Of a DNA stretch of 64,000 bases, positions 1 to 64,000 are shown one piece after another. The notes under the pieces are model-generated. The model had not been told where the DNA came from, ran no database searches, and worked only from the letters and a program-made list of their open reading frames with translations. This DNA is from a virus. The DNA lies in the IMG/VR virus record IMGVR_UViG_3300035670_000153, positions 1 to 64,000 of that record; one strand, given 5' to 3'. Made by a program: the position numbers and the translations under genes. Position 1 is the first letter of the stretch. Each line of letters starts with the position of its first letter.

Positions 1-83
1 TAATAATAAGATAATATGAGTCAAATTTTACCAAGAATTAATTAGTATAAATAAAAAAATAAGAATAAAAGGAGAAAAAAAAT

Positions 84-251
84 ATGAGTTTATCAAATGA
101 AGAAATTAAAGCATTACTATTATTTTTAGAAAGAACAGAATTGAAAGGTTCAGAAGCTAGAATTTTTACAATATTAATAGAAAAATTAGAAAAAATATAT
201 TTATCTCAAAATAATAATATACAACAAAATAATCAAAGGGAGGGCAAATAA
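84..251 (+). CDS. small hypothetical protein (55 aa), below the ORF-track cutoff
   Basis: AAAGGAG SD, ATG at 84, open to TAA at 249-251 (MSLSNEEIKALLLFLERTELKGSEA...). Confidence 0.7.
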   Translation: MSLSNEEIKALLLFLERTELKGSEARIFTILIEKLEKIYLSQNNNIQQNNQREGK

Positions 252-252
252 A

Positions 253-405
253 ATGATAGGATTTTTGAACGAAGAAGCATTAGATTTATTAAAGTTTTTG
301 AAAAGAGTTCCAACTACAGGAGATGAAGCTTATCACATAGTTAATCTTATGGATAGGTTAAGAGATTATTTAACTGAACAAGGCGAAATTGATAAATTAG
401 AATAA
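253..405 (+). CDS. small hypothetical protein (50 aa), similar to the preceding ORF
   Basis: GGGAGG SD, ATG at 253, TAA at 403-405 (MIGFLNEEALDLLKFLKRVPTTGDEA...). Confidence 0.7.
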   Translation: MIGFLNEEALDLLKFLKRVPTTGDEAYHIVNLMDRLRDYLTEQGEIDKLE

Positions 406-422
406 AAGTAAAGGGTGATTTT

Positions 423-698
423 ATGGAACAAAAAACAAAACCTAAAAAAAAAGGAAATGTATTTTCTAAATTAGTTATTTCTGCAATAGTATTATTAAAT
501 ACTACATTTACAATAGCTGTATTATACATATTTTTCAAAGTACAAAGTGAACCTGTTGTTATTATAGGTGCATGGTTTGCATTTACAACAGGAGAATTAT
601 GGATGTTAGCAGGAATAAGAAAAAATGAGAACAATTTAAAGAGTTTAATTAAAGAGAATAATAGTTTTATGACAGAGAATAATAAAGGAGATGAATAA
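423..698 (+). CDS. two-TM membrane protein, possible holin or antiholin
   Basis: two hydrophobic segments, basic N-terminus, directly upstream of the endolysin. Confidence 0.55.
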   Translation: MEQKTKPKKKGNVFSKLVISAIVLLNTTFTIAVLYIFFKVQSEPVVIIGAWFAFTTGELWMLAGIRKNENNLKSLIKENNSFMTENNKGDE

Positions 699-744
699 AA
701 TCATCTTCTATTTATTAATATAAAGAAAGGAATAAGGTGATAGT

Positions 745-1524
745 ATGAAAGTATTACAACAATTTTTACCTATTAATTTTCGTAAAGGAAGGACTTATAA
801 CGGTAAAACATATAAAATATTAGGTATATGTAATCATATATCTGTAGGATTAAGAGGTTCAGTAACAAGTTGGTTCAATAATCCTGCTTCTCAAGCATCA
901 TATCATTATTTTATATGTAAAAATGGAGATATAATTCAATTTGTAAGAGATGAAGATACTGCATGGAGTCAAGGAGGAATAAAAAAGCCAAGTTCTAAAT
1001 TGTATTTTGATAATGGAGAAGTTAATCCAAATAGATATTTATTATCAATATCACATGAAGTTATAAGTACAGAACCATTAACAGAAGCACAATATCAATC
1101 ATCATTATGGGTACACAAACAATTAATTGAAAAGTATAATATTCCTATAACAAGAGAATTTATTATAGGGCATTATGAATTAGATTCTGTAAATAGACCA
1201 AATGACCCACAAAAAGCTTTCCCATGGGATAGATTAATGCAAGATTTAAAATCATGGAAAAATGGAACAGTAACACCAATAATTGAAGTTAAAGTTAATC
1301 CAATAGCTAATACAGAAACAAAAGGAGGGATAAATAATATGTATAATGACAAAGATAAAATATCTGATTGGGCTTTAAGTAGAGTAGCAAGAGCAAAAGA
1401 GCTTGAGTTAATGTTAGGAGATAATTTAGGTAATTTTAATCCTAAAGGAACAGTAACAAGAGAAATGTTAGCTGTTGTTGCAGTTAATATATATGATAAA
1501 TTAATAGAGGATTTGAAAAAATAA
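745..1524 (+). CDS. endolysin: Amidase_2 N-acetylmuramoyl-L-alanine amidase with C-terminal SLH domain
   Basis: ASYHYFI..G.IIQFV.DEDTAW, SISHE, IIGHYE..RPNDP..FPW; SLH-like ISDWA...G...GNFNPKGTVTREMLAV. Confidence 0.9.
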   Translation: MKVLQQFLPINFRKGRTYNGKTYKILGICNHISVGLRGSVTSWFNNPASQASYHYFICKNGDIIQFVRDEDTAWSQGGIKKPSSKLYFDNGEVNPNRYLLSISHEVISTEPLTEAQYQSSLWVHKQLIEKYNIPITREFIIGHYELDSVNRPNDPQKAFPWDRLMQDLKSWKNGTVTPIIEVKVNPIANTETKGGINNMYNDKDKISDWALSRVARAKELELMLGDNLGNFNPKGTVTREMLAVVAVNIYDKLIEDLKK

Positions 1525-1552
1525 TAGATATATGTTATGGGAGGATTTTATT

Positions 1553-1816
1553 ATGGGTAAAATTAATTGGAAACAAAAATTAACAAGTAGAAAATTTGCA
1601 ACAGCTTTAATTGGATTTATTACTGCAATATTGATAGCATTTAAAGTTCCTAATATGAATATTGAACAAGTTGTAGCTACAGTATCAGCTTTATTGGTTT
1701 TAGTAGCTTATATTATGGGTGAATCAACAATTGACGCTGAAAGAGTTAAAATGGAATATTTAAATAAAACTGAAAATATTGTTTTGAGTAATAATGTAGA
1801 AAAAGAAATTAAATAG
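1553..1816 (+). CDS. phage holin
   Basis: INWKQKLTSRKF followed by two TM helices and AYIMGE; GGAGG SD favours ATG 1553 over 1532. Confidence 0.75.
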   Translation: MGKINWKQKLTSRKFATALIGFITAILIAFKVPNMNIEQVVATVSALLVLVAYIMGESTIDAERVKMEYLNKTENIVLSNNVEKEIK

Positions 1817-1940
1817 TAAAAATTACAGAAAATGTAAAAATAAAATGTAAAATATCGTAAGATTTAAGGTTATTAAAATTTTAAGATGTGTTTCTATATT
1901 ACTTCTAATTTTAATCGGATAATATATAACAATAAAAAAC

Positions 1941-1985
1941 AAAAAAAGAGGGTATATGTTTAAATTTTCATATACCCTCTTTTTT
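1941..1985. terminator. bidirectional rho-independent terminator between the convergent + and - arms
   Basis: A7-GAGGGTATATG/CATATACCCTC-T6 hairpin. Confidence 0.9.
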
Positions 1986-2019
1986 ACGTCATTTAGTTAT
2001 ATTTTTAATTAAATTTTAT

Positions 2020-2577
2020 TTATTGATTATCTTTATGAATAAAATCATCAATAAAAATTTCTACTGCTCTCTTATATGTATCTAAATCTCCATTATTATA
2101 AATAAAATAATTAAATCTATAATCATCTAATGCTATTTCAGATGCATGATTTTTTTGTATATCAGTTAAACCATTATCAAAATCATTTCTTTTTATTCTT
2201 ATTGTAGATGTTTTAAACCCATTTTGTTTCCATTTAGTATGTTCATTTTTAAATCTAAAATCTGGAATTAGTAGATAATCATAATCACTAAAAATACCTT
2301 TAGCTAATTCTATTGCAATATTTACCCATATATCTGTATTATTAGCTCTTCCAATTTCTGTACCTACTGTTTGCCACATAGTACGATTATATTCATCTCT
2401 CACAAATGAACAATCAAAATATTGATGACATACATATTTAACAAAATCTCCATAAGCTAAACGTTTAACTTTTAAATTTGGATATATTTTATTCATATAT
2501 GGGATAGCTATTTTAATAAATTCATCTTTCCCATGTTGTGCTTTAGCTGATAATAGTATTATTTTTGGTTTATTCAT
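2020..2577 (-). CDS. dNMP kinase-like P-loop protein
   Basis: SAKAQHGKD P-loop, R..WQTVGTE.GR, IPDFRFKNE, HASE.ALD. Confidence 0.75.
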   Translation of the reverse strand: MNKPKIILLSAKAQHGKDEFIKIAIPYMNKIYPNLKVKRLAYGDFVKYVCHQYFDCSFVRDEYNRTMWQTVGTEIGRANNTDIWVNIAIELAKGIFSDYDYLLIPDFRFKNEHTKWKQNGFKTSTIRIKRNDFDNGLTDIQKNHASEIALDDYRFNYFIYNNGDLDTYKRAVEIFIDDFIHKDNQ

Positions 2578-2580
2578 AAA

Positions 2581-3177
2581 CTATTCCTCCAATCCTGTCA
2601 ATTGTTTAAACATTGGTAATGTTAAAGCCCATTTACAAAATTCTCTCCATTCAGGTAATTTATGATGTTTACGCTGTGGGCATATTGTTTTTAATTGACT
2701 ATAATTAGTTGTCATTCTTGCAGTTAATTGGAATCCTGACGGATTACTATATAATAATCTCAAGTAGTCTTTTTTATCTTTAGTTTCATTATATTTGTCT
2801 TTTAATTCTTCCATTATAATGATGATTCTTTCATCTACATATTCGTTATATTGGCTTCTTAAATCAAATTTGTTTATACAATGCATTGTTGACTGACTAG
2901 AAACAAAATCTATAAAGTGGTAACGTTCTAATTCTATCCAAGCTTTTAGTGTGAATGTTAAATCAAATTGGACTATTATTCCAATAAGATATTGAGAATG
3001 ACCAGAACCTACTTGGGTACTACCTAAATTAATTGCTCTGGTTAGATGTTTACTGGATAACTCCTTATCCTCTGAATTAATTAAATCTGTCATACTATCT
3101 GTATTTGTCCTTAAAGGATATCCACTTGCCACTATACTTTCTTCTAACCCATATATTTTTACATTATCAATCTTCAT
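2581..3177 (-). CDS. divergent ThyX-like (flavin-dependent thymidylate synthase fold) protein
   Basis: GHSQYL, ELERYHF...SSQSTMH, TNYSQLK...QR.HHKLPEW resemble degenerate ThyX motifs; next to the dNMP kinase. Confidence 0.5.
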   Translation of the reverse strand: MKIDNVKIYGLEESIVASGYPLRTNTDSMTDLINSEDKELSSKHLTRAINLGSTQVGSGHSQYLIGIIVQFDLTFTLKAWIELERYHFIDFVSSQSTMHCINKFDLRSQYNEYVDERIIIIMEELKDKYNETKDKKDYLRLLYSNPSGFQLTARMTTNYSQLKTICPQRKHHKLPEWREFCKWALTLPMFKQLTGLEE

Positions 3178-4211
3178 TAATTACCTCCGTATCAGATGTG
3201 TTATTTATATTAGTATCATTATTTGTAGTAGTAGTATTACTATTGATATCTACAATCCAATCTTCTTTAACATTAATAATGTATCCATCTTCATGTTGTA
3301 TAGTATACCAATTATAAAATGATTTTTCTTTAGTGCGTTTGATTATGGTAAATTCTTTATTTTTATATTTAGTATATAATCCACTTCGATATAATACTGT
3401 TTGCCCAAGTGTATATTTAAAATCTGAATCTTGTGTTTGAGTTGATTTACCCATTTTTATAGGAGTTTTCCTTTTACTCGCCATTAATCTTGACTCCAAT
3501 CTTTTTTATATTTAATATATTATTTTTACTATATTTCTTGTATATCTACATTATTATCTAGTTCAATTTCTAATATCTTTAATACTTCGAGTAATGCATA
3601 AAAAGGATTATTACGTTCATTAATATGTATTTCACTTCTATATATTGCTCTGTTATTACCTAAAACAAATTCATCATATGATTTAGATACTCTAACATCT
3701 AAATACTTATCTTTATATCTTATTATCACATATTCATCTGTTTTTGTAATTACCTCCCACTTAAAACCAGTAGGAGGATGTTTACGTTTTATTGATTTTA
3801 TTTCAAACATTTTTATATTTCCTTTCTTTTATATTCTTAATTTTTAAACTTCATCCAAATAATATTTTTATTTTTTCTACCGATAAAAGTTTTTTTTATA
3901 TTGTTTTGATTAAATCTATTACTATGATTAGTTATATTTTTATCATTATTAATTTTGCGATATATCAATATTGGAATTGCAATTATCAATCCTAATATAG
4001 ACATTCCAATATACCATCCTAAAGGTATTAATATAATAAACCAAGATAAATTTAATATATTAAATATTTTAGCAGTAGATAATATTATAGATAAAATAAT
4101 TATTTTTTTAAATCCTATCACATATTGTTTGCCATATTCTTTCATTTCTAATTGTGACATTCCCATTAATTCAACAGACTTAGTTTTATCTTCATGTTTA
4201 TGTTTTTTCAT
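3167..4211 (-). other. three hypothetical CDS (3167-3499, 3529-3810, 3837-4211; the last is a membrane protein)
   Basis: ORF track, co-oriented with neighbours. Confidence 0.6.
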
Positions 4212-4226
4212 TATATCCTCCTATAT

Positions 4227-4754
4227 TTAAATAATTTTGCTCATTATTTCATTTAAACTCACAGGTTCATAATTATTAACATCTACTCCTACATTATAAG
4301 CTTTACCAAGAAATTGATTTAATTCAGGTCTTGCATTATGTACATGCCCATATAAATGTATACTTCCATAATGTTTTGAGTCCCATACATAAAATGGGAA
4401 ATGTGATAGAATTAATTTTACTTTTTCTTGATTATATTGTGTTTTTAATACAAAATAATCTTTAATAAACTCAAAATGAGAGTGTAAGCTTTTATCTTTT
4501 GCCCATGAATCATGATTCCCTAAAATCATATATTTCCTACCATTTAAATTATGTAATATAGCATTTGTTAATATTGGTGTTGCAAAAGAAAAATCTCCTA
4601 AAATATATACTTGGTCATCTGATTTAACTTTTTTATTCCATGCTTTTATCATTGAATCATTCATGTCATATTTATCAATATATGGTCTATTACAAGATTG
4701 TATAATGTTTGTATGATAAAAATGATTATCTGATGTAAAAAATATTTTACTCAT
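4227..4754 (-). CDS. calcineurin-like metallophosphoesterase
   Basis: SDNHFYH, LGDF, GNHD, SHFP, HLYGHVH, NVGVD. Confidence 0.9.
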   Translation of the reverse strand: MSKIFFTSDNHFYHTNIIQSCNRPYIDKYDMNDSMIKAWNKKVKSDDQVYILGDFSFATPILTNAILHNLNGRKYMILGNHDSWAKDKSLHSHFEFIKDYFVLKTQYNQEKVKLILSHFPFYVWDSKHYGSIHLYGHVHNARPELNQFLGKAYNVGVDVNNYEPVSLNEIMSKII

Positions 4755-4796
4755 TTTTTATCCTTTCTTTATATTTATTATTTTTATTATTATATA

Positions 4797-5905
4797 TTAT
4801 CTATACATGCCTTTAGTATATACATATGTTTGTATATGTGAATCATATTGTTTCTTGCTTATCTCTTGAATATTAATAAATCCTTTTACATTATTATACA
4901 TATTAAATATAATTGTAATATCAATTTCATTAGATGATGGATTAAAAATAATGTCATTATATTGAATATGTTCATCTGATAAGGAATCTATAATAGATAA
5001 ATTATTAAAACTACTATCCCATTTTCTTGATAAAATTTTATCTAATACATCATTTAAATTATAAGTTTTTTGTTTAAATAATGAAGTTAATTCTTTTATA
5101 AAATCATTATCTAATATAAAAACTTTATCATATAAAATAGCATCATAATCTGCTTCATTTAGACTATTACAATTACAATGAATATGAATTACTTTAACTT
5201 TTTCATCTTTATTCTGTGATGATGGATTAATCAATTTATTATCTTTCATTAAGCCTCTTAATTCCATTTCGTTAACTAGTTTTTTGTACTGTTCTAGTAA
5301 ATCATCTTGTTTAGGTCTTCTACTTATCATTGCTTAACACACTCCTTATTTTTTATTTTATTTTTTAACCATAGATTAATTATACTATACAAAAAAATAA
5401 AAGTCAATAGGTTAAATTGACTTTTATGTTAATATTAATATTTCAATATTTTTGAGTGATGGCAAATTATATCATTGCTTAATGGTGTTATGTATTCTGC
5501 ATAAATATGATAATTTGAAGTAGTTATCATTTTAATCCACGCTTTTTTACTAAAAGTCCTATTAATATTAGAATTTGAATTTGAATAAAATATATATTCA
5601 TTTATATAAGTTTCCCAATCTGTACATTCAATTTCTCTTTCTTGATGAAGTTCACCACTAGATTTAACACATTGATATTCTTTGATTATCATTTTTTATT
5701 CCTCCTAATATTTTATTTATTAAGTAAATGTCCAAAGTCCTTTATTACATTTATCACACCATACACCTACTTTATCATGTACTTGCCAAAATCTTATTTT
5801 ACTACCATTTGTACTAATATAAAATCCGTCATCATTATCAAACTTTTCATTTGGTTCTGATTTAAATTCAAATTCATATCCACATTGACATTTTATTGTA
5901 AACAT
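4797..5905 (-). other. three hypothetical CDS (4797-5330, 5435-5692, 5720-5905; the last is Zn-ribbon-like)
   Basis: ORF track with SD sites; CQC...CDKC in the last ORF. Confidence 0.6.
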
Positions 5906-5923
5906 ATTGTATTCCTCCTTTAT

Positions 5924-7117
5924 TTAATTATTATTATGGTAAAATAAGGTTTTAAATATTTCTTCAAGCATAGGGACTACTATACCTCTACCTGCTCTTT
6001 CATATAATTTACTATCAGCTAATCCTGCATTTTTTGCTTTGTAAAAATCTTCATCTGTATATCCCATTAACCTCCAACACTCTAATGGAGTTAATTTTCT
6101 GACTTTAAAATCACATAATATTTTTGGCTGTCTATTCCCTCCATTCATAGAGTTTAATGTAGGTGCAATACCTTTATTGCTGTATATTCTTGTATTACTA
6201 TGTATTTTATTATCTAAATTTCCAACTTGTATTAATTGTCTTCTCCTTTTTATAATAAAATTATCTACACTAGTTCCTTTATGATAATTAGCATCAATGC
6301 AATAACTAATATCTTGATGTGGTAAATTTTCTGTTATATGTTCATATCTATGTTTTGATATATAATATTTATTATCTACATTTAATTCTAATATATCTTG
6401 TAAGTTTATATCTATATTTTTACTTATTGGCATTTTAAAATCAATATCATGAGGTTTTAATATACTAATCATGATTACTCTTTCTCTGTTTTGTGGTACT
6501 CCAAAATTTTTACCATTTAAAACTTTCCAATAAGAATCATAACCTAAATCATCTAAAACTTTTATCCATTCTTTAAAATGTTCAATATGTCTTTTCCCTA
6601 CTAAGTTCTTAACATTCTCCATCATTAAATACTTTGGTTTCTTTTGAGTTATTATTCTTTCACATTCCCATAATAATGATGATTGAGTGCCACTATTTTT
6701 TTCTAATCCTGCTTGTTTACCTGCTACTGAAATTGATTTACAAGGATAAGAGTATGTAAATAAATCAAAACATGGTAATTCTTTTTCATTAATTAATCTT
6801 ATATCCCCATAATTTTTACTTCTTTTATGTGCTAAATATAATTTAATTAATTCTTTTTCACTCCTAGGTATTTCTGATTTACTAGTAGAAAAGTTATATG
6901 CAATATTTTTAGATTTTATTTCATTCAACATTTCTTCTTTAGATGGTATTGCAATATATTCTTCTTTATTATTATGTATAGCATCATATCCTATTAATGC
7001 ATTTTTATCAACTTCACTTATTCCAACAATTTCAAAATCAATTCCAATATTTCTAAGTGCCATTTCTTGACTTCCTACACCTGTAAAAGCTGTAAAAACT
7101 TTTAACAAATAAATCAC
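5924..7117 (-). CDS. DNA cytosine-C5 methyltransferase with atypical motif X (possible carboxymethyltransferase)
   Basis: motif I FTGVGS, catalytic PC (SYPCKS), ENV, PQNRER, RKLTPLEC.RLMG; motif X reads AGRGI instead of AGNSI. Confidence 0.92.
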   Translation of the reverse strand: MIYLLKVFTAFTGVGSQEMALRNIGIDFEIVGISEVDKNALIGYDAIHNNKEEYIAIPSKEEMLNEIKSKNIAYNFSTSKSEIPRSEKELIKLYLAHKRSKNYGDIRLINEKELPCFDLFTYSYPCKSISVAGKQAGLEKNSGTQSSLLWECERIITQKKPKYLMMENVKNLVGKRHIEHFKEWIKVLDDLGYDSYWKVLNGKNFGVPQNRERVIMISILKPHDIDFKMPISKNIDINLQDILELNVDNKYYISKHRYEHITENLPHQDISYCIDANYHKGTSVDNFIIKRRRQLIQVGNLDNKIHSNTRIYSNKGIAPTLNSMNGGNRQPKILCDFKVRKLTPLECWRLMGYTDEDFYKAKNAGLADSKLYERAGRGIVVPMLEEIFKTLFYHNNN

Positions 7118-7127
7118 CTCTTTTTAT

Positions 7128-7856
7128 TTATTTTATAGCCATATATCCAACAAAATTCATCCATCTCCAAAAAATATCAATCTTTTTAAAACCTGATTGT
7201 TTTAGTAGGTCGATATTCCAATTAGATGTAACTGGAACTAAAACCCCTTCTAAAGATAATTTTTTCCTATATATTTCTTCTTGTGAATACCCATTTGATT
7301 TTTTAAATTCATAATATTCACTTATCATTAATTCGTTTAATTCATCACAATCTCCTAACACTTTTTCAACAAATAAAAACATGCCACCTTCAAACATCGA
7401 ATTATATATATTTTGTATTATTTTTTGTCTATATTCAATAGGTGTAAATTGTAAAGTCAATATAGATGTTATTAATTGATAATTATCTTTTGGGAAATCT
7501 GTTCTTAAATCTAAATTCAATATTTTTATTGAATTTAGATAATCATACTTATTAAGTCTTTCTAATGCTTTTTTTATCATTGGCTCACTTATATCTATGC
7601 CAGTATATCTTGCATTTTTCCCAAATTCTTTTACGAATCTCTCTAATGATAGACCATTTGAACATCCCAAATCTAATATAGATTTATTATTATTTTTTTT
7701 TAATGAACTACATCCTAATTTAAATATAAGATTTCTCATTTCAGTATACTGTGGAATAGAACGAATTAACATATCTTCAAATAATATAGCTACATTTTCA
7801 TTAAATTCCCATTTCCCATTTTTATTTTCAAAATTTAAATTGTTATTGTTATTCAA
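7128..7856 (-). CDS. cmoA: CmoA-like (carboxy-SAM synthase family) SAM-dependent enzyme
   Basis: WEFNENVA..FEDML.RSIPQY, LDLGCS.G, LTLQF, FVEK, FK..NGYS.EEI..KK.SLEGV, GF....FWRWMNF. Confidence 0.8.
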   Translation of the reverse strand: MNNNNNLNFENKNGKWEFNENVAILFEDMLIRSIPQYTEMRNLIFKLGCSSLKKNNNKSILDLGCSNGLSLERFVKEFGKNARYTGIDISEPMIKKALERLNKYDYLNSIKILNLDLRTDFPKDNYQLITSILTLQFTPIEYRQKIIQNIYNSMFEGGMFLFVEKVLGDCDELNELMISEYYEFKKSNGYSQEEIYRKKLSLEGVLVPVTSNWNIDLLKQSGFKKIDIFWRWMNFVGYMAIK

Positions 7857-7958
7857 TTAAATTTCCTCCTTTAGAATTTAATTTTATATTATAATTTCAT
7901 TATTATAAAAATAAAAGGTAAGGGATTTACCCTCACCCTTTATTAATTGTATATTATA

Positions 7959-9680
7959 TTATTTCCCTAGATTTTTTCTAATTTCAGATAAATTTATTTC
8001 TCTTATAATTTTACCATCTATAAATACATCTGTCAAGACATTATCTGATTTACTATTTGATTCTTCTATTGTTAAGTTATCAATAGCTACTAAATCTCCT
8101 TTTTTATTTCTAACAACAGCTACTCTACCTGTTAAAGACTTTTTAAGTTTATCTGTATCAGTCACTGGGTCTTTGTATATATTGCGTTCTTCCCCATTAA
8201 TAACTACATGTGTTGATTTTAAAGCATACCCAAATGTATCACGGGTATTATATTGGTATGTAAAACTACCTATTCCAAACACCATATTTGTAGATGCAAA
8301 TCCTTTTTCTTTTAATCTACTACATATTATTTCACATCTTTCTAAAGTTATAGCATCACCATATATAGCTCCTATATGTGAATCTAATACCTTATACCCT
8401 TTTTCTGATATTGTTCCACCAAATATATCCCAAAGAATTTCTATTACACCTTTTTCTTCAAGGGTCAAAGTTGTTTCTTCACATGATGCAATAGATACTC
8501 CATCAATATAATAATATTGTTTATCATGTCTATTATATTCAATATCTATTTTTAATCTATAATATTTATCATTAAACTTAAAAATACCAGTATTCTCAGT
8601 ATATCCATGTTCCCCATGTGGAGTTTCATCACTAACTTCTTGTTCTAAAATCGATTTCATATATCTTTTAGCATCATCTAATGTCTTTACATATGTATCA
8701 GTTTCCATATCTACTATTTTAGCAGTTCCACAAATAATATCTTCTGGAATTCCACTATCAGGACGAATAACAACTTTCCCATCTCTTTGTAATATTTTAT
8801 TTTTTAATTTGCTTATTACATCAGTCAATACTTTCCATAAATCCCATGTATCACTTACAATTGATACAATGCCATTTGGGTGAACTTCTGTTATTAATCT
8901 TTTATATGACTCAAATTCATTTTCTCCATATGCACACATAACTGAATGTTCACTTGCTGGAACACTACAAGCAACCAATTCATTCTCAATATTAGCATTA
9001 TAATATTCTTCTAAAAATGATATTGCAGGGATTGTATCAGACCCTACAAAAGACAATAAATGACCTGCTCCACTACTTGATGCTGATTCTAGTGAACCCA
9101 TACCTCTCATGCTAAAATCATGACCTTGGAATGGTACAAATCCTGTATCTCCAATAGTTTCTATTGCATATTTATCCAAAATCTTCTTATATTGTAACGC
9201 AAGTGTAGCTGATGTACTAGGAATCCATAACTGACAAGACATAATTGTTTCAAGATAATTAGTTACCCAAAAAAATTCAGGTATTGTATTTTCAATAGTC
9301 AACATGGGTACTCTTAACGGAACTAATGTACCTTCTTCTATTGCTTTAATTTTTATAGGTAAATATCCTAATTTATGTAATGATATAATATGAGATGCAT
9401 CTGGCTCATTAACCCCTAATGCGTATTTAATTACTCTATTATATTCTTTAACTACTTCATTTATATCTCTATTAAAAAAATGTTCATTAAAATACTCAAT
9501 AAGATATTGTTTGATAAATGCTTGAAATCCAAATGCTACTACTTTATCTACTCCTTTAACTCTACTACCTCTAGGAGTCCAATTTGAATATACATATTCT
9601 GTACCTTCAGGATATTGTTTCAAATGAGAAACCTTATAAAAATCGCATAGTAATGTTGCTGGATAAATTGTTTTTGACAT
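7959..9680 (-). CDS. nicotinamide phosphoribosyltransferase homolog (NARP1 Namat-like)
   Basis: DFYKVSH, HDFSMRG, GSDTIPA, ASEHSVM, SIVSDTWD, VIRPDSG, IYGDAIT, TRDTFG. Confidence 0.92.
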   Translation of the reverse strand: MSKTIYPATLLCDFYKVSHLKQYPEGTEYVYSNWTPRGSRVKGVDKVVAFGFQAFIKQYLIEYFNEHFFNRDINEVVKEYNRVIKYALGVNEPDASHIISLHKLGYLPIKIKAIEEGTLVPLRVPMLTIENTIPEFFWVTNYLETIMSCQLWIPSTSATLALQYKKILDKYAIETIGDTGFVPFQGHDFSMRGMGSLESASSSGAGHLLSFVGSDTIPAISFLEEYYNANIENELVACSVPASEHSVMCAYGENEFESYKRLITEVHPNGIVSIVSDTWDLWKVLTDVISKLKNKILQRDGKVVIRPDSGIPEDIICGTAKIVDMETDTYVKTLDDAKRYMKSILEQEVSDETPHGEHGYTENTGIFKFNDKYYRLKIDIEYNRHDKQYYYIDGVSIASCEETTLTLEEKGVIEILWDIFGGTISEKGYKVLDSHIGAIYGDAITLERCEIICSRLKEKGFASTNMVFGIGSFTYQYNTRDTFGYALKSTHVVINGEERNIYKDPVTDTDKLKKSLTGRVAVVRNKKGDLVAIDNLTIEESNSKSDNVLTDVFIDGKIIREINLSEIRKNLGK

Positions 9681-9697
9681 AATATTCCTCCTATAAT

Positions 9698-10099
9698 TTA
9701 TAATTTATCTTCCATTATTTTAACTGCGTCCAATAGAACACTATAAGCTGATTTTAAACCTGCTCTATCATCTAATAGTATATTGTAATAAACTTTTTTA
9801 CCTGTAAATTTTACAAAATCCATATTTTCGTTAATTCTATCAAATGGTATTTTATTGTCATATAAATAATCTTTAATTTTCATGTATTCATCTTCTCCAC
9901 AACATGTAAAAACTATAAAATGAGCACCAATATTATCGCATCTTTTTAATAATGCTATGATGTCTTCATATTTACGACCTTGTTTATGAAAATCATATAC
10001 TGTATCATCAAAATCATAAGCTATTATAATTTTACCATATTTTTCCCATTCTTTTACAAGTCTATTTACTTGATTTAATTCGTTTAAATAATAATCCAT
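9698..10099 (-). CDS. HAD-superfamily phosphatase-like protein
   Basis: AYDFDDTV (DxDxT), VFT, K.YYNILLDDRA. Confidence 0.7.
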   Translation of the reverse strand: MDYYLNELNQVNRLVKEWEKYGKIIIAYDFDDTVYDFHKQGRKYEDIIALLKRCDNIGAHFIVFTCCGEDEYMKIKDYLYDNKIPFDRINENMDFVKFTGKKVYYNILLDDRAGLKSAYSVLLDAVKIMEDKL

Positions 10100-10108
10100 T
10101 AAATACCT

Positions 10109-10921
10109 CTAATCTAATTTTATTAATTTTTTATGTTCCCAATTATTCAATATGCTATCTGTAGTAAATATTTGAGATATTAAATCAGTTTTTAATAACT
10201 CCCCTTGATATATTGAATTTTCACAATGTGAAACGTACAAATATACATCATTAACACCTTGTTCTTTTAATTTCTCTGCTGACTTATAAAATGTAAATCC
10301 TTTTGAGCATAAATCATCAATAATCAATACATTTTTACCTTTAATATCTTCTGGTACATCTACTAATTCATATTCAATAATATCTCCTGTTTGTAAATCA
10401 CGTTTTTTATTACCATAGAAATATTTGGTGTTATTTGGTAATTTTAAAATTTCACTATACCTTTTACAAGCACCATTATCTGGGTAAAAAACATAATCAA
10501 TATCTTTGATACCAAAAATTGTCTTAATATATCTATTAAAATCTATTTCTACACATCTATCTAATAATGCAATAGATACATTTGAGTGAGGGTCTAATAC
10601 AGTAACTTTATTAAATTCTAATTTATTAATTAATTTACAAAAATATTTTAAAGTAAACATATAACCTTCTATTTTTCTATCCATTCTTGAATACGGTATG
10701 TATCTCATAATTAAATCAATTTTAGGATTGCTGAATGTGTCTTTTAAAAATTCTGTAGCCATAATTAATCTTGTAATATCCCCATCATAACTATATACAA
10801 AATTAATCATAAAATAATTATCTCTTACATTAAGTGCTTTTCGTAATTCATCTGTTTTAAATATTCTTTCGTTATTAGGAAAACAATCTAATCCTATCTC
10901 AACTCCATTTATTGAAACCAT
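10109..10921 (-). CDS. ribose-phosphate pyrophosphokinase homolog (NARP1 Adps-like)
   Basis: FPNNE, YIPYSRMDR, DPHS, PDNGA.KR, K.RD..TG, IIDDLCSKGFTF, YVSH, TTDS. Confidence 0.9.
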   Translation of the reverse strand: MVSINGVEIGLDCFPNNERIFKTDELRKALNVRDNYFMINFVYSYDGDITRLIMATEFLKDTFSNPKIDLIMRYIPYSRMDRKIEGYMFTLKYFCKLINKLEFNKVTVLDPHSNVSIALLDRCVEIDFNRYIKTIFGIKDIDYVFYPDNGACKRYSEILKLPNNTKYFYGNKKRDLQTGDIIEYELVDVPEDIKGKNVLIIDDLCSKGFTFYKSAEKLKEQGVNDVYLYVSHCENSIYQGELLKTDLISQIFTTDSILNNWEHKKLIKLD

Positions 10922-11086
10922 ATTATCACTCCTATTAATATATTTTGTATTACAATTAATTTTAACACCTCCTACTTATAATGTCAAGTATTATTTTTTA
11001 TTTACTATATTTTAAAAAATAATAAATTACCATACGTCATTGAAAGACGTTTAATTAAGTAGAAGGTGTTTTATATTATTGTTATT

Positions 11087-11644
11087 TTAATAATCAGATG
11101 GCAAGCTCCAAGACTCAACTAATCTTCTTGGTAGTTTTGATTGATGAACAGCAATTGTAGGTTCATAATACATAATTTCAGGTTTACCTGTTTCTTCATT
11201 AATTAACATTAGCCAAGTTGCACTAACACCATTTGATGTAAATAATCCATTTGGGTCAGCTTGTGGTAAAACATATGGATTTAATGCATCATATTCTCCA
11301 CCATCAACAAAATCTACTTTTTCAGGATTTGTATACTGTGTTGAATAGGGGAGTCCAAATCCCATACATCTACCTATATATACAAATTTTCCATTTAAAT
11401 TTTGACTATAAGCATAAGTTATTAATTTACTATTATCTCTTAATTCAAATATTTCTTTAGCCATTTTTTTCTCATAGAATTCTTTTATATCTGGCATTCC
11501 AATTTGATTGTTCATTTCGTTCATTATTTTCTTTGTAGTTTGTGCTTGTTGTACTTCTGAATCAACTGCAACTGTTGTTGTGCCATCACATCCAACTATA
11601 AATAATATTCCAATCACCATTACCAATAAAATTAATTTCTTCAT
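11087..11644 (-). CDS. lipoprotein
   Basis: MKK + hydrophobic stretch + IVGC lipobox. Confidence 0.75.
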   Translation of the reverse strand: MKKLILLVMVIGILFIVGCDGTTTVAVDSEVQQAQTTKKIMNEMNNQIGMPDIKEFYEKKMAKEIFELRDNSKLITYAYSQNLNGKFVYIGRCMGFGLPYSTQYTNPEKVDFVDGGEYDALNPYVLPQADPNGLFTSNGVSATWLMLINEETGKPEIMYYEPTIAVHQSKLPRRLVESWSLPSDY

Positions 11645-11656
11645 TATTATTCCTCC

Positions 11657-11992
11657 TTAGAATCCTCTTATTTGTATTAAAAATTGTTTTAAACCAGAAC
11701 TTTCAATATTACTACTATCAAAATTAGCAAATTTATCTCTTATTAAATTAGCAATTGCCATTTTTGCAACTTCATCGGTTTCCATTTCATATTCATACTT
11801 ATATTTACTTAAATCTGAAATCATACCCTCTATATAACTTTTATTCTCTTTGAATATCTCTCTTTGGATATTTGCTTTACGAACTCCAAAGAATTCATAA
11901 AATTTTAAATCCAATAATCCACTTCCAAACGCAATACCAATTAATAAAGCTATAATTAATATTGTAATTCCAATAATTTTCATAATATGCAT
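11657..11992 (-). CDS. membrane-anchored hypothetical protein
   Basis: N-terminal TM helix. Confidence 0.7.
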   Translation of the reverse strand: MHIMKIIGITILIIALLIGIAFGSGLLDLKFYEFFGVRKANIQREIFKENKSYIEGMISDLSKYKYEYEMETDEVAKMAIANLIRDKFANFDSSNIESSGLKQFLIQIRGF

Positions 11993-12045
11993 TGTGTTTT
12001 CTCCTTTTTATTTTTGGTTTATTATATATTTTAAAAATCTAAATT

Positions 12046-12747
12046 TTATCTTCTAAATAATCTATTCAATAATCCATTATTATTTATTTTTTCTTCTTTA
12101 AAATTTTCTAAAAAAGAAGGAAATTCATTTAGCAAATCATTATATAATTCTTCATCTGACATATTTGATAAATCATTTACATTGAAAAAATCAGCATTAT
12201 CATTTATTCTCCCACTCATGTTATCTAATTTCTTTAAGAAATCAAATTCTTCACTTCCAATACCTATAAATTGCCAAAATATTTTTTGATTTGATGATTG
12301 TTTAAGTATGATTTCTGTTTCATGTTTATCTGTATTATCTCCGTCTGTAATAAAAATATTAAAAACAGGTATTGTAGTATTTTTATGTTGATTAAGAATT
12401 GCTTCAATTACAGGACTATAACTTGTCCCTCCCTTAACATATCCTGTATCTACAATTTTACTTTTAACATATCCTTCATAGTTATCAAGTTTTACTGGTT
12501 CTAATCTTGAATAATTATAATTGAAAATATACATATCTAATTCTTTATCATCATCAAACACACTTGCTAACGGATAAATACGTTCTACAACATCTTGCAT
12601 TTTACCACTTATATATCTGTTATGCATACTTCCAGAAACATCTAAAATTAAATTCACTTTTGCAATTATATTTGTTTCAGGTTTAAATTTTTTCTTTAGA
12701 CATATTTTTACTTTTTCTTCTCTTTCTTTGATTAAATTTATGCTCAT
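12046..12747 (-). CDS. vWA (MIDAS) domain protein, Ter-associated vWA-like
   Basis: LDVSGSM, GGTSY, FITDG, FWQFIGIG, DNADF. Confidence 0.8.
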   Translation of the reverse strand: MSINLIKEREEKVKICLKKKFKPETNIIAKVNLILDVSGSMHNRYISGKMQDVVERIYPLASVFDDDKELDMYIFNYNYSRLEPVKLDNYEGYVKSKIVDTGYVKGGTSYSPVIEAILNQHKNTTIPVFNIFITDGDNTDKHETEIILKQSSNQKIFWQFIGIGSEEFDFLKKLDNMSGRINDNADFFNVNDLSNMSDEELYNDLLNEFPSFLENFKEEKINNNGLLNRLFRR

Positions 12748-12765
12748 TTTATCTTCTCCTTTTTA

Positions 12766-15700
12766 TTATTTCCTGCCTATTATTAATGCTGAAAAAGTTG
12801 TTGATACAACATATCCTGATGATGATGATGTTGAATATTGAATTTCTACATCACATCCTTTCTTTTGAAGTTCTACAATGTCGGTGTTTAATTTGCTTTG
12901 AAATTCTTTAATATCTATACTTGAAATTACACTTGTAGCATTTATTTGTTTCAAAATTAACCACTCCTTTTATTTATTATTTTCATTCAATCTATCAATT
13001 GCTTTTTCTAATTTATTCCATGCTTTTACTACCTCATCATTTTGTTTTTTATTAGCTAAATATTTTAATTGCACAGCGTTTTGTATTAATCTAATAATTT
13101 GAGTTAATATTAATATAGTAATCATAATTGTAAAATATATATTCATTTACTATTACTCACCTTCTAATTCTAGTTTATTTTTTAAAATAGTTATTTGATT
13201 TTTTATAAAATCTATAAATTGTTCTCTAATTTCTGAGTTTAAAAAATCATAAACATTATCAGGTGTTTCAATCTTCATCCATTTCACTCTTTCTCCATTA
13301 TTATGATTATTTAAAAATTCCTCCATTTCTTTTAATGATTTTAATGAATAAAAATTTTCCTCAATTAATGTACGCTTATCAATCATATTTACCCTCTCTT
13401 CATTTAATATTTTCATTTGTTCATTTAATCTTTTGAATAATTCTAACCATTTGTCATCTTCTGCATAAAATAAGTTTTCTTTTTTCTCTCGTGCATATTT
13501 ATCAAATTCTCTACCAATTATGTAATATAGTTGACCAAATCTTAAATCTTGATTAGATTTCCAAAATGTATTTAGTTCTTTAATTATTGGGTCTATTCGA
13601 TTTATATCTCGCATAATTAACCTCCAATTAATTTTTATTTATTGATTTATTTAATCTATTTATGATTATGCCTCCAATAACTAAATTAACACCCATATTT
13701 AACAAATCATAATCATTATTACTTAATCCAATAAAATTAAGTATGATACCTATCATAGTTAATATAGCTCCCATATAACACACCCCTTATATAAATTTTT
13801 TCAATATAGAATCAATTAATGCTATTATAAACACTATTATGAATACGCTTATAATTATTCCTGTAGATATCCATATTGGGCTTAATACCCACCACCATGA
13901 CCAATCAATATTATTAGTTAATTTTAATACTATAAATATTATTGTTAATAATCCTGATAGACTACTTTTATTATTATTGGTGTTAGTGTTAGTATTATTA
14001 GTATTATTTGGGGATTCTGTATTTGTATTATTTGTAATATTTTCCATGTGTCCTCCTTTACCTATATTATTTTTATTATTGATAATTTTCTTCTAAATAT
14101 TTTTCATATTCTTTAATTAATAAATTATATATTTCAATATTATTTTTTACTATTTTAGTATATTTAGATTGTTCATATCCATTTTTTATTCTATTGTCAC
14201 TGATTTTATCTATTTTTATAAATTCACACAAATCAAATTTTAATATTGATATTGTTGTTATTATAATTGATTTAGGTATCATTTTACACCATTACTTTCT
14301 AATTTAATACATTCAATATTTTTGATATCATAATAATTTGGTTCTAGATTGTGTTTTTTTATCCATCCATGAAATACTAAATTTAAAGCATTAGATAATT
14401 CTTTAACTTGTTCATCAGGTAAATCTAAAAGATAATCTTCTAATTCACATTCTCCTATTTCATCATTTACTTGATTATTAACATCTTCTAATATACTATC
14501 AACATCTATTGCATTTTCACTTAGTTCTCTATGTATTACAAATCCTATAAAGATATGTTTTATATCAGCATCATTATCTATGTAATATTCTTTACCTGCT
14601 CTTATAGCATCTATTTTTGTAGGATATACATCGCATACATTTTCCCAATAATCCTTATTATTACTAAACGTCCATCCATTCATATTTATTCTCCATTCAG
14701 CATATTATTTAACAGTATTATATACTACTATTGTCATTGCCATCATACAAATAATCATATATATAATTGCACTTTTATTTTTACCTTTTTCGGTTAACAC
14801 AGTTCCTATTCCTATGCATATAAAACAACTAATTAATAAAATCAAATCTAACATTATATTTTCTCCAATCATTTTTTATATTTTCTCCAATCACTTGTTT
14901 GTTTTCTATAATTAAAGTATAAACTAAATCCAATCATTTGTCAATACATTAACTTAAATAATTTTTATTTAGTTTATACTTTTTGTTTTAATGTTTAATC
15001 TTTCTTTTTATCCATTTAATACTAATATCTCCAACACTATATGCGAATATTAATAATAGAACTAATGCAACACTTATTATTAATGTTGGTATAAACGATA
15101 TATTTAAAGCCAAGTAACCAATGCCCAAAGTTAAACTAACTAATATTGAAACTAAAATGATTCCCCATAAAATAGTTCCTATGCTACATAATAATTTCAT
15201 AAATCCTCTTTTTCATAATAACCTTTTATTACCCATTTACCTCGTAATTCATCTAATGTCATATTCTTAAAATTTCTATTATAAGTTTTATTTGTAACTA
15301 AAGAAATACAATCATCTTCATCTAATATGGTGTTAGAATATACATAAATAATTTCAGAAATATCAAATTCTTTTAATTTTTGTTTTGGTTTTATGATTTC
15401 CCATGTTTCATTTTTTAATTCTAAGAATATTAATACTTCATTATCTTCACACCAACGTATAGTATAAGATTCACCTGTTTTAGCAACATATACTTCTGCC
15501 CCTTTATTATTTTTAGCTTTCAATTTTTTATTATTAAGCAGTTCCTTTGCCATTTCTAATCTATTCATGTTATTATTCACTCCTTATCATATGTTAATAT
15601 TATAAATAATTCTACCATATATTCCTCGTAATTAATTTTGCCTGTTAAATATTTACGTTGAACTTTGTCTGATTCTTCATTTGGTATGAACCCATTGCTT

Positions 15701-16097
15701 AAAAGGTCATAATTAAAATATTCTATAATTGTTTCTATTTCTTGATATGTAAATTTATTTAATTTTCTAATGTTATCAAATTCTACAAATCTAATATTGC
15801 TATGTATTTGTTGAATTATTTTAAATATTATAATCAGAACACATAAAACTAACATAAAAACTAACAATATATTACCTACTTTCTATAAATAAAATTTTCT
15901 ACTATTTTGAATTCATTACAATATGTACCTGCTTTATTTCCTTTACATTTACCAATATCTTTTTGACAATATTCGCATTCTTCAAAATTCTGAGTGATAT
16001 TATATTCTCGATTTGTATTAGGATAAATAATAATTTCTCCATTTATTCTTTCAAAGTAATTCCTTATGGCAGTGTTTTTCTTTTCATTCATAACCAT
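12766..16097 (-). other. cluster of small hypothetical CDS (12766-12954, 13153-13614, 13787-14047, 14076-14282, 14279-14683, 14988-15200, 15197-15580, 15577-15867, 15876-16097), several membrane proteins
   Basis: tightly packed minus-strand ORFs with GGAG SDs and ATGA overlaps. Confidence 0.65.
14916..14944 (-). promoter_or_regulatory. sigma-A promoter, duplicated at 28374-28402
   Basis: TTGACA-17 nt-TATACT. Confidence 0.8.
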
Positions 16098-16247
16098 TTT
16101 TAATACACTCCTTTTTAGTTTTTAGTTTTTATTTTGGATTTATTTATTTACCTTACAATATAATAATATACTAAATAAATTACAATGTCAATAGTTATTT
16201 TAAAATAATTATTATTTGTTATCTATTTAGTATATTATTTTAATTTA

Positions 16248-16913
16248 TTATAATTCTATAATCCTATCATATAATACGGTATGTTTATCATCTATTCTTT
16301 TATCCATATGAAAATGACCAAAATACCAGTGTTTATAATTTAATCTACTTTCTAAATCATCAAAGAAAGTATTGAGCTTTTCATCTTGTGGAATGAATCC
16401 GAATAAATGAATTAAATTTGTTGTAGTTGTATGAGTTAATACATAATCAACTTTCCAATTATTATTATTTAAATTGAGTATAGCTTCATCATATTCTTTT
16501 TGATTAGGTAATTCATCTTCCCACCAACTAACATTTTTTACTCTATACTTTCTATCTATTGAATAAGCTCCACCCATTGTAAAAAATTTCTTATTTTCTA
16601 TGGTAAATATTTGACCTCTCATAAGATGATATATTGATTTTGATATTTTATGTATTTTACCACCATTCCAAAGATGTATTGGATATTTGTTTATTTCAGG
16701 CATTCGTTCATGATTCCCATCTACAAATAATGTTGTATAGGGTTGTTTATTTAAAAAAGATTGTATAAATTTATCATTTTTACCTTTATCCCATACCCCT
16801 CCAAAATCACCACATATAATTAGATAATCTTTTTTTGTTAATCCTTCTGTATTCAATTTATTTAACTTATCATAATCAATTACTCCATGTAAATCACCTG
16901 TAACAAATATCAT
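16248..16913 (-). CDS. calcineurin-like metallophosphoesterase
   Basis: GDLHG, CGDFG, DGNHE, GGAYSID, LTHT, WYFGHFH. Confidence 0.9.
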   Translation of the reverse strand: MIFVTGDLHGVIDYDKLNKLNTEGLTKKDYLIICGDFGGVWDKGKNDKFIQSFLNKQPYTTLFVDGNHERMPEINKYPIHLWNGGKIHKISKSIYHLMRGQIFTIENKKFFTMGGAYSIDRKYRVKNVSWWEDELPNQKEYDEAILNLNNNNWKVDYVLTHTTTTNLIHLFGFIPQDEKLNTFFDDLESRLNYKHWYFGHFHMDKRIDDKHTVLYDRIIEL

Positions 16914-16923
16914 ATTTATCTCC

Positions 16924-17559
16924 TTATTTTTTTAAAATAAAATTTAATTCTTCATCTGTCCATGCAGATTTTTGTGTTGTACCACTATATGATTTAGCAA
17001 ATTTATTATATATTAACATTTTAGATACAGATATTAATTCATTATCACTAGGTCTAATAAAACATACATCTGCTAAATATCTACCAAATTTATCAGTAGA
17101 TTTTATAGTGGTTACATATAATTCTCTATTTTTTAATATATCAGATAATACATTTTTTATATATAACCCTGTTTCTTTTTCTAGTTTATTTGTGGTTCTT
17201 GTTTCAGGTGTATCAATCCCTACTAATCTTACTCTTTGTATTATACTAATATCAAATCCTAAATCAATTGAAATATCTAGTGTATCTCCATCTATCATAT
17301 TAATTAGTTTTGCCTTATAATTATACAAATTTTTATCTATTTTAAATTCAATATTTGGAATTTCTTTATTGTCTTCATTAAACATAATTTTATTTTCATC
17401 TATATTATTCCATTGTTTTATTAAAGATTCTTTTGATGACAAGCCTCCTATTATAAATCCACATGACTTACATTGTAAAAAACTTTTTAAAATATCATCA
17501 GGATAATAATATGTGTAGATATTATCACTATTACATTTTTTACATGATTTAAGTTCCAT
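16924..17559 (-). CDS. Zn-ribbon fused to thermonuclease (SNase-like) domain
   Basis: CKKC..CKSC N-terminus; IDGDT, VRLVGIDTPE, DKFGRYLA. Confidence 0.85.
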   Translation of the reverse strand: MELKSCKKCNSDNIYTYYYPDDILKSFLQCKSCGFIIGGLSSKESLIKQWNNIDENKIMFNEDNKEIPNIEFKIDKNLYNYKAKLINMIDGDTLDISIDLGFDISIIQRVRLVGIDTPETRTTNKLEKETGLYIKNVLSDILKNRELYVTTIKSTDKFGRYLADVCFIRPSDNELISVSKMLIYNKFAKSYSGTTQKSAWTDEELNFILKK

Positions 17560-17586
17560 ATAAAATACTCCTCCTTAATTTATTAA

Positions 17587-18188
17587 TTATTCTATGTTAA
17601 AATGTTTTTCAATATGAGAAGTCAATCTTTTTTTCATTTTACTTTTTACTTCTTTTTTAATTTCATCAATTATTTCTATATAAGATTCTTGTATTAAATC
17701 TTCTATATCTGATGGATTTACTAAATATCTATCATATCTTTCTAAGTCGTTTTTAAATTGTCCAATAATAATATTTTTCATTGCATTTTTTATATGATTT
17801 AAATCTTCACTTGTAAATATGGTTTTTATATCTCCAAAATTATTATTCATTTAGCTCCTCCATTTTAATAATATGTGCTTATTACTAATGTTTTAAATTC
17901 TTCTGACATATAAGTATCTGTCTTAGCAATAAACACATTATTCCCATTTTCATCACTATATCTAACATCATTATCAAATATCCTAAATAAATCATCTTTC
18001 CTTAAATCTTTAAAATTAATAATCTCCCATTTTTTACAATCCTTATTAAATAATTCATATCTTCTTCCTATAGATATTTTATTAATTTGTGGGAATTTAT
18101 GTTTACATTTTTCACACCATATACTCCTAATATTGGGATTACATTCACACATAATCATATTCCTCCTTATTTTATAATAAACATTCAA
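17587..18188 (-). other. two hypothetical CDS (17587-17850, 17865-18188)
   Basis: ORF track. Confidence 0.6.
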
Positions 18189-18978
18189 TGTACAATTTGT
18201 CTTGCGTAAATACAGGTATTTCTTTATCTATAATCCACTTAGAGCGAACTGTATCACCTTTATAATAGTTTCTTTTAATAATACAGCTTCCTCGTTTTTT
18301 ATAAGTTTCTACATCATTAAAATTAATCCCTTTTTCTATAAATAATTTATCTTGTAATTTATCACAAGATAATCCTTGTAATTGTTTGTGACTAAAATTG
18401 GCTTGTGCTAACATTTGGATTGAATTTCTTGTGGCATCTTGTTGTCTCCAAATGAAGTAGTTAGCTACCTCTTCTTTTGGTATAATAAATGCTCTGCTAT
18501 CAAACAATGCAGTTCCTATTTTCTTATAGTAAATATCAGCAAACTTTTTTATTTCAGGATTTATAAACTCGGAGTATTTTTCATCTACTCCTTTATTTTG
18601 ATAATCCCATACATTTAGTCCAAATGATTTGTTAAATCCCATAGTAGCTATACTTGCAGATACGCTTACCATTTTTTGAATATTTTTATTGAACCATGCA
18701 TCAGTCGTAATCGTGTCATCATCGGTAAATAAAAGAGAGATTTCATCTGATTGGACATACGCAATTTTACAGCCTTGTATTCTCTCACATAGCTCTTTAG
18801 CTGTTTCTTGCATTGTATTAATTAAAACTTCATCAAAAGGTTTTTGAAACCCTTTAGTAAAGGTATGGAATGCTTTTCCGTCAATTCTTATAATTACTGG
18901 AATTCTTCTTGTTAAAAATATTCTGCTTATATCTTCATATTTTTTCATTCTATCCCCTAAAGAATCATTTTTATTCAT
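18172..18978 (-). CDS. Thg1-like protein (tRNA-His guanylyltransferase / 3'-5' polymerase)
   Basis: LGDRMK.YE, RIDGKAFHTFT, YVQSDEISL, FDSR, YFIWRQQDATRNSI, KRG. Confidence 0.92.
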   Translation of the reverse strand: MNKNDSLGDRMKKYEDISRIFLTRRIPVIIRIDGKAFHTFTKGFQKPFDEVLINTMQETAKELCERIQGCKIAYVQSDEISLLFTDDDTITTDAWFNKNIQKMVSVSASIATMGFNKSFGLNVWDYQNKGVDEKYSEFINPEIKKFADIYYKKIGTALFDSRAFIIPKEEVANYFIWRQQDATRNSIQMLAQANFSHKQLQGLSCDKLQDKLFIEKGINFNDVETYKKRGSCIIKRNYYKGDTVRSKWIIDKEIPVFTQDKLYIECLL

Positions 18979-19151
18979 CGTATTTTTGCACCTCCTATTT
19001 TATATAAATTATTTTTTATTACAATATTATATTAACACATAAATCCATAAAGGTCAAGTATAATAATATGAATTTATTATTAAAAAATTAAAAGCTATAG
19101 AGGTATTATTATAAATACCTTTATAGCTCTATCATTATTTTTATATTTTTA

Positions 19152-20483
19152 TTATGTATTTAATTCATAATGCTTCTTAATTACATTATGATATTTATTA
19201 TATAAATAAGATTTACTATCAAATGTATCAGTCTCTTGTGTATCAATAACAAACATATTATAATTGTTAACTTTGTAATCACGTACAATGCCATCTTTTA
19301 ATATAAGTTGTTGTTTAAATACTTGATAGTTGACTTGATGATGCCATCTATTAAATTTCCAAACAACTTTAGCAACATCAGGATGCATATCTTCTAACAT
19401 CTTTGATTTAGGATAAGTTCCTTCATGAGAATAAAATTCTTCTGTATTACCTCCTTCTATTTTTTGAGTAGTGCATTTACCCGCTAGAAAAGCATTGAAT
19501 TGGACTGTACACCATCCATCTTTTAATGCTCTAATACTTAAATCAGTATCTTCATTATACCTACCTCTCCATCTATAAGGGATATCATTTCTTATCAATA
19601 AAAAAGAATATATTCGTGTATTTAAAACGAATGCAGGTGTTTTGTCAGACATTTTACAAAACATAGAATAGTTTAATCCTGCTATTGCTAAATTTTCATA
19701 CCTATCCACAAAATCTTCACATGCAGAGAATATAGCTCCTGTTCTACATTTTTGTTTCATATTATTATTCATATAATGGAATCCTTCTAACGCATTATCA
19801 TCAAATACCCAATGCCATTCATGTCCATTAAGTATTGAATGCTCCCAACAAAAATTTCTAGCAGCTCCTGGACCGCATGACTTTGAATTACCTAAATCAT
19901 CAAAAGTATCATAATCATCTTTATATTTCATATCAAGCTCTAGAATTGTGGCATATTTATTTTGCACATTCTCTTGATACTTATTAAAATCAGATGGTTC
20001 TACAACTACAAAATGTTTAACTTCCATTTGTGATAAGTATCTAGATGTGTAACACTTATTACTCCTACCTTTACTAACTATATATATCGGATATCTATTT
20101 TCATTATAATTTCCAAGAACTCTTAATGAAGAATGTTTACCTGCTATAAGTTTAGGATACCAAACACTAGTTGTCTTTTCAGATATGTTTTGGTCAAATA
20201 TTTCTTGAGCTAACTGTAAATCTTCTGAGTTAAATATAAAATTAATTTTAGCATACGGTTCTTGTTTGTTAGAGATATATTCTGGCATATTAAACCATTC
20301 TTTTTGCCATTGTTCTTTTGATACCTTTTTATTTAAAGTCCTTTTTTTTTCTTTAAACTCATGGGTATGGATATTAAATTCTGTCATACTCGAGTTTAGC
20401 ATAATATTATTCCGTTTGGAAAACTCATTCAAATCATTTTCATTTTCAAATCTACAAATAATAATATTTCTCATAAGACACAT
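19152..20483 (-). CDS. GT-A fold glycosyltransferase (TET-associated/GREB1-like family) with N-terminal extension
   Basis: YPIYIVSKGR, VVEP, GPGAARNF.W, HWVFDDN, RIYS..LI, WRGRYNEDTDLS, GGNT. Confidence 0.7.
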   Translation of the reverse strand: MCLMRNIIICRFENENDLNEFSKRNNIMLNSSMTEFNIHTHEFKEKKRTLNKKVSKEQWQKEWFNMPEYISNKQEPYAKINFIFNSEDLQLAQEIFDQNISEKTTSVWYPKLIAGKHSSLRVLGNYNENRYPIYIVSKGRSNKCYTSRYLSQMEVKHFVVVEPSDFNKYQENVQNKYATILELDMKYKDDYDTFDDLGNSKSCGPGAARNFCWEHSILNGHEWHWVFDDNALEGFHYMNNNMKQKCRTGAIFSACEDFVDRYENLAIAGLNYSMFCKMSDKTPAFVLNTRIYSFLLIRNDIPYRWRGRYNEDTDLSIRALKDGWCTVQFNAFLAGKCTTQKIEGGNTEEFYSHEGTYPKSKMLEDMHPDVAKVVWKFNRWHHQVNYQVFKQQLILKDGIVRDYKVNNYNMFVIDTQETDTFDSKSYLYNKYHNVIKKHYELNT

Positions 20484-20571
20484 CCTTTTTTTTATTTTTT
20501 TAATCTTAATACTATAATAACCTATAAAAATAAAAAAGTCAAGTTTTATACTTAACTTTTTTATTTATTTT

Positions 20572-23000
20572 TTATTTTTTAATTTTAAAAAATTTATTAG
20601 CATCAATTTCACTAAGACATATGATTAGGAAAAATAATGGGGTTATAATATTAACAAATGGTATGAAAAAACAAATATGTAATATTTTTGTATCACTATA
20701 TGATTCAGATTTTAAAATTGCAAATCTAGTCATAAAATAACTTATTATATAACTTAATACTATAATTGAAATCACAATTTTTAATAGATTCATGTTATAT
20801 CCTCCTTATATTATTTATTTAATAATTTTTCATAATACACAATTATCATAGTTATTCCATTTGAGATTAAAATTGCCATAATTGTATCAACTTTACGTTC
20901 TGTGATAGTTTTATCGATAATTAATTCTATAAATTGCCATATAAAAGTTATAGATTGATAAACCATATAATAAATTATAAAATATGCAATAAATTTCATA
21001 GACTATTCTCCTTTAATGACAAGAGTTTGAGGTATATAATTATATGAGAGGTTCTTTCCTTTTAATTCAGGATATAAATTGTAAATCATATCCCACGCTT
21101 TTCTTTCTATATTAATTGATTGTTTGAGTGCTTTTATTGTTTTCTTATAGCTACCAAATAAACTGTCTTTAAATCTTTCAGCTGATATTCTAAACGCATA
21201 ACTTTCTTTAAACAAATCTTTTATATCTTGTGGTAATGCATAATCTTTTTTACACATTAATTATTTCTCCTTTATTATTTATTATTATAAATAACAATTT
21301 TATTTTTAAATTTTAAAAACTTTTATTTTTCTTCTAATTCTACATTGACCCCAGCGAATGTGAATCCTTTTCCTGAGTTCACCATAAATTCAGAAAAAAC
21401 ATCTAACCAAATTATGCCATAATGGATTACTCCATCTTTAGTATCATTAATAATACTTTTTTGAATTATACCTATAGGTTTACCTTGATTCATTATTGGT
21501 TTATTGCATGAATCTTTACATATTTTTAATAGAAACTCTTCATCAAGTACTACGGTGTTTTGGATTTTAAAAAATTCAGGTATTTCTACTTTTATAGTTT
21601 TTCTCATGACTCCTCCTTATTTTATTTTTTTATCTTTTCGTTATGCTAATACTTCTAATATCTTTTAATAAATCAATCGCATTATTGTATTTAAAATATC
21701 CCCTTAACCCACACCACGATAAACTATTATCTGAATACAAAATGAAATTATTATCATCTGAATTATTGTTTTGTTTTATAAGAGTTCGAATATTAAAATT
21801 TAGACTTCTTGATTTATAGTAAAGAAAATCATATTCCTCTGATTCTTGGTTTACAATTTCTACTTTATATTTCCACATACTATATATTCTCCTATTTGTT
21901 TTTATTCTTTATTTAATTATTCAAAAATATCATCCATGACATAAATAGTATTTTGTGTAATTACTCGGACACCATAATCATCTTCATCAATTTCTTTTAT
22001 TATACTCGTTGTCAATACTTTTCCATTTTCACAATTAAAAACCATTCGACCACCTATTTCTAAATTGCATTCTAATTCACCAACCCTACCAATTAAGGAA
22101 GGATAGAAATCATCTACTCTATTTTCCCCTTTCAAATCTGTTACACTTGAGATTATTAATTTACTCATAAATTATTCCTCCTTTTCACGATAAAAGAAAC
22201 CTTTTATCTTACTATTATAATCTTTGCTACCCTTGATAAATAACAATTTTAAAAAGTACCAGTTGTAAAAAATTTAATTAAAGTATCACTACTGCTATAA
22301 GTTTTTTCTTTAGTAGCTTCACTCTTTCTATATTCTTCAACCCTTTCTTTATCATAATGGCAACATGTCTCGCATGGATGATTCCCATATTCTTTTGATG
22401 AACAGTTGTTATAATCATATTTAATTGGACATTTATTCATGTTTCCTCCTTATAAGTTATTCCTTAACTATATAATAACCAACAATAATTCTACCGACTT
22501 TATAATTATCTATATTTAACTCTTCTGCATCACACACATCTTCTATACCTTTTTCTGCTTCTTGTATACTCTTAAACTTTAAAAATGGTATATCACTATT
22601 TATTAGATTAATACTATGACCATTGCATTCTAGTATTAAATTATTACGCTTATCAATGATAACAATGTACTCTATTTTTTTAGCAAATTCATCTAAAATA
22701 TTCATAATTTACCTCAATTTAAAAATTTTTTTTTATTTACAACTCTTGTATTTTTTTGAAATAATATTTTAAATCTTTATTTTCACTATTATTTACCTCG
22801 ACATTTAATATTCCTGTTTTTAAATATCCTTTACTTAATTCACATTGTTGTTGGATATCTCTAATCATCATAATTGTTCTCTGTGATATTTCTTCTTCGG
22901 TCTTACACTTTTCAAATATATCAGAAATAATACTCATAAATTCATATCTGTCTGCCATATTCATTCTCCTTTTTATAATTTATTTGACCACTATTTAATA
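20572..23000 (-). other. cluster of about 9 small hypothetical CDS (60-95 aa)
   Basis: ORF track, GGAG(G) SDs. Confidence 0.65.
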
Positions 23001-23111
23001 TTTTTAGGTGAAAAGTATTTTAACCTCTCACCTAAATTTAACATCATATTAATAATAACACATACTCAATTCATTGTCAACAATATTATTCAATTTATTA
23101 TTTACTATCCA

Positions 23112-23567
23112 CTACTTCAATAAATCAGCAATTTCATCAATCTCTAATTCGGTTTTCTTTTCCTCAGATAGCAACTTTTCTAATTTACTTTCCATAGCTT
23201 TTAACTTATTTTCTTCTTCCTTATTAAATAACACTTCTAGTTTATTATTTATATCATCAATCCAATCAATAATATTGTACCCGTTATAATTCAAATCATT
23301 TAAAACTCCTAATTCTTCTGCTGACTTTTTATACACATTAAGTATAACTAAATGTTCAATTAAATCTCTCTTACTCAATACATTAATATTTGATACTTGT
23401 TCCTTTAATGGCAATATACAATTTGTAATAGGTATAAACCTCTTCAACTTACCAATTTTTTCTTTCTTTTCTGCAATTTGCTTTCTCATTTCTAATATTC
23501 TTTCATCGTTTTTATTTGTCATATTAATACATCCTCTCATATAATTTATTATTTTGTAAATATACAT
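23112..23567 (-). CDS. coiled-coil hypothetical phage protein (probable start MTNK at 23522)
   Basis: AGAGGA SD; coupled to the upstream gene. Confidence 0.65.
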   Translation of the reverse strand: MYIYKIINYMRGCINMTNKNDERILEMRKQIAEKKEKIGKLKRFIPITNCILPLKEQVSNINVLSKRDLIEHLVILNVYKKSAEELGVLNDLNYNGYNIIDWIDDINNKLEVLFNKEEENKLKAMESKLEKLLSEEKKTELEIDEIADLLK

Positions 23568-24600
23568 TTTTATAAATAGGTTTTACATATTCAAATATTT
23601 CTTCTAAAGTTGTGTTTTCTAAAACTTTTATCCCAAAAACATCTCGTTTATTATTACAATCTTTTAAGTAATATTTTTTATTTTCAATTGCCCAATATCT
23701 ACACACTTCGTATTTATCCTCGTCTTTATTAAATATATAAGTCCAACTTCTATCTGCTATGTGTGCTAAAAAATCATCATAAGTATAATTAATTATTTCA
23801 TTTTTACTATAGTCAATTGGTGAATATTGCTTTTTACCTTCCATTAGCTCAAATAACTCAGCATAATCTTCACAACATTCTGATGTATCAATTCCTATGA
23901 ATTTTTTAGATAGTGAATTTAAACAATCAATTTCTATTTTAATATTATCACTATAACTACTTTTATATTTTCTTGCAAAGAAATGTCTTTTACCTTTTTG
24001 TTCTATTTTATTATAAGCACCTGTATTCCAATTCATATCACCATATTCCCAATAATCAAATCTACCCATATAAACCCATTTCTCATTATTTTTATTTAAA
24101 TAAGTATATCCTAAATTTAAATCTTTTGCCTTAATGTATTCATTATTATGCACAATGGTATTATATTCTTGAATTTCTTTATAGTCTTGAGAGTCAACTG
24201 GTATTAGAATTAAATCTTTACCATCCCATCCATAAACAAATTCACCTTCTAAACCTTTCCCTTTTATTGAGCTTGTATTTTCTAATATATATAATAAATT
24301 CTCAATATTTATTTCAAACTCAAAATCCCTAGGGTCATATACTCTAACATATGTTTGCCTATGATTCCATCCTGTATTATATCCTCCTGCTTTCTTATTA
24401 AGTACAAATCCAGATGTAGGTTCATTAATAAATTCTTTTGGTTCAATTTCTTCATCTCTCCAACCATTCCAAGATGTTTCTTTACGTAATTTATTTTTTT
24501 CATCAAAATATGTAATGTATGCTAATTTCTTGGTATATGTATCAGAACGTTTTTGAAACCCTACTTTAATTCTTTTAGGTAGAAATATACTGCTTTTCAA
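23524..24600 (-). CDS. phage hypothetical protein (358 aa)
   Basis: long ORF with GGAGG SD and TTG start. Confidence 0.75.
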   Translation of the reverse strand: MKSSIFLPKRIKVGFQKRSDTYTKKLAYITYFDEKNKLRKETSWNGWRDEEIEPKEFINEPTSGFVLNKKAGGYNTGWNHRQTYVRVYDPRDFEFEINIENLLYILENTSSIKGKGLEGEFVYGWDGKDLILIPVDSQDYKEIQEYNTIVHNNEYIKAKDLNLGYTYLNKNNEKWVYMGRFDYWEYGDMNWNTGAYNKIEQKGKRHFFARKYKSSYSDNIKIEIDCLNSLSKKFIGIDTSECCEDYAELFELMEGKKQYSPIDYSKNEIINYTYDDFLAHIADRSWTYIFNKDEDKYEVCRYWAIENKKYYLKDCNNKRDVFGIKVLENTTLEEIFEYVKPIYKNVYLQNNKLYERMY

Positions 24601-24642
24601 ATTAATATCCTCCTTTAAATTTATTATGATGAAGTCAAATTT

Positions 24643-26715
24643 TTATTTAATGTTGTTCTTATCATCAATACTATGTATTTCAAATACCAAATCATATTTA
24701 TTACAACAACTTAATTCACAACTTATACGCATATTAATTAAAGTAGCTTTCATTGTTCTTTCTAAGATAGATTCTTCTCCTGTAGTTATATCATGGATGA
24801 TATGATTACAATTAATATTAAAATCAATCACATTATTTCTATTCATTATAAAATTAATAAAATCTAAATCTACTAATAGAGCATGTTTTAATATGAGAAA
24901 TGTCTTTATTTTAGATTTGACTAATATATCTTTCATAATAGCATTTAATGGGACAATAAAACCTTTTGCCACACCTATTCCACATAATTGATAATTGCCA
25001 ACATCTATAATCACATAATCTTTACTTATATTTTTCATATTTACCTCCTTAGTTTTACTATTATTCCACCTTCACACCACATATAGGGCAAAAATTAACT
25101 TTAAATTTCTCACCATGTTCTAAACAACATTTATCATCTTCATCTACTAATCTGATATAACCTCTGTCAAATAAAACCTGCATTTTGATTTCAGTAGTTA
25201 TATAACTATTTGATATATCAAATGTTTTTTCAATTAAAACTTTATCACATAGACACATAATTCCCTCCATTATTAATATAATTTATCATACAATTCTTCT
25301 AAATCTTTTTTTATATCATCAATTAAAGCTAACCCTTTAATATCTTTTAATTTATATAATATATCTGCAATATCACTTTCTATATTAACTATAGCCTCTT
25401 TAGCTTCAATAGCAGGAATAAATTCTTTATTATCATCATTATCTTTAATATTTAACCCTAATACAACACTATTATCAATATTTTTCCTATAGCTTATATT
25501 CATAGTTTCCTCATTTCATAATGTTTATTTTTGATATTTAATCTTTACCCTTAATTTTTCTAATTTATCAAGTCTATCTATAACTTCGATTAGCCACTCA
25601 TTTTTTAATTCATTCGCAAATTGTTTCAATATATCTCTATCTGTTGATACAAAGAAACAATCATTATAATAAAATATATTTGGTTTCACTTCTTTATATC
25701 CAATAGCTAATTTATTCTTACTTGGCTTAATAGTTAATTCTAAAGTTTCTTTATTATGATATAATTCATAATGCATCTTTATTCCTCCATTAATTCAATT
25801 TTATATTTTAAATATTGCTTTTATAACCATTAAGATTACTGAATATTTTAGTTAATGTTAATCTGATATAATATTAAATTTCTTTATACAATTTTCACAT
25901 ACATATGTGTTATATATAGTTTTATAAACAGATAAAACAATTCCTGCACATTCATTACATCTAATTTTTTTAACACATATAGATTTTTTGTTTTTAAAGT
26001 TTTCTATTTCTGCTCGTAATCTAATATTTTCCTTTTCTAATTCATCAAGCTCATTATTAATACTAATATCATCTACTATATCAAATATTCCTTTATTATG
26101 CCACATTATACTACCATCTTTATCCATCAATGCATATGTATTATCTGATTCACCCCATATATTATAACTTATATTATGCCTTAAATAATTGCTAGTGTAA
26201 CTTGTTTTTAATTTTACTCTCTTCATATTATTCTCCTTCTAATTAATTTATTTCTTTTTTCATTTATTTCCTCACTTTTTTTAATAGCATGTAAAACTAA
26301 TAAAATTACCCCACTAGAGCCCCATATTATTCTAAAAAAATTATTATCCATTCCCATAATCAGAGTTCCAGTTGAGCTAATTGCACATATTCCCAATAAT
26401 ATAGTATATAATATTATAAACCTCCTCATTAAATTGATTTTTTAACTCATATTAATATTATCATATTTAAATTTAAAAGTCAATATTTAAATTGACTTTT
26501 AAATTTATTATTTATATTTCATATTTTTTTCTGATTGTTTCTGTAAATTCTATGACTGTAACTTTTATATCTGTAACTTTAAATGCAGACTTTAATTCAG
26601 CAAGTTTTTTTAACATTTCTGATTCATCATCAAATATTAAATTTTCATTCCTTCTACGTGTACTACCTATATAACCTTTAAACCATTCGATGCAATATTT
26701 TTTAATCACATTCAA
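24643..26715 (-). other. cluster of 7 small hypothetical CDS
   Basis: ORF track, SDs. Confidence 0.6.
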
Positions 26716-26743
26716 TCAAATCACCCATTAAATTTTTTAAATA

Positions 26744-27307
26744 TTATTCTGTATCTATTCCTAGTCTTGGTAAATCTAATTTATCAATAATTTGTTTAGT
26801 ATCTAACAATTTAAACCCATCTTTATTATATAATACTTTTGCTATTAAAATTCTCTCTTTAACTTTTAAATTAGATACTCTAGCAAAAGAGTGAATCTTA
26901 TTATTTATTTCTATTTCAGATTTAAAACCTGATACACCATTCCTATCTTTATAATTATGTACTAAAATTTGATAAATCCCATATTTCATTTTATCTTTAG
27001 ATGTCCATGTAATGTTTTCTACTGCAACCCCTTCGGGTCTTAGAACATCTATATCTAGATAACCAGTAGTATTACTATTTTTAAAATCAAAATATATCAA
27101 GTTTCCGTCAGGCTCTATGCAATGTAAATCATAATCATTTAAATCTTCTAAATTATCATTCCATTGTATAGACATCCTCATAGTACCTTCTACATTACCT
27201 CCAACGTTAGCTACATTAGATTTAATATCTGTACTAATATTATTTGGATGATTAAATAATTTTAATATTAAAATAACACTAAATATTATAATTACTACTA
27301 CAGCAAT
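26744..27307 (-). CDS. YfaP/DUF2135-like domain; the frame stays open upstream through a TM helix to the TGA of the previous gene
   Basis: SIQW...DYDLHCIEPDG..IYF...G.LDID....AVENITW; 42 more open codons upstream of 27181. Confidence 0.6.
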   Translation of the reverse strand: MAVVVIIIFSVILILKLFNHPNNISTDIKSNVANVGGNVEGTMRMSIQWNDNLEDLNDYDLHCIEPDGNLIYFDFKNSNTTGYLDIDVLRPEGVAVENITWTSKDKMKYGIYQILVHNYKDRNGVSGFKSEIEINNKIHSFARVSNLKVKERILIAKVLYNKDGFKLLDTKQIIDKLDLPRLGIDTE

Positions 27308-28318
27308 TCATGCAATAGGATTACCTTTTTCACTTATAGATTTCAATTTACGTTTTCTCTTTAAAATAGTTAATAACATGATAATTGGAACTAAGTCTAA
27401 AAATACTGCATAAACTATTTGTATTACTAATATTACAGAAGCAAGTTTATATCCTTTCATTGATGCAATGTTTTTTGATATTCCTATAAATCCTCTATTT
27501 GGTAATCTTAATTCTACCTCAGATGTAATGTTAGATGCATTATTATTTGTAATATCTGATATTTCAGAAACTTTAACCTCTTTATTAGAAATACTATTTA
27601 ATGAAATATTATTTAGTTCAGCTATCCTTAAATCAGCTTCATTTATTTTAGTATTAAGGTCATTGATATCTTTATTAATTCTTTTTGTTTCTAAAGTTAC
27701 CCACCAAGCACCTTTACTAGAATCAATATTCAATGAGTCATCCATTAGTTTCTTTAGTTGAGCATTATAAGTAATTTTACTACTATTTAAACTTGCTAAT
27801 TCATTTGCTGTTATAGTATTTACCTGAGAACTACTATCGTCAATTCTTCTTATAGACTCCTCTTTAATGGTATTTGTATTTGTTTCAGTTTTTACAGTGG
27901 AAGCTTCAATTATGTTGTTAACCATATTATATTGGAAACTTAAAGTGCAAAAAATACTAAGTATAAACAAACATGTAGCCATTATATATCTTTTATTTTC
28001 TAAAAAAACCATTGTACTAATTTGTAACACAAGTGCAGTAATTACAGCCATAACCTTTTCACTAAACGTAGTTGTAATTGTTAAAGCTAATACAACAGAA
28101 TACCAACAACTAGCTATTAATCCTCCATACATTAGTCCAAAATAAAGATACATTCTCGCTTTAGCTACCCTATAAAACTCTAGAAATCTTAAAAGTTTTA
28201 CATTAGTAATTTTGATATTGTCCAGATTATTATCCTCTGCATCAAAATTTGATACTTCATGAATTGCTTTTACTTTCAACTTCTTATTGTTTAATTCTTG
28301 ATTTGTATTACTTGACAT
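27308..28318 (-). CDS. multi-TM coiled-coil membrane protein
   Basis: 3 N-terminal TMs, coiled coil, C-terminal TM; GGAGGG SD. Confidence 0.75.
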   Translation of the reverse strand: MSSNTNQELNNKKLKVKAIHEVSNFDAEDNNLDNIKITNVKLLRFLEFYRVAKARMYLYFGLMYGGLIASCWYSVVLALTITTTFSEKVMAVITALVLQISTMVFLENKRYIMATCLFILSIFCTLSFQYNMVNNIIEASTVKTETNTNTIKEESIRRIDDSSSQVNTITANELASLNSSKITYNAQLKKLMDDSLNIDSSKGAWWVTLETKRINKDINDLNTKINEADLRIAELNNISLNSISNKEVKVSEISDITNNNASNITSEVELRLPNRGFIGISKNIASMKGYKLASVILVIQIVYAVFLDLVPIIMLLTILKRKRKLKSISEKGNPIA

Positions 28319-28373
28319 TTAAATCCCTCCTTTAAAATATGTGTTTATATGATTTATTTACCCTACACTTAAA

Positions 28374-28402
28374 AGTATAAACTAAATTTATCCATTTGTC
28401 AA
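28374..28402 (-). promoter_or_regulatory. sigma-A promoter
   Basis: TTGACA-17 nt-TATACT. Confidence 0.8.
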
Positions 28403-28445
28403 TGCATTAATTTAAATAATTTTTAATATAATATTTATTATAAAA

Positions 28446-28475
28446 ATTAGGATGGAAAATTAATTCCATCCTAAT
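28446..28475 (-). terminator. rho-independent terminator
   Basis: ATTAGGATGGAA/TTCCATCCTAAT stem followed by a T-run on the minus strand. Confidence 0.75.
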
Positions 28476-28487
28476 CATATATATTAT

Positions 28488-30364
28488 TTATTTTATTGTA
28501 TCTATTGCTTTTACTAGTTCATTCCATGCATTTATTAAGTTTTGTTTTTGTGTACTATCTATAGAATTAACAATTTGAACTATACTTTTAACTAAATTGA
28601 ATAATTGTGGTGATAATACCTCGTTTTCACTTACTACTGGTACTTCCTCATTTATTATTGGAGTTTCTATAAATTCATGCCCCATTAATTCTATTTCGTA
28701 CATTCTTACATGACCATCGTTATCAGTTTCCCATCTTACTTTACTTGTAGTTATTTCTTTGAAAATATCTATAGGAGTTGCATTTTTATTTTCTGTTACT
28801 TCTAAATGAGTTATCCAGTTAGCACCATCAAAGTATTTTAATTTATATTGATTAGGGCTTGATTATATCCATCAAATCCAAAATAAGTTCTCATTTCGCT
28901 AATAGTATATAATCCACCTAAATCAATTTCTATAAAATGTTGGTCTGATGTGCTTGCTGAAACCCATCTTCCTATATTGGATTTATTATCTCCATTTACT
29001 GCATTTTCGCCTATATATCCTGCATGTACTGAATCTACGATAACACTCTTTCCTTTTGCCACATTTATTTTATCTGAAATCACAGAAGGTTCTATTGGTT
29101 TTACTTCTACCAATTCTTCTAATCGTATATCATCAAAATATATAATATGTGAACCACCACCAATGTCATTTCCCATTAATCCACTATAGAATAACAATCT
29201 TGCTTGTGTATCACTTACTGTTGCAGTAAAGTCCATTATATATTCATTTGTTTGTAATCCAAAATCTAATGCACTATACAAAAATATCTTACTCCATCCT
29301 GCATTAGGTCTATCGATGACAGGTCTAATATGTTTTATGATTTTATTTGACCTAGCTTTGAAAGTTAATCTATATTTTTTATCTTTTTCTATATTTATAG
29401 GATTAATATATTTTATTGATTGCAGGTGTTGTTCATATACATCTTGAGTTATCTCTACAACTAATTCTCCATTTAATATAATAGGTTCTTTTATGCCATT
29501 TCTACCATCTAATTCCCACATTTTATTTATTGTATCAGAAAAATCTCCATTTTTAATAATATTAATTCCACTTGGTTTTAATTCTATTGAAGGTAATACA
29601 TCATTTTGTTCTATTATTGGCATATCATATGTGTCTTGAGCATATACACGAACATAATCTATAACCATTTGTCCTTGTTCATTATTTGATAATGGTAATT
29701 TATTCCCAATAAAATTTCCACCAACTGCTAAATTTATAATGATATAAAAATTTTTATCAAATGGAGCAGGGAACTTTTGTTTCTCTTGACCTGTAATTCC
29801 ATAAGTGCTCCAATTATTAGTTTTTCCCATTAAAACATCATCACAATACCAACGTATTTCCGTAGGAGTCCACTCAACAGCATATATATGATAATCTGAG
29901 TTTAGTCCCCCATTTGGTAAATATACAGAGCCTGTACTTGATAGTTGATGTTGATTATTTAATCCAGTATAATGAATTGTTCCTACGTATCTATCTAAAT
30001 CTCCACCTGTTTCCATAATATCTATTTCTCCAGATGAAGACCAATTCCCATATTCATTTGTCTCTGGCATAAGCCAAAAAGCAGACCAATAACCTTGTCC
30101 TACTGGTAATTTTGCTCTCATTTCAAATCTTCCATATGTTTGAGAAAACTTTCCTTTTGATTCTATTGCCCCTGACACATACGGTTTATTATCAGGATTA
30201 CTTTTCTTTTCTGCTTTTAACGTAAGTTCTCCATTAGATACAATTACATTTTCACTTGAATAATAAGATTGTTCATTATTACTATATTGACTTTTATGTA
30301 AAGACCATTTACTACTATCTAATAAACCACCTTCGAATTCATCACTCCATGTTAATTTCCACAT
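28488..30364 (-). pseudogene. GH16 beta-glucanase + CBM4/9-like + F5/8 (CBM32-like) protein, split by a frameshift near 28855
   Basis: WSDEF, WSAFWLMP, GEIDIME catalytic motif, DYVRVY; the F5/8 domain continues in the -1 frame (NQYKLKYFDGANW...VRMYEIELMG) into ORF 28488-28703. Confidence 0.8.
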
Positions 30365-30408
30365 AAAACACTCCCCTTTATTAATTAATTATAAAATACC
30401 TATTTGTA

Positions 30409-30612
30409 CTATTCTTTAATTTCTTCTTCAATTTCTTCTTTAACTTCTTCTTCTTTTAGAACAACATCTAAATTCCTACTCATAAACCATTTATATGCAT
30501 TAATATCAAAACAGATTGCTTTAAAATTAATTAATTCTCCTTGTGCTTCATTATATCTTGCACAATCTTGTTTCTTTTTGCAATCTTCATTTTTACATTT
30601 TGATACCCACAT
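30409..30612 (-). CDS. small Cys-rich protein with acidic tail
   Basis: GGAGG SD; C-x4-C-x5-C. Confidence 0.65.
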   Translation of the reverse strand: MWVSKCKNEDCKKKQDCARYNEAQGELINFKAICFDINAYKWFMSRNLDVVLKEEEVKEEIEEEIKE

Positions 30613-30746
30613 TTTTTATATGCCTCCTTTCCATATATGTATATGTTACTATTTTCACTTGATATTGTCAAGTGTCCATTTGATATTTATAATAAAATAT
30701 TAGACTATAGTGTAACAACTATAATCTAATATTTTATATTATTACT

Positions 30747-31250
30747 CTATTTACCTGAACTACCTAACATACCAAAATTTCTTTCTGATTCAAATTTTAA
30801 TAAATCTTCATAACTTTTTTCTTCAACTTTAACTTTAGGTACAGGTAATAGTAATGCTTGAGCAATTCCTTTATCATATCTATAAATAATATAATCATCT
30901 TCTAGAGATGATAATGTGCTTTCATTTGTTTCTTTAGTTATAACAATTGGTTTTGTATTCCCGTTATAAAGAGCTATAAACCATTGTTTCCTAAATCCAC
31001 TATCAATTACACCTGCTGATTTTTTCATGCTTTTAATTGCACTGCTTCCTCTTTCTTCAATAAGGAACATATATTCATGATGAAATGCAGAAGCAATACC
31101 TGTAGGAACTAATGTAGTTTCATGTGGAGGTAATATCATATATTCTTCATCAAAACAAGCATAAATATCATATCCTCCATCTTCTTCTCTTTTACTAGGT
31201 ATTTTAGCATCAGGTCTTACTTTTGCAAAATAAATTATATCTTTAATCAC
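30747..31250 (-). CDS. dut: trimeric dUTPase
   Basis: GGYDI, LVPTGI, ERGS, GVIDSGFR, IAQ, R.FGMLGSSG. Confidence 0.92.
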   Translation of the reverse strand: MIKDIIYFAKVRPDAKIPSKREEDGGYDIYACFDEEYMILPPHETTLVPTGIASAFHHEYMFLIEERGSSAIKSMKKSAGVIDSGFRKQWFIALYNGNTKPIVITKETNESTLSSLEDDYIIYRYDKGIAQALLLPVPKVKVEEKSYEDLLKFESERNFGMLGSSGK

Positions 31251-31286
31251 TTTATTTCCTCCTTTATATTTTTTGATTTATTTTAA

Positions 31287-33773
31287 TTAAAACTGAATAT
31301 CACAAGCTCCACCAGAACAAGCAGTAGCTCCCATTGTATCAACATCGGTATATTCTTTCTTACCTAATTCAGTTGCCCAATCTATATTTTTTAATGTTTT
31401 TTGTATCTTCCACATTTTATGTAAATTATATACATCCTTCAAACAATTGGCACATTCATCTTTAGATTTGAAATTTATAGAAAACTTATTAAATCTTCTA
31501 ACAAAATCTCTCTTTAATAAGTCACATCTTTCATCTGTTAATTTTTCCCCATATCCCAACGCAGTATTACAAGCGTTCCATAGGTCATTATTAAATGCAT
31601 TGAACCCAGCTTCTATTAATGCAGATGTAAACAATGCAACTTCACCATATTTACTTACAATTTCTTCATGAGTTAATATTTCTGTAAATGGGGCTTGTGG
31701 ATATGCTTTATCCCCAAAAGATGACAATAGTGATACACCACATAAATACTTCCTATTTTCATATATGTATTTAGTAACTTCTTCCCAATTATCTACTGTT
31801 ATGGTATTACTTACATTATCCCTTAATCTATGGTCAGTACATAGGTCTATATTAGTTCCTTCTTCTATCCATACTTGTTGTGCTTTCTTAACATATTCTA
31901 ACTGTTTAATTCCGAGTAAGTCTTTTTTAAATATAGATGTTTCAATAGGTGTGATAGGAAATGCTACTACTATATCTCGCTCTCTATTCCAAACAGACTC
32001 TTGGCACATGGCTGGATTTGTTTTTTGCAATAATTGTGCAACTTCACTATCTTTACTAAGTTGGACATGTCTTAAATATGATGGAGAGTGTTCCCCATGA
32101 ACTCCAGATGCACATTCCAACAATACAGATGAATTACCTGATGGTTTTATAACAGTACATCTAGCTGATGGATTAATTCCAATCATTTTTGCTACTATTT
32201 TATTCCAATGTTTTACTATTTTAGCTCCTTCACCCATTATTTCATCGTCAAATATAATTTGAGGATTATTCATCATACCTGTAATTCCTACTCCAATTAA
32301 AGCTTCTTTTTCAACTATTTCTATTGTAGCATCTTTAAAGAACTTAAAATCTGTGTATCCTGCTTGTAGTGTACCTAATATAGATGCCATTTTACATTGA
32401 TTAAAGAATACTTCTTTAGATATCGATTTAGAACCATTTATCTCTGTAAGATTACATAACTGGAATCCACTTCTCCCATCAATAGTTCTTGGTAGAAATC
32501 CAACCTCCACACACGGGTTATATGTAAAATCTTCACTATCTGTCCATAAGAATCCTGGTTCTCCATAATCCTTAACTGATTCCATTATTTTTTGAAATTC
32601 TTCAAAAGTAGTTTCATCTCTTAATAAAACTGCACTATTATTACTTCTACCTCTTTGTGGGTTCTCGATAAACCAATTACCTGTTTTAGCATTTATCATT
32701 TCTTCATCATCTTTTGAAAATAAACATATAGTTGCACTACGCCTTACCCCACCAGAAATTACAGCATCTGCTATATGCATACAAATATCATAAGCAACAA
32801 TTGGTCTTAATTTATTTTGCCCTTTTTTTAATTCATTTTCAATTAATAGCTCGATAGTATCTAATGCTTTACGTAACGGTTCGCTCCCAGGAGCACGAAA
32901 GCCTCCACTAATAAAACTTCCCTTTGGTCTAATATTTGACAAATCAAAATATACTTTTCTCCCAGCATATTCAGGATATACTTGGTTATCTTCAAAATAA
33001 GATGATAATAAAACATCTATTGTATTTGCCCATCCCGCAATTGAATCTGGTACTATATATGTCTTAGCTGATTTATTTCTTTTTGATATATTTGGTAACT
33101 TAGCTATATGTTTTCTAACTACGCTGAATCCAACTCCTGCACCTGCTAATAACAAGTAAAAATATCCACCAAAGAAATCAGGTCTATCACAATAAGAAGA
33201 AGCACAATTATAGAGCTTTGCGTGAGATTTTAATAATTGTTCGCCTCCGAATTGTAAAGCTCTCTGTGCTCCTAGAAATAATTTATTTTTATATGCTAAT
33301 GTTACTTCTTCTACTAATTTCTGTAATTCCAAATTATCTTTTAATTTATCTTTGTAGAATTCTTTATGCATATCCATTACTCTATCTACTGATTCATCCC
33401 AAGTTTCATATCTACCTTTTAATTCGTCGTATCTAGCATATGCCTCATAAAACTTTGTATCACTCATTAATTTTCTTGCATCTATTCTATTTGGTTTAAT
33501 TTCTATATGTACTATTTTAGACTTCGAAAACTCTTTAAAATAATTAATATTATTCAATATATTATCATAAAAAAATAATTCCTCGTTACACTTAACTACT
33601 GGGACTGAACGAATACCAATACTTCTCATTTCAGTAATATCTTGATTTATTTTATAGTTTATACCTTCTAAATCAAATTTCTTTTTTACAACCTCACAAT
33701 TTGGACATGTTGAAGTTGAGTATAAAATTATTTCATCACTCATAAGCACTCTCCCTTTTTCTATATAAAACAT
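31287..33773 (-). CDS. nrdJ: class II (B12-dependent) ribonucleotide reductase with N-terminal glutaredoxin/NrdH-like domain
   Basis: YSTSTCPNC...SVPV; YNCA, GGVRRSA, NPCVE, CNLTE, KPSGN, C-terminal ACSGGAC; no nrdB in the window. Confidence 0.85.
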   Translation of the reverse strand: MFYIEKGRVLMSDEIILYSTSTCPNCEVVKKKFDLEGINYKINQDITEMRSIGIRSVPVVKCNEELFFYDNILNNINYFKEFSKSKIVHIEIKPNRIDARKLMSDTKFYEAYARYDELKGRYETWDESVDRVMDMHKEFYKDKLKDNLELQKLVEEVTLAYKNKLFLGAQRALQFGGEQLLKSHAKLYNCASSYCDRPDFFGGYFYLLLAGAGVGFSVVRKHIAKLPNISKRNKSAKTYIVPDSIAGWANTIDVLLSSYFEDNQVYPEYAGRKVYFDLSNIRPKGSFISGGFRAPGSEPLRKALDTIELLIENELKKGQNKLRPIVAYDICMHIADAVISGGVRRSATICLFSKDDEEMINAKTGNWFIENPQRGRSNNSAVLLRDETTFEEFQKIMESVKDYGEPGFLWTDSEDFTYNPCVEVGFLPRTIDGRSGFQLCNLTEINGSKSISKEVFFNQCKMASILGTLQAGYTDFKFFKDATIEIVEKEALIGVGITGMMNNPQIIFDDEIMGEGAKIVKHWNKIVAKMIGINPSARCTVIKPSGNSSVLLECASGVHGEHSPSYLRHVQLSKDSEVAQLLQKTNPAMCQESVWNRERDIVVAFPITPIETSIFKKDLLGIKQLEYVKKAQQVWIEEGTNIDLCTDHRLRDNVSNTITVDNWEEVTKYIYENRKYLCGVSLLSSFGDKAYPQAPFTEILTHEEIVSKYGEVALFTSALIEAGFNAFNNDLWNACNTALGYGEKLTDERCDLLKRDFVRRFNKFSINFKSKDECANCLKDVYNLHKMWKIQKTLKNIDWATELGKKEYTDVDTMGATACSGGACDIQF

Positions 33774-33800
33774 AGGTTTTAAAAATCTGTTTTTTCTATT

Positions 33801-35709
33801 TTAATGCAATGAAATCCTAATTTCATCTGCATCTCTATTTACTAATACTTTACTGAAACTATCCTCGTCGCAAAAACTACATTTTATATACGTTTCTGCT
33901 ATTTTTTCATTGCCAACGTGCGTTCTTTTACCTGTTTTTTTATCATAAATTAATAATCTACTCATAGTTGTAAACTCTTTGAATACAGCTTTATTACCAC
34001 ATCCTGTACATATATACATAATTATCACTTCCTATTCATAGATTTTTTCTACAACCCATTCATCATAGAAACAAACAATTGTAGCTTCTGTCCCTTCTAA
34101 TAAAAAACTTATTACACAACTTTCATAATCTTCTTCTAATATGTAACCATCATATTTATTTATGGGATTATTAATTTTTTGAAATATGATTTTTTGTTGA
34201 TACATAATATCACCTTTATCCTTTCTTATATTTTTATCACCACCATTCCAATAAAATTTGTGGTATAATGTATGGTATTTTATTAACCACATAATCATTA
34301 TACCACTTTTATTTTTTTATGTCAAGTAGTGTTATATCAAGGCTAAAAGGCTAATTTTGTATATTGCCATAATTAAATCTCTTTACAAAATAAAATACAT
34401 ATATTTTTTATTTCGAAAACATTATCAAATATAGATGATTCAAAAAAATCATATTCTATATTAATTGATATTAAATATTTTTTATCATCAAATATAAATT
34501 GACCACTTGTATAAGTAAGTCCTAACGTTGGTAGTGTTTCTTCTATAAGCATTTCTAACATAATATCTTTACATTCATCTAATGATTTAATATCAAGTTC
34601 GTCACAATCAAAATTATATATTACATCATCTTCATAACCAGAACTATAATTACAAATACCATCACAATCATATTCATCATCATTATCTTCTGATTCTTCA
34701 TTATCACTACAATTACACATATCACATAACCATTTACTATGTCTATCAATATCATCAATATTATATTTTACTTTTTCTTCTTCTGATATCATATTTTCTT
34801 TTAATACTTGTTCTTGTTTTACACGTTCTATATTCGTATTTTCTACTACCTTTGATAATATATTGTATAATTTTTTTTTATCTTCTTCACTAAACATATA
34901 AATCCTCCAAAATGCTATTAATATAATTTATAATATAAAGATTATATAAACTATGTAATTGTAAGTTTATATAAAAACAAATCTTCTGAAATAATTTCCC
35001 AATAATCTAGTTTACACCATATACCCATTGGATTTATTCCATCATAAAACCAAAATTCTCCAATCTCTCCATCTGGAATATCAATCCATTTTAATATTCC
35101 ATTTCTTAATTCACCATTTTTACCTCTTATAGATGTTATTTTCACAGCATTCACCACCTTTCAATTAAGGATATGTTAACATGGCTCAATACAAATATCA
35201 ATATATATTTCATTGACATGATAACTCATCCTTTCAAAACTATTTATTCAAAATAAAGTTTTATGTATAATATTTTAATTATCTTTACTAAACCAATTTT
35301 TTACACATTCAATACATATTTTTTTAATGTTTTCAATAGGAACATCTTCTCCTTTATTAAAGCTATCTTCTTCTATTTGTTCAGCTAAACATTTTTTATT
35401 ATTTAACATTGGAGTACAAATATTATAATCAATATCTAAATTAGATATAAATTTAGCCATATTATCAATTAATTTATCCTTATCTTTACTAATCTTTCTA
35501 GCTTGTTTTATATCATCTATATACCCAAGTAAGTCTTTTGAATATGTAATGTCTTTTTCATTAACTTTAAACATAGCACAGTAGTAAAAATATGGTGTTC
35601 TTGTGTTAAATTTATATTTATTATCAATAATTAACTCACATTCTAAATTATCCTCATTAAAATGTTTACAGTTAGCACAACATTTTATATGTAACATATT
35701 TTTTATCAT
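33801..35709 (-). other. five hypothetical CDS (33801-34028, 34032-34298, 34373-34897, 34951-35157, 35275-35709)
   Basis: ORF track. Confidence 0.6.
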
Positions 35710-35732
35710 ATTTGTTCTCCTTAAATTTATTA

Positions 35733-36479
35733 TTATATAAATATTTTATTACACAATCCACCTTTACGATGAATAGATTGTTGGTGTTGGTCTGGAAATC
35801 TTGCAGGATGTAAATTATACCATACTGGTCTTCCTCCATATGATAATTCATTTAAATGGTGTGCATCAAAACGCTGACCTTTACATCTTATTATTTTACC
35901 ATTTTTACTATATAAATCATCCTTATAAGTTCCCCATTTATTGCCTGTTTCATGTTGCCATTCTTCTATTAAATCTGCCCTCATTTTACTAAACTCTTGT
36001 CTTGCTATTTTATTTTGTTCAGATGTTTGTTTTGTGTATCTATGAGATTCAATATCCTCTTGTAAAAGTTTTCTTTGTTTATAACTAATATCTACTCCAG
36101 TTATTTTTTCTACATCAGATAAATAGTCTTTAAATCTTCCATCAAACTTAATATAATACTTATCTAAATTTTTATTCCTATTATTTATAAAATTGCTATC
36201 GTCTCCATCTTTTTTACGTTTTTTTTTACTACTTTCAAATCTAAAACTATCTCCAACAGTCCTATTTCTTTTTTTAAATATTTCTCTTATGCTATCTTTT
36301 TTATAAATATATTGTTTATTATCTTTACTTCTAGTATTATATTTTTTACGTCTAGCTATTTCTTTTTGTAAATCTTTTTCTTTAATTAATTCATTTGACT
36401 TCATTCTTCTTTTAAATATAGGCATTGTAATTTGTTGTGTTTTTTGTACTATTTTATTTAAATTGTTGAATAAATTCAT
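35733..36479 (-). CDS. basic protein with C-terminal HNH/EndoVII-fold nuclease domain
   Basis: FDAHHLNELSYGG...WYNLHPARFPDQHQ..IH. Confidence 0.7.
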   Translation of the reverse strand: MNLFNNLNKIVQKTQQITMPIFKRRMKSNELIKEKDLQKEIARRKKYNTRSKDNKQYIYKKDSIREIFKKRNRTVGDSFRFESSKKKRKKDGDDSNFINNRNKNLDKYYIKFDGRFKDYLSDVEKITGVDISYKQRKLLQEDIESHRYTKQTSEQNKIARQEFSKMRADLIEEWQHETGNKWGTYKDDLYSKNGKIIRCKGQRFDAHHLNELSYGGRPVWYNLHPARFPDQHQQSIHRKGGLCNKIFI

Positions 36480-36637
36480 TTATTATCCTCTCTTTCTATT
36501 TATATCTTTTTCAATATTATTATATTACTAAATAATTAATTTGTCAAATCAATTATTTAATTTATTTAATACGATTTATATAACACATAATATATAGAGT
36601 AAATTTTTAAATCTACTCTATATATTTATTATATTGG

Positions 36638-38890
36638 TTATTTCATTTCATTTATTAATTCAGGTAAAAATGTATTTTTAATAGGTGTTTTTGTTTCAGA
36701 TATAGCATATCTTATAGCCTTGTTTTCTCCACATAATACACAATATTTCTTAGCTCTTGTTATAGCTGTATATAGTAACTCACAAGATAAAAGTGTATAA
36801 GCAGAATAATCAACACCTACTATAACAGTATTCCACTCAGCCCCTTGAGATTTATGAACACTTATAGCATAAGCTAATTGGATATATTTCCATGAACCTT
36901 TAGAAACAATAACTTTACCAATTGTATCAAAATCTATTACCATTAATTTTTCTGCTTGATTAATTTTTATAATTATTCCCATAGTACCATTAAATACAGC
37001 AGTTGTAATTCCTTGTGTATTAACTAATTCATAGTCATTTTGAATATTAATAACTTTATCCCCTTCTCTTAATTCATAACTTTTATCTTTACTAACTTCT
37101 ACCGTTACAAATGAAGAACTATTAGGATTATATATTTGTTGAAGTTTATTATTGATGTTGAAAGTAGATATATTTCCCCTCTCTTTTAATGGAACAATAA
37201 TCTGTATATCTAAAATATTATTTACTCTTTTTAGATGCTTATTAAATTGTTTAATTAAATATAAATCACTTTCATCATTATTAGAATAAATATCTAATTC
37301 TAAATCTTGTAATTCTCCTAGAATAGTATTCCCTTCATATCCTTTATTAAATATTTGTTCTTGTTTTCTGATTTTTATTGATTCCATTACTATTTTACTT
37401 TTTTGTGCTTGTCGATGTATTATTGTAAGTGTTACACTAGGAATAATATTTGTTGTTAATAAATCATGAAATACATTACATGTACCTATTGAACTTAATT
37501 GTCCTGCATCTCCTAATATTATTAATTTTGCTCCTGTAGGTATAGCACACAGTAAATCATAGAATAAATCTCCACCTATCATCGATGCTTCATCTATAAT
37601 AATAACATCGTTTTCTAATGGTGTATTAGAATTATATGTAAATGTACCATCTTTAGTAGCTCCAAGTAATCTATGAATAGTATATCCATCATATCCTGTA
37701 ATTTCTTTTAGCCTATTTGCTGCTTTACCAGATAAAGCTGTTTGTGCAAAATTATTACTATTTAATACTGCAAGTATTAACTTGACCACAGAACTTTTAC
37801 CAGTTCCTCCGTATCCTGTAATACATATTACATTATTTTCTAATGCTTTTTTTAATCCATTAATTTGTTCATCTGTATATTTAATATCATATTTATTTTC
37901 TTCTATTTCGACTATTTTTCCCCAATCATCATAATTATTATTAACTTTTGCTTTTTGTAATCTTATTATTTCTTTTAATATATTTGTTTCTAAATTTCTT
38001 AATTTCATTAATCCTAATCTACTCTTATCATCTGCCAACCATAATTGTTTATTTAAAACCATATCTTTAATAACATTTCCAATAACAAATCTATCTACTG
38101 TCCCAATGGTTTTTTCTAAATTAAACAGTAAATCTCTCACTAATATCCATGAATTTCCATTATAAGCTTCTTCATTAAGATAGTTCATAATGTATGCCTT
38201 TATTCTAATATCAGATGATAAGGATATACCACTATTAATCGCATAAGTATCTGCTTTTTTAAATCCTATTCCATTAATATCTTGACAAAGAATATAAGGA
38301 TTTTTTTTAAATGCTTTAACTAGTAAATCAGGGGATTTATAATAATCAACCATTTTTGCTATCATTTCTTGTGATACTCCTATTTCACCTAATTCAATTA
38401 ATGCAGTAGAATAATCTATATTTTTTTTAAACTGTTTAACCATTTTTATTGCTGTGGTTACACCTATTCCTTTAACAAGTTGTAATGTTTGAATATCTCC
38501 TTCTTGTATAACTTTAAATGGATTAGGTAATGCATTGTATAAATTATCAATTTGTAAAGGTGTTAAGATATATTCTAAATATTTTTTTTGTTTCTCTTCT
38601 GTACTAACATCTACATCTTGACTTATAAACATTAATTCGTATTGAATTCCCCATTTATCATCATTAATCTGTTTAGCTGTTATATTATATTCGTATGCCT
38701 TATTCATAGTAGGCATCTTACCTTTAATGCAAAATGAATTATATTTATCAACGATTGGATTTGAATATATATCATCTACAATCATATCTTTAGGAATAAC
38801 TGTAACTATACCAAAATCATCTTTATGATATTTAACCCAATATATTCCTACTTTACCTTTTATCAATATAGGATTATTTTTTTCTGACAT
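36638..38890 (-). CDS. recD2: RecD2-like SF1B helicase
   Basis: HhH GIG motifs, GYGGTGKS, TIHRLL, DEASM, GDAGQL, HRQA, YAISVHKSQG.E, LYTAITRA. Confidence 0.92.
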   Translation of the reverse strand: MSEKNNPILIKGKVGIYWVKYHKDDFGIVTVIPKDMIVDDIYSNPIVDKYNSFCIKGKMPTMNKAYEYNITAKQINDDKWGIQYELMFISQDVDVSTEEKQKKYLEYILTPLQIDNLYNALPNPFKVIQEGDIQTLQLVKGIGVTTAIKMVKQFKKNIDYSTALIELGEIGVSQEMIAKMVDYYKSPDLLVKAFKKNPYILCQDINGIGFKKADTYAINSGISLSSDIRIKAYIMNYLNEEAYNGNSWILVRDLLFNLEKTIGTVDRFVIGNVIKDMVLNKQLWLADDKSRLGLMKLRNLETNILKEIIRLQKAKVNNNYDDWGKIVEIEENKYDIKYTDEQINGLKKALENNVICITGYGGTGKSSVVKLILAVLNSNNFAQTALSGKAANRLKEITGYDGYTIHRLLGATKDGTFTYNSNTPLENDVIIIDEASMIGGDLFYDLLCAIPTGAKLIILGDAGQLSSIGTCNVFHDLLTTNIIPSVTLTIIHRQAQKSKIVMESIKIRKQEQIFNKGYEGNTILGELQDLELDIYSNNDESDLYLIKQFNKHLKRVNNILDIQIIVPLKERGNISTFNINNKLQQIYNPNSSSFVTVEVSKDKSYELREGDKVINIQNDYELVNTQGITTAVFNGTMGIIIKINQAEKLMVIDFDTIGKVIVSKGSWKYIQLAYAISVHKSQGAEWNTVIVGVDYSAYTLLSCELLYTAITRAKKYCVLCGENKAIRYAISETKTPIKNTFLPELINEMK

Positions 38891-38963
38891 GCTATCACAC
38901 CTTTCTATGAAATAAAATCCTCTAATATATTATATTATAATTAGAGGATTTTGTCAATAATTA

Positions 38964-41900
38964 TTATCCGAATCTAAGAACTACATATTCTTTTAATACA
39001 TTTTCTTTTTCATCTATTGTTTCATATTTACCATCTATACGTTTTACTTTATTTTCTTCATATATTTTAGGTATTTTTAATATATCAAATAATCCAAATA
39101 TATATTTTTTATCTTGCCAAATATGACCATCTTTAATCCTAGCATATGTTAAAGTCCCATCATTGATTTTATATAATTCTATAAAAGGTTTATTTTTATC
39201 TTGTTTAAAAGCTAATTTAGATACTATATAATAATCATCTGCTAGAGTTTTTTCTTTAAGTTTAATATAACCAATATATTCATTTTCTAAAAATGCTTGT
39301 TCTGATAAAGGTAATTTTTCATCTTTAATATCTTTACATAATTCATTAAGCAATTCTCTTGATTGAATATCTTTAAATGTTTTATCCGTTGATTTTGAAT
39401 ATTTATTTAATAATATCATCATCTTATCATCATTTTCATATTTAGATTTTTTTATGGTTTTAGCTGTATAGAATATGTCAAATAACTCTATTATTTTTAA
39501 TAATTTTTTATTTTTACCAAACGCTTCAAAGTAATTTATTTCTGTTAATATTTTTAGTTGTCTTTTATCTAAACAAGTCTTTTCATTTATATCAATTAAT
39601 AAATCTATAAAAGTATTATAACTATTGATTGATAAAGCATATAGGTCTTCTGCACATTGTTGATTCATAAATTTAATAGATAACATAGATTCATTAATAG
39701 ATTTTAAAGATGATACTGCTGTAAATCCTCTATTGTCATTACCAAATTTTAAATCTCCTAATTTAATACTAAATGCTACACCCATTTCTTGTTTGAATTT
39801 AGATACTTTATTTTTATTGCCTTTTTGAGAGTAATATTCTAACATAACCTCATAAAACTCTAATGGGTAATTAGATTTTAGATAGGCACAGAAAACTGAA
39901 TCTAAAGCATAACAGTATGCATGCGATGCGTTGAACCCGTACTGCGATGCATCTTCTATAATCTGCCAAACCTTTTTACTCATTTCTGTTGCATTATAAA
40001 AATCTATTCCATCATCATTTATTATCTTTTCTCTAAATCCATCTAAAAATCTTTCTTGTAACGGTTTTACTATTTTAGGCTTTTTCTTTGAAATTGCTTT
40101 TATAATACTATATGTTTCATCTTTTGGAAATCCTGCATAAGCTAATGTTGCCATCATTTGTTCTTGATATAAAACAAATGACATAGGTAATTCTTCTGTT
40201 TGTAATATTTTATCAAATGATGGGATACCATATTCAAATGGCTCTCTTGATTCAAATATATTATACATACTCTTAAAACTTGGTCTAATAGCTGCAATAA
40301 ATGCTGTTAACTCAGATATATTACTTGGTTTATATCTCATTGATTTTTTTGTTGTAGATTCTTTCTCAACTTGATTTACTCCCATAGTATGTCCATCTGC
40401 ATAAACATTCCAAGTTTTTTTATCAGTTTTTATAATTTGCATTATTTCATTAACTGTATGATGCTTAATTCCTATTCTATTATATACTTTAGCAATAAGT
40501 AAAGTAACATCTGTTTTTAATAAATCATTTTTAAGGAATTTATAATCTTCTGCGATAGCACCATCTATAACAGTTACAATTACTTCTTTTTTACTTGTTT
40601 CGCTTTTAATTTTCATTAATCCTAGTTCAGATTTAATATCTCCTGAGTACAGTAAATAGCCACATGGATGAATACTTTTTGATGCTATTATACCTTTATA
40701 TTTTTTAGATTCCTCATATATGTCTTTATATTTAACATCTACATAATCATAAACATCAACTAAATCTTTTTCATCATCATCTGTATATAATAAAGCTTTT
40801 TGATATTTATCAAGTTGTTTAGTTACTTCATTAGCTACTTCAAATGATATATTTTGTGATTTTGCATAAAGTTTAAATGCAGATGAATCCTTAAAAGTTC
40901 CCCATGCTATCATAGGATAAACATGTTCTGTTCCAAGTATGTTTTTTTGGGCATCTACAAAAATATCTATTGTTCCTATATTATGGTCTATATCAGGTAA
41001 TGAACCTGTTTGTAATATACGAGATTCAGACATAAATCTTTCAGGATATAATCTAACAGGAGATGTTAATCTATCTGTATTGCTAAATCCTAATAGTGTA
41101 TTAGTTAAAAAACTAGCACCAGAACCCCTGCCACTTTTAGTTATAATCCCTCCATTTTTAATACCTTCTTTAATAATTTGATAATTCAATAAAAAATAAT
41201 CAGCCATCTTTGTATTTATTACAATACGAGCTTCTTCTTTGATTGCTTCTTTATAATTATTATGTTCTTCTAAAGGAATAGTTTCTCCAAATTCATTCCA
41301 TGATTCAATTAACAAGCTTTTATAAATATCATCTTTTTCTTTCTGTGTTTTATTAGGATATATTGTCGGCAATTTAATGTTCTTACTAAATTCAATATCT
41401 TCAAACTCTAGTAATAAATTTGTATTTTTCATAGCTCTTAAAATTTCTATTTCAGATAAAACACCTTGTTCTTTAAATCTATTAAAAGCTGTTTCTCCAT
41501 TAGGATAATCTAAAAACCATCCTTCTTCATCTTCATATCTTACACCTTTAGCCTCTAATACGTCTAATCTTCCTTGAGCATCATTTGGGTATATATAATG
41601 ACTATCACATCCCATAATAATGTCTATACCTTTTTTATGGCTTAATTCTATAATACGTTTATTAATTTCTTTTTGTTTTGTAGTATTGTGATATTGTACT
41701 TCTAAAAAGAAATTTTCTTTGAAATGATTATGTAATTTATTTATTATTTCTTCGATATTTTCATAATAAAAAAATGTTAAACATGCACTAGTAATCATTA
41801 CGTTTTTAGGATTAATACTTAATAATAAATCTAAATCTAATCTTGGCTTGTAATAATAACCATCGATATTTGCGTCTGACAAAATACGATTGATATCTTT

Positions 41901-42200
41901 ACGTCCATTTTCATTTTTTGCTAAAATACACATATGAGAATTAGTTCTGTCTTTTTCAAATCTATCTATAACCCAATATGCTTCAACTCCAAAAATAAAT
42001 TTCAAATTATACTTTTTAGCATACTCATAAACTTCATAGTATCTCCCTTGGAAACCATGTTCCATACTGCAAATTGTTTTATGTCCTAATTCAACGGCTC
42101 TTTTTGCATATTCTTCATTTGTAGTAGCTGAATCAGGAGTAAATACATTAGAATAATGAGAATGTCTATGATAGTTTTGAAATATTAAGTCTTTTTGCAT
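38964..42200 (-). CDS. dnaE: DNA polymerase III alpha subunit (family C)
   Basis: PHP domain H.HSHYS/DSH, GRGSG, ERF, PDID, HPCG, YQEQ, FNASHA. Confidence 0.95.
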   Translation of the reverse strand: MQKDLIFQNYHRHSHYSNVFTPDSATTNEEYAKRAVELGHKTICSMEHGFQGRYYEVYEYAKKYNLKFIFGVEAYWVIDRFEKDRTNSHMCILAKNENGRKDINRILSDANIDGYYYKPRLDLDLLLSINPKNVMITSACLTFFYYENIEEIINKLHNHFKENFFLEVQYHNTTKQKEINKRIIELSHKKGIDIIMGCDSHYIYPNDAQGRLDVLEAKGVRYEDEEGWFLDYPNGETAFNRFKEQGVLSEIEILRAMKNTNLLLEFEDIEFSKNIKLPTIYPNKTQKEKDDIYKSLLIESWNEFGETIPLEEHNNYKEAIKEEARIVINTKMADYFLLNYQIIKEGIKNGGIITKSGRGSGASFLTNTLLGFSNTDRLTSPVRLYPERFMSESRILQTGSLPDIDHNIGTIDIFVDAQKNILGTEHVYPMIAWGTFKDSSAFKLYAKSQNISFEVANEVTKQLDKYQKALLYTDDDEKDLVDVYDYVDVKYKDIYEESKKYKGIIASKSIHPCGYLLYSGDIKSELGLMKIKSETSKKEVIVTVIDGAIAEDYKFLKNDLLKTDVTLLIAKVYNRIGIKHHTVNEIMQIIKTDKKTWNVYADGHTMGVNQVEKESTTKKSMRYKPSNISELTAFIAAIRPSFKSMYNIFESREPFEYGIPSFDKILQTEELPMSFVLYQEQMMATLAYAGFPKDETYSIIKAISKKKPKIVKPLQERFLDGFREKIINDDGIDFYNATEMSKKVWQIIEDASQYGFNASHAYCYALDSVFCAYLKSNYPLEFYEVMLEYYSQKGNKNKVSKFKQEMGVAFSIKLGDLKFGNDNRGFTAVSSLKSINESMLSIKFMNQQCAEDLYALSINSYNTFIDLLIDINEKTCLDKRQLKILTEINYFEAFGKNKKLLKIIELFDIFYTAKTIKKSKYENDDKMMILLNKYSKSTDKTFKDIQSRELLNELCKDIKDEKLPLSEQAFLENEYIGYIKLKEKTLADDYYIVSKLAFKQDKNKPFIELYKINDGTLTYARIKDGHIWQDKKYIFGLFDILKIPKIYEENKVKRIDGKYETIDEKENVLKEYVVLRFG

Positions 42201-42295
42201 TATAATCTCCTTTCTAAAATAAAAAAGTTGATAAATATATTATCAACTTAATTATATCATTTACTTTTTACTTTGTCAAAGAGTAATTTATATTA

Positions 42296-43489
42296 TTATA
42301 ATAACCCCAATGTTTCCAAAATACTTTCATCATTATCTTCTTCATCTTTATAATTATTAATAGATTGATTTTTATTATTACCATTAAAAAATTTCTGAGA
42401 ATCTAAAAATTTCTTATAACATTTACATTGAATAGGTCTATATCCACATATATTACTACAAAAGAAGAAATCTTTTTCTAATACTTCTCTTTCCCATATC
42501 TTATTTTTTTCATCTTCATTTATAGCTTGTTCTGTAAGTTTTTCTTTTTTATAAATTTCAATAATTTTATCATTTAACTCTTCTTCAAGGTTTGATGTTA
42601 TTTCTTTAGATAATGGTATGTAAATATAACAATCAGATACAATATATTTTTGTTTTATATCATCAGGAAATGAATTCAAATTATTATCTTCAATAGCTTT
42701 ATCTAACATTTGTTCTATTTCAAATTCACTATATTGTTTGCTATCTTTTAAATTCATTCTTAAAGGACTTTTAATTTTAGCTACCCATGACCATCTTTCG
42801 GAATTAGTAGTTTTTTCTTTTCCATTTTTTTGGATATAAGTTATTGAATTATATTTTAAAAAATTCCATCTGATTTTTATATTTTCTAATGGAATTCCTT
42901 TTTGATTTAATCCTAAAGCATATAATATTAATTGTCTACCTTCTTTTTCAATTTTTGCACCTGTATAAATTGTACTACTTTTATAATCGGTTATTATATA
43001 ATCATTTTCATTTTTGTGTATAGCATCTATATATCCTTGAAAGTAGTTATTCCCTACTTTAATCATAATATGTTGTTCACATAATACTTTTTTTTGTACT
43101 GGTATATGATTAGAAAAAAAATGACGCATACAAGTAAAATATTTATCTTCTATATTTTGATTACGTTCTTTATTATTTTTATCAAATTTTTTTTCATCCA
43201 TTACCATTGTTAAAATACACATTTCAGATTCTGTTATCATATCTTCATATGTTATAATGCCTTTATAGAATTTTTCTAAAATATCGTGAAATTGTCCTCC
43301 TAAAATAGAATATATATTTGTATCTAATTCTTTAATGTTTCTAATATATTTTAAGTAATAAGAATAAGAGCAATTAATGTAGCAATTAACCCTTGAAAAA
43401 CTCCATATCCTAGATACGTTATATTTCTTTTTTAAATCCTCCAAACTAGTTTTATATGATTCTTGATTTGATACATTTTTTTTATCCAT
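42296..43489 (-). CDS. PD-(D/E)XK (RecB/Cas4-like) nuclease
   Basis: SFSR...C.Y.Y, G..FH, GYID, ITDYKSS, QL.LY, C-terminal Cys cluster. Confidence 0.85.
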   Translation of the reverse strand: MDKKNVSNQESYKTSLEDLKKKYNVSRIWSFSRVNCYINCSYSYYLKYIRNIKELDTNIYSILGGQFHDILEKFYKGIITYEDMITESEMCILTMVMDEKKFDKNNKERNQNIEDKYFTCMRHFFSNHIPVQKKVLCEQHIMIKVGNNYFQGYIDAIHKNENDYIITDYKSSTIYTGAKIEKEGRQLILYALGLNQKGIPLENIKIRWNFLKYNSITYIQKNGKEKTTNSERWSWVAKIKSPLRMNLKDSKQYSEFEIEQMLDKAIEDNNLNSFPDDIKQKYIVSDCYIYIPLSKEITSNLEEELNDKIIEIYKKEKLTEQAINEDEKNKIWEREVLEKDFFFCSNICGYRPIQCKCYKKFLDSQKFFNGNNKNQSINNYKDEEDNDESILETLGLL

Positions 43490-43516
43490 AAATCACCTAT
43501 TTCCTATTATTATAAT

Positions 43517-44542
43517 TCATTTAACTTTTACTTTATATTTATATAAATAATCAAATACTTTCTTTTTATTATCTACAGGACTCATCTTTGATTTTAATAA
43601 ATCATATTTATTAATTATGTAACTTACATTACGCATTATTTTAAACTTATTACATGTTTCAATAACATATTCTTCTGTAATATCTTCATCGAATGCTATG
43701 CATATATCAACATCAAGACTTATTAATATATTAACTTGTTCAATAGATATATCATGTCCTAATATAGCTACAGCATTATTATATTTCCATGTAGCCATTT
43801 TTAAAACTGATTTTTCAGATTCAAAGACGATTACTTCTCCTGCTTTTTGTATGTCATGATAGTTTTCTTGTAAGCCATATACATTTAATGTTTTAGGAAA
43901 TGGTATAATAGCATTATATTTTGGTATTCCTAAAATTTCATAATCTTTTAATGTTGTTCTTCCTTTACATCCAATAAAATCATTATCTCCACCACTCCAA
44001 TACCGTTGAGGGATTGTTATTCTACTACTATAAGGGCAATATCCTAGTTTAAATTTTTCTTGTATATCTTGAGGTATTCCTTCTCTAAACCACCATATAT
44101 TAGGTTTATTAATAAATTTATCTAATATTTTTTCATCATATATCTTTAAATCTATATTATTGTTGTTATACTGAGGACATGATACTTTTTTAAATATCTC
44201 TAATATATCTATTTTATTTTCTTTTTGTTTAGATAATATCTCATATTTTAAACCTAACAATTTATGTAATGCTTTTATAGCATGTATAAAACTTAATCCT
44301 TTTAATTCCATTATTAAAGTAATAATATCTCCAGAATATGTTTTTGATTCAGTATATACATTTATTTTCAATGAATCTTTTTTAATTGATATAGCTGTAG
44401 TATTTCTTTTATTAGGCATTCCTGCTCTATATTCATTCGGATATGTTTTTATTGAATGACATTGTAGAGCATCTAATATTTTTGGTACTAAATTATTTGA
44501 TGATATGTATTGTTTTAAATCTAATGCATCCATTAAAAACAC
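43517..44542 (-). CDS. DNA primase (Toprim)
   Basis: RITIP, KGR, KY, FESEKS, AFDED. Confidence 0.85.
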   Translation of the reverse strand: MFLMDALDLKQYISSNNLVPKILDALQCHSIKTYPNEYRAGMPNKRNTTAISIKKDSLKINVYTESKTYSGDIITLIMELKGLSFIHAIKALHKLLGLKYEILSKQKENKIDILEIFKKVSCPQYNNNNIDLKIYDEKILDKFINKPNIWWFREGIPQDIQEKFKLGYCPYSSRITIPQRYWSGGDNDFIGCKGRTTLKDYEILGIPKYNAIIPFPKTLNVYGLQENYHDIQKAGEVIVFESEKSVLKMATWKYNNAVAILGHDISIEQVNILISLDVDICIAFDEDITEEYVIETCNKFKIMRNVSYIINKYDLLKSKMSPVDNKKKVFDYLYKYKVKVK

Positions 44543-44563
44543 ATCCTTTATAATTATTTAAAA

Positions 44564-46012
44564 TTAATAATCTTCTGGAACATTAGTTATTCCAATTTCT
44601 TGATATATATTTCTGGCTAGATTTACTTCTACAACAATTTGGAACATATGTGACTCACCTTCTCGATTCTTATCAATGAATAATACTATGTAAGTTTTAT
44701 TTGGGTCTAATATAACAGGTATTTTTGATTTATTTCTAGAACCTTCTAATCTATATACCTTTAATTCCTTTTTCCCTTCTTGTTTTTCATCGTCTCTAAC
44801 ATGACGCATTAATATAACTGTAGAACAAACATCTGTAACATTCTTTGACATACCAATATTATCTTGTGTTAGATATCTACTCCCTGCTTTATCTTTTTTT
44901 AATTGTAATGTACACCATAAATGAACATTTTTATTTGCAGGTTTTACAGTATCATACAACTTTCTCATATCGTGCATCATTTCTTCCCATGTTTGTTTCT
45001 GAGATGGTGTATCTCCTGCTTTAAATGTATCTAATATAAAATATTTTACACCAAGAGAAGCATATTTGCAAATAATTTTTTGCATAATTCCAACATTATA
45101 TGTAGATAAAGGTATAATTGTAATATTTCTATTATCCTTTTTAGCTTCTAACCAATCAGCAGCTTCATGTAACCATTTTTTTTCTTCGTCTGAAAATTGA
45201 CCTTGACGTAATCTTTTTTTGTTAAATTTATAACCCATTTCATTATTAACAACCCAAGTCAACATTTCTTTTCTTAATTTTTTTTCATCTTGTTCATTAA
45301 TAACCATTATACACTGTTCGTTTTGTTCTATTATCGAAGATAAAAGTATTTGTAATGTTATTGTTGTCTTACCTGTACCACTTGAAGCACCTAACAATGT
45401 TACATTACCAAGTATATTTCCTCCTACTAAATCATTTAATAGTGGAGCTCTTAAAGGCAATCCTATATCTGCCCCTTTATCACAATCATCAATCAAGGCA
45501 TGTAATCCTTCACATAAATTATGACTTTTAATAGATGTTTCATTATTGATAAATACATCATTCAGTTTGGCAGTGTAAAAATTATATATATCATCACTAC
45601 TCATATCTTTTAATGTATCAAAGTGTTCATTAATACGGAATACATTTTCAGCAAGCTTTAGCATTGAATTCAGTTTATTTAATTCTAATATATACCCTTC
45701 TAAATTAGCTAAGTTAATATATTTTGTAGTAGCATTAATTGATTCAAATCCACCTGTTAATTTATATTGTTTTTCCATTTCTGGGTTTTTCATTATAAAA
45801 AACCCAATAGTTTCTCTATCTAAAACAGGTTTTTTTTCTTGAATAACAATTGTTTTTGCAATATTAAAATAAAATTTCCATATATCAGAATGAAAATCAT
45901 CAATATTTAAATTACTATATTCATATAAAGCCTCAGTATTTTTATAAATGCATGCTACAATATTTGCTTCACATGGTAATTTCATATCTTTAATTCTTTG
46001 AATTAAGCCCAT
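44564..46012 (-). CDS. DnaB-like replicative helicase
   Basis: GASSGTGKT, NEQ, ILDTFK, TLQL, KNREG. Confidence 0.9.
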   Translation of the reverse strand: MGLIQRIKDMKLPCEANIVACIYKNTEALYEYSNLNIDDFHSDIWKFYFNIAKTIVIQEKKPVLDRETIGFFIMKNPEMEKQYKLTGGFESINATTKYINLANLEGYILELNKLNSMLKLAENVFRINEHFDTLKDMSSDDIYNFYTAKLNDVFINNETSIKSHNLCEGLHALIDDCDKGADIGLPLRAPLLNDLVGGNILGNVTLLGASSGTGKTTITLQILLSSIIEQNEQCIMVINEQDEKKLRKEMLTWVVNNEMGYKFNKKRLRQGQFSDEEKKWLHEAADWLEAKKDNRNITIIPLSTYNVGIMQKIICKYASLGVKYFILDTFKAGDTPSQKQTWEEMMHDMRKLYDTVKPANKNVHLWCTLQLKKDKAGSRYLTQDNIGMSKNVTDVCSTVILMRHVRDDEKQEGKKELKVYRLEGSRNKSKIPVILDPNKTYIVLFIDKNREGESHMFQIVVEVNLARNIYQEIGITNVPEDY

Positions 46013-46036
46013 AATAATATCTCCTTTTATTTTAAT

Positions 46037-46651
46037 TTACCATATATCTTTTAATGTTTTTGCTACTTTATTTTCAGTTTTATTTTGTTGTGTGGTATCT
46101 ATTATATCTTTTTTATCATCATGTTTAGTATCTGTATTTACATTATAACTAAAATCATCTAAATCTAAATTATTAATTTTTGATTCTGATTGTTTAACTC
46201 TTTCTAATCTTAATACAGTATCATTTAAATTTTTTTCGATAATAACCATTATAGTATTAAATTTATGCATTTCATCTTGAAACGTTTTATCCCCTATCAT
46301 ATTTAATATTTCAATCTTCTTTGCCATAAAAGTATATAATATAGATTTATAGCTATACTTAGCATTTTTATCTAATTTAGAACTTATAACAAAATTACCA
46401 TCTTTTAATCCTTTTAACCTTAATACCATAAACCTATTCAAACTCATGATAGATGTATATTGCATTATTTCTTTTCTAACATACTCATATAACTCTATCC
46501 ACTCTTTATTTTCAGATTCATTATTGAGTTTTATATCATAGCAATTCATATGATATTTTAGATTTTTATAAATCACATATTCTTTTGTAAGTTCTCCACA
46601 TATTTTACATTTAGATGCTCTAGTTGATTTTTTTACTACTACATCTTCCAT
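46037..46651 (-). CDS. replication-module protein (Zn-finger; SPbeta YorH-like position, possible helicase loader)
   Basis: CKIC..H..C; synteny between the ATPase and the helicase. Confidence 0.55.
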   Translation of the reverse strand: MEDVVVKKSTRASKCKICGELTKEYVIYKNLKYHMNCYDIKLNNESENKEWIELYEYVRKEIMQYTSIMSLNRFMVLRLKGLKDGNFVISSKLDKNAKYSYKSILYTFMAKKIEILNMIGDKTFQDEMHKFNTIMVIIEKNLNDTVLRLERVKQSESKINNLDLDDFSYNVNTDTKHDDKKDIIDTTQQNKTENKVAKTLKDIW

Positions 46652-46738
46652 TATATCACCTCGTCTTATAATATTTTATTCTCTATTAATATTATAATGG
46701 ATTACATTAAAAAATGCAACCCATTATTATAAAAAATA

Positions 46739-47857
46739 TTATATTATAGCATTCATTAATTGTCTTGCTGTTTCAATATCATTAAAATCTATAGGACTTT
46801 TTATTCCTAATTCTGCTACTTTATCAAGTAATGGTTTTAATGATTCTTTGTTCCCTACATTGCTTTTAGCAAATTCCTTTATTTTAATCTTAATATCTTC
46901 TATTTCTTTAAGATTGTTTGTTTTAGATAATTCTTTATTCATTTTATCATTTTTCTCATTTTCTTGTTGTTTCTGTATATCTTCCATTTGTTCTATGTTT
47001 CCTGTTTTTTCATATTCAGATTTAATTGCATCTTTGATAGCGTTAATTAATTCATCTGCATCTAAATTTATTTCCTCAATTATATTTGCAAATCTACTTC
47101 CACTATCTAAAGCCATATTATCATCCCTAAACTTGATTTTTCTACTTTCATTAGTAACTTTATTAACTGTTATATCTTTTTTAGTTACAATATTTTTTTT
47201 ACCAGTTTTTTCAGTAATAATAGTTCTATCATAATAAGCTAATCCAATAAAATGCATTTTCTTTTTTAATAAGTTAAAATATATTTTTTCTACATCAGAT
47301 GTTAAAGTTTGATAAGTTGTTCCACTTGCTATATCCGTTATATCTCTATTTTTAACGTGACCAATAATAATAGTTGATATACCAATCTTTTTTAAACGTG
47401 TAATAACTTCAAACATTAAATCAAATGCTTTAGCTTGCCCTTTTTGGAATCCACCTTCGGTAGCGTTAATAGAATCTGCTTTTTTATCTATGTTATTTCT
47501 ATTCCATTTTCTAATTACTTCGTTTTCTGCTAACTTTATCCATCCATCATATGTGTCAACAACAATAGTTTTTAAATCTTTATAATCAGTTGTTCTATTA
47601 TCTTCTATATCATCAAGGATATCTTGTAACTCTCCCCATTCATCTATATCTTCTGCTACAATCCCATTGATAGCATCAGCTCCTGCTTCTCCTGCCATTT
47701 CAAGGAACATATATCCTTCGTCTCCGACTAATTTTTCCAAAAATTCTTTAACTACTGTAGTCTTCCCGATTTTCGATTCTCCTAAAATGCATATATTATA
47801 TGCTAAAGGGTCAATTTTTACAACATTCTTTTTACCGTATTTACGACTTGTTGACAT
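46739..47857 (-). CDS. AAA_24/Sak4-like ATPase
   Basis: GESKIGKTT, VVDT, GGFQKG, IIGH. Confidence 0.8.
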   Translation of the reverse strand: MSTSRKYGKKNVVKIDPLAYNICILGESKIGKTTVVKEFLEKLVGDEGYMFLEMAGEAGADAINGIVAEDIDEWGELQDILDDIEDNRTTDYKDLKTIVVDTYDGWIKLAENEVIRKWNRNNIDKKADSINATEGGFQKGQAKAFDLMFEVITRLKKIGISTIIIGHVKNRDITDIASGTTYQTLTSDVEKIYFNLLKKKMHFIGLAYYDRTIITEKTGKKNIVTKKDITVNKVTNESRKIKFRDDNMALDSGSRFANIIEEINLDADELINAIKDAIKSEYEKTGNIEQMEDIQKQQENEKNDKMNKELSKTNNLKEIEDIKIKIKEFAKSNVGNKESLKPLLDKVAELGIKSPIDFNDIETARQLMNAII

Positions 47858-47880
47858 TTCACACTCTCCTTAAAATATTT

Positions 47881-47917
47881 TTAAAATAAATAGGGCATTG
47901 TACCCTATTTATTTTAA
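47881..47917 (-). terminator. rho-independent terminator
   Basis: AAAATAAATAGGGCA/TACCCTATTTATTTT hairpin. Confidence 0.7.
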
Positions 47918-47948
47918 TGTATATTAATTTTTATATGAGCTTATATTA

Positions 47949-49223
47949 TTAATCTAAATTATTTAACCAATCATCACTATCATTTTCTGATGTTGTATTA
48001 TTATCTTCATCTGAATTTTCTTTTTTTAATTCTACTTTCTTTGGTACATCTAAGACTAAAGCATCTTCTGAGTATTTACCTTCAAAGAATAATGGTTTTG
48101 ATGTAGATGTTCCATCATCATTATTTTTTACCTCAATATATGGTTTAGTAATTACTAATTTTAAAACTCTATCACCTTTTACTACTAATTTCTTCATTAT
48201 TTCTTCTTTACTATAAAGTCCTAAATCAATTAATTCTTGCATATCATCAGGAATATCTTTTTCATCAATTTTCCCTACAGGAGCACCTTCTATAATATCT
48301 CCTTCAACCGTTAATTCATTAACATCTTTTCTAACTTTGAAGAATTTAGTTAAGAATTTTTTAATTAACTCATTGCTCATTTTTTCTGTTGATTCATTAA
48401 TATAAAAATTTACATTATAAGGAATCATTTTTTTAATTTCTACTTCATTTAATTCTTTACAATAATCAATAACTCTAGCATCAATTATGTACTGTCTTGA
48501 TTCTTTATCTAATTCTTTAACACTGTCTCTATCAAGTAACAATGTTTGTGTAAATGTAGCTTTTTTAGCAGGTAATTCTCCTTTGTCATTAAACCTAGCT
48601 AAATAAATACTTGTGATATCTTTTTTAATTTGGGTATTACCTTTATAAAAACCATATTTCAATTGACCACCCACATGAATTAACATGTTATCTTTTAAAT
48701 GTGTTTTTGTATACGCAATAGCATCATACCAACTTAAAAACCTTTTCTTAATCATTTTTACTTGTTTTTCTACTAGAACATCTTCAACCTCAGATGTACC
48801 ATCTTCATTTAAAATTTCTTGTTTAGCAACAACAACATAAACACCATCATCTGTTAATTTAAATGTTTCATTATCAGCCAATATACTTTTATCAGGCTCT
48901 AATTCAATGGTAACAAATTTTAAATTACTAACATCTTTATGCATTTTCTCATCATTTCTATCTTGCCAATCAATTTCCCATTTATTTTTGCTATCTGTAC
49001 CTGAGAATACTTTTATAGGATTATCTTTATTTGTAAAGAATCCACCCATAGCACCAGCATAAATGATATTTGTATCTGATGTTTTTACTCCGATGTTTAA
49101 ATTAGAATATTTGTATCCTGTCTTTTGTGATAATTCATCAATCTTAAAAGTATAATCAGACACCTTTACATTTCCTGTTAATGAAAAATATGATTTTTCT
49201 TTTTTTAATTCTGCCATAGTCAA
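47949..49223 (-). CDS. putative ssDNA-binding protein (SPbeta YorF-like)
   Basis: beta-rich sequence, acidic tail DSDDWLNNLD, first gene of the replication operon. Confidence 0.6.
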   Translation of the reverse strand: MTMAELKKEKSYFSLTGNVKVSDYTFKIDELSQKTGYKYSNLNIGVKTSDTNIIYAGAMGGFFTNKDNPIKVFSGTDSKNKWEIDWQDRNDEKMHKDVSNLKFVTIELEPDKSILADNETFKLTDDGVYVVVAKQEILNEDGTSEVEDVLVEKQVKMIKKRFLSWYDAIAYTKTHLKDNMLIHVGGQLKYGFYKGNTQIKKDITSIYLARFNDKGELPAKKATFTQTLLLDRDSVKELDKESRQYIIDARVIDYCKELNEVEIKKMIPYNVNFYINESTEKMSNELIKKFLTKFFKVRKDVNELTVEGDIIEGAPVGKIDEKDIPDDMQELIDLGLYSKEEIMKKLVVKGDRVLKLVITKPYIEVKNNDDGTSTSKPLFFEGKYSEDALVLDVPKKVELKKENSDEDNNTTSENDSDDWLNNLD

Positions 49224-49409
49224 CCTCCGTTATAATATTTTTTATTTTATTACATATATATAATATCATACTCTAATGTTGTTGTCAAATATTATTATTA
49301 AATATTTTTTAAATAAATTTAAAACATTAGAGTATGATTATAAAAATTAAAAATCTATATAAACAATTGATTTAACAATTGATGAATCGGATATTTAAAT
49401 TTAATATTT

Positions 49410-51404
49410 TTATTCATTTATCATATTAAATAATTCATCTAATCCAATAACTTTTACATTTAATTGATTAGCTTTTTCTAATTTACTCCCTGCTTTTTCC
49501 CCTGCAATAAGATAATTTGTTTTTTTAGAAACAGAACTTACAGGAACTCCACCATTATCCTCAATCATTTGAGAGATTTGCTCTCTTTTATAATCACCGA
49601 ATGTACCTGTAACACAAAAAGTTAGTTCTTTCAATCTATGTAAAGATGACTGTGATAATGGGGATTGTTCCATATCTATATTTAAATAACTTAATACATC
49701 TAAAAATGCATTATAGTTATGAGTTGTATTAAACCAATCTTTTAATGAATTACTCATAGCACTTCCAAAATCTTCTAACTTAGTAAAATCAAAATTGTTT
49801 TTAAAAATATCCTCTAAAAATATAGATATATTGTTTTTATAATATTTAGCAATTGTCTTAGATGCAGACTTTCCAATTAGAGGAATACTCATTGAATATA
49901 TTAATCTATGCATTTCTGTATTTTTTGCTTGTTCAATTGATTCGATAAGTTTATTATACGACTTTTTACCAAATCCGTCAAGTGCAATTATTTCTATTTC
50001 TTTATCTTTTTTATTTAATTTAAATAAATCACTGTATGTATTTATTATATCATACTTTATAAATTTGTCAAGTGTTGATTCACTTAATCCATCAATGTTC
50101 ATTGCAGACTTAGACGTAAAGTGTGATAATTTCTTTAATATTTTTCCTGAACACATATCATTAGTACATATTAACACTTCTGTATCATTGTCTTTAGTTA
50201 TTTTAGTATCACTATTACAACTCGGACATTGTTTAATAATTTCCATATTATTAGATTGTGTCAGATTATTAATTATCTGAGGAATAATCATATTAGCTTT
50301 AATAACTTCAACTTCGTCTCCAATACCTATTTTTAATTCTTTTAAAATACTAATATTATGCAAACTAGCTCTTCCTACTGTAGTTCCATCAATTTCAATA
50401 TCATCAAATATAGCTACGGGAGTAATTTGTGTCTTCCCTACACTCCATTCAATAGCTTTAATAGTAGATGTTACACTTTCATCCTTAAATTTAAATGCTA
50501 ATGATGCTAGAGGATGATGTGAAGTATATCCTAAACTTTCACTATACTGTCTACTATCAAAAGTAAATACAATACCATCAATTGGCATTTTTAAATCTTC
50601 TGATATATTTTTTAAAGTAGTAATATAATGATTTAAAGTAACTACATCAGTAAGCGTAGATGATGTACAAGGAGATATAGAAAATCCATATGTTATAAGT
50701 GTTTGTAAATTCTCTAATTTTGAATCAAATATAGTATTTTCTTCATTTTTTGGTAATCTCATTTCAAAAGCATAGAATTTAATAAATCTTTCTGCACAAA
50801 CTTTACTATCCAATTGTCTTACAGAACCCGAAACAAGGTTTCTAGGATGTTTATACTGTGATTCTGTAGGAAGTTTAGAATTAATATATTCAAAGTCATT
50901 TAAATGTATTATAGCCTCTCCTACGACTTCTAATTTATATTTGTATGGTATTTTCAATGGAATATTTTTAAACACTTTAGCATTATGTGTGATATCTTCT
51001 CCTATTGACCCATCCCCTCTTGTAGATGCTCTTTTTAATTCCCCATTATTATATTCTAATTTAACTGTTAATCCATCCATTTTACTCATTACAACATATT
51101 TTTTATTATTTAAAAATTTTGAAACGATTGCAACATCTTTAGTTTTATCAAGAGACAAAAGTCTTATGTCATGTGAAACTTTGTTTAAATCACTCATAAC
51201 TACATATCCAACTTCTTTTGTAGGTGAATTTGATAAAACAATATCATATTTATATTCTAATTCAGTTAATTTATCATATAATGCATCATATTCTTTATCA
51301 GATATAATACTTTTATTATTATTATAGTACTCATGTCTATAGTAGTTTAATTGTTTCACTAAATCATGTATTTCTTTTATTGGAATATCTAGATTATCTC
51401 TCAT
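49410..51404 (-). CDS. ligA: NAD+-dependent DNA ligase
   Basis: YY...ISD.EYD, KMDG, TRGDG, PRN, DGIV, AFKF, Zn finger, HhH, BRCT domain. Confidence 0.96.
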   Translation of the reverse strand: MRDNLDIPIKEIHDLVKQLNYYRHEYYNNNKSIISDKEYDALYDKLTELEYKYDIVLSNSPTKEVGYVVMSDLNKVSHDIRLLSLDKTKDVAIVSKFLNNKKYVVMSKMDGLTVKLEYNNGELKRASTRGDGSIGEDITHNAKVFKNIPLKIPYKYKLEVVGEAIIHLNDFEYINSKLPTESQYKHPRNLVSGSVRQLDSKVCAERFIKFYAFEMRLPKNEENTIFDSKLENLQTLITYGFSISPCTSSTLTDVVTLNHYITTLKNISEDLKMPIDGIVFTFDSRQYSESLGYTSHHPLASLAFKFKDESVTSTIKAIEWSVGKTQITPVAIFDDIEIDGTTVGRASLHNISILKELKIGIGDEVEVIKANMIIPQIINNLTQSNNMEIIKQCPSCNSDTKITKDNDTEVLICTNDMCSGKILKKLSHFTSKSAMNIDGLSESTLDKFIKYDIINTYSDLFKLNKKDKEIEIIALDGFGKKSYNKLIESIEQAKNTEMHRLIYSMSIPLIGKSASKTIAKYYKNNISIFLEDIFKNNFDFTKLEDFGSAMSNSLKDWFNTTHNYNAFLDVLSYLNIDMEQSPLSQSSLHRLKELTFCVTGTFGDYKREQISQMIEDNGGVPVSSVSKKTNYLIAGEKAGSKLEKANQLNVKVIGLDELFNMINE

Positions 51405-51417
51405 TATTATACCATCC

Positions 51418-51990
51418 TTATTTAATTAATTTTTTTAATTCTTTTTGTAATGATTTAATTTTTGCTCTAGTATAAGCAATTTTAATTCCAGTAGTTTTAT
51501 TATATTCATCATCTTTACAACATTTTGCAATACCTTTAGAACCATCATCTAATATTACTATAGTTGCATTTTTACTATGAATTACTTTTTGTGTTCTTTC
51601 AGGAATAGAAAATGCTCCTTTTTTTAATTCTCCTGTAGTATTACTATGTTCTGTGAATGATACATAATATTTATTATATGTAAATATTTTTACTTCATCT
51701 TGAAATTTATTTTTTACTTCATCTTCTAATTTCATTTCTAATTTACATTCACTATCTATTACAAACATTTTCGATGTCCATCTCCACCTTTGATTGTCTT
51801 CTTCTAAATAATAAATATCATCTTCATCTGCCCAATCAATTCCATACTCAGCATGACAAATAGTTACAAGTTTACCTTTTAAATTTAATTTATCCATATC
51901 TGATATATATGAATCATTACCATATGATTCACCTACAATTAAATCTTCTCTTACTTGAACCTTATCTCCAACTTTTAATTTTTTATACAT
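51418..51990 (-). CDS. hypothetical phage protein
   Basis: GGAGG SD, 190 aa ORF. Confidence 0.7.
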   Translation of the reverse strand: MYKKLKVGDKVQVREDLIVGESYGNDSYISDMDKLNLKGKLVTICHAEYGIDWADEDDIYYLEEDNQRWRWTSKMFVIDSECKLEMKLEDEVKNKFQDEVKIFTYNKYYVSFTEHSNTTGELKKGAFSIPERTQKVIHSKNATIVILDDGSKGIAKCCKDDEYNKTTGIKIAYTRAKIKSLQKELKKLIK

Positions 51991-52003
51991 ATAAATCCTC
52001 CTT

Positions 52004-53206
52004 TTAAATAATTTCTATTAAATATTTTACAGTACAAGCTTCTTCTTTGTATACAACAATTTCATCTTTTCTTAACATTCCAGTTCCACCATGAGCATGT
52101 AAACAATTTGCTCCTTTACATGCACTTTGCAGTATATTTTGATTGAAATTATAATATTTACTATCAAAACTATAAACATCATATGCTTTTCCATAAGCAG
52201 TCTCCATCAATAACATAAATCCTGTATGTTCAGACCCATGTGACCATCTTGAACCTGATACGCTTGTGTATCCTCTTGATTTATCAAAATCATTAGATAA
52301 ATAAATCCCGCTGCCAAACATCTTACCCGTAATTACTGCATTTGGTCTTAATACAAGACCAGAATTTAAAATACTCCAAACATTTTCTGACCTAGTACCA
52401 TGGAAAAACAAATCTGTTTTTAATATGTTTTCACTTTTTAAGTAATCATTATATTTATTTTGAGTTTTTTTATTTGTAATCTTCCATCCTTGTTTAAATT
52501 TATCTTGCATAGAACCCATTTTTGATTTTATTGCTTTTATATCTTTATCATTTAACTCTTCAAATTCTATTCCTAAAGCTTCTAATATTGTTTGATTTTT
52601 TGTAACAACATCATCATCATTATTGTTGTTATCTTCAATTTTATTTTGTTTTACTTGACCTTCCATAATATCTAGTAAATCTTGTTCTCGATTTATTATA
52701 GATATGTAGTCATCTTTTGATTCTGCTAAATAATCTACTACTTTTTTCATTTTTCTTGGAATAGTTTTAAATAATTGCAACAATACTTCATTGAATTTGT
52801 TACATTCATTTTCATTTCCAAGATTATAAAGTAAAGTCTGAGCTTCATCAACCATTAATTGTGTAACTTTATCAGATGATATGGTATAATTATCTTTTAC
52901 GGTTTGTCTAGCTATTGCTTGTAATCTCTCAACTATTTTTGAAATATTAGGATTATCTAATGATAAATATTCATTTTTCTTTTTTATAATAGGTACTTCT
53001 ATTAATCTTGTCTGGTCAACATATCCCTTTTTTATTTTGCTATTCAAAGTAGAATGCCATTTACCCATTGGATATGTTTTTGATTGATATGATGTATTTC
53101 CTATCCTACCATATTGGACTTCAAATGTAGAACCTAATTCAATCATTTTATAATACTTATTATTATTTGCATCTGCCTCTACCTTAACAAGATAAACTGT
53201 TTTCAT
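52004..53206 (-). CDS. WGR + PARP-family ADP-ribosyltransferase
   Basis: NNKYY...YGRIG...KIKKGY (WGR); IPR; FHGTR, MFGSGIY, KSRGY, DEIVVY (H-Y-E triad). Confidence 0.88.
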   Translation of the reverse strand: MKTVYLVKVEADANNNKYYKMIELGSTFEVQYGRIGNTSYQSKTYPMGKWHSTLNSKIKKGYVDQTRLIEVPIIKKKNEYLSLDNPNISKIVERLQAIARQTVKDNYTISSDKVTQLMVDEAQTLLYNLGNENECNKFNEVLLQLFKTIPRKMKKVVDYLAESKDDYISIINREQDLLDIMEGQVKQNKIEDNNNNDDDVVTKNQTILEALGIEFEELNDKDIKAIKSKMGSMQDKFKQGWKITNKKTQNKYNDYLKSENILKTDLFFHGTRSENVWSILNSGLVLRPNAVITGKMFGSGIYLSNDFDKSRGYTSVSGSRWSHGSEHTGFMLLMETAYGKAYDVYSFDSKYYNFNQNILQSACKGANCLHAHGGTGMLRKDEIVVYKEEACTVKYLIEII

Positions 53207-53292
53207 ATAATCACCCTTTCATTTAATCTATTATTAGTATAACTAATATTTTTTTTATTGTCAATAATATAATTAAAATAAATTAAAATATT

Positions 53293-54312
53293 TCAATGAG
53301 CGTATTTATCAGCTTCATGCACCATCATTAATTCATTATAAAAATCTTCACCAACTAAATTAATTAATTTTTGTTTTGATTTTTCTGTATTTGTATTATG
53401 TAGTCTCATATGAAATTTTATTAATTGACTAATATGTAAAATTTGAAGTATATTATTTTGGTAATTCTCATAGTCATATTCAGGAATTAGTTTTGATATC
53501 ATTTCTAAGAATATTAATATCCCATCATAAGCTGATACATTTTCATGGTTATAAAAATGTGCTATATCAGTTGTTTCTCCTTTATGATTTATAAATGTTT
53601 TAGTAAATTCTTTTCCAATATCATGTAGGAATGTTGCAAATACAACATCATAATTAACTCCATGTTTTTGAATAATATAATCTTTAGCTTTACGACAGTG
53701 TTGCCCTACTGTTAATGTATGATAAGGAGAATCTTGATTTATAATATCTAGTCTTTCAAATATTTTATCAATACTATATTTTTTTAAATCATTTATTTCA
53801 TATTTAATATCAATTTTATCCCAACCTTCAAAATAATAAGGCACATCAAAATTTAAATACATTCTTTTAATAACATCTACAGGAACATTTCTATCTCTAT
53901 TTTTATTTTGTTCTAAACATTTGTCATATGGAGTAAGAATTAAAACAGCAATTTTTTCACAGTCAATATTATTAATCTGTCTTAGGAATTCCATTCTCCT
54001 TTTACTTGATATGTTTGTAGCATCATATACTACATTATTTCCATTTAATAAGTTTGATTTAATTCTATCATGAACAATTTGAAATACATACCATTGATTA
54101 CTTTGGTCATTTATATCTCCTAATACTTCTTCTCTAATTGAGTCTGATGAAACTATGATAGCATTATGTGTCTTTGCTATCTCTTGTGAATGATAAGATT
54201 TTCCACTAGCAGGTAATCCTATCATAAAAAATAATTTTGGTCTTAAATTTAATTTACTCATAACATCATCTTCTTTCTTTTTTATTTTTATGTCGTAAAT
54301 ATATAATATCAT
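53293..54312 (-). CDS. polynucleotide kinase (AAA_33) fused to HD phosphohydrolase
   Basis: GLPASGKS, SSDSIR, YDATN..RR, N.NR.R.VP; H..TV..H, LHDIGK, H, HM, D. Confidence 0.88.
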   Translation of the reverse strand: MILYIYDIKIKKKEDDVMSKLNLRPKLFFMIGLPASGKSYHSQEIAKTHNAIIVSSDSIREEVLGDINDQSNQWYVFQIVHDRIKSNLLNGNNVVYDATNISSKRRMEFLRQINNIDCEKIAVLILTPYDKCLEQNKNRDRNVPVDVIKRMYLNFDVPYYFEGWDKIDIKYEINDLKKYSIDKIFERLDIINQDSPYHTLTVGQHCRKAKDYIIQKHGVNYDVVFATFLHDIGKEFTKTFINHKGETTDIAHFYNHENVSAYDGILIFLEMISKLIPEYDYENYQNNILQILHISQLIKFHMRLHNTNTEKSKQKLINLVGEDFYNELMMVHEADKYAH

Positions 54313-54367
54313 ATATTATTTACAATGTCAAGAGTTCTGTGAAAATTGATTACAGAACTCTTTATCA

Positions 54368-54814
54368 TTAATTAACTTTATTAAATTCAACATTAAAATA
54401 TTCTTGTACTTCTTTTTTAGCATCTTTAAAGCATTTAATATAATATTTTAAATCACTAACTTCTTTTTCTTTCAACTTCATATCTCTAATTAGTTGAATT
54501 ACAACTCGAAACATAGAACCATCATCTTTATAACCAAACCATCCATTATGTATCCATTCCTCTGTTCCATCTGTATATTTAACTAATTTTTGCAGTGACC
54601 TACAACCATCGCTTTTAGTTACAAACCTAATAAAATTATTAATTATAGTAATCTGTTCACTATTATCTAATGGTTCACGTTTTTCTTTTCTTATTTTTTT
54701 TGTAGATGTTTCAGAATCAGAATCCTCTTCAAAATCGTTTTCATTTTCTAACTCAACATCTAAATCTAACTCTAATTCATCTGTAATTAAGCTATTTTTT
54801 GACATAATGCACAA
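54368..54814 (-). CDS. hypothetical protein with acidic N-terminus
   Basis: ORF with GGAGG SD. Confidence 0.65.
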   Translation of the reverse strand: MCIMSKNSLITDELELDLDVELENENDFEEDSDSETSTKKIRKEKREPLDNSEQITIINNFIRFVTKSDGCRSLQKLVKYTDGTEEWIHNGWFGYKDDGSMFRVVIQLIRDMKLKEKEVSDLKYYIKCFKDAKKEVQEYFNVEFNKVN

Positions 54815-54845
54815 CCTCCAATTATTTTATTTTAATATTATTATA

Positions 54846-56168
54846 TTATTCATCTTGAACGCTTTGTGCTTCTTCAATATCTAATACATCATCGGATTTA
54901 ATTATACCTTCTAAAACCTTAAATGTAAAGTTTTTATTTTTTAATGCAGTAAATTTTTCTCTGTTTTCAATTCTTACCACAATACCTTCTCTGATATGAG
55001 ATTTACCAATTGGGTCTACTCCATCAGTATATTTATTTACTCTTTGCATTAAATCTTCTTGAGTAGTATATATAAATTTTTCAAATACAGGAACATGTTC
55101 AATTCCCATTTGTTCACATCTCATTTGTGTTAATTCTGTAGGATATTCTACTACAATTCCATCTTCATTTGTCATAGTCATTCTATATACAAATACCTTA
55201 TTTTCTCCAACATTACATCTATATGTAAACCTAGTAGTTTCACCATATTGTTTAATAAATTCTTTATCTTTTGTTTTACTATTATTGCATTCAGGCATAA
55301 TTAATTGATTACTTTCTGTATATCCTACAATTTCTCCATAAACTGTCTCTCCTTTATGTAATTTACCTAGGAAAAAATTATGCCATTGTTCTCTGAATTT
55401 ATTTGTCCCATAAAATCCACCATCAAATGTATTCAATATGACTCTTCTTGAACCTGAAACATAATCCCATTCTTGTGTAGATTTAAATTTTACACCTAAA
55501 ATATAAAGCAAATTTAAAATGAATCTAGGTAATTTACTATTCCATTTAGATTGAGTAATTTTAAATGCTCTACTTTCTCTTAAACTTGTTCCATGCATTT
55601 TTAGAGATATAGTACAAATATCACCTTCTTTAAATTTAGCCATATTATAAGCTAATTGTTCAGTGTCTCTGTGTTCTGAAAAATAAGGAAATTTATTTTT
55701 TAAACTTATTTTCTTAGAATTACTTACTTTCATTCCTGTATTTTTTGAACCATTTATATGATTTGTTTGAGGAATATACTTATTACAAATTTCTACCCCA
55801 TTTAGGATTGAAATTGTGTCACCTTCTTTTAAAGTACCAACATCGGTAAAACTATGTAAACTATTGACATTTAACAATAAGCCATCTGATTTTTCACCTC
55901 TTAATTTTACTGATGAAACATGTCTTTTGTTTGGGTCTAAATATCCACCAATTTCATTCCCTTGTTCATCTTTCTTACGCAACAAATTATTTGCCTCACA
56001 AAAACCCATATTTAATCTTCCATCTGTTGGGAAATATACCATCATATCTCCAATTTTTACATCTAATCCAACTATAGTATCATTTCCAAATACTGTTGCT
56101 ACTTGTAATCTATCTGCATTAGAATGTTTTCTTAACTCTTTTATTCTTACAATATATCCACAATACAT
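54846..56168 (-). CDS. ATP-dependent RNA ligase (DRB0094/Rnl2-like) with N-terminal tRNA-binding OB-like domain
   Basis: HSNADRL N-terminus, motif I KMHGTS, GSR, YGEIVG, EGIVVR, K.K..F. Confidence 0.85.
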   Translation of the reverse strand: MYCGYIVRIKELRKHSNADRLQVATVFGNDTIVGLDVKIGDMMVYFPTDGRLNMGFCEANNLLRKKDEQGNEIGGYLDPNKRHVSSVKLRGEKSDGLLLNVNSLHSFTDVGTLKEGDTISILNGVEICNKYIPQTNHINGSKNTGMKVSNSKKISLKNKFPYFSEHRDTEQLAYNMAKFKEGDICTISLKMHGTSLRESRAFKITQSKWNSKLPRFILNLLYILGVKFKSTQEWDYVSGSRRVILNTFDGGFYGTNKFREQWHNFFLGKLHKGETVYGEIVGYTESNQLIMPECNNSKTKDKEFIKQYGETTRFTYRCNVGENKVFVYRMTMTNEDGIVVEYPTELTQMRCEQMGIEHVPVFEKFIYTTQEDLMQRVNKYTDGVDPIGKSHIREGIVVRIENREKFTALKNKNFTFKVLEGIIKSDDVLDIEEAQSVQDE

Positions 56169-57220
56169 TATACAATACCTGCTTTCTTTAATATATTTTT
56201 ATTTATTTCAATTACTAATTCATTTATTTTATTTTCATCTGGTTTTAATGGTAATTCAGTATGTTTAATAGAAAATTTTAAATCTTTTTCTGCTTTATCA
56301 ATCATATTAAAAATTTCTGAATAATCTTTATTATTATCTTTATTAATTACATAATCTCCATTCCTTAATGCCATCATAAACTCATGTTCATGTGCTCTAT
56401 TTGTAATAACTCCTTTACCTTCTAATATTTCTTTCCCCATTCTCATAAGTCTTATAATATGCATTACATGCTTATTTAAATGGATATCATCTTTCTTATT
56501 GTTTCTATGATTAAGAGAATCATAATCTTTAATAACATTTTTCCATTCAGATAATATAGATAATAAATCTCTTAATGGATAATGTTTAAGATTTAAATTT
56601 AAAAATATTTCTTCATCAAAATCTGTTTTGTTTGATTTATCAAGAAATAAGTTAATATCTTTCCCATCAAAGCAATGATAATTACGTTCTATATGTTCTC
56701 TTTGATGATTTATACTGTCTAATATGTGTTTCTCTTTTTCTTTTTGAGGATATGAGTCACGTGCTAAAGCATTTTGTAATCTTCTTAATTGAGCTGTAGC
56801 ATATCCACAAAAGGAATGTATTGCTCTTTGAGATAAAAATAAATTGATATTATCTCTTAATATTTTACCTTCATTACTTAATACAAAAATATCTTCTTCT
56901 CTAGTTCCAAATATTTCTAGTACATTGGGATTGCAATTCAATAAAAGATTAATAATTTGTTTAAAATAATAAATAGTAGTATCTGTTTTAGTTTCTACAA
57001 ATGGCTTATCTGTATTATTCATAGTCAGTAAATCATAATAACTATTATGTGCAACTCCTCTAATATCAATATCACTATTTTCATTATTTAATCCATAAGC
57101 ATATGAACCACCTAATGTAAGTATCATTAAATTATCTTTAAATTTATCTTTTAAAAAATCATAATCATTACTTGTATAAATTGTTTTTTGTATCTTTTTT
57201 GAATAATTATTTCCCATATT
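56168..57220 (-). CDS. Pol-beta family nucleotidyltransferase, RlaP/YcgL-like
   Basis: GGSYAYGL...SDIDIRG, NPN.LE, GYA..QL, KH.MH..RL; stop overlaps the RNA ligase start; probable start MNMGN. Confidence 0.85.
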   Translation of the reverse strand, partial: NMGNNYSKKIQKTIYTSNDYDFLKDKFKDNLMILTLGGSYAYGLNNENSDIDIRGVAHNSYYDLLTMNNTDKPFVETKTDTTIYYFKQIINLLLNCNPNVLEIFGTREEDIFVLSNEGKILRDNINLFLSQRAIHSFCGYATAQLRRLQNALARDSYPQKEKEKHILDSINHQREHIERNYHCFDGKDINLFLDKSNKTDFDEEIFLNLNLKHYPLRDLLSILSEWKNVIKDYDSLNHRNNKKDDIHLNKHVMHIIRLMRMGKEILEGKGVITNRAHEHEFMMALRNGDYVINKDNNKDYSEIFNMIDKAEKDLKFSIKHTELPLKPDENKINELVIEINKNILKKAGIV

Positions 57221-57611
57221 CATCTCCCCATATATTTTTAATATTATGTTTCGATTTTTTATCTGCTTTTTTTTCATGGTCTTTTTTTATTTTTTCTATT
57301 TTATTTTGCAGTTTATTATAATTTTTAATAATGAATCCATCTTTTTCTTCTTCATCTAAAAATATAATTTTTTCTAATTGTAATATTTCACCTTCTAAAA
57401 ATCTTGCGTTGATTATAATTCTATTAATTTCCTCTTTTAAAGTTTCAGTTTGTAATATTGAAACTTTGTCCTGTGTTTCTAACATACAATTATATTGTAT
57501 ATTATATTGTCTGCTAGTATCACGTAGTAAAAGACTCAATTCGTTCATTTCATCCATTAAACTTTCAAGCTTTAAATCATTTTCACTTTTTAAAAAATTC
57601 AATATCTTCAT
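57207..57611 (-). CDS. coiled-coil hypothetical protein
   Basis: GGAGG SD. Confidence 0.65.
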   Translation of the reverse strand: MKILNFLKSENDLKLESLMDEMNELSLLLRDTSRQYNIQYNCMLETQDKVSILQTETLKEEINRIIINARFLEGEILQLEKIIFLDEEEKDGFIIKNYNKLQNKIEKIKKDHEKKADKKSKHNIKNIWGDEYGK

Positions 57612-57769
57612 AACAATTCCTCCTTTAAATTTGGTTTATATTTTATATTTCTATTTAATATTAACATATAAGTTTTACTCTGTCAATAGAAAAAATAAAA
57701 ATAAGTTAAACTAATTTTTATAATTAATTTAACTTATTTTTTATATTAAAAACATATTATAGGCAATAT

Positions 57770-59245
57770 TTAAAAATAGTAATTTTCTATTTTCTTAACT
57801 AATGTATCAGTTCCATTTTCTGCTAAATGAATAAAATCAAAAATCTTTTCTGACCATCCTGCTATTATATTTGTATGATGTCCTTTAAATTGTTGTGTTC
57901 CATATCCCATTAAATCAACAGCATGAATCCAAACATTATTATTTATTTTATTTCTATATTCATTTGCAATTTTTTGACAAGGTACTTTATTATTATTATA
58001 CCATGATGATACTCTATCCATATCCCATCCTGAATTAATTTCATTATCAGATAATACAATAATTCTATCTACCTGTATATTATTATTAATTAAATATCTG
58101 AATGGTAATGTTATATCTGTTCCTCCACCATCAATTCTCATTCTTTCAGCATTTGATATAATTCCATTTGTGCTTGGCATAGTAACGTTTCTAATATTTG
58201 TATCAAAAGTAACTAATATTGTATCTTCACAAACATAATTACCCATAGACATTAATAGTGTTGCTATTTCTGAACATTTAATTGTACTCTTATTACTTAT
58301 TGCACTCGACATAGAGCCTGATACATCACAAGCAATTAAAGTTTTACCTTTAAGTGTTTGTACGTTTTGAGTACTTAATTTTATAGCTTCTTCTAAAATA
58401 TTATAAACCTTAGATGAACCTAGATTTTCTTGTTGCAATGTTTTATATGCTGAAAAATATCTGAAAGGTAACTGCTTATTGTTAAGAACAGCATCTCTAT
58501 TTGATAAAAAATCGTAAACCATATCAATATTATTAGGATTTGCTTTTATGATGTTTCTTAAATTTCTAAGCATTGCCATATATCCAACTTTTTTACTTGC
58601 TATTAATCCTTCCCATACTTCTTTTGTATTACCTTTTGCAGATAATTCTGTTTCCCAAGTATAAGGTGTTTCTAATTTATCTTCTAATAATCTTTTAAAC
58701 ATATCATTTTGAACTTCTGTTTTTGCTTTAGGATGTGTTAAACAAACTAAATCTTTAAGTTTTATATCTTTACTTTGGCTATTATATTTTTGTAATTGAT
58801 ACTCATTAAATGTAAGTAATCTATCAGCTAATCCCTTTTTAACAGAGTTTGGGATTGGTTTACCATAAGTATTAATTATATATGATAGTATTTCTGTCAT
58901 ATCATCTACTCTTTCAATTACATTGTTAATAGTTTTTCTTGTAAAAGGTTTTCCATTAACATGATTAGCTAACTCTCCAACTAAAACGTGAGATATACTA
59001 CGTAAATGCATTTCTTTTCTTGCAAACAATGCTAAATTAGCAATGAATTCTGGTTCTTTATTTAATACATTACGAATATTTTCAACTATTTCATTTGAAT
59101 TATCACCATAAAACTTTGATTCATTAAATAATGATGTAAGAACTTGTGTAACTAATTTTTCTTTATCAGACATTGTAAAAGCTTTAACACCTGATTTGTT
59201 TTCAGTAATTGAATTATCACTTGCATTTTTATTAAACTTTGACAT
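57770..59245 (-). CDS. Ro60/Rsr-like TROVE + vWA RNA-binding protein
   Basis: KFY, LALFAR.EMHLRS, F.EYQL.KY, L.HPK, TWETELS, GYMAMLRNLRN, QLPFRY; MIDAS DVSGSM, GGGTD, LSDNE, GWSE. Confidence 0.93.
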   Translation of the reverse strand: MSKFNKNASDNSITENKSGVKAFTMSDKEKLVTQVLTSLFNESKFYGDNSNEIVENIRNVLNKEPEFIANLALFARKEMHLRSISHVLVGELANHVNGKPFTRKTINNVIERVDDMTEILSYIINTYGKPIPNSVKKGLADRLLTFNEYQLQKYNSQSKDIKLKDLVCLTHPKAKTEVQNDMFKRLLEDKLETPYTWETELSAKGNTKEVWEGLIASKKVGYMAMLRNLRNIIKANPNNIDMVYDFLSNRDAVLNNKQLPFRYFSAYKTLQQENLGSSKVYNILEEAIKLSTQNVQTLKGKTLIACDVSGSMSSAISNKSTIKCSEIATLLMSMGNYVCEDTILVTFDTNIRNVTMPSTNGIISNAERMRIDGGGTDITLPFRYLINNNIQVDRIIVLSDNEINSGWDMDRVSSWYNNNKVPCQKIANEYRNKINNNVWIHAVDLMGYGTQQFKGHHTNIIAGWSEKIFDFIHLAENGTDTLVKKIENYYF

Positions 59246-59284
59246 AGGGGAAAACCTCCTGTTTATTATTTATTTTTATTTCTA

Positions 59285-59377
59285 TGGCAGGAAGTAAGGG
59301 ATTCGAACCCTTGCATCATAAAAATGACCTAATGCTTTAGCAAAGCATCCTCTTTAGCCATACTTGAGTAACTTCCT
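59285..59377 (-). tRNA. tRNA-Ser(GCT)
   Basis: cloverleaf, ATGCT-TTGCTAA-AGCAT, long variable arm, GTTCGAATC, encoded CCA. Confidence 0.92.
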
Positions 59378-59475
59378 ATAAATATTGTCTATCTGATTGT
59401 AATCTCAATATAATATTATTATATAACTTTATAGTTGTCAATACTTAAATAAAAATAATATTTAATATTAATAAT

Positions 59476-59567
59476 TGGCGGTGAGAGTAGGATTTGAACC
59501 TACGGAGGGCGAAAGCCCCCTCCAGTTTTCAAGACTGGTGCTATAAGCCATACTCTGCCACCCCACC
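59476..59567 (-). tRNA. tRNA-Ser(TGA)
   Basis: CCAGT-CTTGAAA-ACTGG, long variable arm, G73, CCA. Confidence 0.93.
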
Positions 59568-59574
59568 GTGATTA

Positions 59575-59745
59575 TGGTCTCTCCCATCGTCACCTTTATA
59601 AAACTATTTCTAGTATTGGACAGTAAAGGTCTTGCCCTATGCAAACGCTAGAATCGCCCCTAGCTCTTAATAATACCTACATCGAGCAAAGGATTCTTCA
59701 ATCATTTTATAATATTGAGTAGTGTAAAGTGATTGGTATTTAGAA
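59575..59745 (-). ncRNA. candidate structured ncRNA of unknown class
   Basis: GC-enriched spacer with stems AATACC/GGTATT, GCTAG/CTAGC and ACCTTTA/TAAAGGT, ending in ACCA. Confidence 0.35.
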
Positions 59746-59748
59746 AGA

Positions 59749-59832
59749 TGGTGGGTAGAGATAGATTTGAACTATCGTAGCAATTGCAATGGATTTACAG
59801 TCCATCTCCTTTAACCACTCGGACACCTACCC
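59749..59832 (-). tRNA. tRNA-Tyr(GTA)
   Basis: ATGGA-CTGTAAA-TCCAT, variable arm, CCA. Confidence 0.93.
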
Positions 59833-59837
59833 ATATT

Positions 59838-59909
59838 TGTGAATAAGAGGACTCGAACCTCTATCTAACAACTTGAATCGTTAACTTTGACCAATTAAGT
59901 TATATTCAC
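59838..59909 (-). tRNA. aberrant tRNA-like gene (6-nt anticodon loop TTCAAG, no encoded CCA)
   Basis: acceptor GTGAATA/TATTCAC, D loop with TGG, T arm AGAGG-TTCGAGT-CCTCT. Confidence 0.7.
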
Positions 59910-59941
59910 ATAGTTAAAATATCATTTACTTTTATTACTAA

Positions 59942-60015
59942 TGGAGAGTAATATAGGAATTGAACCTATGAATGTGGAGTTGCAGTCCACCACCATACCA
60001 CTTGGTTAATTACTC
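59942..60015 (-). tRNA. tRNA-Cys(GCA)
   Basis: GTGGA-CTGCAAC-TCCAC, U73, CCA. Confidence 0.93.
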
Positions 60016-60020
60016 ATATT

Positions 60021-60152
60021 TATTAAAAGAAAAACGACATCAGTATTTTTTGTTATCCTGCCATTAGACGAATTCATAAATTATGAATAATAGGACTCGA
60101 ACCTAATATCTACACCTTGGAATGGAGTAACTGATATCTACACTTTTTAATA
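60021..60152 (-). ncRNA. Y-RNA-like element 1 with permuted tRNA module (YrlA-like)
   Basis: terminal stem-AGTGTA-GATATCAGT..ACTGATGTC; T arm TAGG-TTCGAGT-CCTA, loop-closed acceptor TTCATA/TATGAA, D arm GTCTAATGGCAGGAT. Confidence 0.8.
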
Positions 60153-60153
60153 A

Positions 60154-60229
60154 TGGTCTACTCATCAGGACTCGAACCTGAAACCTCATCACCCCAAATG
60201 ACGAATTCTACCAATTGAAATATGAGTAG
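60154..60229 (-). tRNA. tRNA-Pro(TGG)
   Basis: CGTCA-TTTGGGG-TGATG, CCA. Confidence 0.92.
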
Positions 60230-60236
60230 ATATTTT

Positions 60237-60335
60237 TTTGTTTTAGAGAAAATCAATATTTGTATTTTTATTTTATCACGCTAGAAACGTGACTATTATG
60301 TAAGAAGTAACAAATATTTACACTTCTAAAACAAA
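60237..60335 (-). ncRNA. Y-RNA-like element 2 (family stem plus one hairpin)
   Basis: AGAAGTGTA-AATATTTGT-TACTTC...ACAAATATT-GATTTTCTCT; internal TCACG/CGTGA hairpin. Confidence 0.7.
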
Positions 60336-60372
60336 TTGTTATTAATAATTAATCTCTTTATCATAAATATAT

Positions 60373-60472
60373 TTTATTATTTAGAGAAAATCTATATTTG
60401 TATGTAAACCCTCGTCTGAGAGTATCTTATATCGGAAAGAAGTAACAAATATATACACTTCTAAATAATAAA
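60373..60472 (-). ncRNA. Y-RNA-like element 3
   Basis: AGAAGTGTA-TATATTTGT-TACTTC...ACAAATATA-GATTTTCTCT. Confidence 0.7.
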
Positions 60473-60544
60473 TATACTTACTTCAATAAAAATTGTAAGG
60501 TTTAATTTAATAGAATTAAACGGCAATTTAATCCTAAATAATTT

Positions 60545-60616
60545 TACTTGAGAAAATCAAATAAAGTATTTATTTTCACCAAAAGAAAGAAGTAACTTTA
60601 TTTTACACTGCAAGTA
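60545..60616 (-). ncRNA. Y-RNA-like element 4 (minimal)
   Basis: TACTTG-CAGTGTA-AAATAAAGT-TACTTC...ACTTTATTT-GATTTTCT-CAAGTA. Confidence 0.7.
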
Positions 60617-60619
60617 TAA

Positions 60620-60695
60620 TGGCTGGAAGACAAGGATTCGAACCTCGATTATCTGAGTCAAAGTCAGATGTCATAACCAATTAGACCATCTTCCA
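60620..60695 (-). tRNA. tRNA-Gln(TTG)
   Basis: TCTGA-CTTTGAC-TCAGA, U1-A72, G73, CCA. Confidence 0.93.
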
Positions 60696-60781
60696 TTATT
60701 GGAATATATTTTGTAAAAGAATTAAATCCATTTACGCATATATTATAAGTATAATTCTTTATAAAAATAATTTTAATTTTA

Positions 60782-61447
60782 TTATTTAATAACTGGTTTA
60801 AATTCTCCAAAATATTTTTCTTCTGCTTCTTTTCTAGCATTTACAGCATATTGAAAAACTTCATATCTGCCTAGAAATATATTCTTATTATTTATTCTAA
60901 TATAGGCATACCATTTTTGTCTTTTATCATCCCATCTTACACCCATTACTCCACTTTTATTTGTTGATACAATATTTTTATTTCTTGCATTTTCTTGACT
61001 AGTACAACATCTTAAATTATATTTAATGTTATTTAATGGATTTCTATCAATATGGTCTACTACAATATTATTATTATCATCAACAACATTCATTATAAAT
61101 CTGTGCAATTTAACATGTTTACTATCTATAGTTGTACATACATAATTATTTTTGCTTTCTATACACCATTTATACATACTACATCTTTCAACATCATTTA
61201 AATCAATTATAGCTTTATTAATAGGATTCCCTTGAATATTATATAAAATAATTTCAGCATAATTATCATATATGATTATTTCATTTACATCATTTCTATT
61301 TCTTTCTTGTTTTGATTCATCAATAATTTTATTATGTCTTTTTAGTTGTTGATAATGTTTACCACATAATATCATATTCCATTTTTTGCTATTTGTCATC
61401 TTATGTGTCTCATTTTCAAAACAACCACAAATATTACAAGTATACAT
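60782..61447 (-). CDS. free-standing HNH-AP2 homing endonuclease inside the tRNA array
   Basis: LHRFIM..VVDHIDRNPLNN.KYNLR..T.QEN.RN; SG..GV.W....KWYAYI......LG.Y (AP2). Confidence 0.88.
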   Translation of the reverse strand: MYTCNICGCFENETHKMTNSKKWNMILCGKHYQQLKRHNKIIDESKQERNRNDVNEIIIYDNYAEIILYNIQGNPINKAIIDLNDVERCSMYKWCIESKNNYVCTTIDSKHVKLHRFIMNVVDDNNNIVVDHIDRNPLNNIKYNLRCCTSQENARNKNIVSTNKSGVMGVRWDDKRQKWYAYIRINNKNIFLGRYEVFQYAVNARKEAEEKYFGEFKPVIK

Positions 61448-61484
61448 TACTTCACCTTCTTTTATTTATTGATTGATAAAATTT

Positions 61485-61650
61485 TATTAGGAGAAATTCG
61501 ATATTGGTTCATATGTTATATTTTGTGCTTATTTAACCTGTCAAAACACAGGACTTAGATTAAAGCACCCCATCTAAGTTTTGTTTTTTTAAAATACGAA
61601 ATTTTAAAATTCTTATAATTTGAAGTAACCAATATCTACACTACCTAATA
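61485..61650 (-). ncRNA. Y-RNA-like element 5 (family stem plus three hairpins, no T/D consensus)
   Basis: TATTAGG-TAGTGTA-GATATTGGT-TACTTC...ACCAATATC-GAATTTCT-CCTAATA; three internal hairpins. Confidence 0.7.
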
Positions 61651-61694
61651 TCTTACCTTTTCTGCTTTTCTTACTATTTCATAAAACAATTTGT

Positions 61695-61765
61695 TAATCC
61701 GAGAAAAAATGCATAGAGTGTTTTTTCGTAAAATGAAGTAACCCTAATGCTACACCTTCGGATTA
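61695..61765 (-). ncRNA. Y-RNA-like element 6 (minimal)
   Basis: TAATCCGA-AGGTGTA-GCATTAGGGT-TACTTC...ACTCTATGC-ATTTTTTC-TCGGATTA. Confidence 0.65.
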
Positions 61766-61839
61766 TGGCAGGGATGGAAAGAATTGAACTCTCGACAATG
61801 GTTTTGGAGACCATTGTTTTACCATTAAACTACATCCCT
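61766..61839 (-). tRNA. tRNA-Trp(CCA)
   Basis: ATGGT-CTCCAAA-ACCAT, G73, CCA. Confidence 0.93.
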
Positions 61840-61847
61840 ATAAGTAA

Positions 61848-61978
61848 TATTCAGAGAACAACTATTAGAAATTTTTTACGTTTTACCATTAAACTACATC
61901 TGCATGTTGCAGATGATTGGACTCGAACCAATATCTTATCAACCCATTTGAAGAAATTCCAATATACACTTCTAAATA
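61848..61978 (-). ncRNA. Y-RNA-like element 7 with permuted tRNA module
   Basis: AGAAGTGTA-TATTGGAA...; T arm ATTGG-TTCGAGT-CCAAT, acceptor CATCTGCA/TGCAGATG closed by ACA, TA, D arm GTTT-AATGGTA-AAAC. Confidence 0.85.
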
Positions 61979-61981
61979 CTA

Positions 61982-62056
61982 TGGTAGCTCATACCAGAAT
62001 TGAACTGATATTTTGTGGTTGAAAACCACATGTCCTTACCATTAGACGAATGAGCC
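61982..62056 (-). tRNA. tRNA-Glu(TTC)
   Basis: TGTGG-TTTTCAA-CCACA, CCA. Confidence 0.92.
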
Positions 62057-62062
62057 ATATTA

Positions 62063-62196
62063 TAGGTGAGAAAATCAAATAGTCTTTTATCGTACTCTAC
62101 CATTTGAGCTATAACACATCATATGATGTATTAGTGAGACTCGAACTCACAACCCCGTCATTAACATTGAAGAAGTACTATTTTACACTACACCTA
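62063..62196 (-). ncRNA. Y-RNA-like element 8 with permuted tRNA module
   Basis: TAGGTG-TAGTGTA-AAATAGT-ACTTC; T arm GTGAG-TTCGAGT-CTCAC, acceptor TAATACATC/GATGTGTTA closed by ATAT, TA, D arm GCTC-AAATGGTA-GAGT. Confidence 0.85.
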
Positions 62197-62200
62197 AATT

Positions 62201-62276
62201 TGGAAGCAGAAGCAAGATTTGAACTTGCGATTTTCAGATTATGAGTCTGACGAGATGACCACTTCTCTATTCTGCA
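62201..62276 (-). tRNA. tRNA-Met(CAT), initiator-like
   Basis: TCAGA-CTCATAA-TCTGA, 1:72 U-U mismatch, CCA. Confidence 0.88.
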
Positions 62277-62301
62277 ATATATAATCTCTTACTGTATTAC
62301 T

Positions 62302-62330
62302 ATCTTATCATGTTATTTAATATCTGTCAA
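62302..62330 (-). promoter_or_regulatory. sigma-A promoter for the tRNA/Y-RNA array
   Basis: TTGACA-17 nt-TAAGAT with TG extension and A/T-rich UP element. Confidence 0.8.
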
Positions 62331-62373
62331 GTACTTTTTAAAAAATTTATTTTTATTTTCTATTAATGTTATT

Positions 62374-62510
62374 AGTTAAGTGTTTTAGCTTATTACTATA
62401 TATGAAAGGAGGTTATCTATGAAAAAATAATTAATATTTATACAGAAAAATATTACTATACTATTTAAACTAATTTTTATTTTATAAAACCACTAAAACA
62501 CTTAACTTAA
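62374..62510 (-). ncRNA. candidate sRNA with 15-bp terminal stem and anti-SD loop
   Basis: perfect inverted repeat AGTTAAGTGTTTTAG/CTAAAACACTTAACT; own promoter just upstream. Confidence 0.5.
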
Positions 62511-62514
62511 TACT

Positions 62515-62543
62515 AGTCTACCATCATACTTTATATTTGTCAA
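62515..62543 (-). promoter_or_regulatory. sigma-A promoter
   Basis: TTGACA-17 nt-TAGACT with TG extension; same upstream AAAAGTAC as the 62302 promoter. Confidence 0.75.
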
Positions 62544-62621
62544 GTACTTTTAAAAATTTTTTATTATACATTTAAATATAAAAACAACGACATTCAAACG
62601 CACTAAATACAATGGTGCTAC

Positions 62622-62731
62622 TTTCATGCAAATTTTTTGCACGTAATTTTTATACGGATGAGAGTTTCATGCAAAAAATTTGCATGAGAATTTTTTATGG
62701 AGAGAGTTTCATGCAAATTTTTTGCACGTAA
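62622..62731. repeat. three palindromic iteron-like repeats (putative origin)
   Basis: TTTCATGCAAAWWWTTTGCAYG at 62622, 62665 and 62707 (43 and 42 bp period), followed by an AT-rich tract. Confidence 0.75.
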
Positions 62732-62932
62732 GTAGCCGTATATATATATAATAGTTACTATATAGATATATAGTATAGTTACTTTATTTTTTGATATATA
62801 AACATATTTACATTTTTACCTCACGGTAACCGATAAAATTTTCAATGAACAAAATTAAAACAAAAATAAATACTAAAACAAAAATCAAAATGAAAATCAA
62901 AATGAAAATCAAAATTAGAATCAAAATAAAAT

Positions 62933-63994
62933 TCAATCATCATTAGAACAAAAACTTTTATTATTAAAATTTTCAAACAAACAAACATCTTTTTTAGTGG
63001 AATAAAAATCTATACCATTAATTAAATCTTTTTCAAAATAATTTAAATAGTTTTTTTGATATTTAGTAATTATCCAATCAATACTTTTAACACGTTTATA
63101 CTCTTTTGATGTAAGTAAAGATATAATATTATTCCTAACATAATCCTTTTCTTGTTGAGTTCTTTTATCAAACCTATCAAAAGAATATATTAAATAATAA
63201 TTATATTCTATTCTTTGTAATAGTTTAACCCTATATCTATAATTAGGATTTTTAAGTTTATACCCTTGTTTTGTCATACTCCAAAAAGGCTTATCAGTTG
63301 ATATAGTATAAGATAAAATACCTTTATCGGCTAATATATCAATATTTCTTTTTATAGTTCCTCTGTCTGATTTTAAAACATTAGCAATATTTTCTAAAGA
63401 TGGAAAAGCATATTCACAATCCATATATTTATAAATTATATTATCAGGATTATCATTACTTGGATAATTATAACAATCAAATAATTTAAATCTATCAATT
63501 AAATATATTGTAATACAACATTGTAAAGCTGTCAAATGAATCAAACATCTATTAAAATATTCAATTGGGATAGGCTTATACCCTATCATTATATCTGATA
63601 AAGTTTCATTTTCTATATCACTATCAATAATCATATTATTTATGTTTTTAATTCTTTCATTTGATAATAGATTATTAATTATAATTTGATTATTATATAA
63701 GATTATTATGTTTAATTCGTCATTCTGTTTTATATCTAATATATTATTTTGACTTCCTATATCTATATATAAAACGTTTTTATTTATCAATTTAATTAAA
63801 TACTTCTTAATTGTTCTAATATCTTTAAAACTTGTTTTATCACATAACTCTTTAATAGTACAGTTTAAAAATATTTTATTTTGAGTGTGTGGATGACATA
63901 GAATAGTTAAATATAAATATAATCCTTCTATATCGACATTTGTAATTATATCACAGATATTATAATTCAATTTAAAAAAGTTTTTATAATTCAT
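62933..63994 (-). CDS. putative replication initiator (winged-HTH)
   Basis: two wHTH-like segments (TIKELCDK..DIRTIKKYL..L; AFPSLENIA..L..DRGTIKRNI..L..KGIL); adjacent to the iteron-like repeats. Confidence 0.6.
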   Translation of the reverse strand: MNYKNFFKLNYNICDIITNVDIEGLYLYLTILCHPHTQNKIFLNCTIKELCDKTSFKDIRTIKKYLIKLINKNVLYIDIGSQNNILDIKQNDELNIIILYNNQIIINNLLSNERIKNINNMIIDSDIENETLSDIMIGYKPIPIEYFNRCLIHLTALQCCITIYLIDRFKLFDCYNYPSNDNPDNIIYKYMDCEYAFPSLENIANVLKSDRGTIKRNIDILADKGILSYTISTDKPFWSMTKQGYKLKNPNYRYRVKLLQRIEYNYYLIYSFDRFDKRTQQEKDYVRNNIISLLTSKEYKRVKSIDWIITKYQKNYLNYFEKDLINGIDFYSTKKDVCLFENFNNKSFCSNDD

Positions 63995-64000
63995 CCCATT

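Follow-up and report, generated by a model that had tools for sequence, protein, structure and literature searches.

A phage CmoA homologue beside an arginine-type C5-cytosine methyltransferase: a predicted cassette for cytosine carboxymethylation

Results

A CmoA gene directly upstream of a CmoX-type methyltransferase gene

The window analysed here is a stretch of 64,000 nucleotides from a 72-kb viral record that is about 44% complete, the full phage genome being expected to span about 160 kb. On the minus strand of the window, a gene for a CmoA homologue lies directly upstream of a gene for a C5-cytosine methyltransferase homologue, and we consider it likely from their sequences that the two form a CmoA-CmoX-type DNA-modification cassette making 5-carboxymethylcytosine (5cxmC). 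The CmoA homologue would convert host SAM and prephenate to carboxy-SAM (Cx-SAM). In the second enzyme, Arg377, which replaces the asparagine of motif X, would pair with the carboxylate of Cx-SAM, so that a carboxymethyl rather than a methyl group would be transferred to C5 of phage-DNA cytosines, giving 5cxmC. The chemistry and the biological role proposed here are predictions drawn from gene order, protein families, residue matches and co-occurrence. An initial annotation had already read the pair as a Cx-SAM synthase with a DNA cytosine-C5 carboxymethyltransferase; the alignments and the co-occurrence with CmoA reported below support that reading.

The system itself is known. CmoA-CmoX-CmoY has been described in Synechococcus phage S-B43, along with 5,615 candidate CmoX genes (Nat Commun 2025, PMC12783734; December 2025); this is the cyanophage precedent to which the initial annotation had pointed, and our literature search found no further paper on a natural CmoX. 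The pair in the window is an uncharacterised example of this system that may stand among the published candidates, and is not a discovery. Its features are as follows.

7128..7856, minus strand: CmoA homologue, 242 aa, TTG start; predicted carboxy-SAM synthase
5924..7117, minus strand: CmoX-type C5-cytosine methyltransferase homologue; predicted DNA cytosine-C5 carboxymethyltransferase
5987..5989, minus strand: codon AGA of Arg377, motif X; predicted Cx-SAM carboxylate-binding residue
6737..6742, minus strand: codons of catalytic Cys126 and of Lys127, motif IV
7260..7262, minus strand: codon AAA of CmoA Lys199, which aligns with Arg199 of E. coli CmoA
7109..7127, minus strand: intergenic spacer, with a Shine-Dalgarno-like AGAGGTG at 7115-7121 (sequence read)
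7865..7870, minus strand: Shine-Dalgarno AGGAGG, 8 nt ahead of the CmoA TTG start
7910..7944, minus strand: terminator-like hairpin separating cmoA from the NAMPT gene upstream; the sole such site in 5300-8100 (mean in shuffles, 0.3)

Both reading frames are present in the ORF list as first annotated (242 aa at 7128-7856 and 397 aa at 5924-7117, both minus strand), and so are all the strings quoted from them: ERAGRGIVV (residues 373-381) and PCKS (residues 125-128) in the methyltransferase, RKKLSLE in the CmoA homologue. The gap of 10 bp given for the pair holds for the first in-frame GTG at 7117 (397 aa), a codon that falls within the Shine-Dalgarno-like AGAGGTG. Translation more likely begins at the TTG at 7108, which leaves a spacer of 19 nt and yields 394 aa, the length of database entry P0001. 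Methyltransferase residues are numbered here from the GTG at 7117. Depending on the start codon chosen, 10-19 nt separate the CmoA stop from the methyltransferase start on the same strand, a layout that fits a two-gene operon. The pair is flanked by NAMPT on one side and by small ORFs on the other, and it probably begins a transcription unit of its own, because the terminator-like hairpin separates NAMPT from cmoA. The 177-aa ORF at 4797-5330 was considered as an accessory enzyme and rejected: neither Pfam nor PHROG assigns it to a family, and a search of the ESM Atlas yielded nothing usable (TM at most 0.36).

The methyltransferase carries two basic residues at its active site

The methyltransferase matches Pfam DNA_methylase (PF00145, E 7.6e-66), and its closest solved relative in a HMMER search of solved structures is M.MpeI (4dkj, E 4e-47). 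The catalytic machinery of a C5-methyltransferase is complete (motif I FxGxG, Cys126, ENV and QxRxR), with the cytosine-contacting residues E167-N-V and Q209-N-R211-E-R213 invariant in alignments A1 and A3. In the HMMER alignments, with positions counted from the printed coordinates, Cys126 lies within a PC motif opposite the PC motifs of M.MpeI and M.HhaI, while Arg377 lies opposite M.MpeI Asn374 and M.HhaI Asn304; the initial annotation had made its reading depend on the alignment to Asn374. An hhalign comparison (probability 98%, E 1.9e-13) pairs Arg377 with Arg350 of SpCmoX and Cys126 with Cys98 of the same protein. In the crystal structure of SpCmoX (8YF3), R350 contacts the carboxymethyl group/carboxylate of Cx-SAM (PMC12783734). 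That a basic residue at the motif X asparagine converts C5-methyltransferases, as first proposed for this gene from M.MpeI N374K, is borne out by published variants: M.MpeI N374K, M.MedI N377K and M.CviPI Y205K/R all gained Cx-SAM activity (PMC12015181, PMC13288465).

Motif IV reads PCK, where relatives have PCQ or PCT. Among the best 150 representatives, all 15 Arg-type proteins combine Arg377 with Lys127, which none of the 129 Asn-type proteins has. The Arg and Lys at these two active-site positions are conserved clade-wide; arginine occupies the motif X position in 119 of the 120 nearest homologues. The enzyme falls in a PCK/ERAGRG clade (SH-aLRT 99) and is 28% identical to SpCmoX; its membership of a PCK + ERAGRG subfamily, far from the sole characterised CmoX and close to M.MpeI, is well supported by these comparisons. 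The literal SPPC string used as a filter in the published search is not found in this enzyme, which reads S-Y-P-C. Within the clade, the second position of this motif varies (F/Y/P/A), and SPPC does occur in some members, the Clostridioides entries for example; the string is a filter and no mechanistic requirement.

An independent, convergent origin of the arginine in the PCK subfamily and in SpCmoX was considered; it is not supported here but may still hold. A quick tree put SpCmoX outside the PCK clade, on a branch 5.3 long, but a tree forcing all Arg-type rows together fitted better, with a log-likelihood 25 higher and a p-AU of 0.873, in a comparison that retained the motif X columns and left out the near-duplicate row L088.

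The CmoA homologue keeps the cofactor contacts

The upstream protein matches NCBIfam TIGR00740 (CmoA) over its full length (E 8.2e-47), at 159.9 bits against an equivalog cut-off of 193.3 bits. That cut-off is tuned to bacterial orthologues; the validated SpCmoA scores 115.6 bits, lower than the homologue in the window, and other phage CmoAs score 138.5-170.9. Matches in the PDB include H. influenzae YecO (1im8, E 3.9e-29) and E. coli CmoA (4gek, E 1.2e-26). The SAM-contact residues of E. coli CmoA are Tyr39, Asp62, Gly64, Ser66, Asp89, Asp117, Phe137 and Glu164 (PMC3663124), and they are kept in the window as Tyr37, Asp62, Gly64, Ser66, Asp88, Asp116, Phe137 and Glu164.

The initial annotation had cautioned that a lysine replaces Arg199 of E. 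coli CmoA, a residue that salt-bridges the carboxylate of Cx-SAM (PMC3663124). Alignment to 4gek, allowing for a 14-residue tag offset, proves this correct. The substitution nonetheless appears to carry little weight, because Lys is found in 39 of the 125 relatives (R 76, K 39, Q 6) and the biochemically active SpCmoA has Glu199, with an Arg at 203. A basic side chain is retained at position 199 in the window, and Lys199 also occurs in the CmoA of locus L086, which bears the full gene trio.

Lys199 and the score under the curated cut-off could also be taken to mean that at least one of the two genes is an inactive relic and that the DNA is not modified via the pair. This is very improbable: an active SpCmoA scores lower still, lysine is common at this position even in a trio-bearing locus, the two reading frames are unbroken and preceded by good ribosome-binding sites, and the catalytic motifs are all there. 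The same two features of CmoA, together with the 28% identity to the characterised CmoX and SYPC in place of SPPC, are the points of sequence that would speak against the cassette as we read it.

CmoA accompanies arginine-type enzymes only

The first scan comprised 160 rows, made up of 159 loci (IMG/VR and genomes, some contigs fetched twice) and the whole record. CmoA stood beside the methyltransferase in all six Arg rows (the whole record, G000; L001 and its duplicate L082; L083; L086; L088) and in 0 of 149 Asn rows, five further rows being unreadable. In the second scan, of 80 metagenome loci, it was present in 9 of 10 Arg/PCK loci, the exception being a contig of 1,786 bp with no space for a neighbour, and in 0 of 67 Asn loci and 0 of 3 loci with an unreadable motif X. 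The pairing of a motif X arginine with an adjacent CmoA is near-perfect across about 240 related loci and is not due to chance. A single-protein scan of genome contigs returned only three Asn-type loci, and an alignment query would reach further; a search of the phage collection for near-identical DNA gave no match. In one relative (L001, enzyme 65% identical), the full CmoA-CmoY-CmoX trio is present, as in S-B43, and at metagenome locus L172 a PCK-type and an SpCmoX-type enzyme both stand beside a single CmoA.

This pairing bears on a different account, in which the methyltransferase is an ordinary 5mC enzyme and CmoA serves either the phage tRNAs (Ser-UGA, Pro-UGG) or the depletion of host SAM as counter-defence. 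The phage does encode 10 tRNAs, two U34 species among them, SAM depletion was raised as a possibility by the S-B43 authors (PMC12783734), and the CmoA of Alcaligenes phage Afa-NA1 (47% identical) has no C5-methyltransferase within 5 kb. Moreover, engineered Lys variants still methylate with SAM (PMC12015181, PMC13288465), and a mixed 5mC/5cxmC output is possible for this reason. Yet CmoA went strictly with Arg-type and never with Asn-type enzymes in both scans, the Arg and Lys are conserved across the clade, and wild-type SpCmoX is reported to accept Cx-SAM only and to refuse SAM (PMC12783734). In addition, the record holds no CmoB that could use Cx-SAM on tRNA, the one hit being an 11.8-bit cross-match on CmoA itself, and a role in tRNA cmo5U would thus be without its transferase. 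We regard an ordinary 5mC enzyme as improbable and retain DNA carboxymethylation as the likely function. No chorismate mutase was found in the record, and the supply of prephenate by the host is assumed.

Free 5cxmC as the probable product

Free 5cxmC would most likely be left as the product of the pair, because a CmoY-type ligase was found neither beside it nor in the 72-kb record. CmoY is an ATP-dependent amide ligase for 5cxmC that resembles Asn synthetase and has a PP-loop. PF00733 recovers CmoY in four of four controls (S-B43, G001, G003 and G004) and finds nothing in the record; tblastn with two CmoY queries likewise gave no match in the whole record, which is about 44% complete. Every CmoY that we found directly adjoins CmoA or CmoX, a place taken here by NAMPT and small ORFs. 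Ten of the 15 Arg-type rows with CmoA (one duplicate locus) lack CmoY within the flanks scanned, and Pfam scans of 46 window ORFs found no other amide ligase. Because most cassettes of the PCK subfamily are without a ligase, free 5cxmC may be a terminal base of phage DNA.

These same observations weigh against a reading in which 5cxmC is an intermediate and is turned into a hypermodified base by another enzyme, one that either lies in the ~56% of the genome that is unsequenced or has escaped recognition in the window. We consider this reading unlikely but still the most serious competing possibility. The virion DNA of S-B43 is reported to hold the glycine amide only and no free 5cxmC (PMC12783734), CmoY accompanies the PCK subfamily in L001, L086, L088 and L183, and a distal CmoY-like ligase or another amide ligase could sit in the remainder of the genome. 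A further candidate is a TET-associated-glycosyltransferase gene (TAGT; PF20691, E 1.1e-38) at 19152-20483, 12 kb away. TAGT is absent from the other four CmoX-bearing records, two of them at least 90% complete, and was rejected as a general partner of CmoX. TAGT is present in the record but Tet_JBP gave no match there, so that the combination of TET/JBP and TAGT that marks methyltransferase-TET-glycosyltransferase hypermodification was not found in this record, about 44% complete; nor was a thymidylate-synthase-like hydroxymethylase.

Discussion

Comparison with natural and engineered systems

S-B43 (locus L078) shares with the window a CmoA gene beside a C5-methyltransferase homologue with ERxGR in motif X, the aligned Arg (R350) and Cys (C98), ENV, QxRxR and a lack of CmoB. 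It differs in sequence (28% identity between the window enzyme and SpCmoX, 29% between the CmoAs), in motif IV (SPPCS against SYPCK), in having CmoY, which the window record does not, and in its cyanobacterial host, the window phage having an inferred low-GC Gram-positive one. The CmoAs also differ at positions 199 and 203: the window protein has the E. coli-like basic-199/Glu203 arrangement, SpCmoA Glu199/Arg203. Relative to the E. coli CmoA/CmoB pathway for tRNA cmo5U (4gek; PMC3663124), the window CmoA has the same fold, cofactor contacts and predicted reaction, but with Lys for Arg199, no CmoB, and DNA cytosine rather than tRNA ho5U34 as the predicted acceptor.

Among the engineered enzymes (M.MpeI N374K, M.MedI N377K), M.MpeI is the closest solved structure and has the same unusual insertion between motifs II and IV; in its N374K variant, the basic residue sits at exactly the position occupied in the window enzyme. 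Unlike that engineered enzyme, the window enzyme is natural and has Arg instead of Lys, and its catalytic Cys is followed by another basic residue, Lys127. The residues with which M.MpeI reads CpG, F302/S304/E305 (PMC10899764), correspond to I305/S307/N308 in the window, and its loop G322-R326 (PMC10899764) to N325-G-G-N-R-Q330, with a one-residue insertion. Because these loops are not conserved, CpG specificity cannot be assumed, and a target motif is not inferable from them. SpCmoX targets GC (PMC12783734); k-mer statistics of the window phage indicate restriction-site avoidance and do not single out the modified site.

A cultured Bacillota phage offers a parallel in layout. The Staphylococcus phage SPbeta-like cmoA + 'hhaIM' (KT429160.1, L167) form a ligase-free two-gene cassette like that of the window, but the methyltransferase there has PCQS and, at motif X, Gly (VVGGVIN) in place of the window's Arg, and falls outside the PCK clade, where it forms a long branch.

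More tentatively, and with considerable doubt, we propose that the PCK type may be a second, uncharacterised CmoX subfamily, in which Arg377 and Lys127 would have co-evolved to hold Cx-SAM. It would usually come as a ligase-free two-gene cassette, leave free 5cxmC as the end product in the DNA of phages that infect low-GC Gram-positives, and represent a natural counterpart of M.MpeI N374K, probably with a short non-CpG site. Lys127 would then be a predicted second cofactor-selecting residue.

Biological role, use and host

The modification would likely guard the DNA of the phage against nucleases of its host. In the S-B43 work, HhaI was blocked in vitro by 5cxmC (PMC12783734), and by analogy 5cxmC may have an anti-restriction role in the window phage. 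Natural and presumably efficient Cx-SAM-dependent enzymes could also serve DM-seq, CMD-seq and footprinting, which now depend on weak engineered variants. The pair would extend the CmoA-CmoX system to large phages of low-GC Gram-positive hosts; before the publication of December 2025 it would have been a discovery.

A host among the Bacillota (Firmicutes) or low-GC Gram-positives is plausible, on indirect grounds, from the gene content. The phage encodes an endolysin with an S-layer-homology domain, its replicative polymerase is most like the polymerases of Geobacillus and Bacillus phages, and some close relatives of its CmoX bear the name of Clostridioides.

Gene pair and its layout

The window forms the first 64 kb of a linear IMG/VR virus record of 72,172 bp (GC ~25%; 44% complete by CheckV estimate). 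The region under study contains:

7128-7856, minus strand: CmoA homologue, 242 aa (NCBIfam TIGR00740, full-length, E 8.2e-47, 159.9 bits)
5924-7117, minus strand: C5-cytosine methyltransferase, 397 aa (Pfam PF00145, E 7.6e-66; TIGR00675, E 6.2e-61)
7910-7944, upstream of CmoA: terminator-like hairpin, the sole one in the region

On the minus strand, the CmoA ORF is followed by that of the methyltransferase, with TAA-ATAAAAAGAGGTGATTTATTTG as intergenic sequence. CmoA is preceded by its own AGGAGG and starts with TTG; given also the upstream hairpin, the pair looks like a bicistronic unit. The GTG opening the methyltransferase ORF falls within a Shine-Dalgarno-like AGAGGTG, so that TTG at 7108 is the likelier start. 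It would leave 19 nt between the genes and a protein of 394 aa, equal in length to the database entry P0001. Methyltransferase residues are numbered here from the GTG.

Active-site arginine and published precedent

M.MpeI (4dkj, 8c56) was the top HMMER match among all PDB sequences (E ~4e-47), the printed alignment placing ...LYERAGRGIVVPMLE... over ...MIYIAGNSIPVKILE.... In this sequence alignment, Arg377 stands opposite M.MpeI Asn374, as counted from the printed coordinates and as the initial annotation had expected; it likewise stands opposite M.HhaI Asn304. Together with the ORFs and family profiles, this confirms the claim that a CmoA-family gene lies beside a C5-methyltransferase with a motif X arginine. 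Motifs I, IV, VI (ENV) and VIII (QNRER) are all intact. Residues at the positions of M.MpeI's two CpG-recognition loops differ, with a one-residue insertion, and the target site is therefore not readable from the sequence.

The cyanophage precedent mentioned in the initial annotation proved real. In Synechococcus phage S-B43, Yang et al. (Nat Commun 2025, PMC12783734) describe a CmoA that makes carboxy-SAM (Cx-SAM), a CmoX (SpCmoX) that uses it to carboxymethylate cytosine C5 at GC sites, and a CmoY that ligates glycine onto the carboxylate. By their account, SpCmoX Arg350, which stands in for HhaI Asn304, contacts the carboxymethyl group in their crystal structure; the R350N mutant is inactive, and Cx-SAM is the sole cofactor accepted by wild-type SpCmoX (PMC12783734). 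Their survey of IMG/VR, UniProt and MGnify, which filtered CmoX on 'SPPC' and R350, gives 5,615 candidate CmoX, 4,257 CmoA and 2,251 ligases (PMC12783734). In view of these findings, this kind of system is already known and described as widespread; SpCmoX is the one characterised natural enzyme, and the system studied here is an uncharacterised new example of the kind published in December 2025.

SpCmoX (8yf3) gave a weak, partial phmmer match to the window enzyme (E 3.8e-5). A profile of 26 clade members aligned with it over 325 columns (hhalign, probability 98%, E 1.9e-13), with Cys126/Cys98 and Arg377/Arg350 in the same columns, and E-R-x-G-R is common to both enzymes. At the sequence level, the proposed reading of the pair as a putative DNA cytosine carboxymethylation system is supported.

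A subfamily with its own signature

Motif X arginine is found in 119 of the 120 nearest database proteins (51-100% identity, the window enzyme itself included), and 117 combine it with a lysine after the catalytic cysteine (PCK type). When 1.84 billion representatives were searched exhaustively, 31,759 matches were returned, the best 150 of which were classified. Asn occurs with either Gln or Thr in 129 of them, and Lys with Arg in 15; two have Lys and a truncated motif X, three have Gln and an unread motif X, and one has Thr and Gly. Mixed types (Lys with Asn, or Gln/Thr with Arg) were not found among these 150.

In a 48-row tree, the PCK/ERAGRG proteins form one clade of 21 rows (SH-aLRT 99), one of which, P0029, bears Asn. 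The branch leading to SpCmoX is very long. Constraining it to group with the PCK clade improved the likelihood by +25 (p-AU 0.873), so the arginine may have a single origin; with the motif columns themselves left in the alignment, this is weak evidence. The window methyltransferase is a member of this subfamily, which has a distinct active-site signature and in which the ligase is usually absent.

CmoA accompanies the arginine-type enzymes

Related methyltransferase loci were fetched, and their motif X residue and neighbours read. In a first pool of 160 rows (159 loci plus the whole record, some contigs twice), six rows carry Arg: this record, L001, its duplicate L082, L083, L086 and L088. CmoA adjoins the enzyme in all six and in none of the 149 Asn rows; the other five were unreadable. 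In a set of 80 metagenome loci, CmoA is present at 9 of 10 Arg/PCK loci, the exception lying on a 1,786-bp contig that leaves <400 bp to either side of it, and at 0/67 Asn loci and 0/3 loci with motif X unread. Beyond the cassette, these phages have next to nothing in common with the window, so the pair travels as a module.

The metagenome locus L172 (3172-7077, plus strand) has one CmoA, then three consecutive genes resembling C5-methyltransferases. One is unusual (PCT, with QRCSGIPS in the region of motif X), one is of the SpCmoX type (SPPC, ERIGR) and shares 37% identity with SpCmoX (E 3e-71), and one is of the PCK type. Since both types occur there, the two subfamilies exist side by side as separate enzymes that presumably recognise different sites; the locus looks like a multi-specificity carboxymethylation cassette.

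Other relatives depart from the common layout. At L206 (4552-6756, plus strand), a PCK-type CmoX adjoining CmoA is split by an intein-like insert of ~340 aa exactly at the catalytic motif (…SYP-C[FVAGT…IVHN]-CKNISVAG…). The CmoX of a 154-kb phage (L001:9986-11467, plus strand), 65% identical to the window enzyme, has a ~96-aa insertion in the variable, target-recognition region; its two similar …(A)IRGR/IVGR…NP…PKSR… segments may represent an added or duplicated recognition module. In a Staphylococcus phage SPbeta-like (KT429160.1; L167:4983-6682, plus strand), cmoA is directly followed by a C5-methyltransferase in which Gly takes the place of Arg or Asn in motif X (AYDVVGGVIN); it reads PCQS, and its motif VIII is QKRKR. 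This may be a third way to accommodate Cx-SAM, or an unrelated pairing. Among cultured phages, Alcaligenes phage Afa-NA1 (PV550095.1) gave the best match to the window CmoA (47% identity). No gene for a C5-methyltransferase occurs within 5 kb of it; it is surrounded by genes for a NUDIX hydrolase, a dTMP kinase and a 'DNA adenine methylase', and CmoA may serve other acceptors in that phage.

CmoA and the predicted end product

The window CmoA scores under the TIGR00740 cut-off (159.9 vs 193.3 bits), which says little, since SpCmoA scores still lower (115.6 bits). The initial annotation had cautioned that Lys occupies the position of E. coli Arg199, which salt-bridges the carboxylate in the structure described in PMC3663124; our alignment agrees. 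Of 125 aligned CmoA-like rows, in which the window's CmoA is counted twice, 76 have Arg here, 39 Lys, six Gln and four another residue. Lys199 also occurs in the L086 CmoA, part of a full CmoA-CmoX-CmoY trio, and SpCmoA, which is biochemically very active, carries Glu199 and an Arg four residues further on. These comparisons weaken the caveat. The other cofactor contacts are conserved. CmoB, the tRNA cmo5U transferase, was not found in the record, which argues against a tRNA role for CmoA.

Unlike S-B43, the 72,172-bp record (~44% complete) yielded no CmoY: PF00733, which detects CmoY in S-B43 and three CmoX-bearing IMG/VR records, found none here or in the record of L083, and two CmoY proteins used as tblastn queries gave no match to this record. 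Wherever found, CmoY adjoins the pair (order A-Y-X in L001, A-X-Y in L086 and L088). It is present in 5 of the 15 Arg-type rows with CmoA from both pools (L001, L082, L086, L088, L183), one being a duplicate locus and some flanks being short. Given its absence from the record, outside which ~56% of the genome lies, free 5-carboxymethylcytosine would be the most economical end product in this phage.

Host and other features of the record

The endolysin carries an SLH domain, the DnaE-type polymerase shares 39-45% identity with its counterparts in a 176-kb gut phage, Geobacillus virus E3 and Tsamsa-like Bacillus phages, and some clade members are named from Clostridioides, which makes a low-GC Bacillota host likely.

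The whole record shows extreme restriction-site avoidance. GATC is absent (~156-178 expected), as are GGCC, GCGC, CCGG and CGCG (each ~17 expected by zero-order, or 2-11 by Markov models); GGNCC, CCWGG and CCNGG occur 1, 3 and 3 times for 17, 13 and 17 expected. Observed/expected is 0.36 for CpG (402 sites) and 1.01 for GpC (1,114 sites). The phage combines site avoidance with predicted modification. Further genes include:

19152-20483, minus strand: TET-associated glycosyltransferase (TAGT) domain protein, 443 aa (PF20691, E 1.1e-38; phrog_842, annotated 'beta-glucosyl-HMC-alpha-glucosyltransferase')
2020-2577: T4 gp1-like dNMP kinase domain
7959-9680, minus strand: nicotinamide phosphoribosyltransferase
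9698-10099, minus strand: small HAD-like protein
10109-10921, minus strand: PRPP-synthetase-like protein
49410-51404, minus strand: NAD-dependent DNA ligase
52004-53206, minus strand: PARP catalytic domain and WGR protein
within 53293-62276, minus strand: PNK-like AAA_33+HD protein, RNA ligase, RlaP nucleotidyltransferase
57770-59245, minus strand: Ro60/TROVE protein with vWA domain
59285-62276, minus strand: ten tRNA genes, one with an odd two-base anticodon call
18172-18978, minus strand: Thg1-like tRNA-His guanylyltransferase

The glycosyltransferase and the dNMP kinase domain hint at a second base-modification pathway; neither TET/JBP nor a thymidylate-synthase-like hydroxymethylase was found in the record, and TAGT was not found in any of the four other CmoX-bearing records. 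The genes at 7959-10921 and 49410-53206 form an NAD-centred set, possibly for NAD+ replenishment against NAD-depleting defences, and those at 53293-62276 and 18172-18978 make up a large module for RNA repair and tRNAs.

What the first reader, a model, noticed from the sequence alone, without database searches (positions are those of the whole stretch)
57770..62330. Phage Ro60 preceded by an array of eight Y-RNA-like RNAs interleaved with tRNAs
Seen: eight elements (60021, 60237, 60373, 60545, 61485, 61695, 61848, 62063) share one minus-strand scaffold. It runs outer stem, asymmetric loop (A/G)GUGUA opposite GAUUUUCU, 7-10 bp inner stem, then UACUUC. The stem sequences differ between copies but stay complementary, which is covariation visible by eye. 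The cargo varies: a plain loop, one hairpin, three hairpins or a permuted tRNA. All lie on the same strand as, and upstream of, a TROVE/vWA Ro60 gene. Known: bacterial Ro60 binds Y RNAs encoded next to it, usually one or two, and YrlA RNAs carry a tRNA-like module. Inference: one Ro60 with a modular set of eight adaptor or decoy RNAs. The conserved loop does not match the classic GGUCCGA/UUGAC bulged-C site, so this may be a distinct Y RNA subfamily.
Basis: partly seen in the sequence, partly recalled or inferred. Interest (0 to 1): 0.93.

Follow-up and report, generated by a model that had tools for sequence, protein, structure and literature searches.

The report
Phage Ro60 with eight Y RNAs
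A phage fragment carries eight small RNA genes, threaded between tRNA genes, that share one conserved docking "handle" but hold different inserts; the same handle sits next to the gene for the ring-shaped RNA-binding protein Ro60 in well over a hundred bacterial and phage sequences, so these are most likely an unrecorded branch of Ro60's partner ("Y") RNAs.

Summary
Eight minus-strand elements (60021-62197) share one scaffold, and a pattern scan finds it far above chance.

The scaffold reads: outer stem, a one-base bulge, a 2-bp A-G:C-U clamp, an internal loop UGUA opposite GAUUUU, an inner stem, UACUUC, then variable cargo. Pairing is kept by compensatory changes (99.3% of cells paired, 16 of 17 pairs).

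A covariance model built only from bacterial relatives (R2) recovers exactly these eight in the window. In the first two collections it gives 372 matches in 113 of 118 Ro60 loci. Of these, 371 lie on the Ro60 strand and 364 lie upstream of Ro60. In four whole bacterial genomes all 11 matches lie at the Ro60 gene.

Three cargoes (E1, E7, E8) are YrlA-type tRNA look-alikes. The family stays below Rfam YrlA's cut-off and lacks the published GNCGAAN0-1G motif.

Copy numbers of 2-3 in bacteria and up to 11 in viral contigs are normal for this clade.

My reading: Ro60 partner RNAs, probably co-transcribed with the tRNAs. Binding and expression are untested. I class it as a new variant of a known kind.

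This scan has noted similar Ro60-linked RNA arrays on other phage DNA before.

The parts
60021..60152 (-). E1: handle plus tRNA-like cargo (T arm, closed acceptor-like hairpin, D arm). It lies 1 nt after tRNA-Pro and 5 nt before tRNA-Cys.
   Evidence: R2 63.8 bits, E 2.3e-15; fold; tRNA coordinates
60240..60332 (-). E2: handle plus one-hairpin cargo
   Evidence: R2 50.3 bits; fold
60378..60467 (-). E3: handle plus short hairpin cargo
   Evidence: R2 57.3 bits; fold
60544..60617 (-). E4: minimal element, handle plus loop, 2 nt after tRNA-Gln
   Evidence: R2 59.0 bits; fold
61485..61650 (-). E5: handle plus three-hairpin cargo
   Evidence: R2 46.5 bits; fold
61696..61764 (-). E6: minimal element with GGUGUA / AUUUUUUCU loop variant, 1 nt after tRNA-Trp
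   Evidence: R2 37.3 bits, E 6.4e-8; fold
61848..61978 (-). E7: handle plus YrlA-type tRNA-like cargo, between tRNA-Glu and tRNA-Trp
   Evidence: R2 51.3 bits; Rfam YrlA 26.2 bits, full length 1-114, below the cut-off of 69
62062..62197 (-). E8: handle plus YrlA-type tRNA-like cargo, between tRNA-Met and tRNA-Glu
   Evidence: R2 54.0 bits; Rfam YrlA 27.5 bits over model positions 24-84
57770..59245 (-). Ro60 gene (491 aa; TROVE ring plus vWA domain)
   Evidence: Pfam TROVE 1.1e-33 and vWA_Ro60 2.7e-12; 57-73% identical to Clostridia proteins
59285..62276 (-). Ten tRNA genes. Ser-GCU, Ser-UGA, Tyr, one with an odd anticodon loop, and Cys lie between the array and Ro60. Pro, Gln, Trp, Glu and Met are interleaved with the elements.
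   Evidence: ARAGORN; Rfam tRNA 47-71 bits
60782..61447 (-). HNH/AP2 endonuclease gene splitting the array between E5 and tRNA-Gln
   Evidence: Pfam HNH_3 1.9e-6, AP2 4.1e-4
62302..62330 (-). Promoter-like site TTGACA-17-TAAGAT with TG, 26 nt upstream of tRNA-Met. Candidate start of the array transcript; consensus match only.
   Evidence: promoter-like sites are not enriched over shuffles: 51 against 44.7
59413..59441 (-). Second promoter-like site, TTGACA-17-TAATAT, upstream of tRNA-Ser-GCU and Ro60
53293..57277 (-). Downstream RNA-repair genes: RlaP-type nucleotidyltransferase (56168-57277), RNA ligase (54846-56168), polynucleotide kinase-like protein (53293-54312)
   Evidence: Pfam RlaP 8.7e-13, RNA_ligase 3.2e-8; PHROG polynucleotide kinase 2.3e-20

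Best explanation
The eight elements are genes for Ro60 partner RNAs (Y RNAs). They belong to a widespread family, related to YrlA, that Rfam does not capture at its cut-off.

Each RNA closes its 5' and 3' ends into a conserved handle. The handle is an outer stem, a one-base bulge, an A-G:C-U clamp, an internal loop UG(U/C)A opposite G-N-UUUU, an inner stem, then UACUUC. It occupies the place where known Y RNAs carry their Ro60 site, so it is inferred to dock the phage Ro60. The far end displays a variable module: three tRNA look-alikes, hairpins or a plain loop.

Six of the eight elements lie 1-10 nt from a tRNA gene on at least one side. The array is therefore probably transcribed with the tRNAs, and tRNA 5' and 3' processing could free the RNAs at those junctions.

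One Ro60 would thus be loaded with eight different adaptors. By analogy with characterised Y RNAs, these would tether it to other factors, or gate it, during infection.

Shown: the fold, the covariation, the family and its genomic tie to Ro60. Inferred: transcription, processing, Ro60 binding and the role.
For: Structure:
- Each element folds alone into the scaffold.
- With the window's eight aligned to a model that contains none of them, 99.3% of cells pair and 16 of 17 pairs change on both sides. The covariation score is 1.013, against 0.276 when shuffled and at most 0.223 when the partner is slid.
- Across 146 distinct bacterial copies, 96.1% of cells pair and 17 of 17 pairs change on both sides. 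The score is 0.824 against 0.192 shuffled.
- The clamp pair itself covaries: G-C 99, U-A 47.

Family and link to Ro60:
- Model R2, built from bacterial loci only, finds exactly these 8 in the window and in the 72-kb record.
- It finds 223 matches in 77 of 80 genome loci and 149 in 36 of 38 viral loci. Of the 372, 371 are on the Ro60 strand, 364 upstream and 7 downstream. The median gap to Ro60 is 188 nt in genome loci and 371 nt in viral loci.
- It finds 56 matches, all on the Ro60 strand, in 17 of 17 metagenome loci searched (17 of the 80 fetched).
- Whole-genome searches of five bacterial genomes gave 11 matches in four of them, all at the Ro60 gene.
- The handle also flanks Ro60 in Xanthomonas phage Olaya (5 matches upstream) and in crAss001 (downstream).

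Kinship with Y RNAs:
- There are full-length YrlA alignments below the cut-off.
- Y RNAs carry the Ro60 site in the stem formed by their 5' and 3' ends, and a conserved UA follows the anticodon-like stem of YrlA (passages of preprint 10.1101/312249).

Processing: gaps of 1-10 nt to tRNA genes.
Against: - No binding or expression data exist here, and no RNA run holds this DNA.
- The published 5' motif thought to contact Ro60 (GNCGAAN0-1G) is absent in 0 of 8 window copies and 0 of 371 family copies. No element reaches Rfam YrlA's cut-off. Docking therefore rests on position and genomic linkage only.
- UACUUC is conserved even where there is no tRNA-like cargo, and I cannot say what it contacts.
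- R2 descends from matches of a model seeded with the window's copies, and the alignments used for pair counts were fitted to the model, which favours the structure.
- Promoter-like sites are no more frequent than in shuffles.
- Five of 118 loci have no match.
- One bacterial genome gave none in the whole-genome search, although its locus did when searched alone.
Confidence: 0.8

Rival explanations
1. The handle is recognised by some factor other than Ro60, such as an RNA-repair or tRNA-processing enzyme or host PNPase. On this reading Ro60 is merely a neighbour in the operon, and the RNAs are substrates or decoys for that factor.
For: RNA-repair genes (RlaP-type nucleotidyltransferase, RNA ligase, kinase) lie just downstream. 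Three cargoes mimic tRNA. The known Ro60-contact motif is missing.
Against: Relatives of the window's repair genes accompany Ro60 in few of the 118 loci: RlaP in 6, kinase in 3, ligase in 1. The handle accompanies Ro60 in 113. Ro60 is therefore the only constant neighbour found. The handle sits where Y RNAs hold their Ro60 site.
Confidence: 0.1
2. The elements are cis-acting leader structures, such as attenuators or riboswitch-like sensors, that control expression of the Ro60 operon.
For: Nearly all copies lie upstream of Ro60 on the same strand, often within 200 nt.
Against: - In the window, five tRNA genes and a promoter-like site separate the array from Ro60.
- Copies number up to 11 and carry unrelated cargoes.
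- Seven family copies and the crAss001 copies lie downstream of Ro60.
- Elements abut tRNA genes as separate genes would.
Confidence: 0.04
3. The elements are decaying tRNA-derived repeats or a mobile repeat with no function of their own.
For: Three cargoes are tRNA-like and lie in a tRNA cluster that also holds a homing-type HNH endonuclease.
Against: Both stems are kept by compensatory changes while the loops stay constant, across hundreds of copies in distant hosts. Matches are confined to Ro60 loci in whole genomes.
Confidence: 0.03

Closest known systems
YrlA / YrlB Y RNAs bound by bacterial and mycobacteriophage Ro60 (Rsr): Rfam RF02553; Chen et al. 2014, PMC4201824 (sections 5 and 10 and passages read); structure preprint 10.1101/312249 (passages read)
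   Same: - They are encoded within 4 kb of Ro60 on the same strand.
- The 5' and 3' ends pair into a stem interrupted by an internal loop.
- A second stem leads to a module with T arm, closed acceptor-like hairpin and D arm (E1, E7, E8).
- Shorter companions without that module play the YrlB-like part.
- A conserved UA follows the inner stem.
- E7 aligns over the full length of the Rfam model.
   Different: - Scores are 26-27 bits in the window and 30-51 bits in relatives, against a cut-off of 69.
- GNCGAAN0-1G is absent (0 of 8 and 0 of 371). A(G/U)UG(C/U)A opposite G-N-UUUU(C/A)U, plus UACUUC, takes its place.
- There are eight copies here and up to 11 elsewhere. The paper reports at least two Y RNAs in each of the three species it characterised.
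- Cargoes include whole tRNAs in relatives (L100).
Thermus phage phiLo Ro60 with Yrl1 and Yrl2 (PMC12135203; abstract and passages read)
   Same: A phage-encoded Ro60 with Y-like RNAs upstream of its gene. There, binding was shown, and complexes with host PNPase were formed.
   Different: That phage has two RNAs, picked by a CGAA motif. Here there are eight, only one of them (E6) has CGAA near its 5' end, and they are interleaved with tRNA genes.
Metazoan and Deinococcus Y RNAs (GGUCCGA bulged helix)
   Same: A bulged helix in the stem formed by the RNA's two ends, and a modular design.
   Different: The window has no exact GGUCCGA. The near-matches inside the array are T-loop GGTTCGA.

Membership tests
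YrlA (Rfam RF02553) | Score at or above the curated gathering cut-off (69 bits) | tested here: not met
   There was no YrlA match at the gathering cut-off in the window. E8 scores 27.5 bits and E7 26.2 bits, and the other six have no match at E up to 10.
YrlA (Chen et al. 2014) | GNCGAAN0-1G motif near the 5' end | tested here: not met
   Regex over the first 25 nt: 0 of 8 window elements and 0 of 371 family copies. CGAA alone occurs in 1 of 8 and 8 of 371.
YrlA (Chen et al. 2014) | tRNA-like module: T arm, closed acceptor-like hairpin, D arm | tested here: met
   Met for 3 of 8 (E1, E7, E8): folds, T-loop and D-loop motifs, YrlA model alignment of E7 and E8. The other five lack it, as YrlB-type RNAs do.
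YrlA (Chen et al. 2014) | Encoded within 4 kb of Ro60 on the same strand | tested here: met
   The elements span 60021-62197(-). Ro60 starts at 59245(-), so they lie 776 to 2952 nt upstream.
Y RNA (functional class) | Bound by Ro60 | not testable with these tools
   No protein-RNA assay or predictor was available. No RNA sequencing run holds this DNA.
Y RNA (functional class) | Stem formed by the 5' and 3' ends carrying a conserved, bulged site, plus a separate variable module | tested here: met
Metazoan/Deinococcus-type Y RNA | GGUCCGA in the conserved helix | tested here: not met
   The window has 0 exact matches. The 14 one-mismatch matches equal the chance expectation of 14.7.
Ro60-linked handle family defined here (model R2) | Match to a covariance model built from bacterial Ro60-adjacent copies only | tested here: met
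   8 of 8 match, at 37.3-63.8 bits and E 6.4e-8 to 2.3e-15, with no other match in the window at E up to 1.
tRNA (RF00005), for the cargo | Score at or above 29 bits | tested here: not met
   The E8 region scores 22.3 bits and the E1 region 17.2 bits. The order of the arms is permuted.

The most novel reading that the evidence does not exclude
The handle may be a general-purpose Ro60 docking cassette that phages graft onto interchangeable cargoes, including complete tRNAs. On this reading a phage loads one Ro60 ring with a panel of adaptors made in the same transcript as its tRNAs. The panel would couple tRNA supply to RNA surveillance or repair, and so counter host nucleases that cut tRNAs. 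Each cargo would recruit a different host or phage enzyme.
Probability: 0.2. Interest if true: 0.8.

Novelty: new variant of a known kind. Interest (0 to 1): 0.62.

Why it matters
Chen et al. 2014 (PMC4201824, section 10, read) say Y RNA functions are best characterised in a single bacterium. That paper reports at least two Y RNAs in each species it characterised. It also notes that some Ro60-bearing bacteria had no strong candidate.

This handle fills part of that gap for Clostridia and many phages: 113 of 118 loci have it. It gives a compact, testable definition of a docking site. It also shows natural panels of up to 11 RNAs in which the handle is fixed and the cargo varies, which amounts to a ready-made structure-function series.

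Cultured carriers exist, so the binding and expression tests are practical. They include the Clostridium and Acetivibrio species named, Xanthomonas phage Olaya and crAss001.

Tried and rejected
- **Rfam at curated cut-offs.** Only the ten tRNAs matched in the window. No YrlA match appeared in 13 related loci.
- **A ninth copy at 50443(-), and a match at 20047(+).** These were regex matches only. Neither model matched them, and 50443 lies inside the long reading frame at 49410-51404. Rejected.
- **Single-protein scan of viral contigs.** It found no relative. The alignment-based scan did.
- **Expression.** No RNA holder was listed for this DNA. I did not use read laying, because the holders are DNA contigs.
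- **Nearest Ro60 relative (P0002, 73% identical).** The metagenome scan reached at most 65%. I therefore could not ask whether individual cargoes are conserved between close phages.
- **Linkage to RNA repair as a general rule.** Relatives of the window's RlaP, ligase and kinase genes occur in only 6, 1 and 3 of 118 loci. I did not look for other repair genes such as RtcB. Not supported as a family-wide trait.
- **Promoter scan.** Two good TTGACA sites exist, but there is no enrichment over shuffles. I treat them as suggestions only.
- **The 181-nt spacer at 59568-59748.** Its fold is not better than shuffles (z -1.09), and it has no significant Rfam match (the only overlapping hits have E above 1).
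- **Vibrio phage phiKT1024 Ro60 locus.** No R2 match at E up to 1 and no YrlA match at E up to 0.01. The 635-kb uncultured phage gave only a weak R2 match of 23 bits. The handle is therefore not universal among Ro60 genes.
- **Literature.** Four searches found no description of this handle, of Clostridial Y RNAs or of large Y RNA arrays. The 2020 Annual Review and the 2018 Microbiology Spectrum review were not held. Supplements are closed and I did not open them. Supplemental Tables S1 and S2 of Chen et al. 2014 may list Clostridia or several candidates per locus, which would lower the novelty.
- **The cis-regulatory and junk-repeat readings.** Both were considered and rejected; see the rival explanations.
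- **Complex prediction, structure prediction and the third model slot.** Not used. They would not test RNA binding.

Full report
**What is there**

The window is the first 64 kb of a 72,172-bp virus record with 24.7% G+C. The record is linear and CheckV estimates it 44% complete. Its large genes are phage replication and nucleotide-metabolism genes.

On the minus strand, a Ro60 gene (57770-59245; TROVE 1.1e-33, vWA_Ro60 2.7e-12) is preceded by ten tRNA genes.

The pattern GTGTAN{7,14}TWCTYC occurs 11 times in the window against 0.60 expected (0 of 100 shuffles reach 11). Nine of these matches fall in the eight elements. Each element, folded alone, gives the described outer stem, internal loop and inner stem.

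**The structure, refined**

Reading the eight side by side shows a more regular design than a plain asymmetric loop:
- an outer stem of 5-8 pairs;
- one bulged base;
- a two-pair clamp, A-G with C-U;
- an internal loop UGUA opposite G-A/U-U-U-U-U;
- an inner stem of 7-11 pairs ending G-U;
- then UACUUC and the cargo.

I aligned the window's eight to a model that contains none of them. In that alignment 99.3% of cells pair and 16 of 17 pairs change on both sides. The covariation score is 1.013, against 0.276 after shuffling and at most 0.223 when the partner is slid by 1-3 columns. These alignments were fitted to the model, which favours the structure. Even so, the complementarity is visible in the raw strings.

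**Is it tied to Ro60 elsewhere?**

The Ro60 protein is 57-73% identical to proteins of Clostridium, Acetivibrio and Oceanirhabdus. I fetched 80 genome loci and 38 viral loci that encode relatives.

A first model made from the window's eight (R1) matched 184 places in the genome loci and 112 in the viral loci. All but one were on the Ro60 strand.

I then rebuilt the model from 150 bacterial matches only (R2):
- R2 finds exactly the eight window elements, at 37-64 bits, and nothing else in the window or the whole record.
- At E up to 0.001 it gives 223 matches in 77 of 80 genome loci and 149 in 36 of 38 viral loci.
- Of these 372, 371 are on the Ro60 strand: 364 upstream and 7 just downstream.
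- The median gap to the Ro60 start is 188 nt in genome loci and 371 nt in viral loci.

My script counted the single minus-strand match (L099) as upstream, and I have corrected for it here. Near-identical viral loci were not removed, and several loci are cut by contig ends. The five loci without a match include two with under 530 nt upstream and one that holds only the last 75 residues of the gene.

In a third collection, 17 of 17 loci searched (of 80 fetched) gave 56 matches, all on the Ro60 strand.

Whole-genome searches of five bacterial genomes of 3.7-5.8 Mb gave 11 matches in four of them, every one at the Ro60 gene. The fifth gave none, although its locus matched when searched alone. The first-look filter scored only 150 of about 2,500 candidates there.

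Covariation across 146 distinct bacterial copies is strong. Some 96.1% of cells pair, 17 of 17 pairs change on both sides, and the score is 0.824 against 0.192. It is likewise strong in the viral copies. The clamp's second pair switches between G-C (99) and U-A (47).

The family consensus is: stem, bulge C/U/A, A, G/U, U, G, C/U, A, stem ending G-U, UACUUC; then A-C, stem, G-N-U-U-U-U, C/A, U, stem.

**Relation to known Y RNAs**

Chen et al. 2014 (PMC4201824; sections 5 and 10 and passages read) define YrlA RNAs by four features:
- their place within 4 kb of Ro60 on the same strand;
- a 5' motif GNCGAAN0-1G;
- a tRNA-like module;
- at least two Y RNAs in each of the three species they characterised.

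Place and module fit. E7 aligns to the Rfam YrlA model over its whole length and E8 over the tRNA-like core, but at 26-27 bits against a cut-off of 69. Relatives with tRNA-like cargo score 30-51 bits, and none of 13 loci reaches the cut-off.

GNCGAAN0-1G is absent from all 8 window elements and all 371 family copies. GGUCCGA is absent too.

The structure preprint (10.1101/312249, passages read) says three things of use here:
- the Ro60 site lies in the stem formed by the RNA's two ends;
- the next stem stands for the anticodon stem;
- a conserved UA follows that stem.

This maps neatly onto the outer stem and loop, the inner stem, and the UA of UACUUC.

About half the family carries a T-loop motif (191 of 371). 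The rest are short, like YrlB. So this is a divergent branch of the YrlA/YrlB kind, not a member by the published criteria.

The branch reaches beyond Clostridia. Xanthomonas phage Olaya has five matches directly upstream of its unannotated Ro60, and crAss001 has matches just downstream of its TROVE gene. A Vibrio phage Ro60 locus has none.

**Copy number and tRNAs**

In genome loci the commonest counts are 2 (23 loci) and 3 (29 loci), with a maximum of 6. In viral loci the commonest is 3 (13 loci), with 6-7 in nine loci and 11 in one. Eight is therefore high but not unique.

In the window, six of eight elements lie 1-10 nt from a tRNA gene on at least one side. Elsewhere such flush contact occurs for 32 of 149 viral matches (17 of 38 loci), but for only 7 of 223 in genome loci. 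Interleaving with tRNAs is thus mainly a viral habit.

In one viral locus the handle encloses a complete, unpermuted tRNA-Leu(CAG) with ACCA (L100:854-991). This shows how freely cargo is exchanged.

**How it most likely works**

Shown: a conserved, covarying handle; variable cargo; strict genomic coupling to Ro60.

Inferred:
- The array is transcribed with the tRNAs. A promoter-like TTGACA-17-TAAGAT lies 26 nt upstream of tRNA-Met. The scan flagged no terminator-like site on that strand inside the array apart from one within the tRNA-Met T arm. Such consensus matches are weak evidence.
- tRNA end-processing could free the elements at their tRNA-flanked ends.
- The handle docks Ro60.
- The cargo tethers or gates it, as Y RNAs do for PNPase in Deinococcus and Salmonella and in the phiLo phage (PMC4201824; PMC12135203, passages read).

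RNA-repair genes follow Ro60 here, which fits a role in RNA surveillance or repair during infection. Relatives of those genes accompany Ro60 in only a few of the 118 loci, so I hold that part loosely.

**Novelty and limits**

Four literature searches found no account of this handle, of Clostridial Y RNAs or of arrays of this size. Two reviews were not held, and the supplements of the 2014 paper are closed, so prior listing cannot be excluded.

This scan has itself noted similar arrays beside Ro60 or Ro60-like genes in other phages. One of those notes describes a module containing TACTTC.

Binding and expression are untested, and no RNA run holds this DNA. I rate this a new variant of a known kind, of moderate to high interest.

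Noticed in passing
L100:854-991 (viral contig locus): A copy of the handle encloses a complete, unpermuted tRNA-Leu(CAG) ending in ACCA. Rfam tRNA scores it 60.4 bits and R2 65.4 bits. Processing of that tRNA would cut the Y-like RNA in two.
   Followed up: partly
window 59837-59910 (-): A tRNA-like gene for which ARAGORN cannot assign an anticodon ('tRNA-???', anticodon 'ca'), although Rfam scores it 56.8 bits as a tRNA.
   Followed up: no
window 62614-62730: A cluster of near-palindromic repeats built on a shared core, between the HTH_36 gene and the array. It gives several weak microRNA-like Rfam matches on both strands. It may be a set of protein-binding sites.
   Followed up: no
window 60782-61447 (-): An HNH/AP2 endonuclease gene sits inside the RNA gene array between E5 and tRNA-Gln, as homing endonucleases often do in phage tRNA clusters (recalled). 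DNA similar to part of it lies under annotated HNH/homing endonuclease genes in Klebsiella phages (71% identity over about 140 nt).
   Followed up: no
L119:5907-6230 (Bacteroides phage crAss001): Handle matches lie downstream of the TROVE gene. An Rfam tRNA match of 46.6 bits spans 144 nt (6084-6227) and overlaps the weaker handle match at 6150-6230. This suggests a tRNA-shaped RNA carrying the handle as an insert.
   Followed up: partly
L120:3346-3959 (Xanthomonas phage Olaya): Five handle matches lie directly upstream of a gene annotated only as 'hypothetical protein', which is a Ro60 relative (31.7% identity to the window's protein). Two of them also score 50 and 39.6 bits on Rfam YrlA.
   Followed up: partly
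window 59568-59748 (-): A 181-nt spacer between tRNA-Tyr and tRNA-Ser-UGA has no significant Rfam match and a fold no better than shuffles (z -1.09).
   Followed up: partly
G005 / L016: The whole-genome search with R2 reported no match in this genome. The locus searched alone did give one upstream of Ro60 (4723-4925, 54.6 bits). A blank from the whole-genome RNA search is therefore not reliable.
   Followed up: yes

What the first reader, a model, noticed from the sequence alone, without database searches (positions are those of the whole stretch)
60021..62196. Three circularly permuted tRNA mimics, each keeping a different anticodon
Seen: elements at 60021, 61848 and 62063 read T arm, then loop-closed acceptor stem, then D arm. 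That is a tRNA opened at the anticodon and sealed at the acceptor end. An anticodon-like triplet sits at canonical spacing before the T arm: GUU-AA (Asn) in 62063, UGG-G (Pro) in 61848, and UCC or CCA (Gly or Trp) in 60021. The anticodon stem is largely unpaired. Inference: they cannot be charged and resemble anticodon-cleaved tRNAs. They could act as decoys for host anticodon nucleases or as scaffolds that recruit the adjacent Pnk and ligase through Ro60.
Basis: partly seen in the sequence, partly recalled or inferred. Interest (0 to 1): 0.8.

Follow-up and report, generated by a model that had tools for sequence, protein, structure and literature searches.

The report
Phage Y RNAs that mimic tRNAs
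Three small RNA genes in a phage's tRNA cluster are Y RNAs, the partners of the phage's own Ro60 protein, and their middle part folds like a tRNA; this kind of RNA is already known from bacteria and other phages.

Summary
The sequence observation holds. On the minus strand, 62195..62062 (A), 61976..61848 (B) and 60150..60021 (C) each read T arm, loop-closed acceptor stem, D arm.

They are not a new kind of mimic. They have the YrlA architecture: a Ro60-binding stem made by the 5' and 3' ends, enclosing a tRNA-like module. They are 3 of 8 Y-RNA elements interleaved with 10 tRNA genes, directly upstream of a phage Ro60 gene and an RNA-repair cassette.

- **Family membership.** A model trained only on clostridial chromosomal elements next to rsr scores A, B and C at 87, 77 and 60 bits. 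Rfam's YrlA model stays far below its cut-off.
The tRNA is not opened at the anticodon. A and C keep a local 5-bp/7-nt anticodon-like hairpin, and the ends leave between the D arm and that hairpin.
- **Hairpin in relatives.** 65 of 171 related elements have it at exact tRNA spacing, with U33 and A37 kept. The triplet itself is not conserved: 21 kinds overall, and it differs in every close homologue.
- **Decoy idea.** Untested here, and already proposed in print for YrlA.

Verdict: a new member of a known kind, with one under-described feature.

The parts
62062..62195 (-). Y RNA A (YrlA type). P1 62195..62191 with 62068..62064; P2 62183..62177 with 62083..62077; anticodon-like arm 62172..62156 (loop 62167..62161, triplet GUU); variable loop 62155..62151; T arm 62150..62134; closed acceptor 62133..62112 (9 bp); D arm 62109..62094.
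   Evidence: R1 104.8 bits. R2, trained on bacteria only, 87.4 bits. MFE fold gives all six helices, z -2.46. Coordinates.
61848..61976 (-). Y RNA B (YrlA type). Degraded anticodon-like arm 61953..61937 (loop AAUGGGU, triplet UGG, 3 of 5 pairs); T arm 61932..61916; 7-bp closed acceptor 61915..61897; D arm 61894..61880.
   Evidence: R1 93.5 bits; R2 76.9 bits. Rfam YrlA full-length alignment at 26.2 bits, below the cut-off of 69. 21 of 21 nt identical to tRNA-Trp next door.
60021..60150 (-). Y RNA C (YrlA type). P2 60138..60131 with 60043..60036; anticodon-like arm 60128..60112 (loop AUUCCAA, triplet UCC, 4 of 5 pairs); T arm 60106..60090; 7-bp closed acceptor 60088..60072; D arm 60069..60056.
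   Evidence: R1 80.1 bits; R2 60.3 bits. Fold z -1.83.
61696..61762 (-). Y RNA E: same end-stem motifs, no tRNA-like module.
   Evidence: R1 34.7 bits, not in the training set. R2 24.3 bits.
61485..61648 (-). Y RNA D: same end-stem motifs, other internal hairpins.
   Evidence: R1 42.0 bits; R2 32.0 bits.
60544..60615 (-). Y RNA F: same end-stem motifs, short insert.
   Evidence: R1 48.7 bits; R2 41.3 bits.
60378..60465 (-). Y RNA G: same end-stem motifs, hairpin insert.
   Evidence: R1 49.6 bits. Not listed by R2 at E <= 0.01.
60240..60330 (-). Y RNA H: same end-stem motifs, hairpin insert.
   Evidence: R1 45.3 bits; R2 34.6 bits.
59285..62276 (-). Array of 10 tRNA genes (Met, Glu, Trp, Gln, Pro, Cys, one of unclear anticodon, Tyr, Ser, Ser) interleaved with the 8 Y RNAs. 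Spacers between A, B, C and their flanking tRNAs are 3 to 8 nt.
   Evidence: ARAGORN; Rfam tRNA at 47 to 71 bits. 9 of 10 encode CCA (sequences printed).
57770..59245 (-). Ro60 (Rsr) orthologue, TROVE plus vWA domains, directly downstream of the array.
   Evidence: Pfam TROVE 1e-33, vWA_Ro60 3e-12. About 60% identical to clostridial TROVE proteins.
53293..57277 (-). RNA-repair cassette: RlaP nucleotidyltransferase (56168-57277), RNA ligase (54846-56168), a 148-aa ORF, and a kinase plus HD phosphoesterase protein, Pnkp-like (53293-54312).
   Evidence: Pfam RlaP 9e-13, RNA_ligase 3e-8, AAA_33 1e-21 plus HD 6e-5.
62302..62330 (-). Promoter-like site about 25 nt upstream of the first tRNA of the array.
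   Evidence: TTGACA-17-TAAGAT with TG, 10 of 12. A consensus match only; the number of such sites in the region is not above shuffles.

Best explanation
A, B and C are YrlA-class Y RNAs encoded by a phage that probably infects clostridia.

Anatomy (shown):
- The 5' and 3' ends pair into a bulged stem. P1 comes first, then a bulged base, two invariant pairs, an internal loop with 5' UGYA opposite a 3' U-run, and a covarying helix P2.
- The same stem is present in five further elements of the array.
- The stem encloses a tRNA-like module: anticodon-like arm, 5-nt variable loop, T arm, hairpin-closed acceptor stem, D arm.

Mechanism (inferred):
- The array is transcribed with the tRNAs. The Y RNAs are released when RNase P and the 3' processing enzymes cut out the flanking tRNAs, which lie 3 to 8 nt away.
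- The end stem binds the phage Ro60 ring, as shown for other Ro60/Y RNA pairs.
- The L-shaped module brings a tRNA-recognising factor to Ro60. The Ro60 RNP then works with the adjacent Pnkp-like enzyme, RNA ligase and RlaP in quality control or repair of damaged tRNAs during infection.

The different triplets reflect free variation at positions 34-36 of a conserved anticodon-like loop, and in part a mosaic origin from different tRNA genes. They are not conserved identities.
For: Architecture and family:
- Rfam's YrlA model aligns B end to end in the same order of helices, and A over its tRNA-like core.
- R2, built from 26 bacterial elements next to rsr and no phage sequence, gives A 87.4, B 76.9 and C 60.3 bits. 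No ordinary tRNA is hit at E <= 0.01.
- R1 finds 190 matches in 83 viral sources and 192 in 78 genome loci, almost all just upstream of Ro60 on its strand.
- In the whole 72-kb record it finds exactly these 8 elements.

Helices:
- On 144 distinct genome-derived rows P1, P2, T, acceptor and D helices are 94-99% paired. 32 of 35 pairs show changes on both sides, and 0 of 500 shuffles reach the observed values. The alignment was fitted to those helices.
- RNAalifold on a plain MAFFT alignment gives 27 of 30 pairs with compensatory changes.

tRNA elbow:
- The 15:48 Levitt pair is G:C or A:U in 153 of 167 elements, against 81.6 expected from the marginals.
- The T-loop UUC.A and the D-loop GG are invariant or nearly so.

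Anticodon-like arm:
- 65 of 171 unique elements have at least 4 of 5 pairs at exactly tRNA spacing. Shuffles give a mean of 17.7, sd 4.0, maximum 34 of 500.
- This is the best of 65 registers tried.
- U33 in 60 of 65, A37 in 56 of 65, A38 in 57 of 65.
- The closing pair covaries: CG 25, AU 23, GC 11, UA 5.

Context and literature:
- Ro60, RlaP, RNA ligase and a kinase/HD protein lie directly downstream.
- YrlA near Ro60 is reported in 254 bacterial species and 22 phages, with up to 3 per phage listed (PMC4201824).
- A phage Ro60 binds two phage Y RNAs encoded upstream of its gene (PMC12135203, abstract and passages).
Against: - Rfam YrlA scores (27.5 and 26.2 bits; none for C) are far below the cut-off of 69. 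The same model gives sub-threshold matches in 6 of 14 control genomes.
- The published 5' Ro60 motif GNCGAAN0-1G is absent. These RNAs carry AGUGYA instead.
- There is no expression, end-mapping or binding evidence.
- Single-sequence fold z-scores are modest (-2.46, -1.54, -1.83).
- R1 was trained with A, B and C included. R2's training set was picked from R1 hits that passed my hairpin filter.
- Processing by flanking tRNA maturation and the link to the repair enzymes rest on gene order only.
Confidence: 0.85

Rival explanations
1. Decoys or competitive inhibitors. The anticodon-like loops of the Y RNAs occupy host anticodon nucleases (or modification enzymes), and the array offers several different loops. 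This concerns function and does not exclude the Y RNA identity.
For: - Loop shape is conserved (U33 60 of 65, A37 56 of 65, A38 57 of 65) while positions 34-35 vary over 21 triplets.
- The phage carries its own tRNAs and a tRNA-repair cassette, so tRNA cleavage by the host is plausible.
- The idea is in print for Salmonella YrlA (PMC7790460).
Against: - The same hairpin occurs in 27 chromosomal elements of clostridia next to rsr, so it is not a phage-specific counter-defence device.
- 106 of 171 elements lack it, and B's copy is decayed.
- Triplets differ between the closest homologues, as expected for drift.
- No nuclease is identified.
Confidence: 0.12
2. Precursors of two-piece tRNA-like molecules. 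RNase P and a 3' nuclease open the closed acceptor hairpin and CCA is added, as reported for M. smegmatis YrlA. This would give a split molecule with a free acceptor end and an anticodon-like arm, held together by the Y stem.
For: - B and C have exactly 7-bp acceptor stems. Chen 2014 names this length as the determinant of RNase P cleavage, and M. smegmatis YrlA is cleaved and CCA-tailed in vivo (PMC4201824).
- Related contigs hold tRNA-like genes with an open acceptor stem that carry the Y motifs inside (L005).
Against: - A has a 9-bp stem with a tetraloop.
- No CCA is encoded.
- Folds of the L005 forms are no better than shuffles (z -0.64 and -0.01).
- There are no RNA data.
Confidence: 0.07
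3. Debris of tandem tRNA genes without function: the T arm of one decayed tRNA followed by the D arm of the next.
For: - B's acceptor 5' strand plus D arm is 21 of 21 nt identical to the neighbouring tRNA-Trp.
- Parts of C resemble two other genes of the array.
- Chen 2014 warn that dimeric tRNAs can mimic YrlA in searches.
Against: - The acceptor strands pair with each other across a 3-5 nt loop.
- The flanking end-stem motifs are shared with 5 non-tRNA-like elements and with hundreds of elements next to Ro60 genes, with compensatory changes.
- The real adjacent-tRNA junction in this array scores 17.5 bits against 80-105.
Confidence: 0.03

Closest known systems
YrlA Y RNAs of bacteria and phages (Salmonella, M. 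smegmatis, mycobacteriophages; Rfam RF02553; Chen 2014, Wang 2018)
   Same: - Encoded within 4 kb of Ro60 on the same strand.
- The ends form the Ro60-binding stem.
- The module has the order T arm, closed acceptor, D arm.
- tRNA tertiary bases are kept, including the covarying 15:48 pair.
- Several copies per locus.
- The GGUUAY motif before the hairpin is visible in the published seed alignment.
   Different: - Scores far below Rfam's cut-off.
- 5' motif AGUGYA instead of GNCGAA.
- 7-10 nt linker between the D arm and the connector helix.
- A hairpin with anticodon-arm geometry. Salmonella YrlA is described as lacking the anticodon loop, and its connector is called the anticodon stem. Chen 2014 call the hairpin V and equate it with the variable arm.
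Thermus phage phiLo Ro60 with Yrl1 and Yrl2 (PMC12135203)
   Same: Phage-encoded Ro60 with Y RNAs upstream of its gene. Binding was shown experimentally, and a ternary complex with host PNPase was reported.
   Different: - Two Y RNAs with a CGAA motif.
- No tRNA-like module is mentioned in the passages I read.
- Here there are 8 elements, 3 of them tRNA-like, embedded in a tRNA array and followed by RNA-repair genes.
D. radiodurans Yrn1
   Same: A Ro60-bound Y RNA with a T-arm-like stem-loop. Chen 2014 model a potential anticodon arm in it.
   Different: Opposite orientation of the T and D elements relative to the ends, a 6-nt loop, and no variable arm. It tethers PNPase.
Circularly permuted tRNA genes of the red alga Cyanidioschyzon merolae (recalled, no call)
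   Same: The 3' part of a tRNA is encoded upstream of its 5' part.
   Different: Those are matured into ordinary tRNAs through a circular intermediate, with a bulge-helix-bulge motif at the ends. Here the ends form a conserved Ro60-type stem, the acceptor is closed by 3-5 nt, and no such processing is indicated.

Membership tests
YrlA (Y RNA-like, RF02553) | Encoded within 4 kb of a Ro60 orthologue, on the same strand (criterion of Chen 2014). | tested here: met
   Ro60 at 59245..57770. C, B and A begin 776, 2603 and 2817 nt upstream on the same strand.
YrlA (Y RNA-like, RF02553) | Module in the order T arm, closed acceptor-like stem-loop, D arm, enclosed by a stem made of the 5' and 3' ends. 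| tested here: met
YrlA (Y RNA-like, RF02553) | tRNA tertiary nucleotides kept, with compensatory 15:48 pair. | tested here: met
   - U8, A14, G18 G19 and U54 U55 C56 A58 are present in A and B (read).
- 15:48 is complementary in 153 of 167 family members, against 81.6 expected.
- C is ambiguous at position 48.
YrlA (Y RNA-like, RF02553) | Infernal score at or above Rfam's gathering score (69 bits). | tested here: not met
   - A 27.5, B 26.2, C no YrlA match.
- None in 18 related loci either.
- Chen 2014, Table S1, nevertheless lists YrlA candidates for Clostridium beijerinckii and C. clariflavum.
YrlA (Y RNA-like, RF02553) | GNCGAAN0-1G motif near the 5' end. | tested here: not met
   None in the 5' strands of A to C. 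AGUGUA stands at that place.
YrlA (Y RNA-like, RF02553) | Bound by Ro60; modified by TruB and DusA. | not testable with these tools
   No RNA run holds the stretch.
Clostridial rsr-linked Y RNA family (defined here by models R1 and R2) | Significant score with a model trained without phage sequences. | tested here: met
   A 87.4, B 76.9, C 60.3 bits, E 2e-19 to 1e-12.
tRNA | Open acceptor stem with a 3' end for CCA; cloverleaf in native order. | tested here: not met
   - Not called by ARAGORN.
- Rfam tRNA gives 22.3 and 17.2 bits against a cut-off of 29.
- The acceptor is closed by 3-5 nt.
Permuted tRNA gene (C. merolae type) | Ends joined through a bulge-helix-bulge motif to give a mature tRNA. 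| not tested
   - No bulge-helix-bulge search was run.
- The ends form a 5+2+7-9 bp stem with conserved Ro60-type motifs, shared with non-tRNA-like elements.

The most novel reading that the evidence does not exclude
Many Ro60-linked Y RNAs of clostridia and their phages, and by eye those of actinobacteria in the published seed alignment, would be complete tRNA cloverleaves, anticodon arm included. They would be circularly permuted at the junction of D arm and anticodon arm, not anticodon-less mimics. The loop keeps the tRNA U-turn signature (Y32 U33 ... A37 A38, often U36) while positions 34-35 change freely. A phage array would then display several different anticodon loops on Ro60, as bait or decoy for enzymes that read anticodon loops: anticodon nucleases, t6A-type modification enzymes, or the repair ligase.
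Probability: 0.2. Interest if true: 0.7.

Novelty: new member of a known kind. Interest (0 to 1): 0.4.

Why it matters
- It places a large Y-RNA array (8 elements, 3 of them tRNA-like) inside a phage tRNA cluster, next to Ro60 and a complete end-healing and sealing cassette. That makes a compact system for asking what Ro60/Y RNPs do with damaged tRNAs.
- The conserved anticodon-like hairpin is treated in print as a variable arm. It gives a concrete handle, positions 34-36, to test the published but untested idea that YrlA competes with tRNAs for anticodon nucleases.

Tried and rejected
- **Rfam at gathering score.** No YrlA in the window or in 18 related loci.
- **INPHARED phages.** No close relative by DNA. 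By protein, 223 records, all under 60% identity.
- **The search for related loci with the single Ro60 protein.** Nothing. An alignment of 22 homologues then worked.
- **Sequencing runs.** No RNA holder listed.
- **The search of earlier findings.** Nothing on this genome.
- **L005 tRNA-like genes carrying the Y motifs as an insert.** Folds are no better than shuffles, so this is left as an observation.
- **tRNA-Pro as the source of B's anticodon-like arm.** 29 of 38 columns match. However, B's stem also matches the A-type stem of relatives, so the origin is left open.
- **Within-locus diversity of triplets.** Not tested. With 21 triplet kinds, two random copies would usually differ anyway.
- **Papers.** PMC10870794 and PMC6047535 (reviews by Sim, Wolin and colleagues) are not held. 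The dimeric-tRNA model is cited from Wang 2018's discussion only. Chen 2014's supplementary figures (PDF) could not be read and may show the V hairpin of clostridial YrlAs.
Full report
**What is in the sequence.** Positions 59285-62276 hold ten tRNA genes, all on the minus strand (ARAGORN; Rfam tRNA at 47-71 bits). Between them, read on the minus strand, lie the three elements of the finding: A at 62195..62062, B at 61976..61848 and C at 60150..60021. Each contains:
- a T arm with loop UUCGAGU;
- a stem whose two strands are joined by a 3-5 nt loop (9, 7 and 7 bp);
- the dinucleotide at tRNA positions 8-9 (UA in A and B, UC in C);
- a D arm with G18 G19 (coordinates).

**What encloses the module.** Each element starts with a 5' strand carrying AGUGUA and, a few bases on, GUUACUUC or a near copy. 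Each ends with a 3' strand carrying a U-run followed by CUC.
- The two strands pair as an outer helix P1, one bulged base, two invariant pairs, an internal loop, and a second helix P2 whose sequence differs in every copy but stays complementary.
- Five more elements of the array (D, E, F, G, H) have the same two strands around short unrelated inserts.
- Downstream on the same strand follow Ro60 (TROVE plus vWA), an RlaP nucleotidyltransferase, an RNA ligase, a kinase/HD-phosphoesterase protein, a PARP/WGR protein and an NAD-dependent DNA ligase.

An end stem next to Ro60 that encloses a tRNA-like module with a closed acceptor is the published definition of YrlA-class Y RNAs (PMC4201824, passages; bioRxiv 10.1101/312249, passages).

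**Tests of that identity.**
- *Rfam.* The YrlA model aligns B end to end and A over its core in the expected order of helices, but only at 26.2 and 27.5 bits against a cut-off of 69. C gets no match. The same model gives sub-threshold matches in 6 of 14 control genomes. Rfam alone therefore proves nothing.
- *Collecting relatives.* The phage Ro60 has thousands of homologues. The nearest, about 60% identical, are from Clostridium, Acetivibrio and uncultured phages. An alignment of 22 of them fetched 80 viral loci and 78 genome loci.
- *Model R1.* Built from 27 elements, A to C included, it finds 190 matches in the viral set and 192 in the genome set. Almost all lie just upstream of Ro60 on its strand. 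In the whole 72-kb record of this phage it finds exactly the eight elements named above. The next best match is a real tRNA-tRNA junction at 17.5 bits.
- *Model R2.* Built only from 26 bacterial chromosomal elements, it scores A, B and C at 87.4, 76.9 and 60.3 bits. It also finds four of the five other elements. It hits no ordinary tRNA at E <= 0.01.
- *Prior listing.* Chen 2014's Table S1 already lists YrlA candidates beside the Ro60 genes of C. beijerinckii and C. clariflavum. Table S2 lists phages with up to three.

The elements thus belong to a family already filed as YrlA, even though Rfam's model does not reach them. They also lack the published 5' motif GNCGAAN0-1G.

**Support for the fold.**
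- RNAalifold on a plain MAFFT alignment predicts P1, P2, T, acceptor and D helices, with compensatory changes in 27 of 30 pairs.
- On 144 distinct genome-derived rows these helices are 94-99% paired, and no shuffle of 500 reaches the observed covariation. That alignment was fitted to these helices.
- The tertiary 15:48 pair is G:C in 87 and A:U in 66 of 167 elements, 153 complementary against 81.6 expected.
- Single-sequence folds recover all helices of A (z -2.46). They are weaker for B (-1.54) and C (-1.83).

**The anticodon claim.** Counting back from the T stem with a 5-nt variable loop, A has a 5-position stem (4 pairs) around the loop AUGUUAA. C has 4 of 5 pairs around AUUCCAA. B has 3 of 5 pairs around AAUGGGU, and only with a 4-nt variable loop. 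The chain enters and leaves the cloverleaf between the D arm and this hairpin, so the permutation point is 26/27 and not the anticodon loop.

The family data are as follows.
- Of 171 unique elements with T arm followed by D arm, 65 have at least 4 of 5 pairs in exactly this register, and 30 have all five.
- Shuffling the 27 nt upstream of the T stem gives a mean of 17.7, sd 4.0, and at most 34 in 500 trials.
- This register has the highest mean pairing of 65 tried: 2.99 of 5, next best 2.77. 38% pass here, against 5-26% for the other twelve variable-loop lengths.
- The loops read U33 in 60, A37 in 56 (G in 8), A38 in 57 and C32 in 41 of 65.
- The variable loop is mostly AGGUC-like.
- The closing pair is CG 25, AU 23, GC 11, UA 5.
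- On an alignment not fitted to this hairpin it is 55% paired over all 144 rows, as expected for a feature of a subset.
- The 65 comprise 36 viral, 27 bacterial and 2 window elements.

The position of the triplet is therefore conserved, but its identity is not.
- There are 21 different triplets: GUU 13, UUU 9, and UGU, GCU and UCU 5 each. U36 occurs in 48 of 65.
- The closest homologues in two related phage contigs differ from A (UUU, UUU, UUG), from B (UAU) and from C (UCA).

In print this hairpin is the 'V' stem-loop, equated with the variable arm. The connector helix is called the anticodon stem, and Salmonella YrlA is said to lack the anticodon loop. By sequence features the hairpin here is an anticodon arm followed by a class-I variable loop. 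Which helix stacks under the D stem is untested. Hairpins of the same kind are visible by eye in the actinobacterial rows of Chen 2014's seed alignment.

**Origin of the modules.**
- B's acceptor 5' strand and D arm are identical over 21 of 21 nt to the tRNA-Trp gene 8 nt downstream. Its anticodon-to-T part matches the phage tRNA-Pro(UGG) best, in 29 of 38 columns.
- C's anticodon-to-acceptor part matches the odd tRNA-like gene at 59837-59910 in 43 of 53 columns. Its D arm matches tRNA-Glu.
- A has no clear donor in the window.

This mosaic fits the proposal, cited in Wang 2018's discussion, that YrlA arose from dimeric tRNA transcripts. It also explains part of the difference between the three triplets.

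**How it most likely works.**
- *Shown:* the anatomy, the family, the linkage to Ro60 and to repair genes.
- *From established knowledge:* Y RNA end stems bind Ro60. A phage Ro60 binds the Y RNAs encoded upstream of its gene (PMC12135203). YrlA modules are substrates of tRNA enzymes (PMC4201824).
- *Inferred:* transcription with the tRNAs from a promoter-like site at 62330..62302. Release by tRNA processing, given 3-8 nt spacers to the flanking tRNAs. Recruitment of a tRNA-recognising partner to Ro60, in concert with the adjacent healing and sealing enzymes, as suggested for jumbo phages (PMC7824862).

The decoy reading remains possible and is already published as a hypothesis (PMC7790460). 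The presence of the same hairpin in bacterial chromosomal copies argues against a purely anti-defence role.

**Verdict.** The interpretation needs two corrections: the break point, and conservation of the triplet's position but not its identity. The elements are new members of the known YrlA class. The array of 8 is among the two largest in my sample; most loci show 1-3 (best 150 matches per set only). The anticodon-arm reading of the 'V' hairpin is the part worth following up.

Noticed in passing
window 59837-59910 (minus strand): tRNA-like gene with an anticodon loop that ARAGORN cannot read. It is the only one of the 10 without an encoded CCA. Its 3' two-thirds match element C's anticodon-to-acceptor part in 43 of 53 columns, with a compensatory change in the acceptor stem. 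It looks like an open-acceptor relative of C.
   Followed up: partly
window 61880-61900 and 61817-61837: 21 identical bases shared by Y RNA B and the neighbouring tRNA-Trp (acceptor 5' strand plus D arm). This suggests recombination or gene conversion between tRNA genes and Y-RNA modules inside the array.
   Followed up: partly
window 60782-61447 (minus strand): HNH endonuclease with an AP2-like domain, inserted in the middle of the tRNA/Y-RNA array. Probably a homing endonuclease.
   Followed up: no
window 49410-53206 (minus strand): A PARP catalytic domain with a WGR domain, and an NAD-dependent DNA ligase with BRCT, follow the RNA-repair genes. Two ORFs without Pfam match lie nearby (51418-51990, 54368-54814).
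   Followed up: no
L003:1995-2113; L007:167-293 and 1757-1892: Y-RNA end stems that enclose a tRNA-like module in native order (D arm, anticodon arm, T arm) with no acceptor stem. The Y stem takes the acceptor's place. The L003 fold has z -2.93.
   Followed up: partly
L005:1936-2066 and 2929-3075: tRNA-like genes with an open 7-bp acceptor stem that carry the Y-stem motifs as an insert between D arm and anticodon arm. The second has a perfect GUU anticodon arm. This would be the circular permutation of the window's elements. The interior folds are no better than shuffles.
   Followed up: partly
window 62300-62930: Intergenic region with two copies of a promoter-like motif (62543..62515 and 62330..62302, both TTGACA with a TG extension). 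A long inverted repeat around 62614-62700 gives chance matches to microRNA families.
   Followed up: no
Chen 2014, supplementary text 2: In the published YrlA seed alignment the actinobacterial and mycobacteriophage rows show, by eye, the GGUUAY motif followed by a hairpin with 7-nt loops such as CUUCUAA and a UGGUC-type variable loop. The anticodon-arm geometry may therefore be general in YrlA outside the enterobacteria.
   Followed up: no
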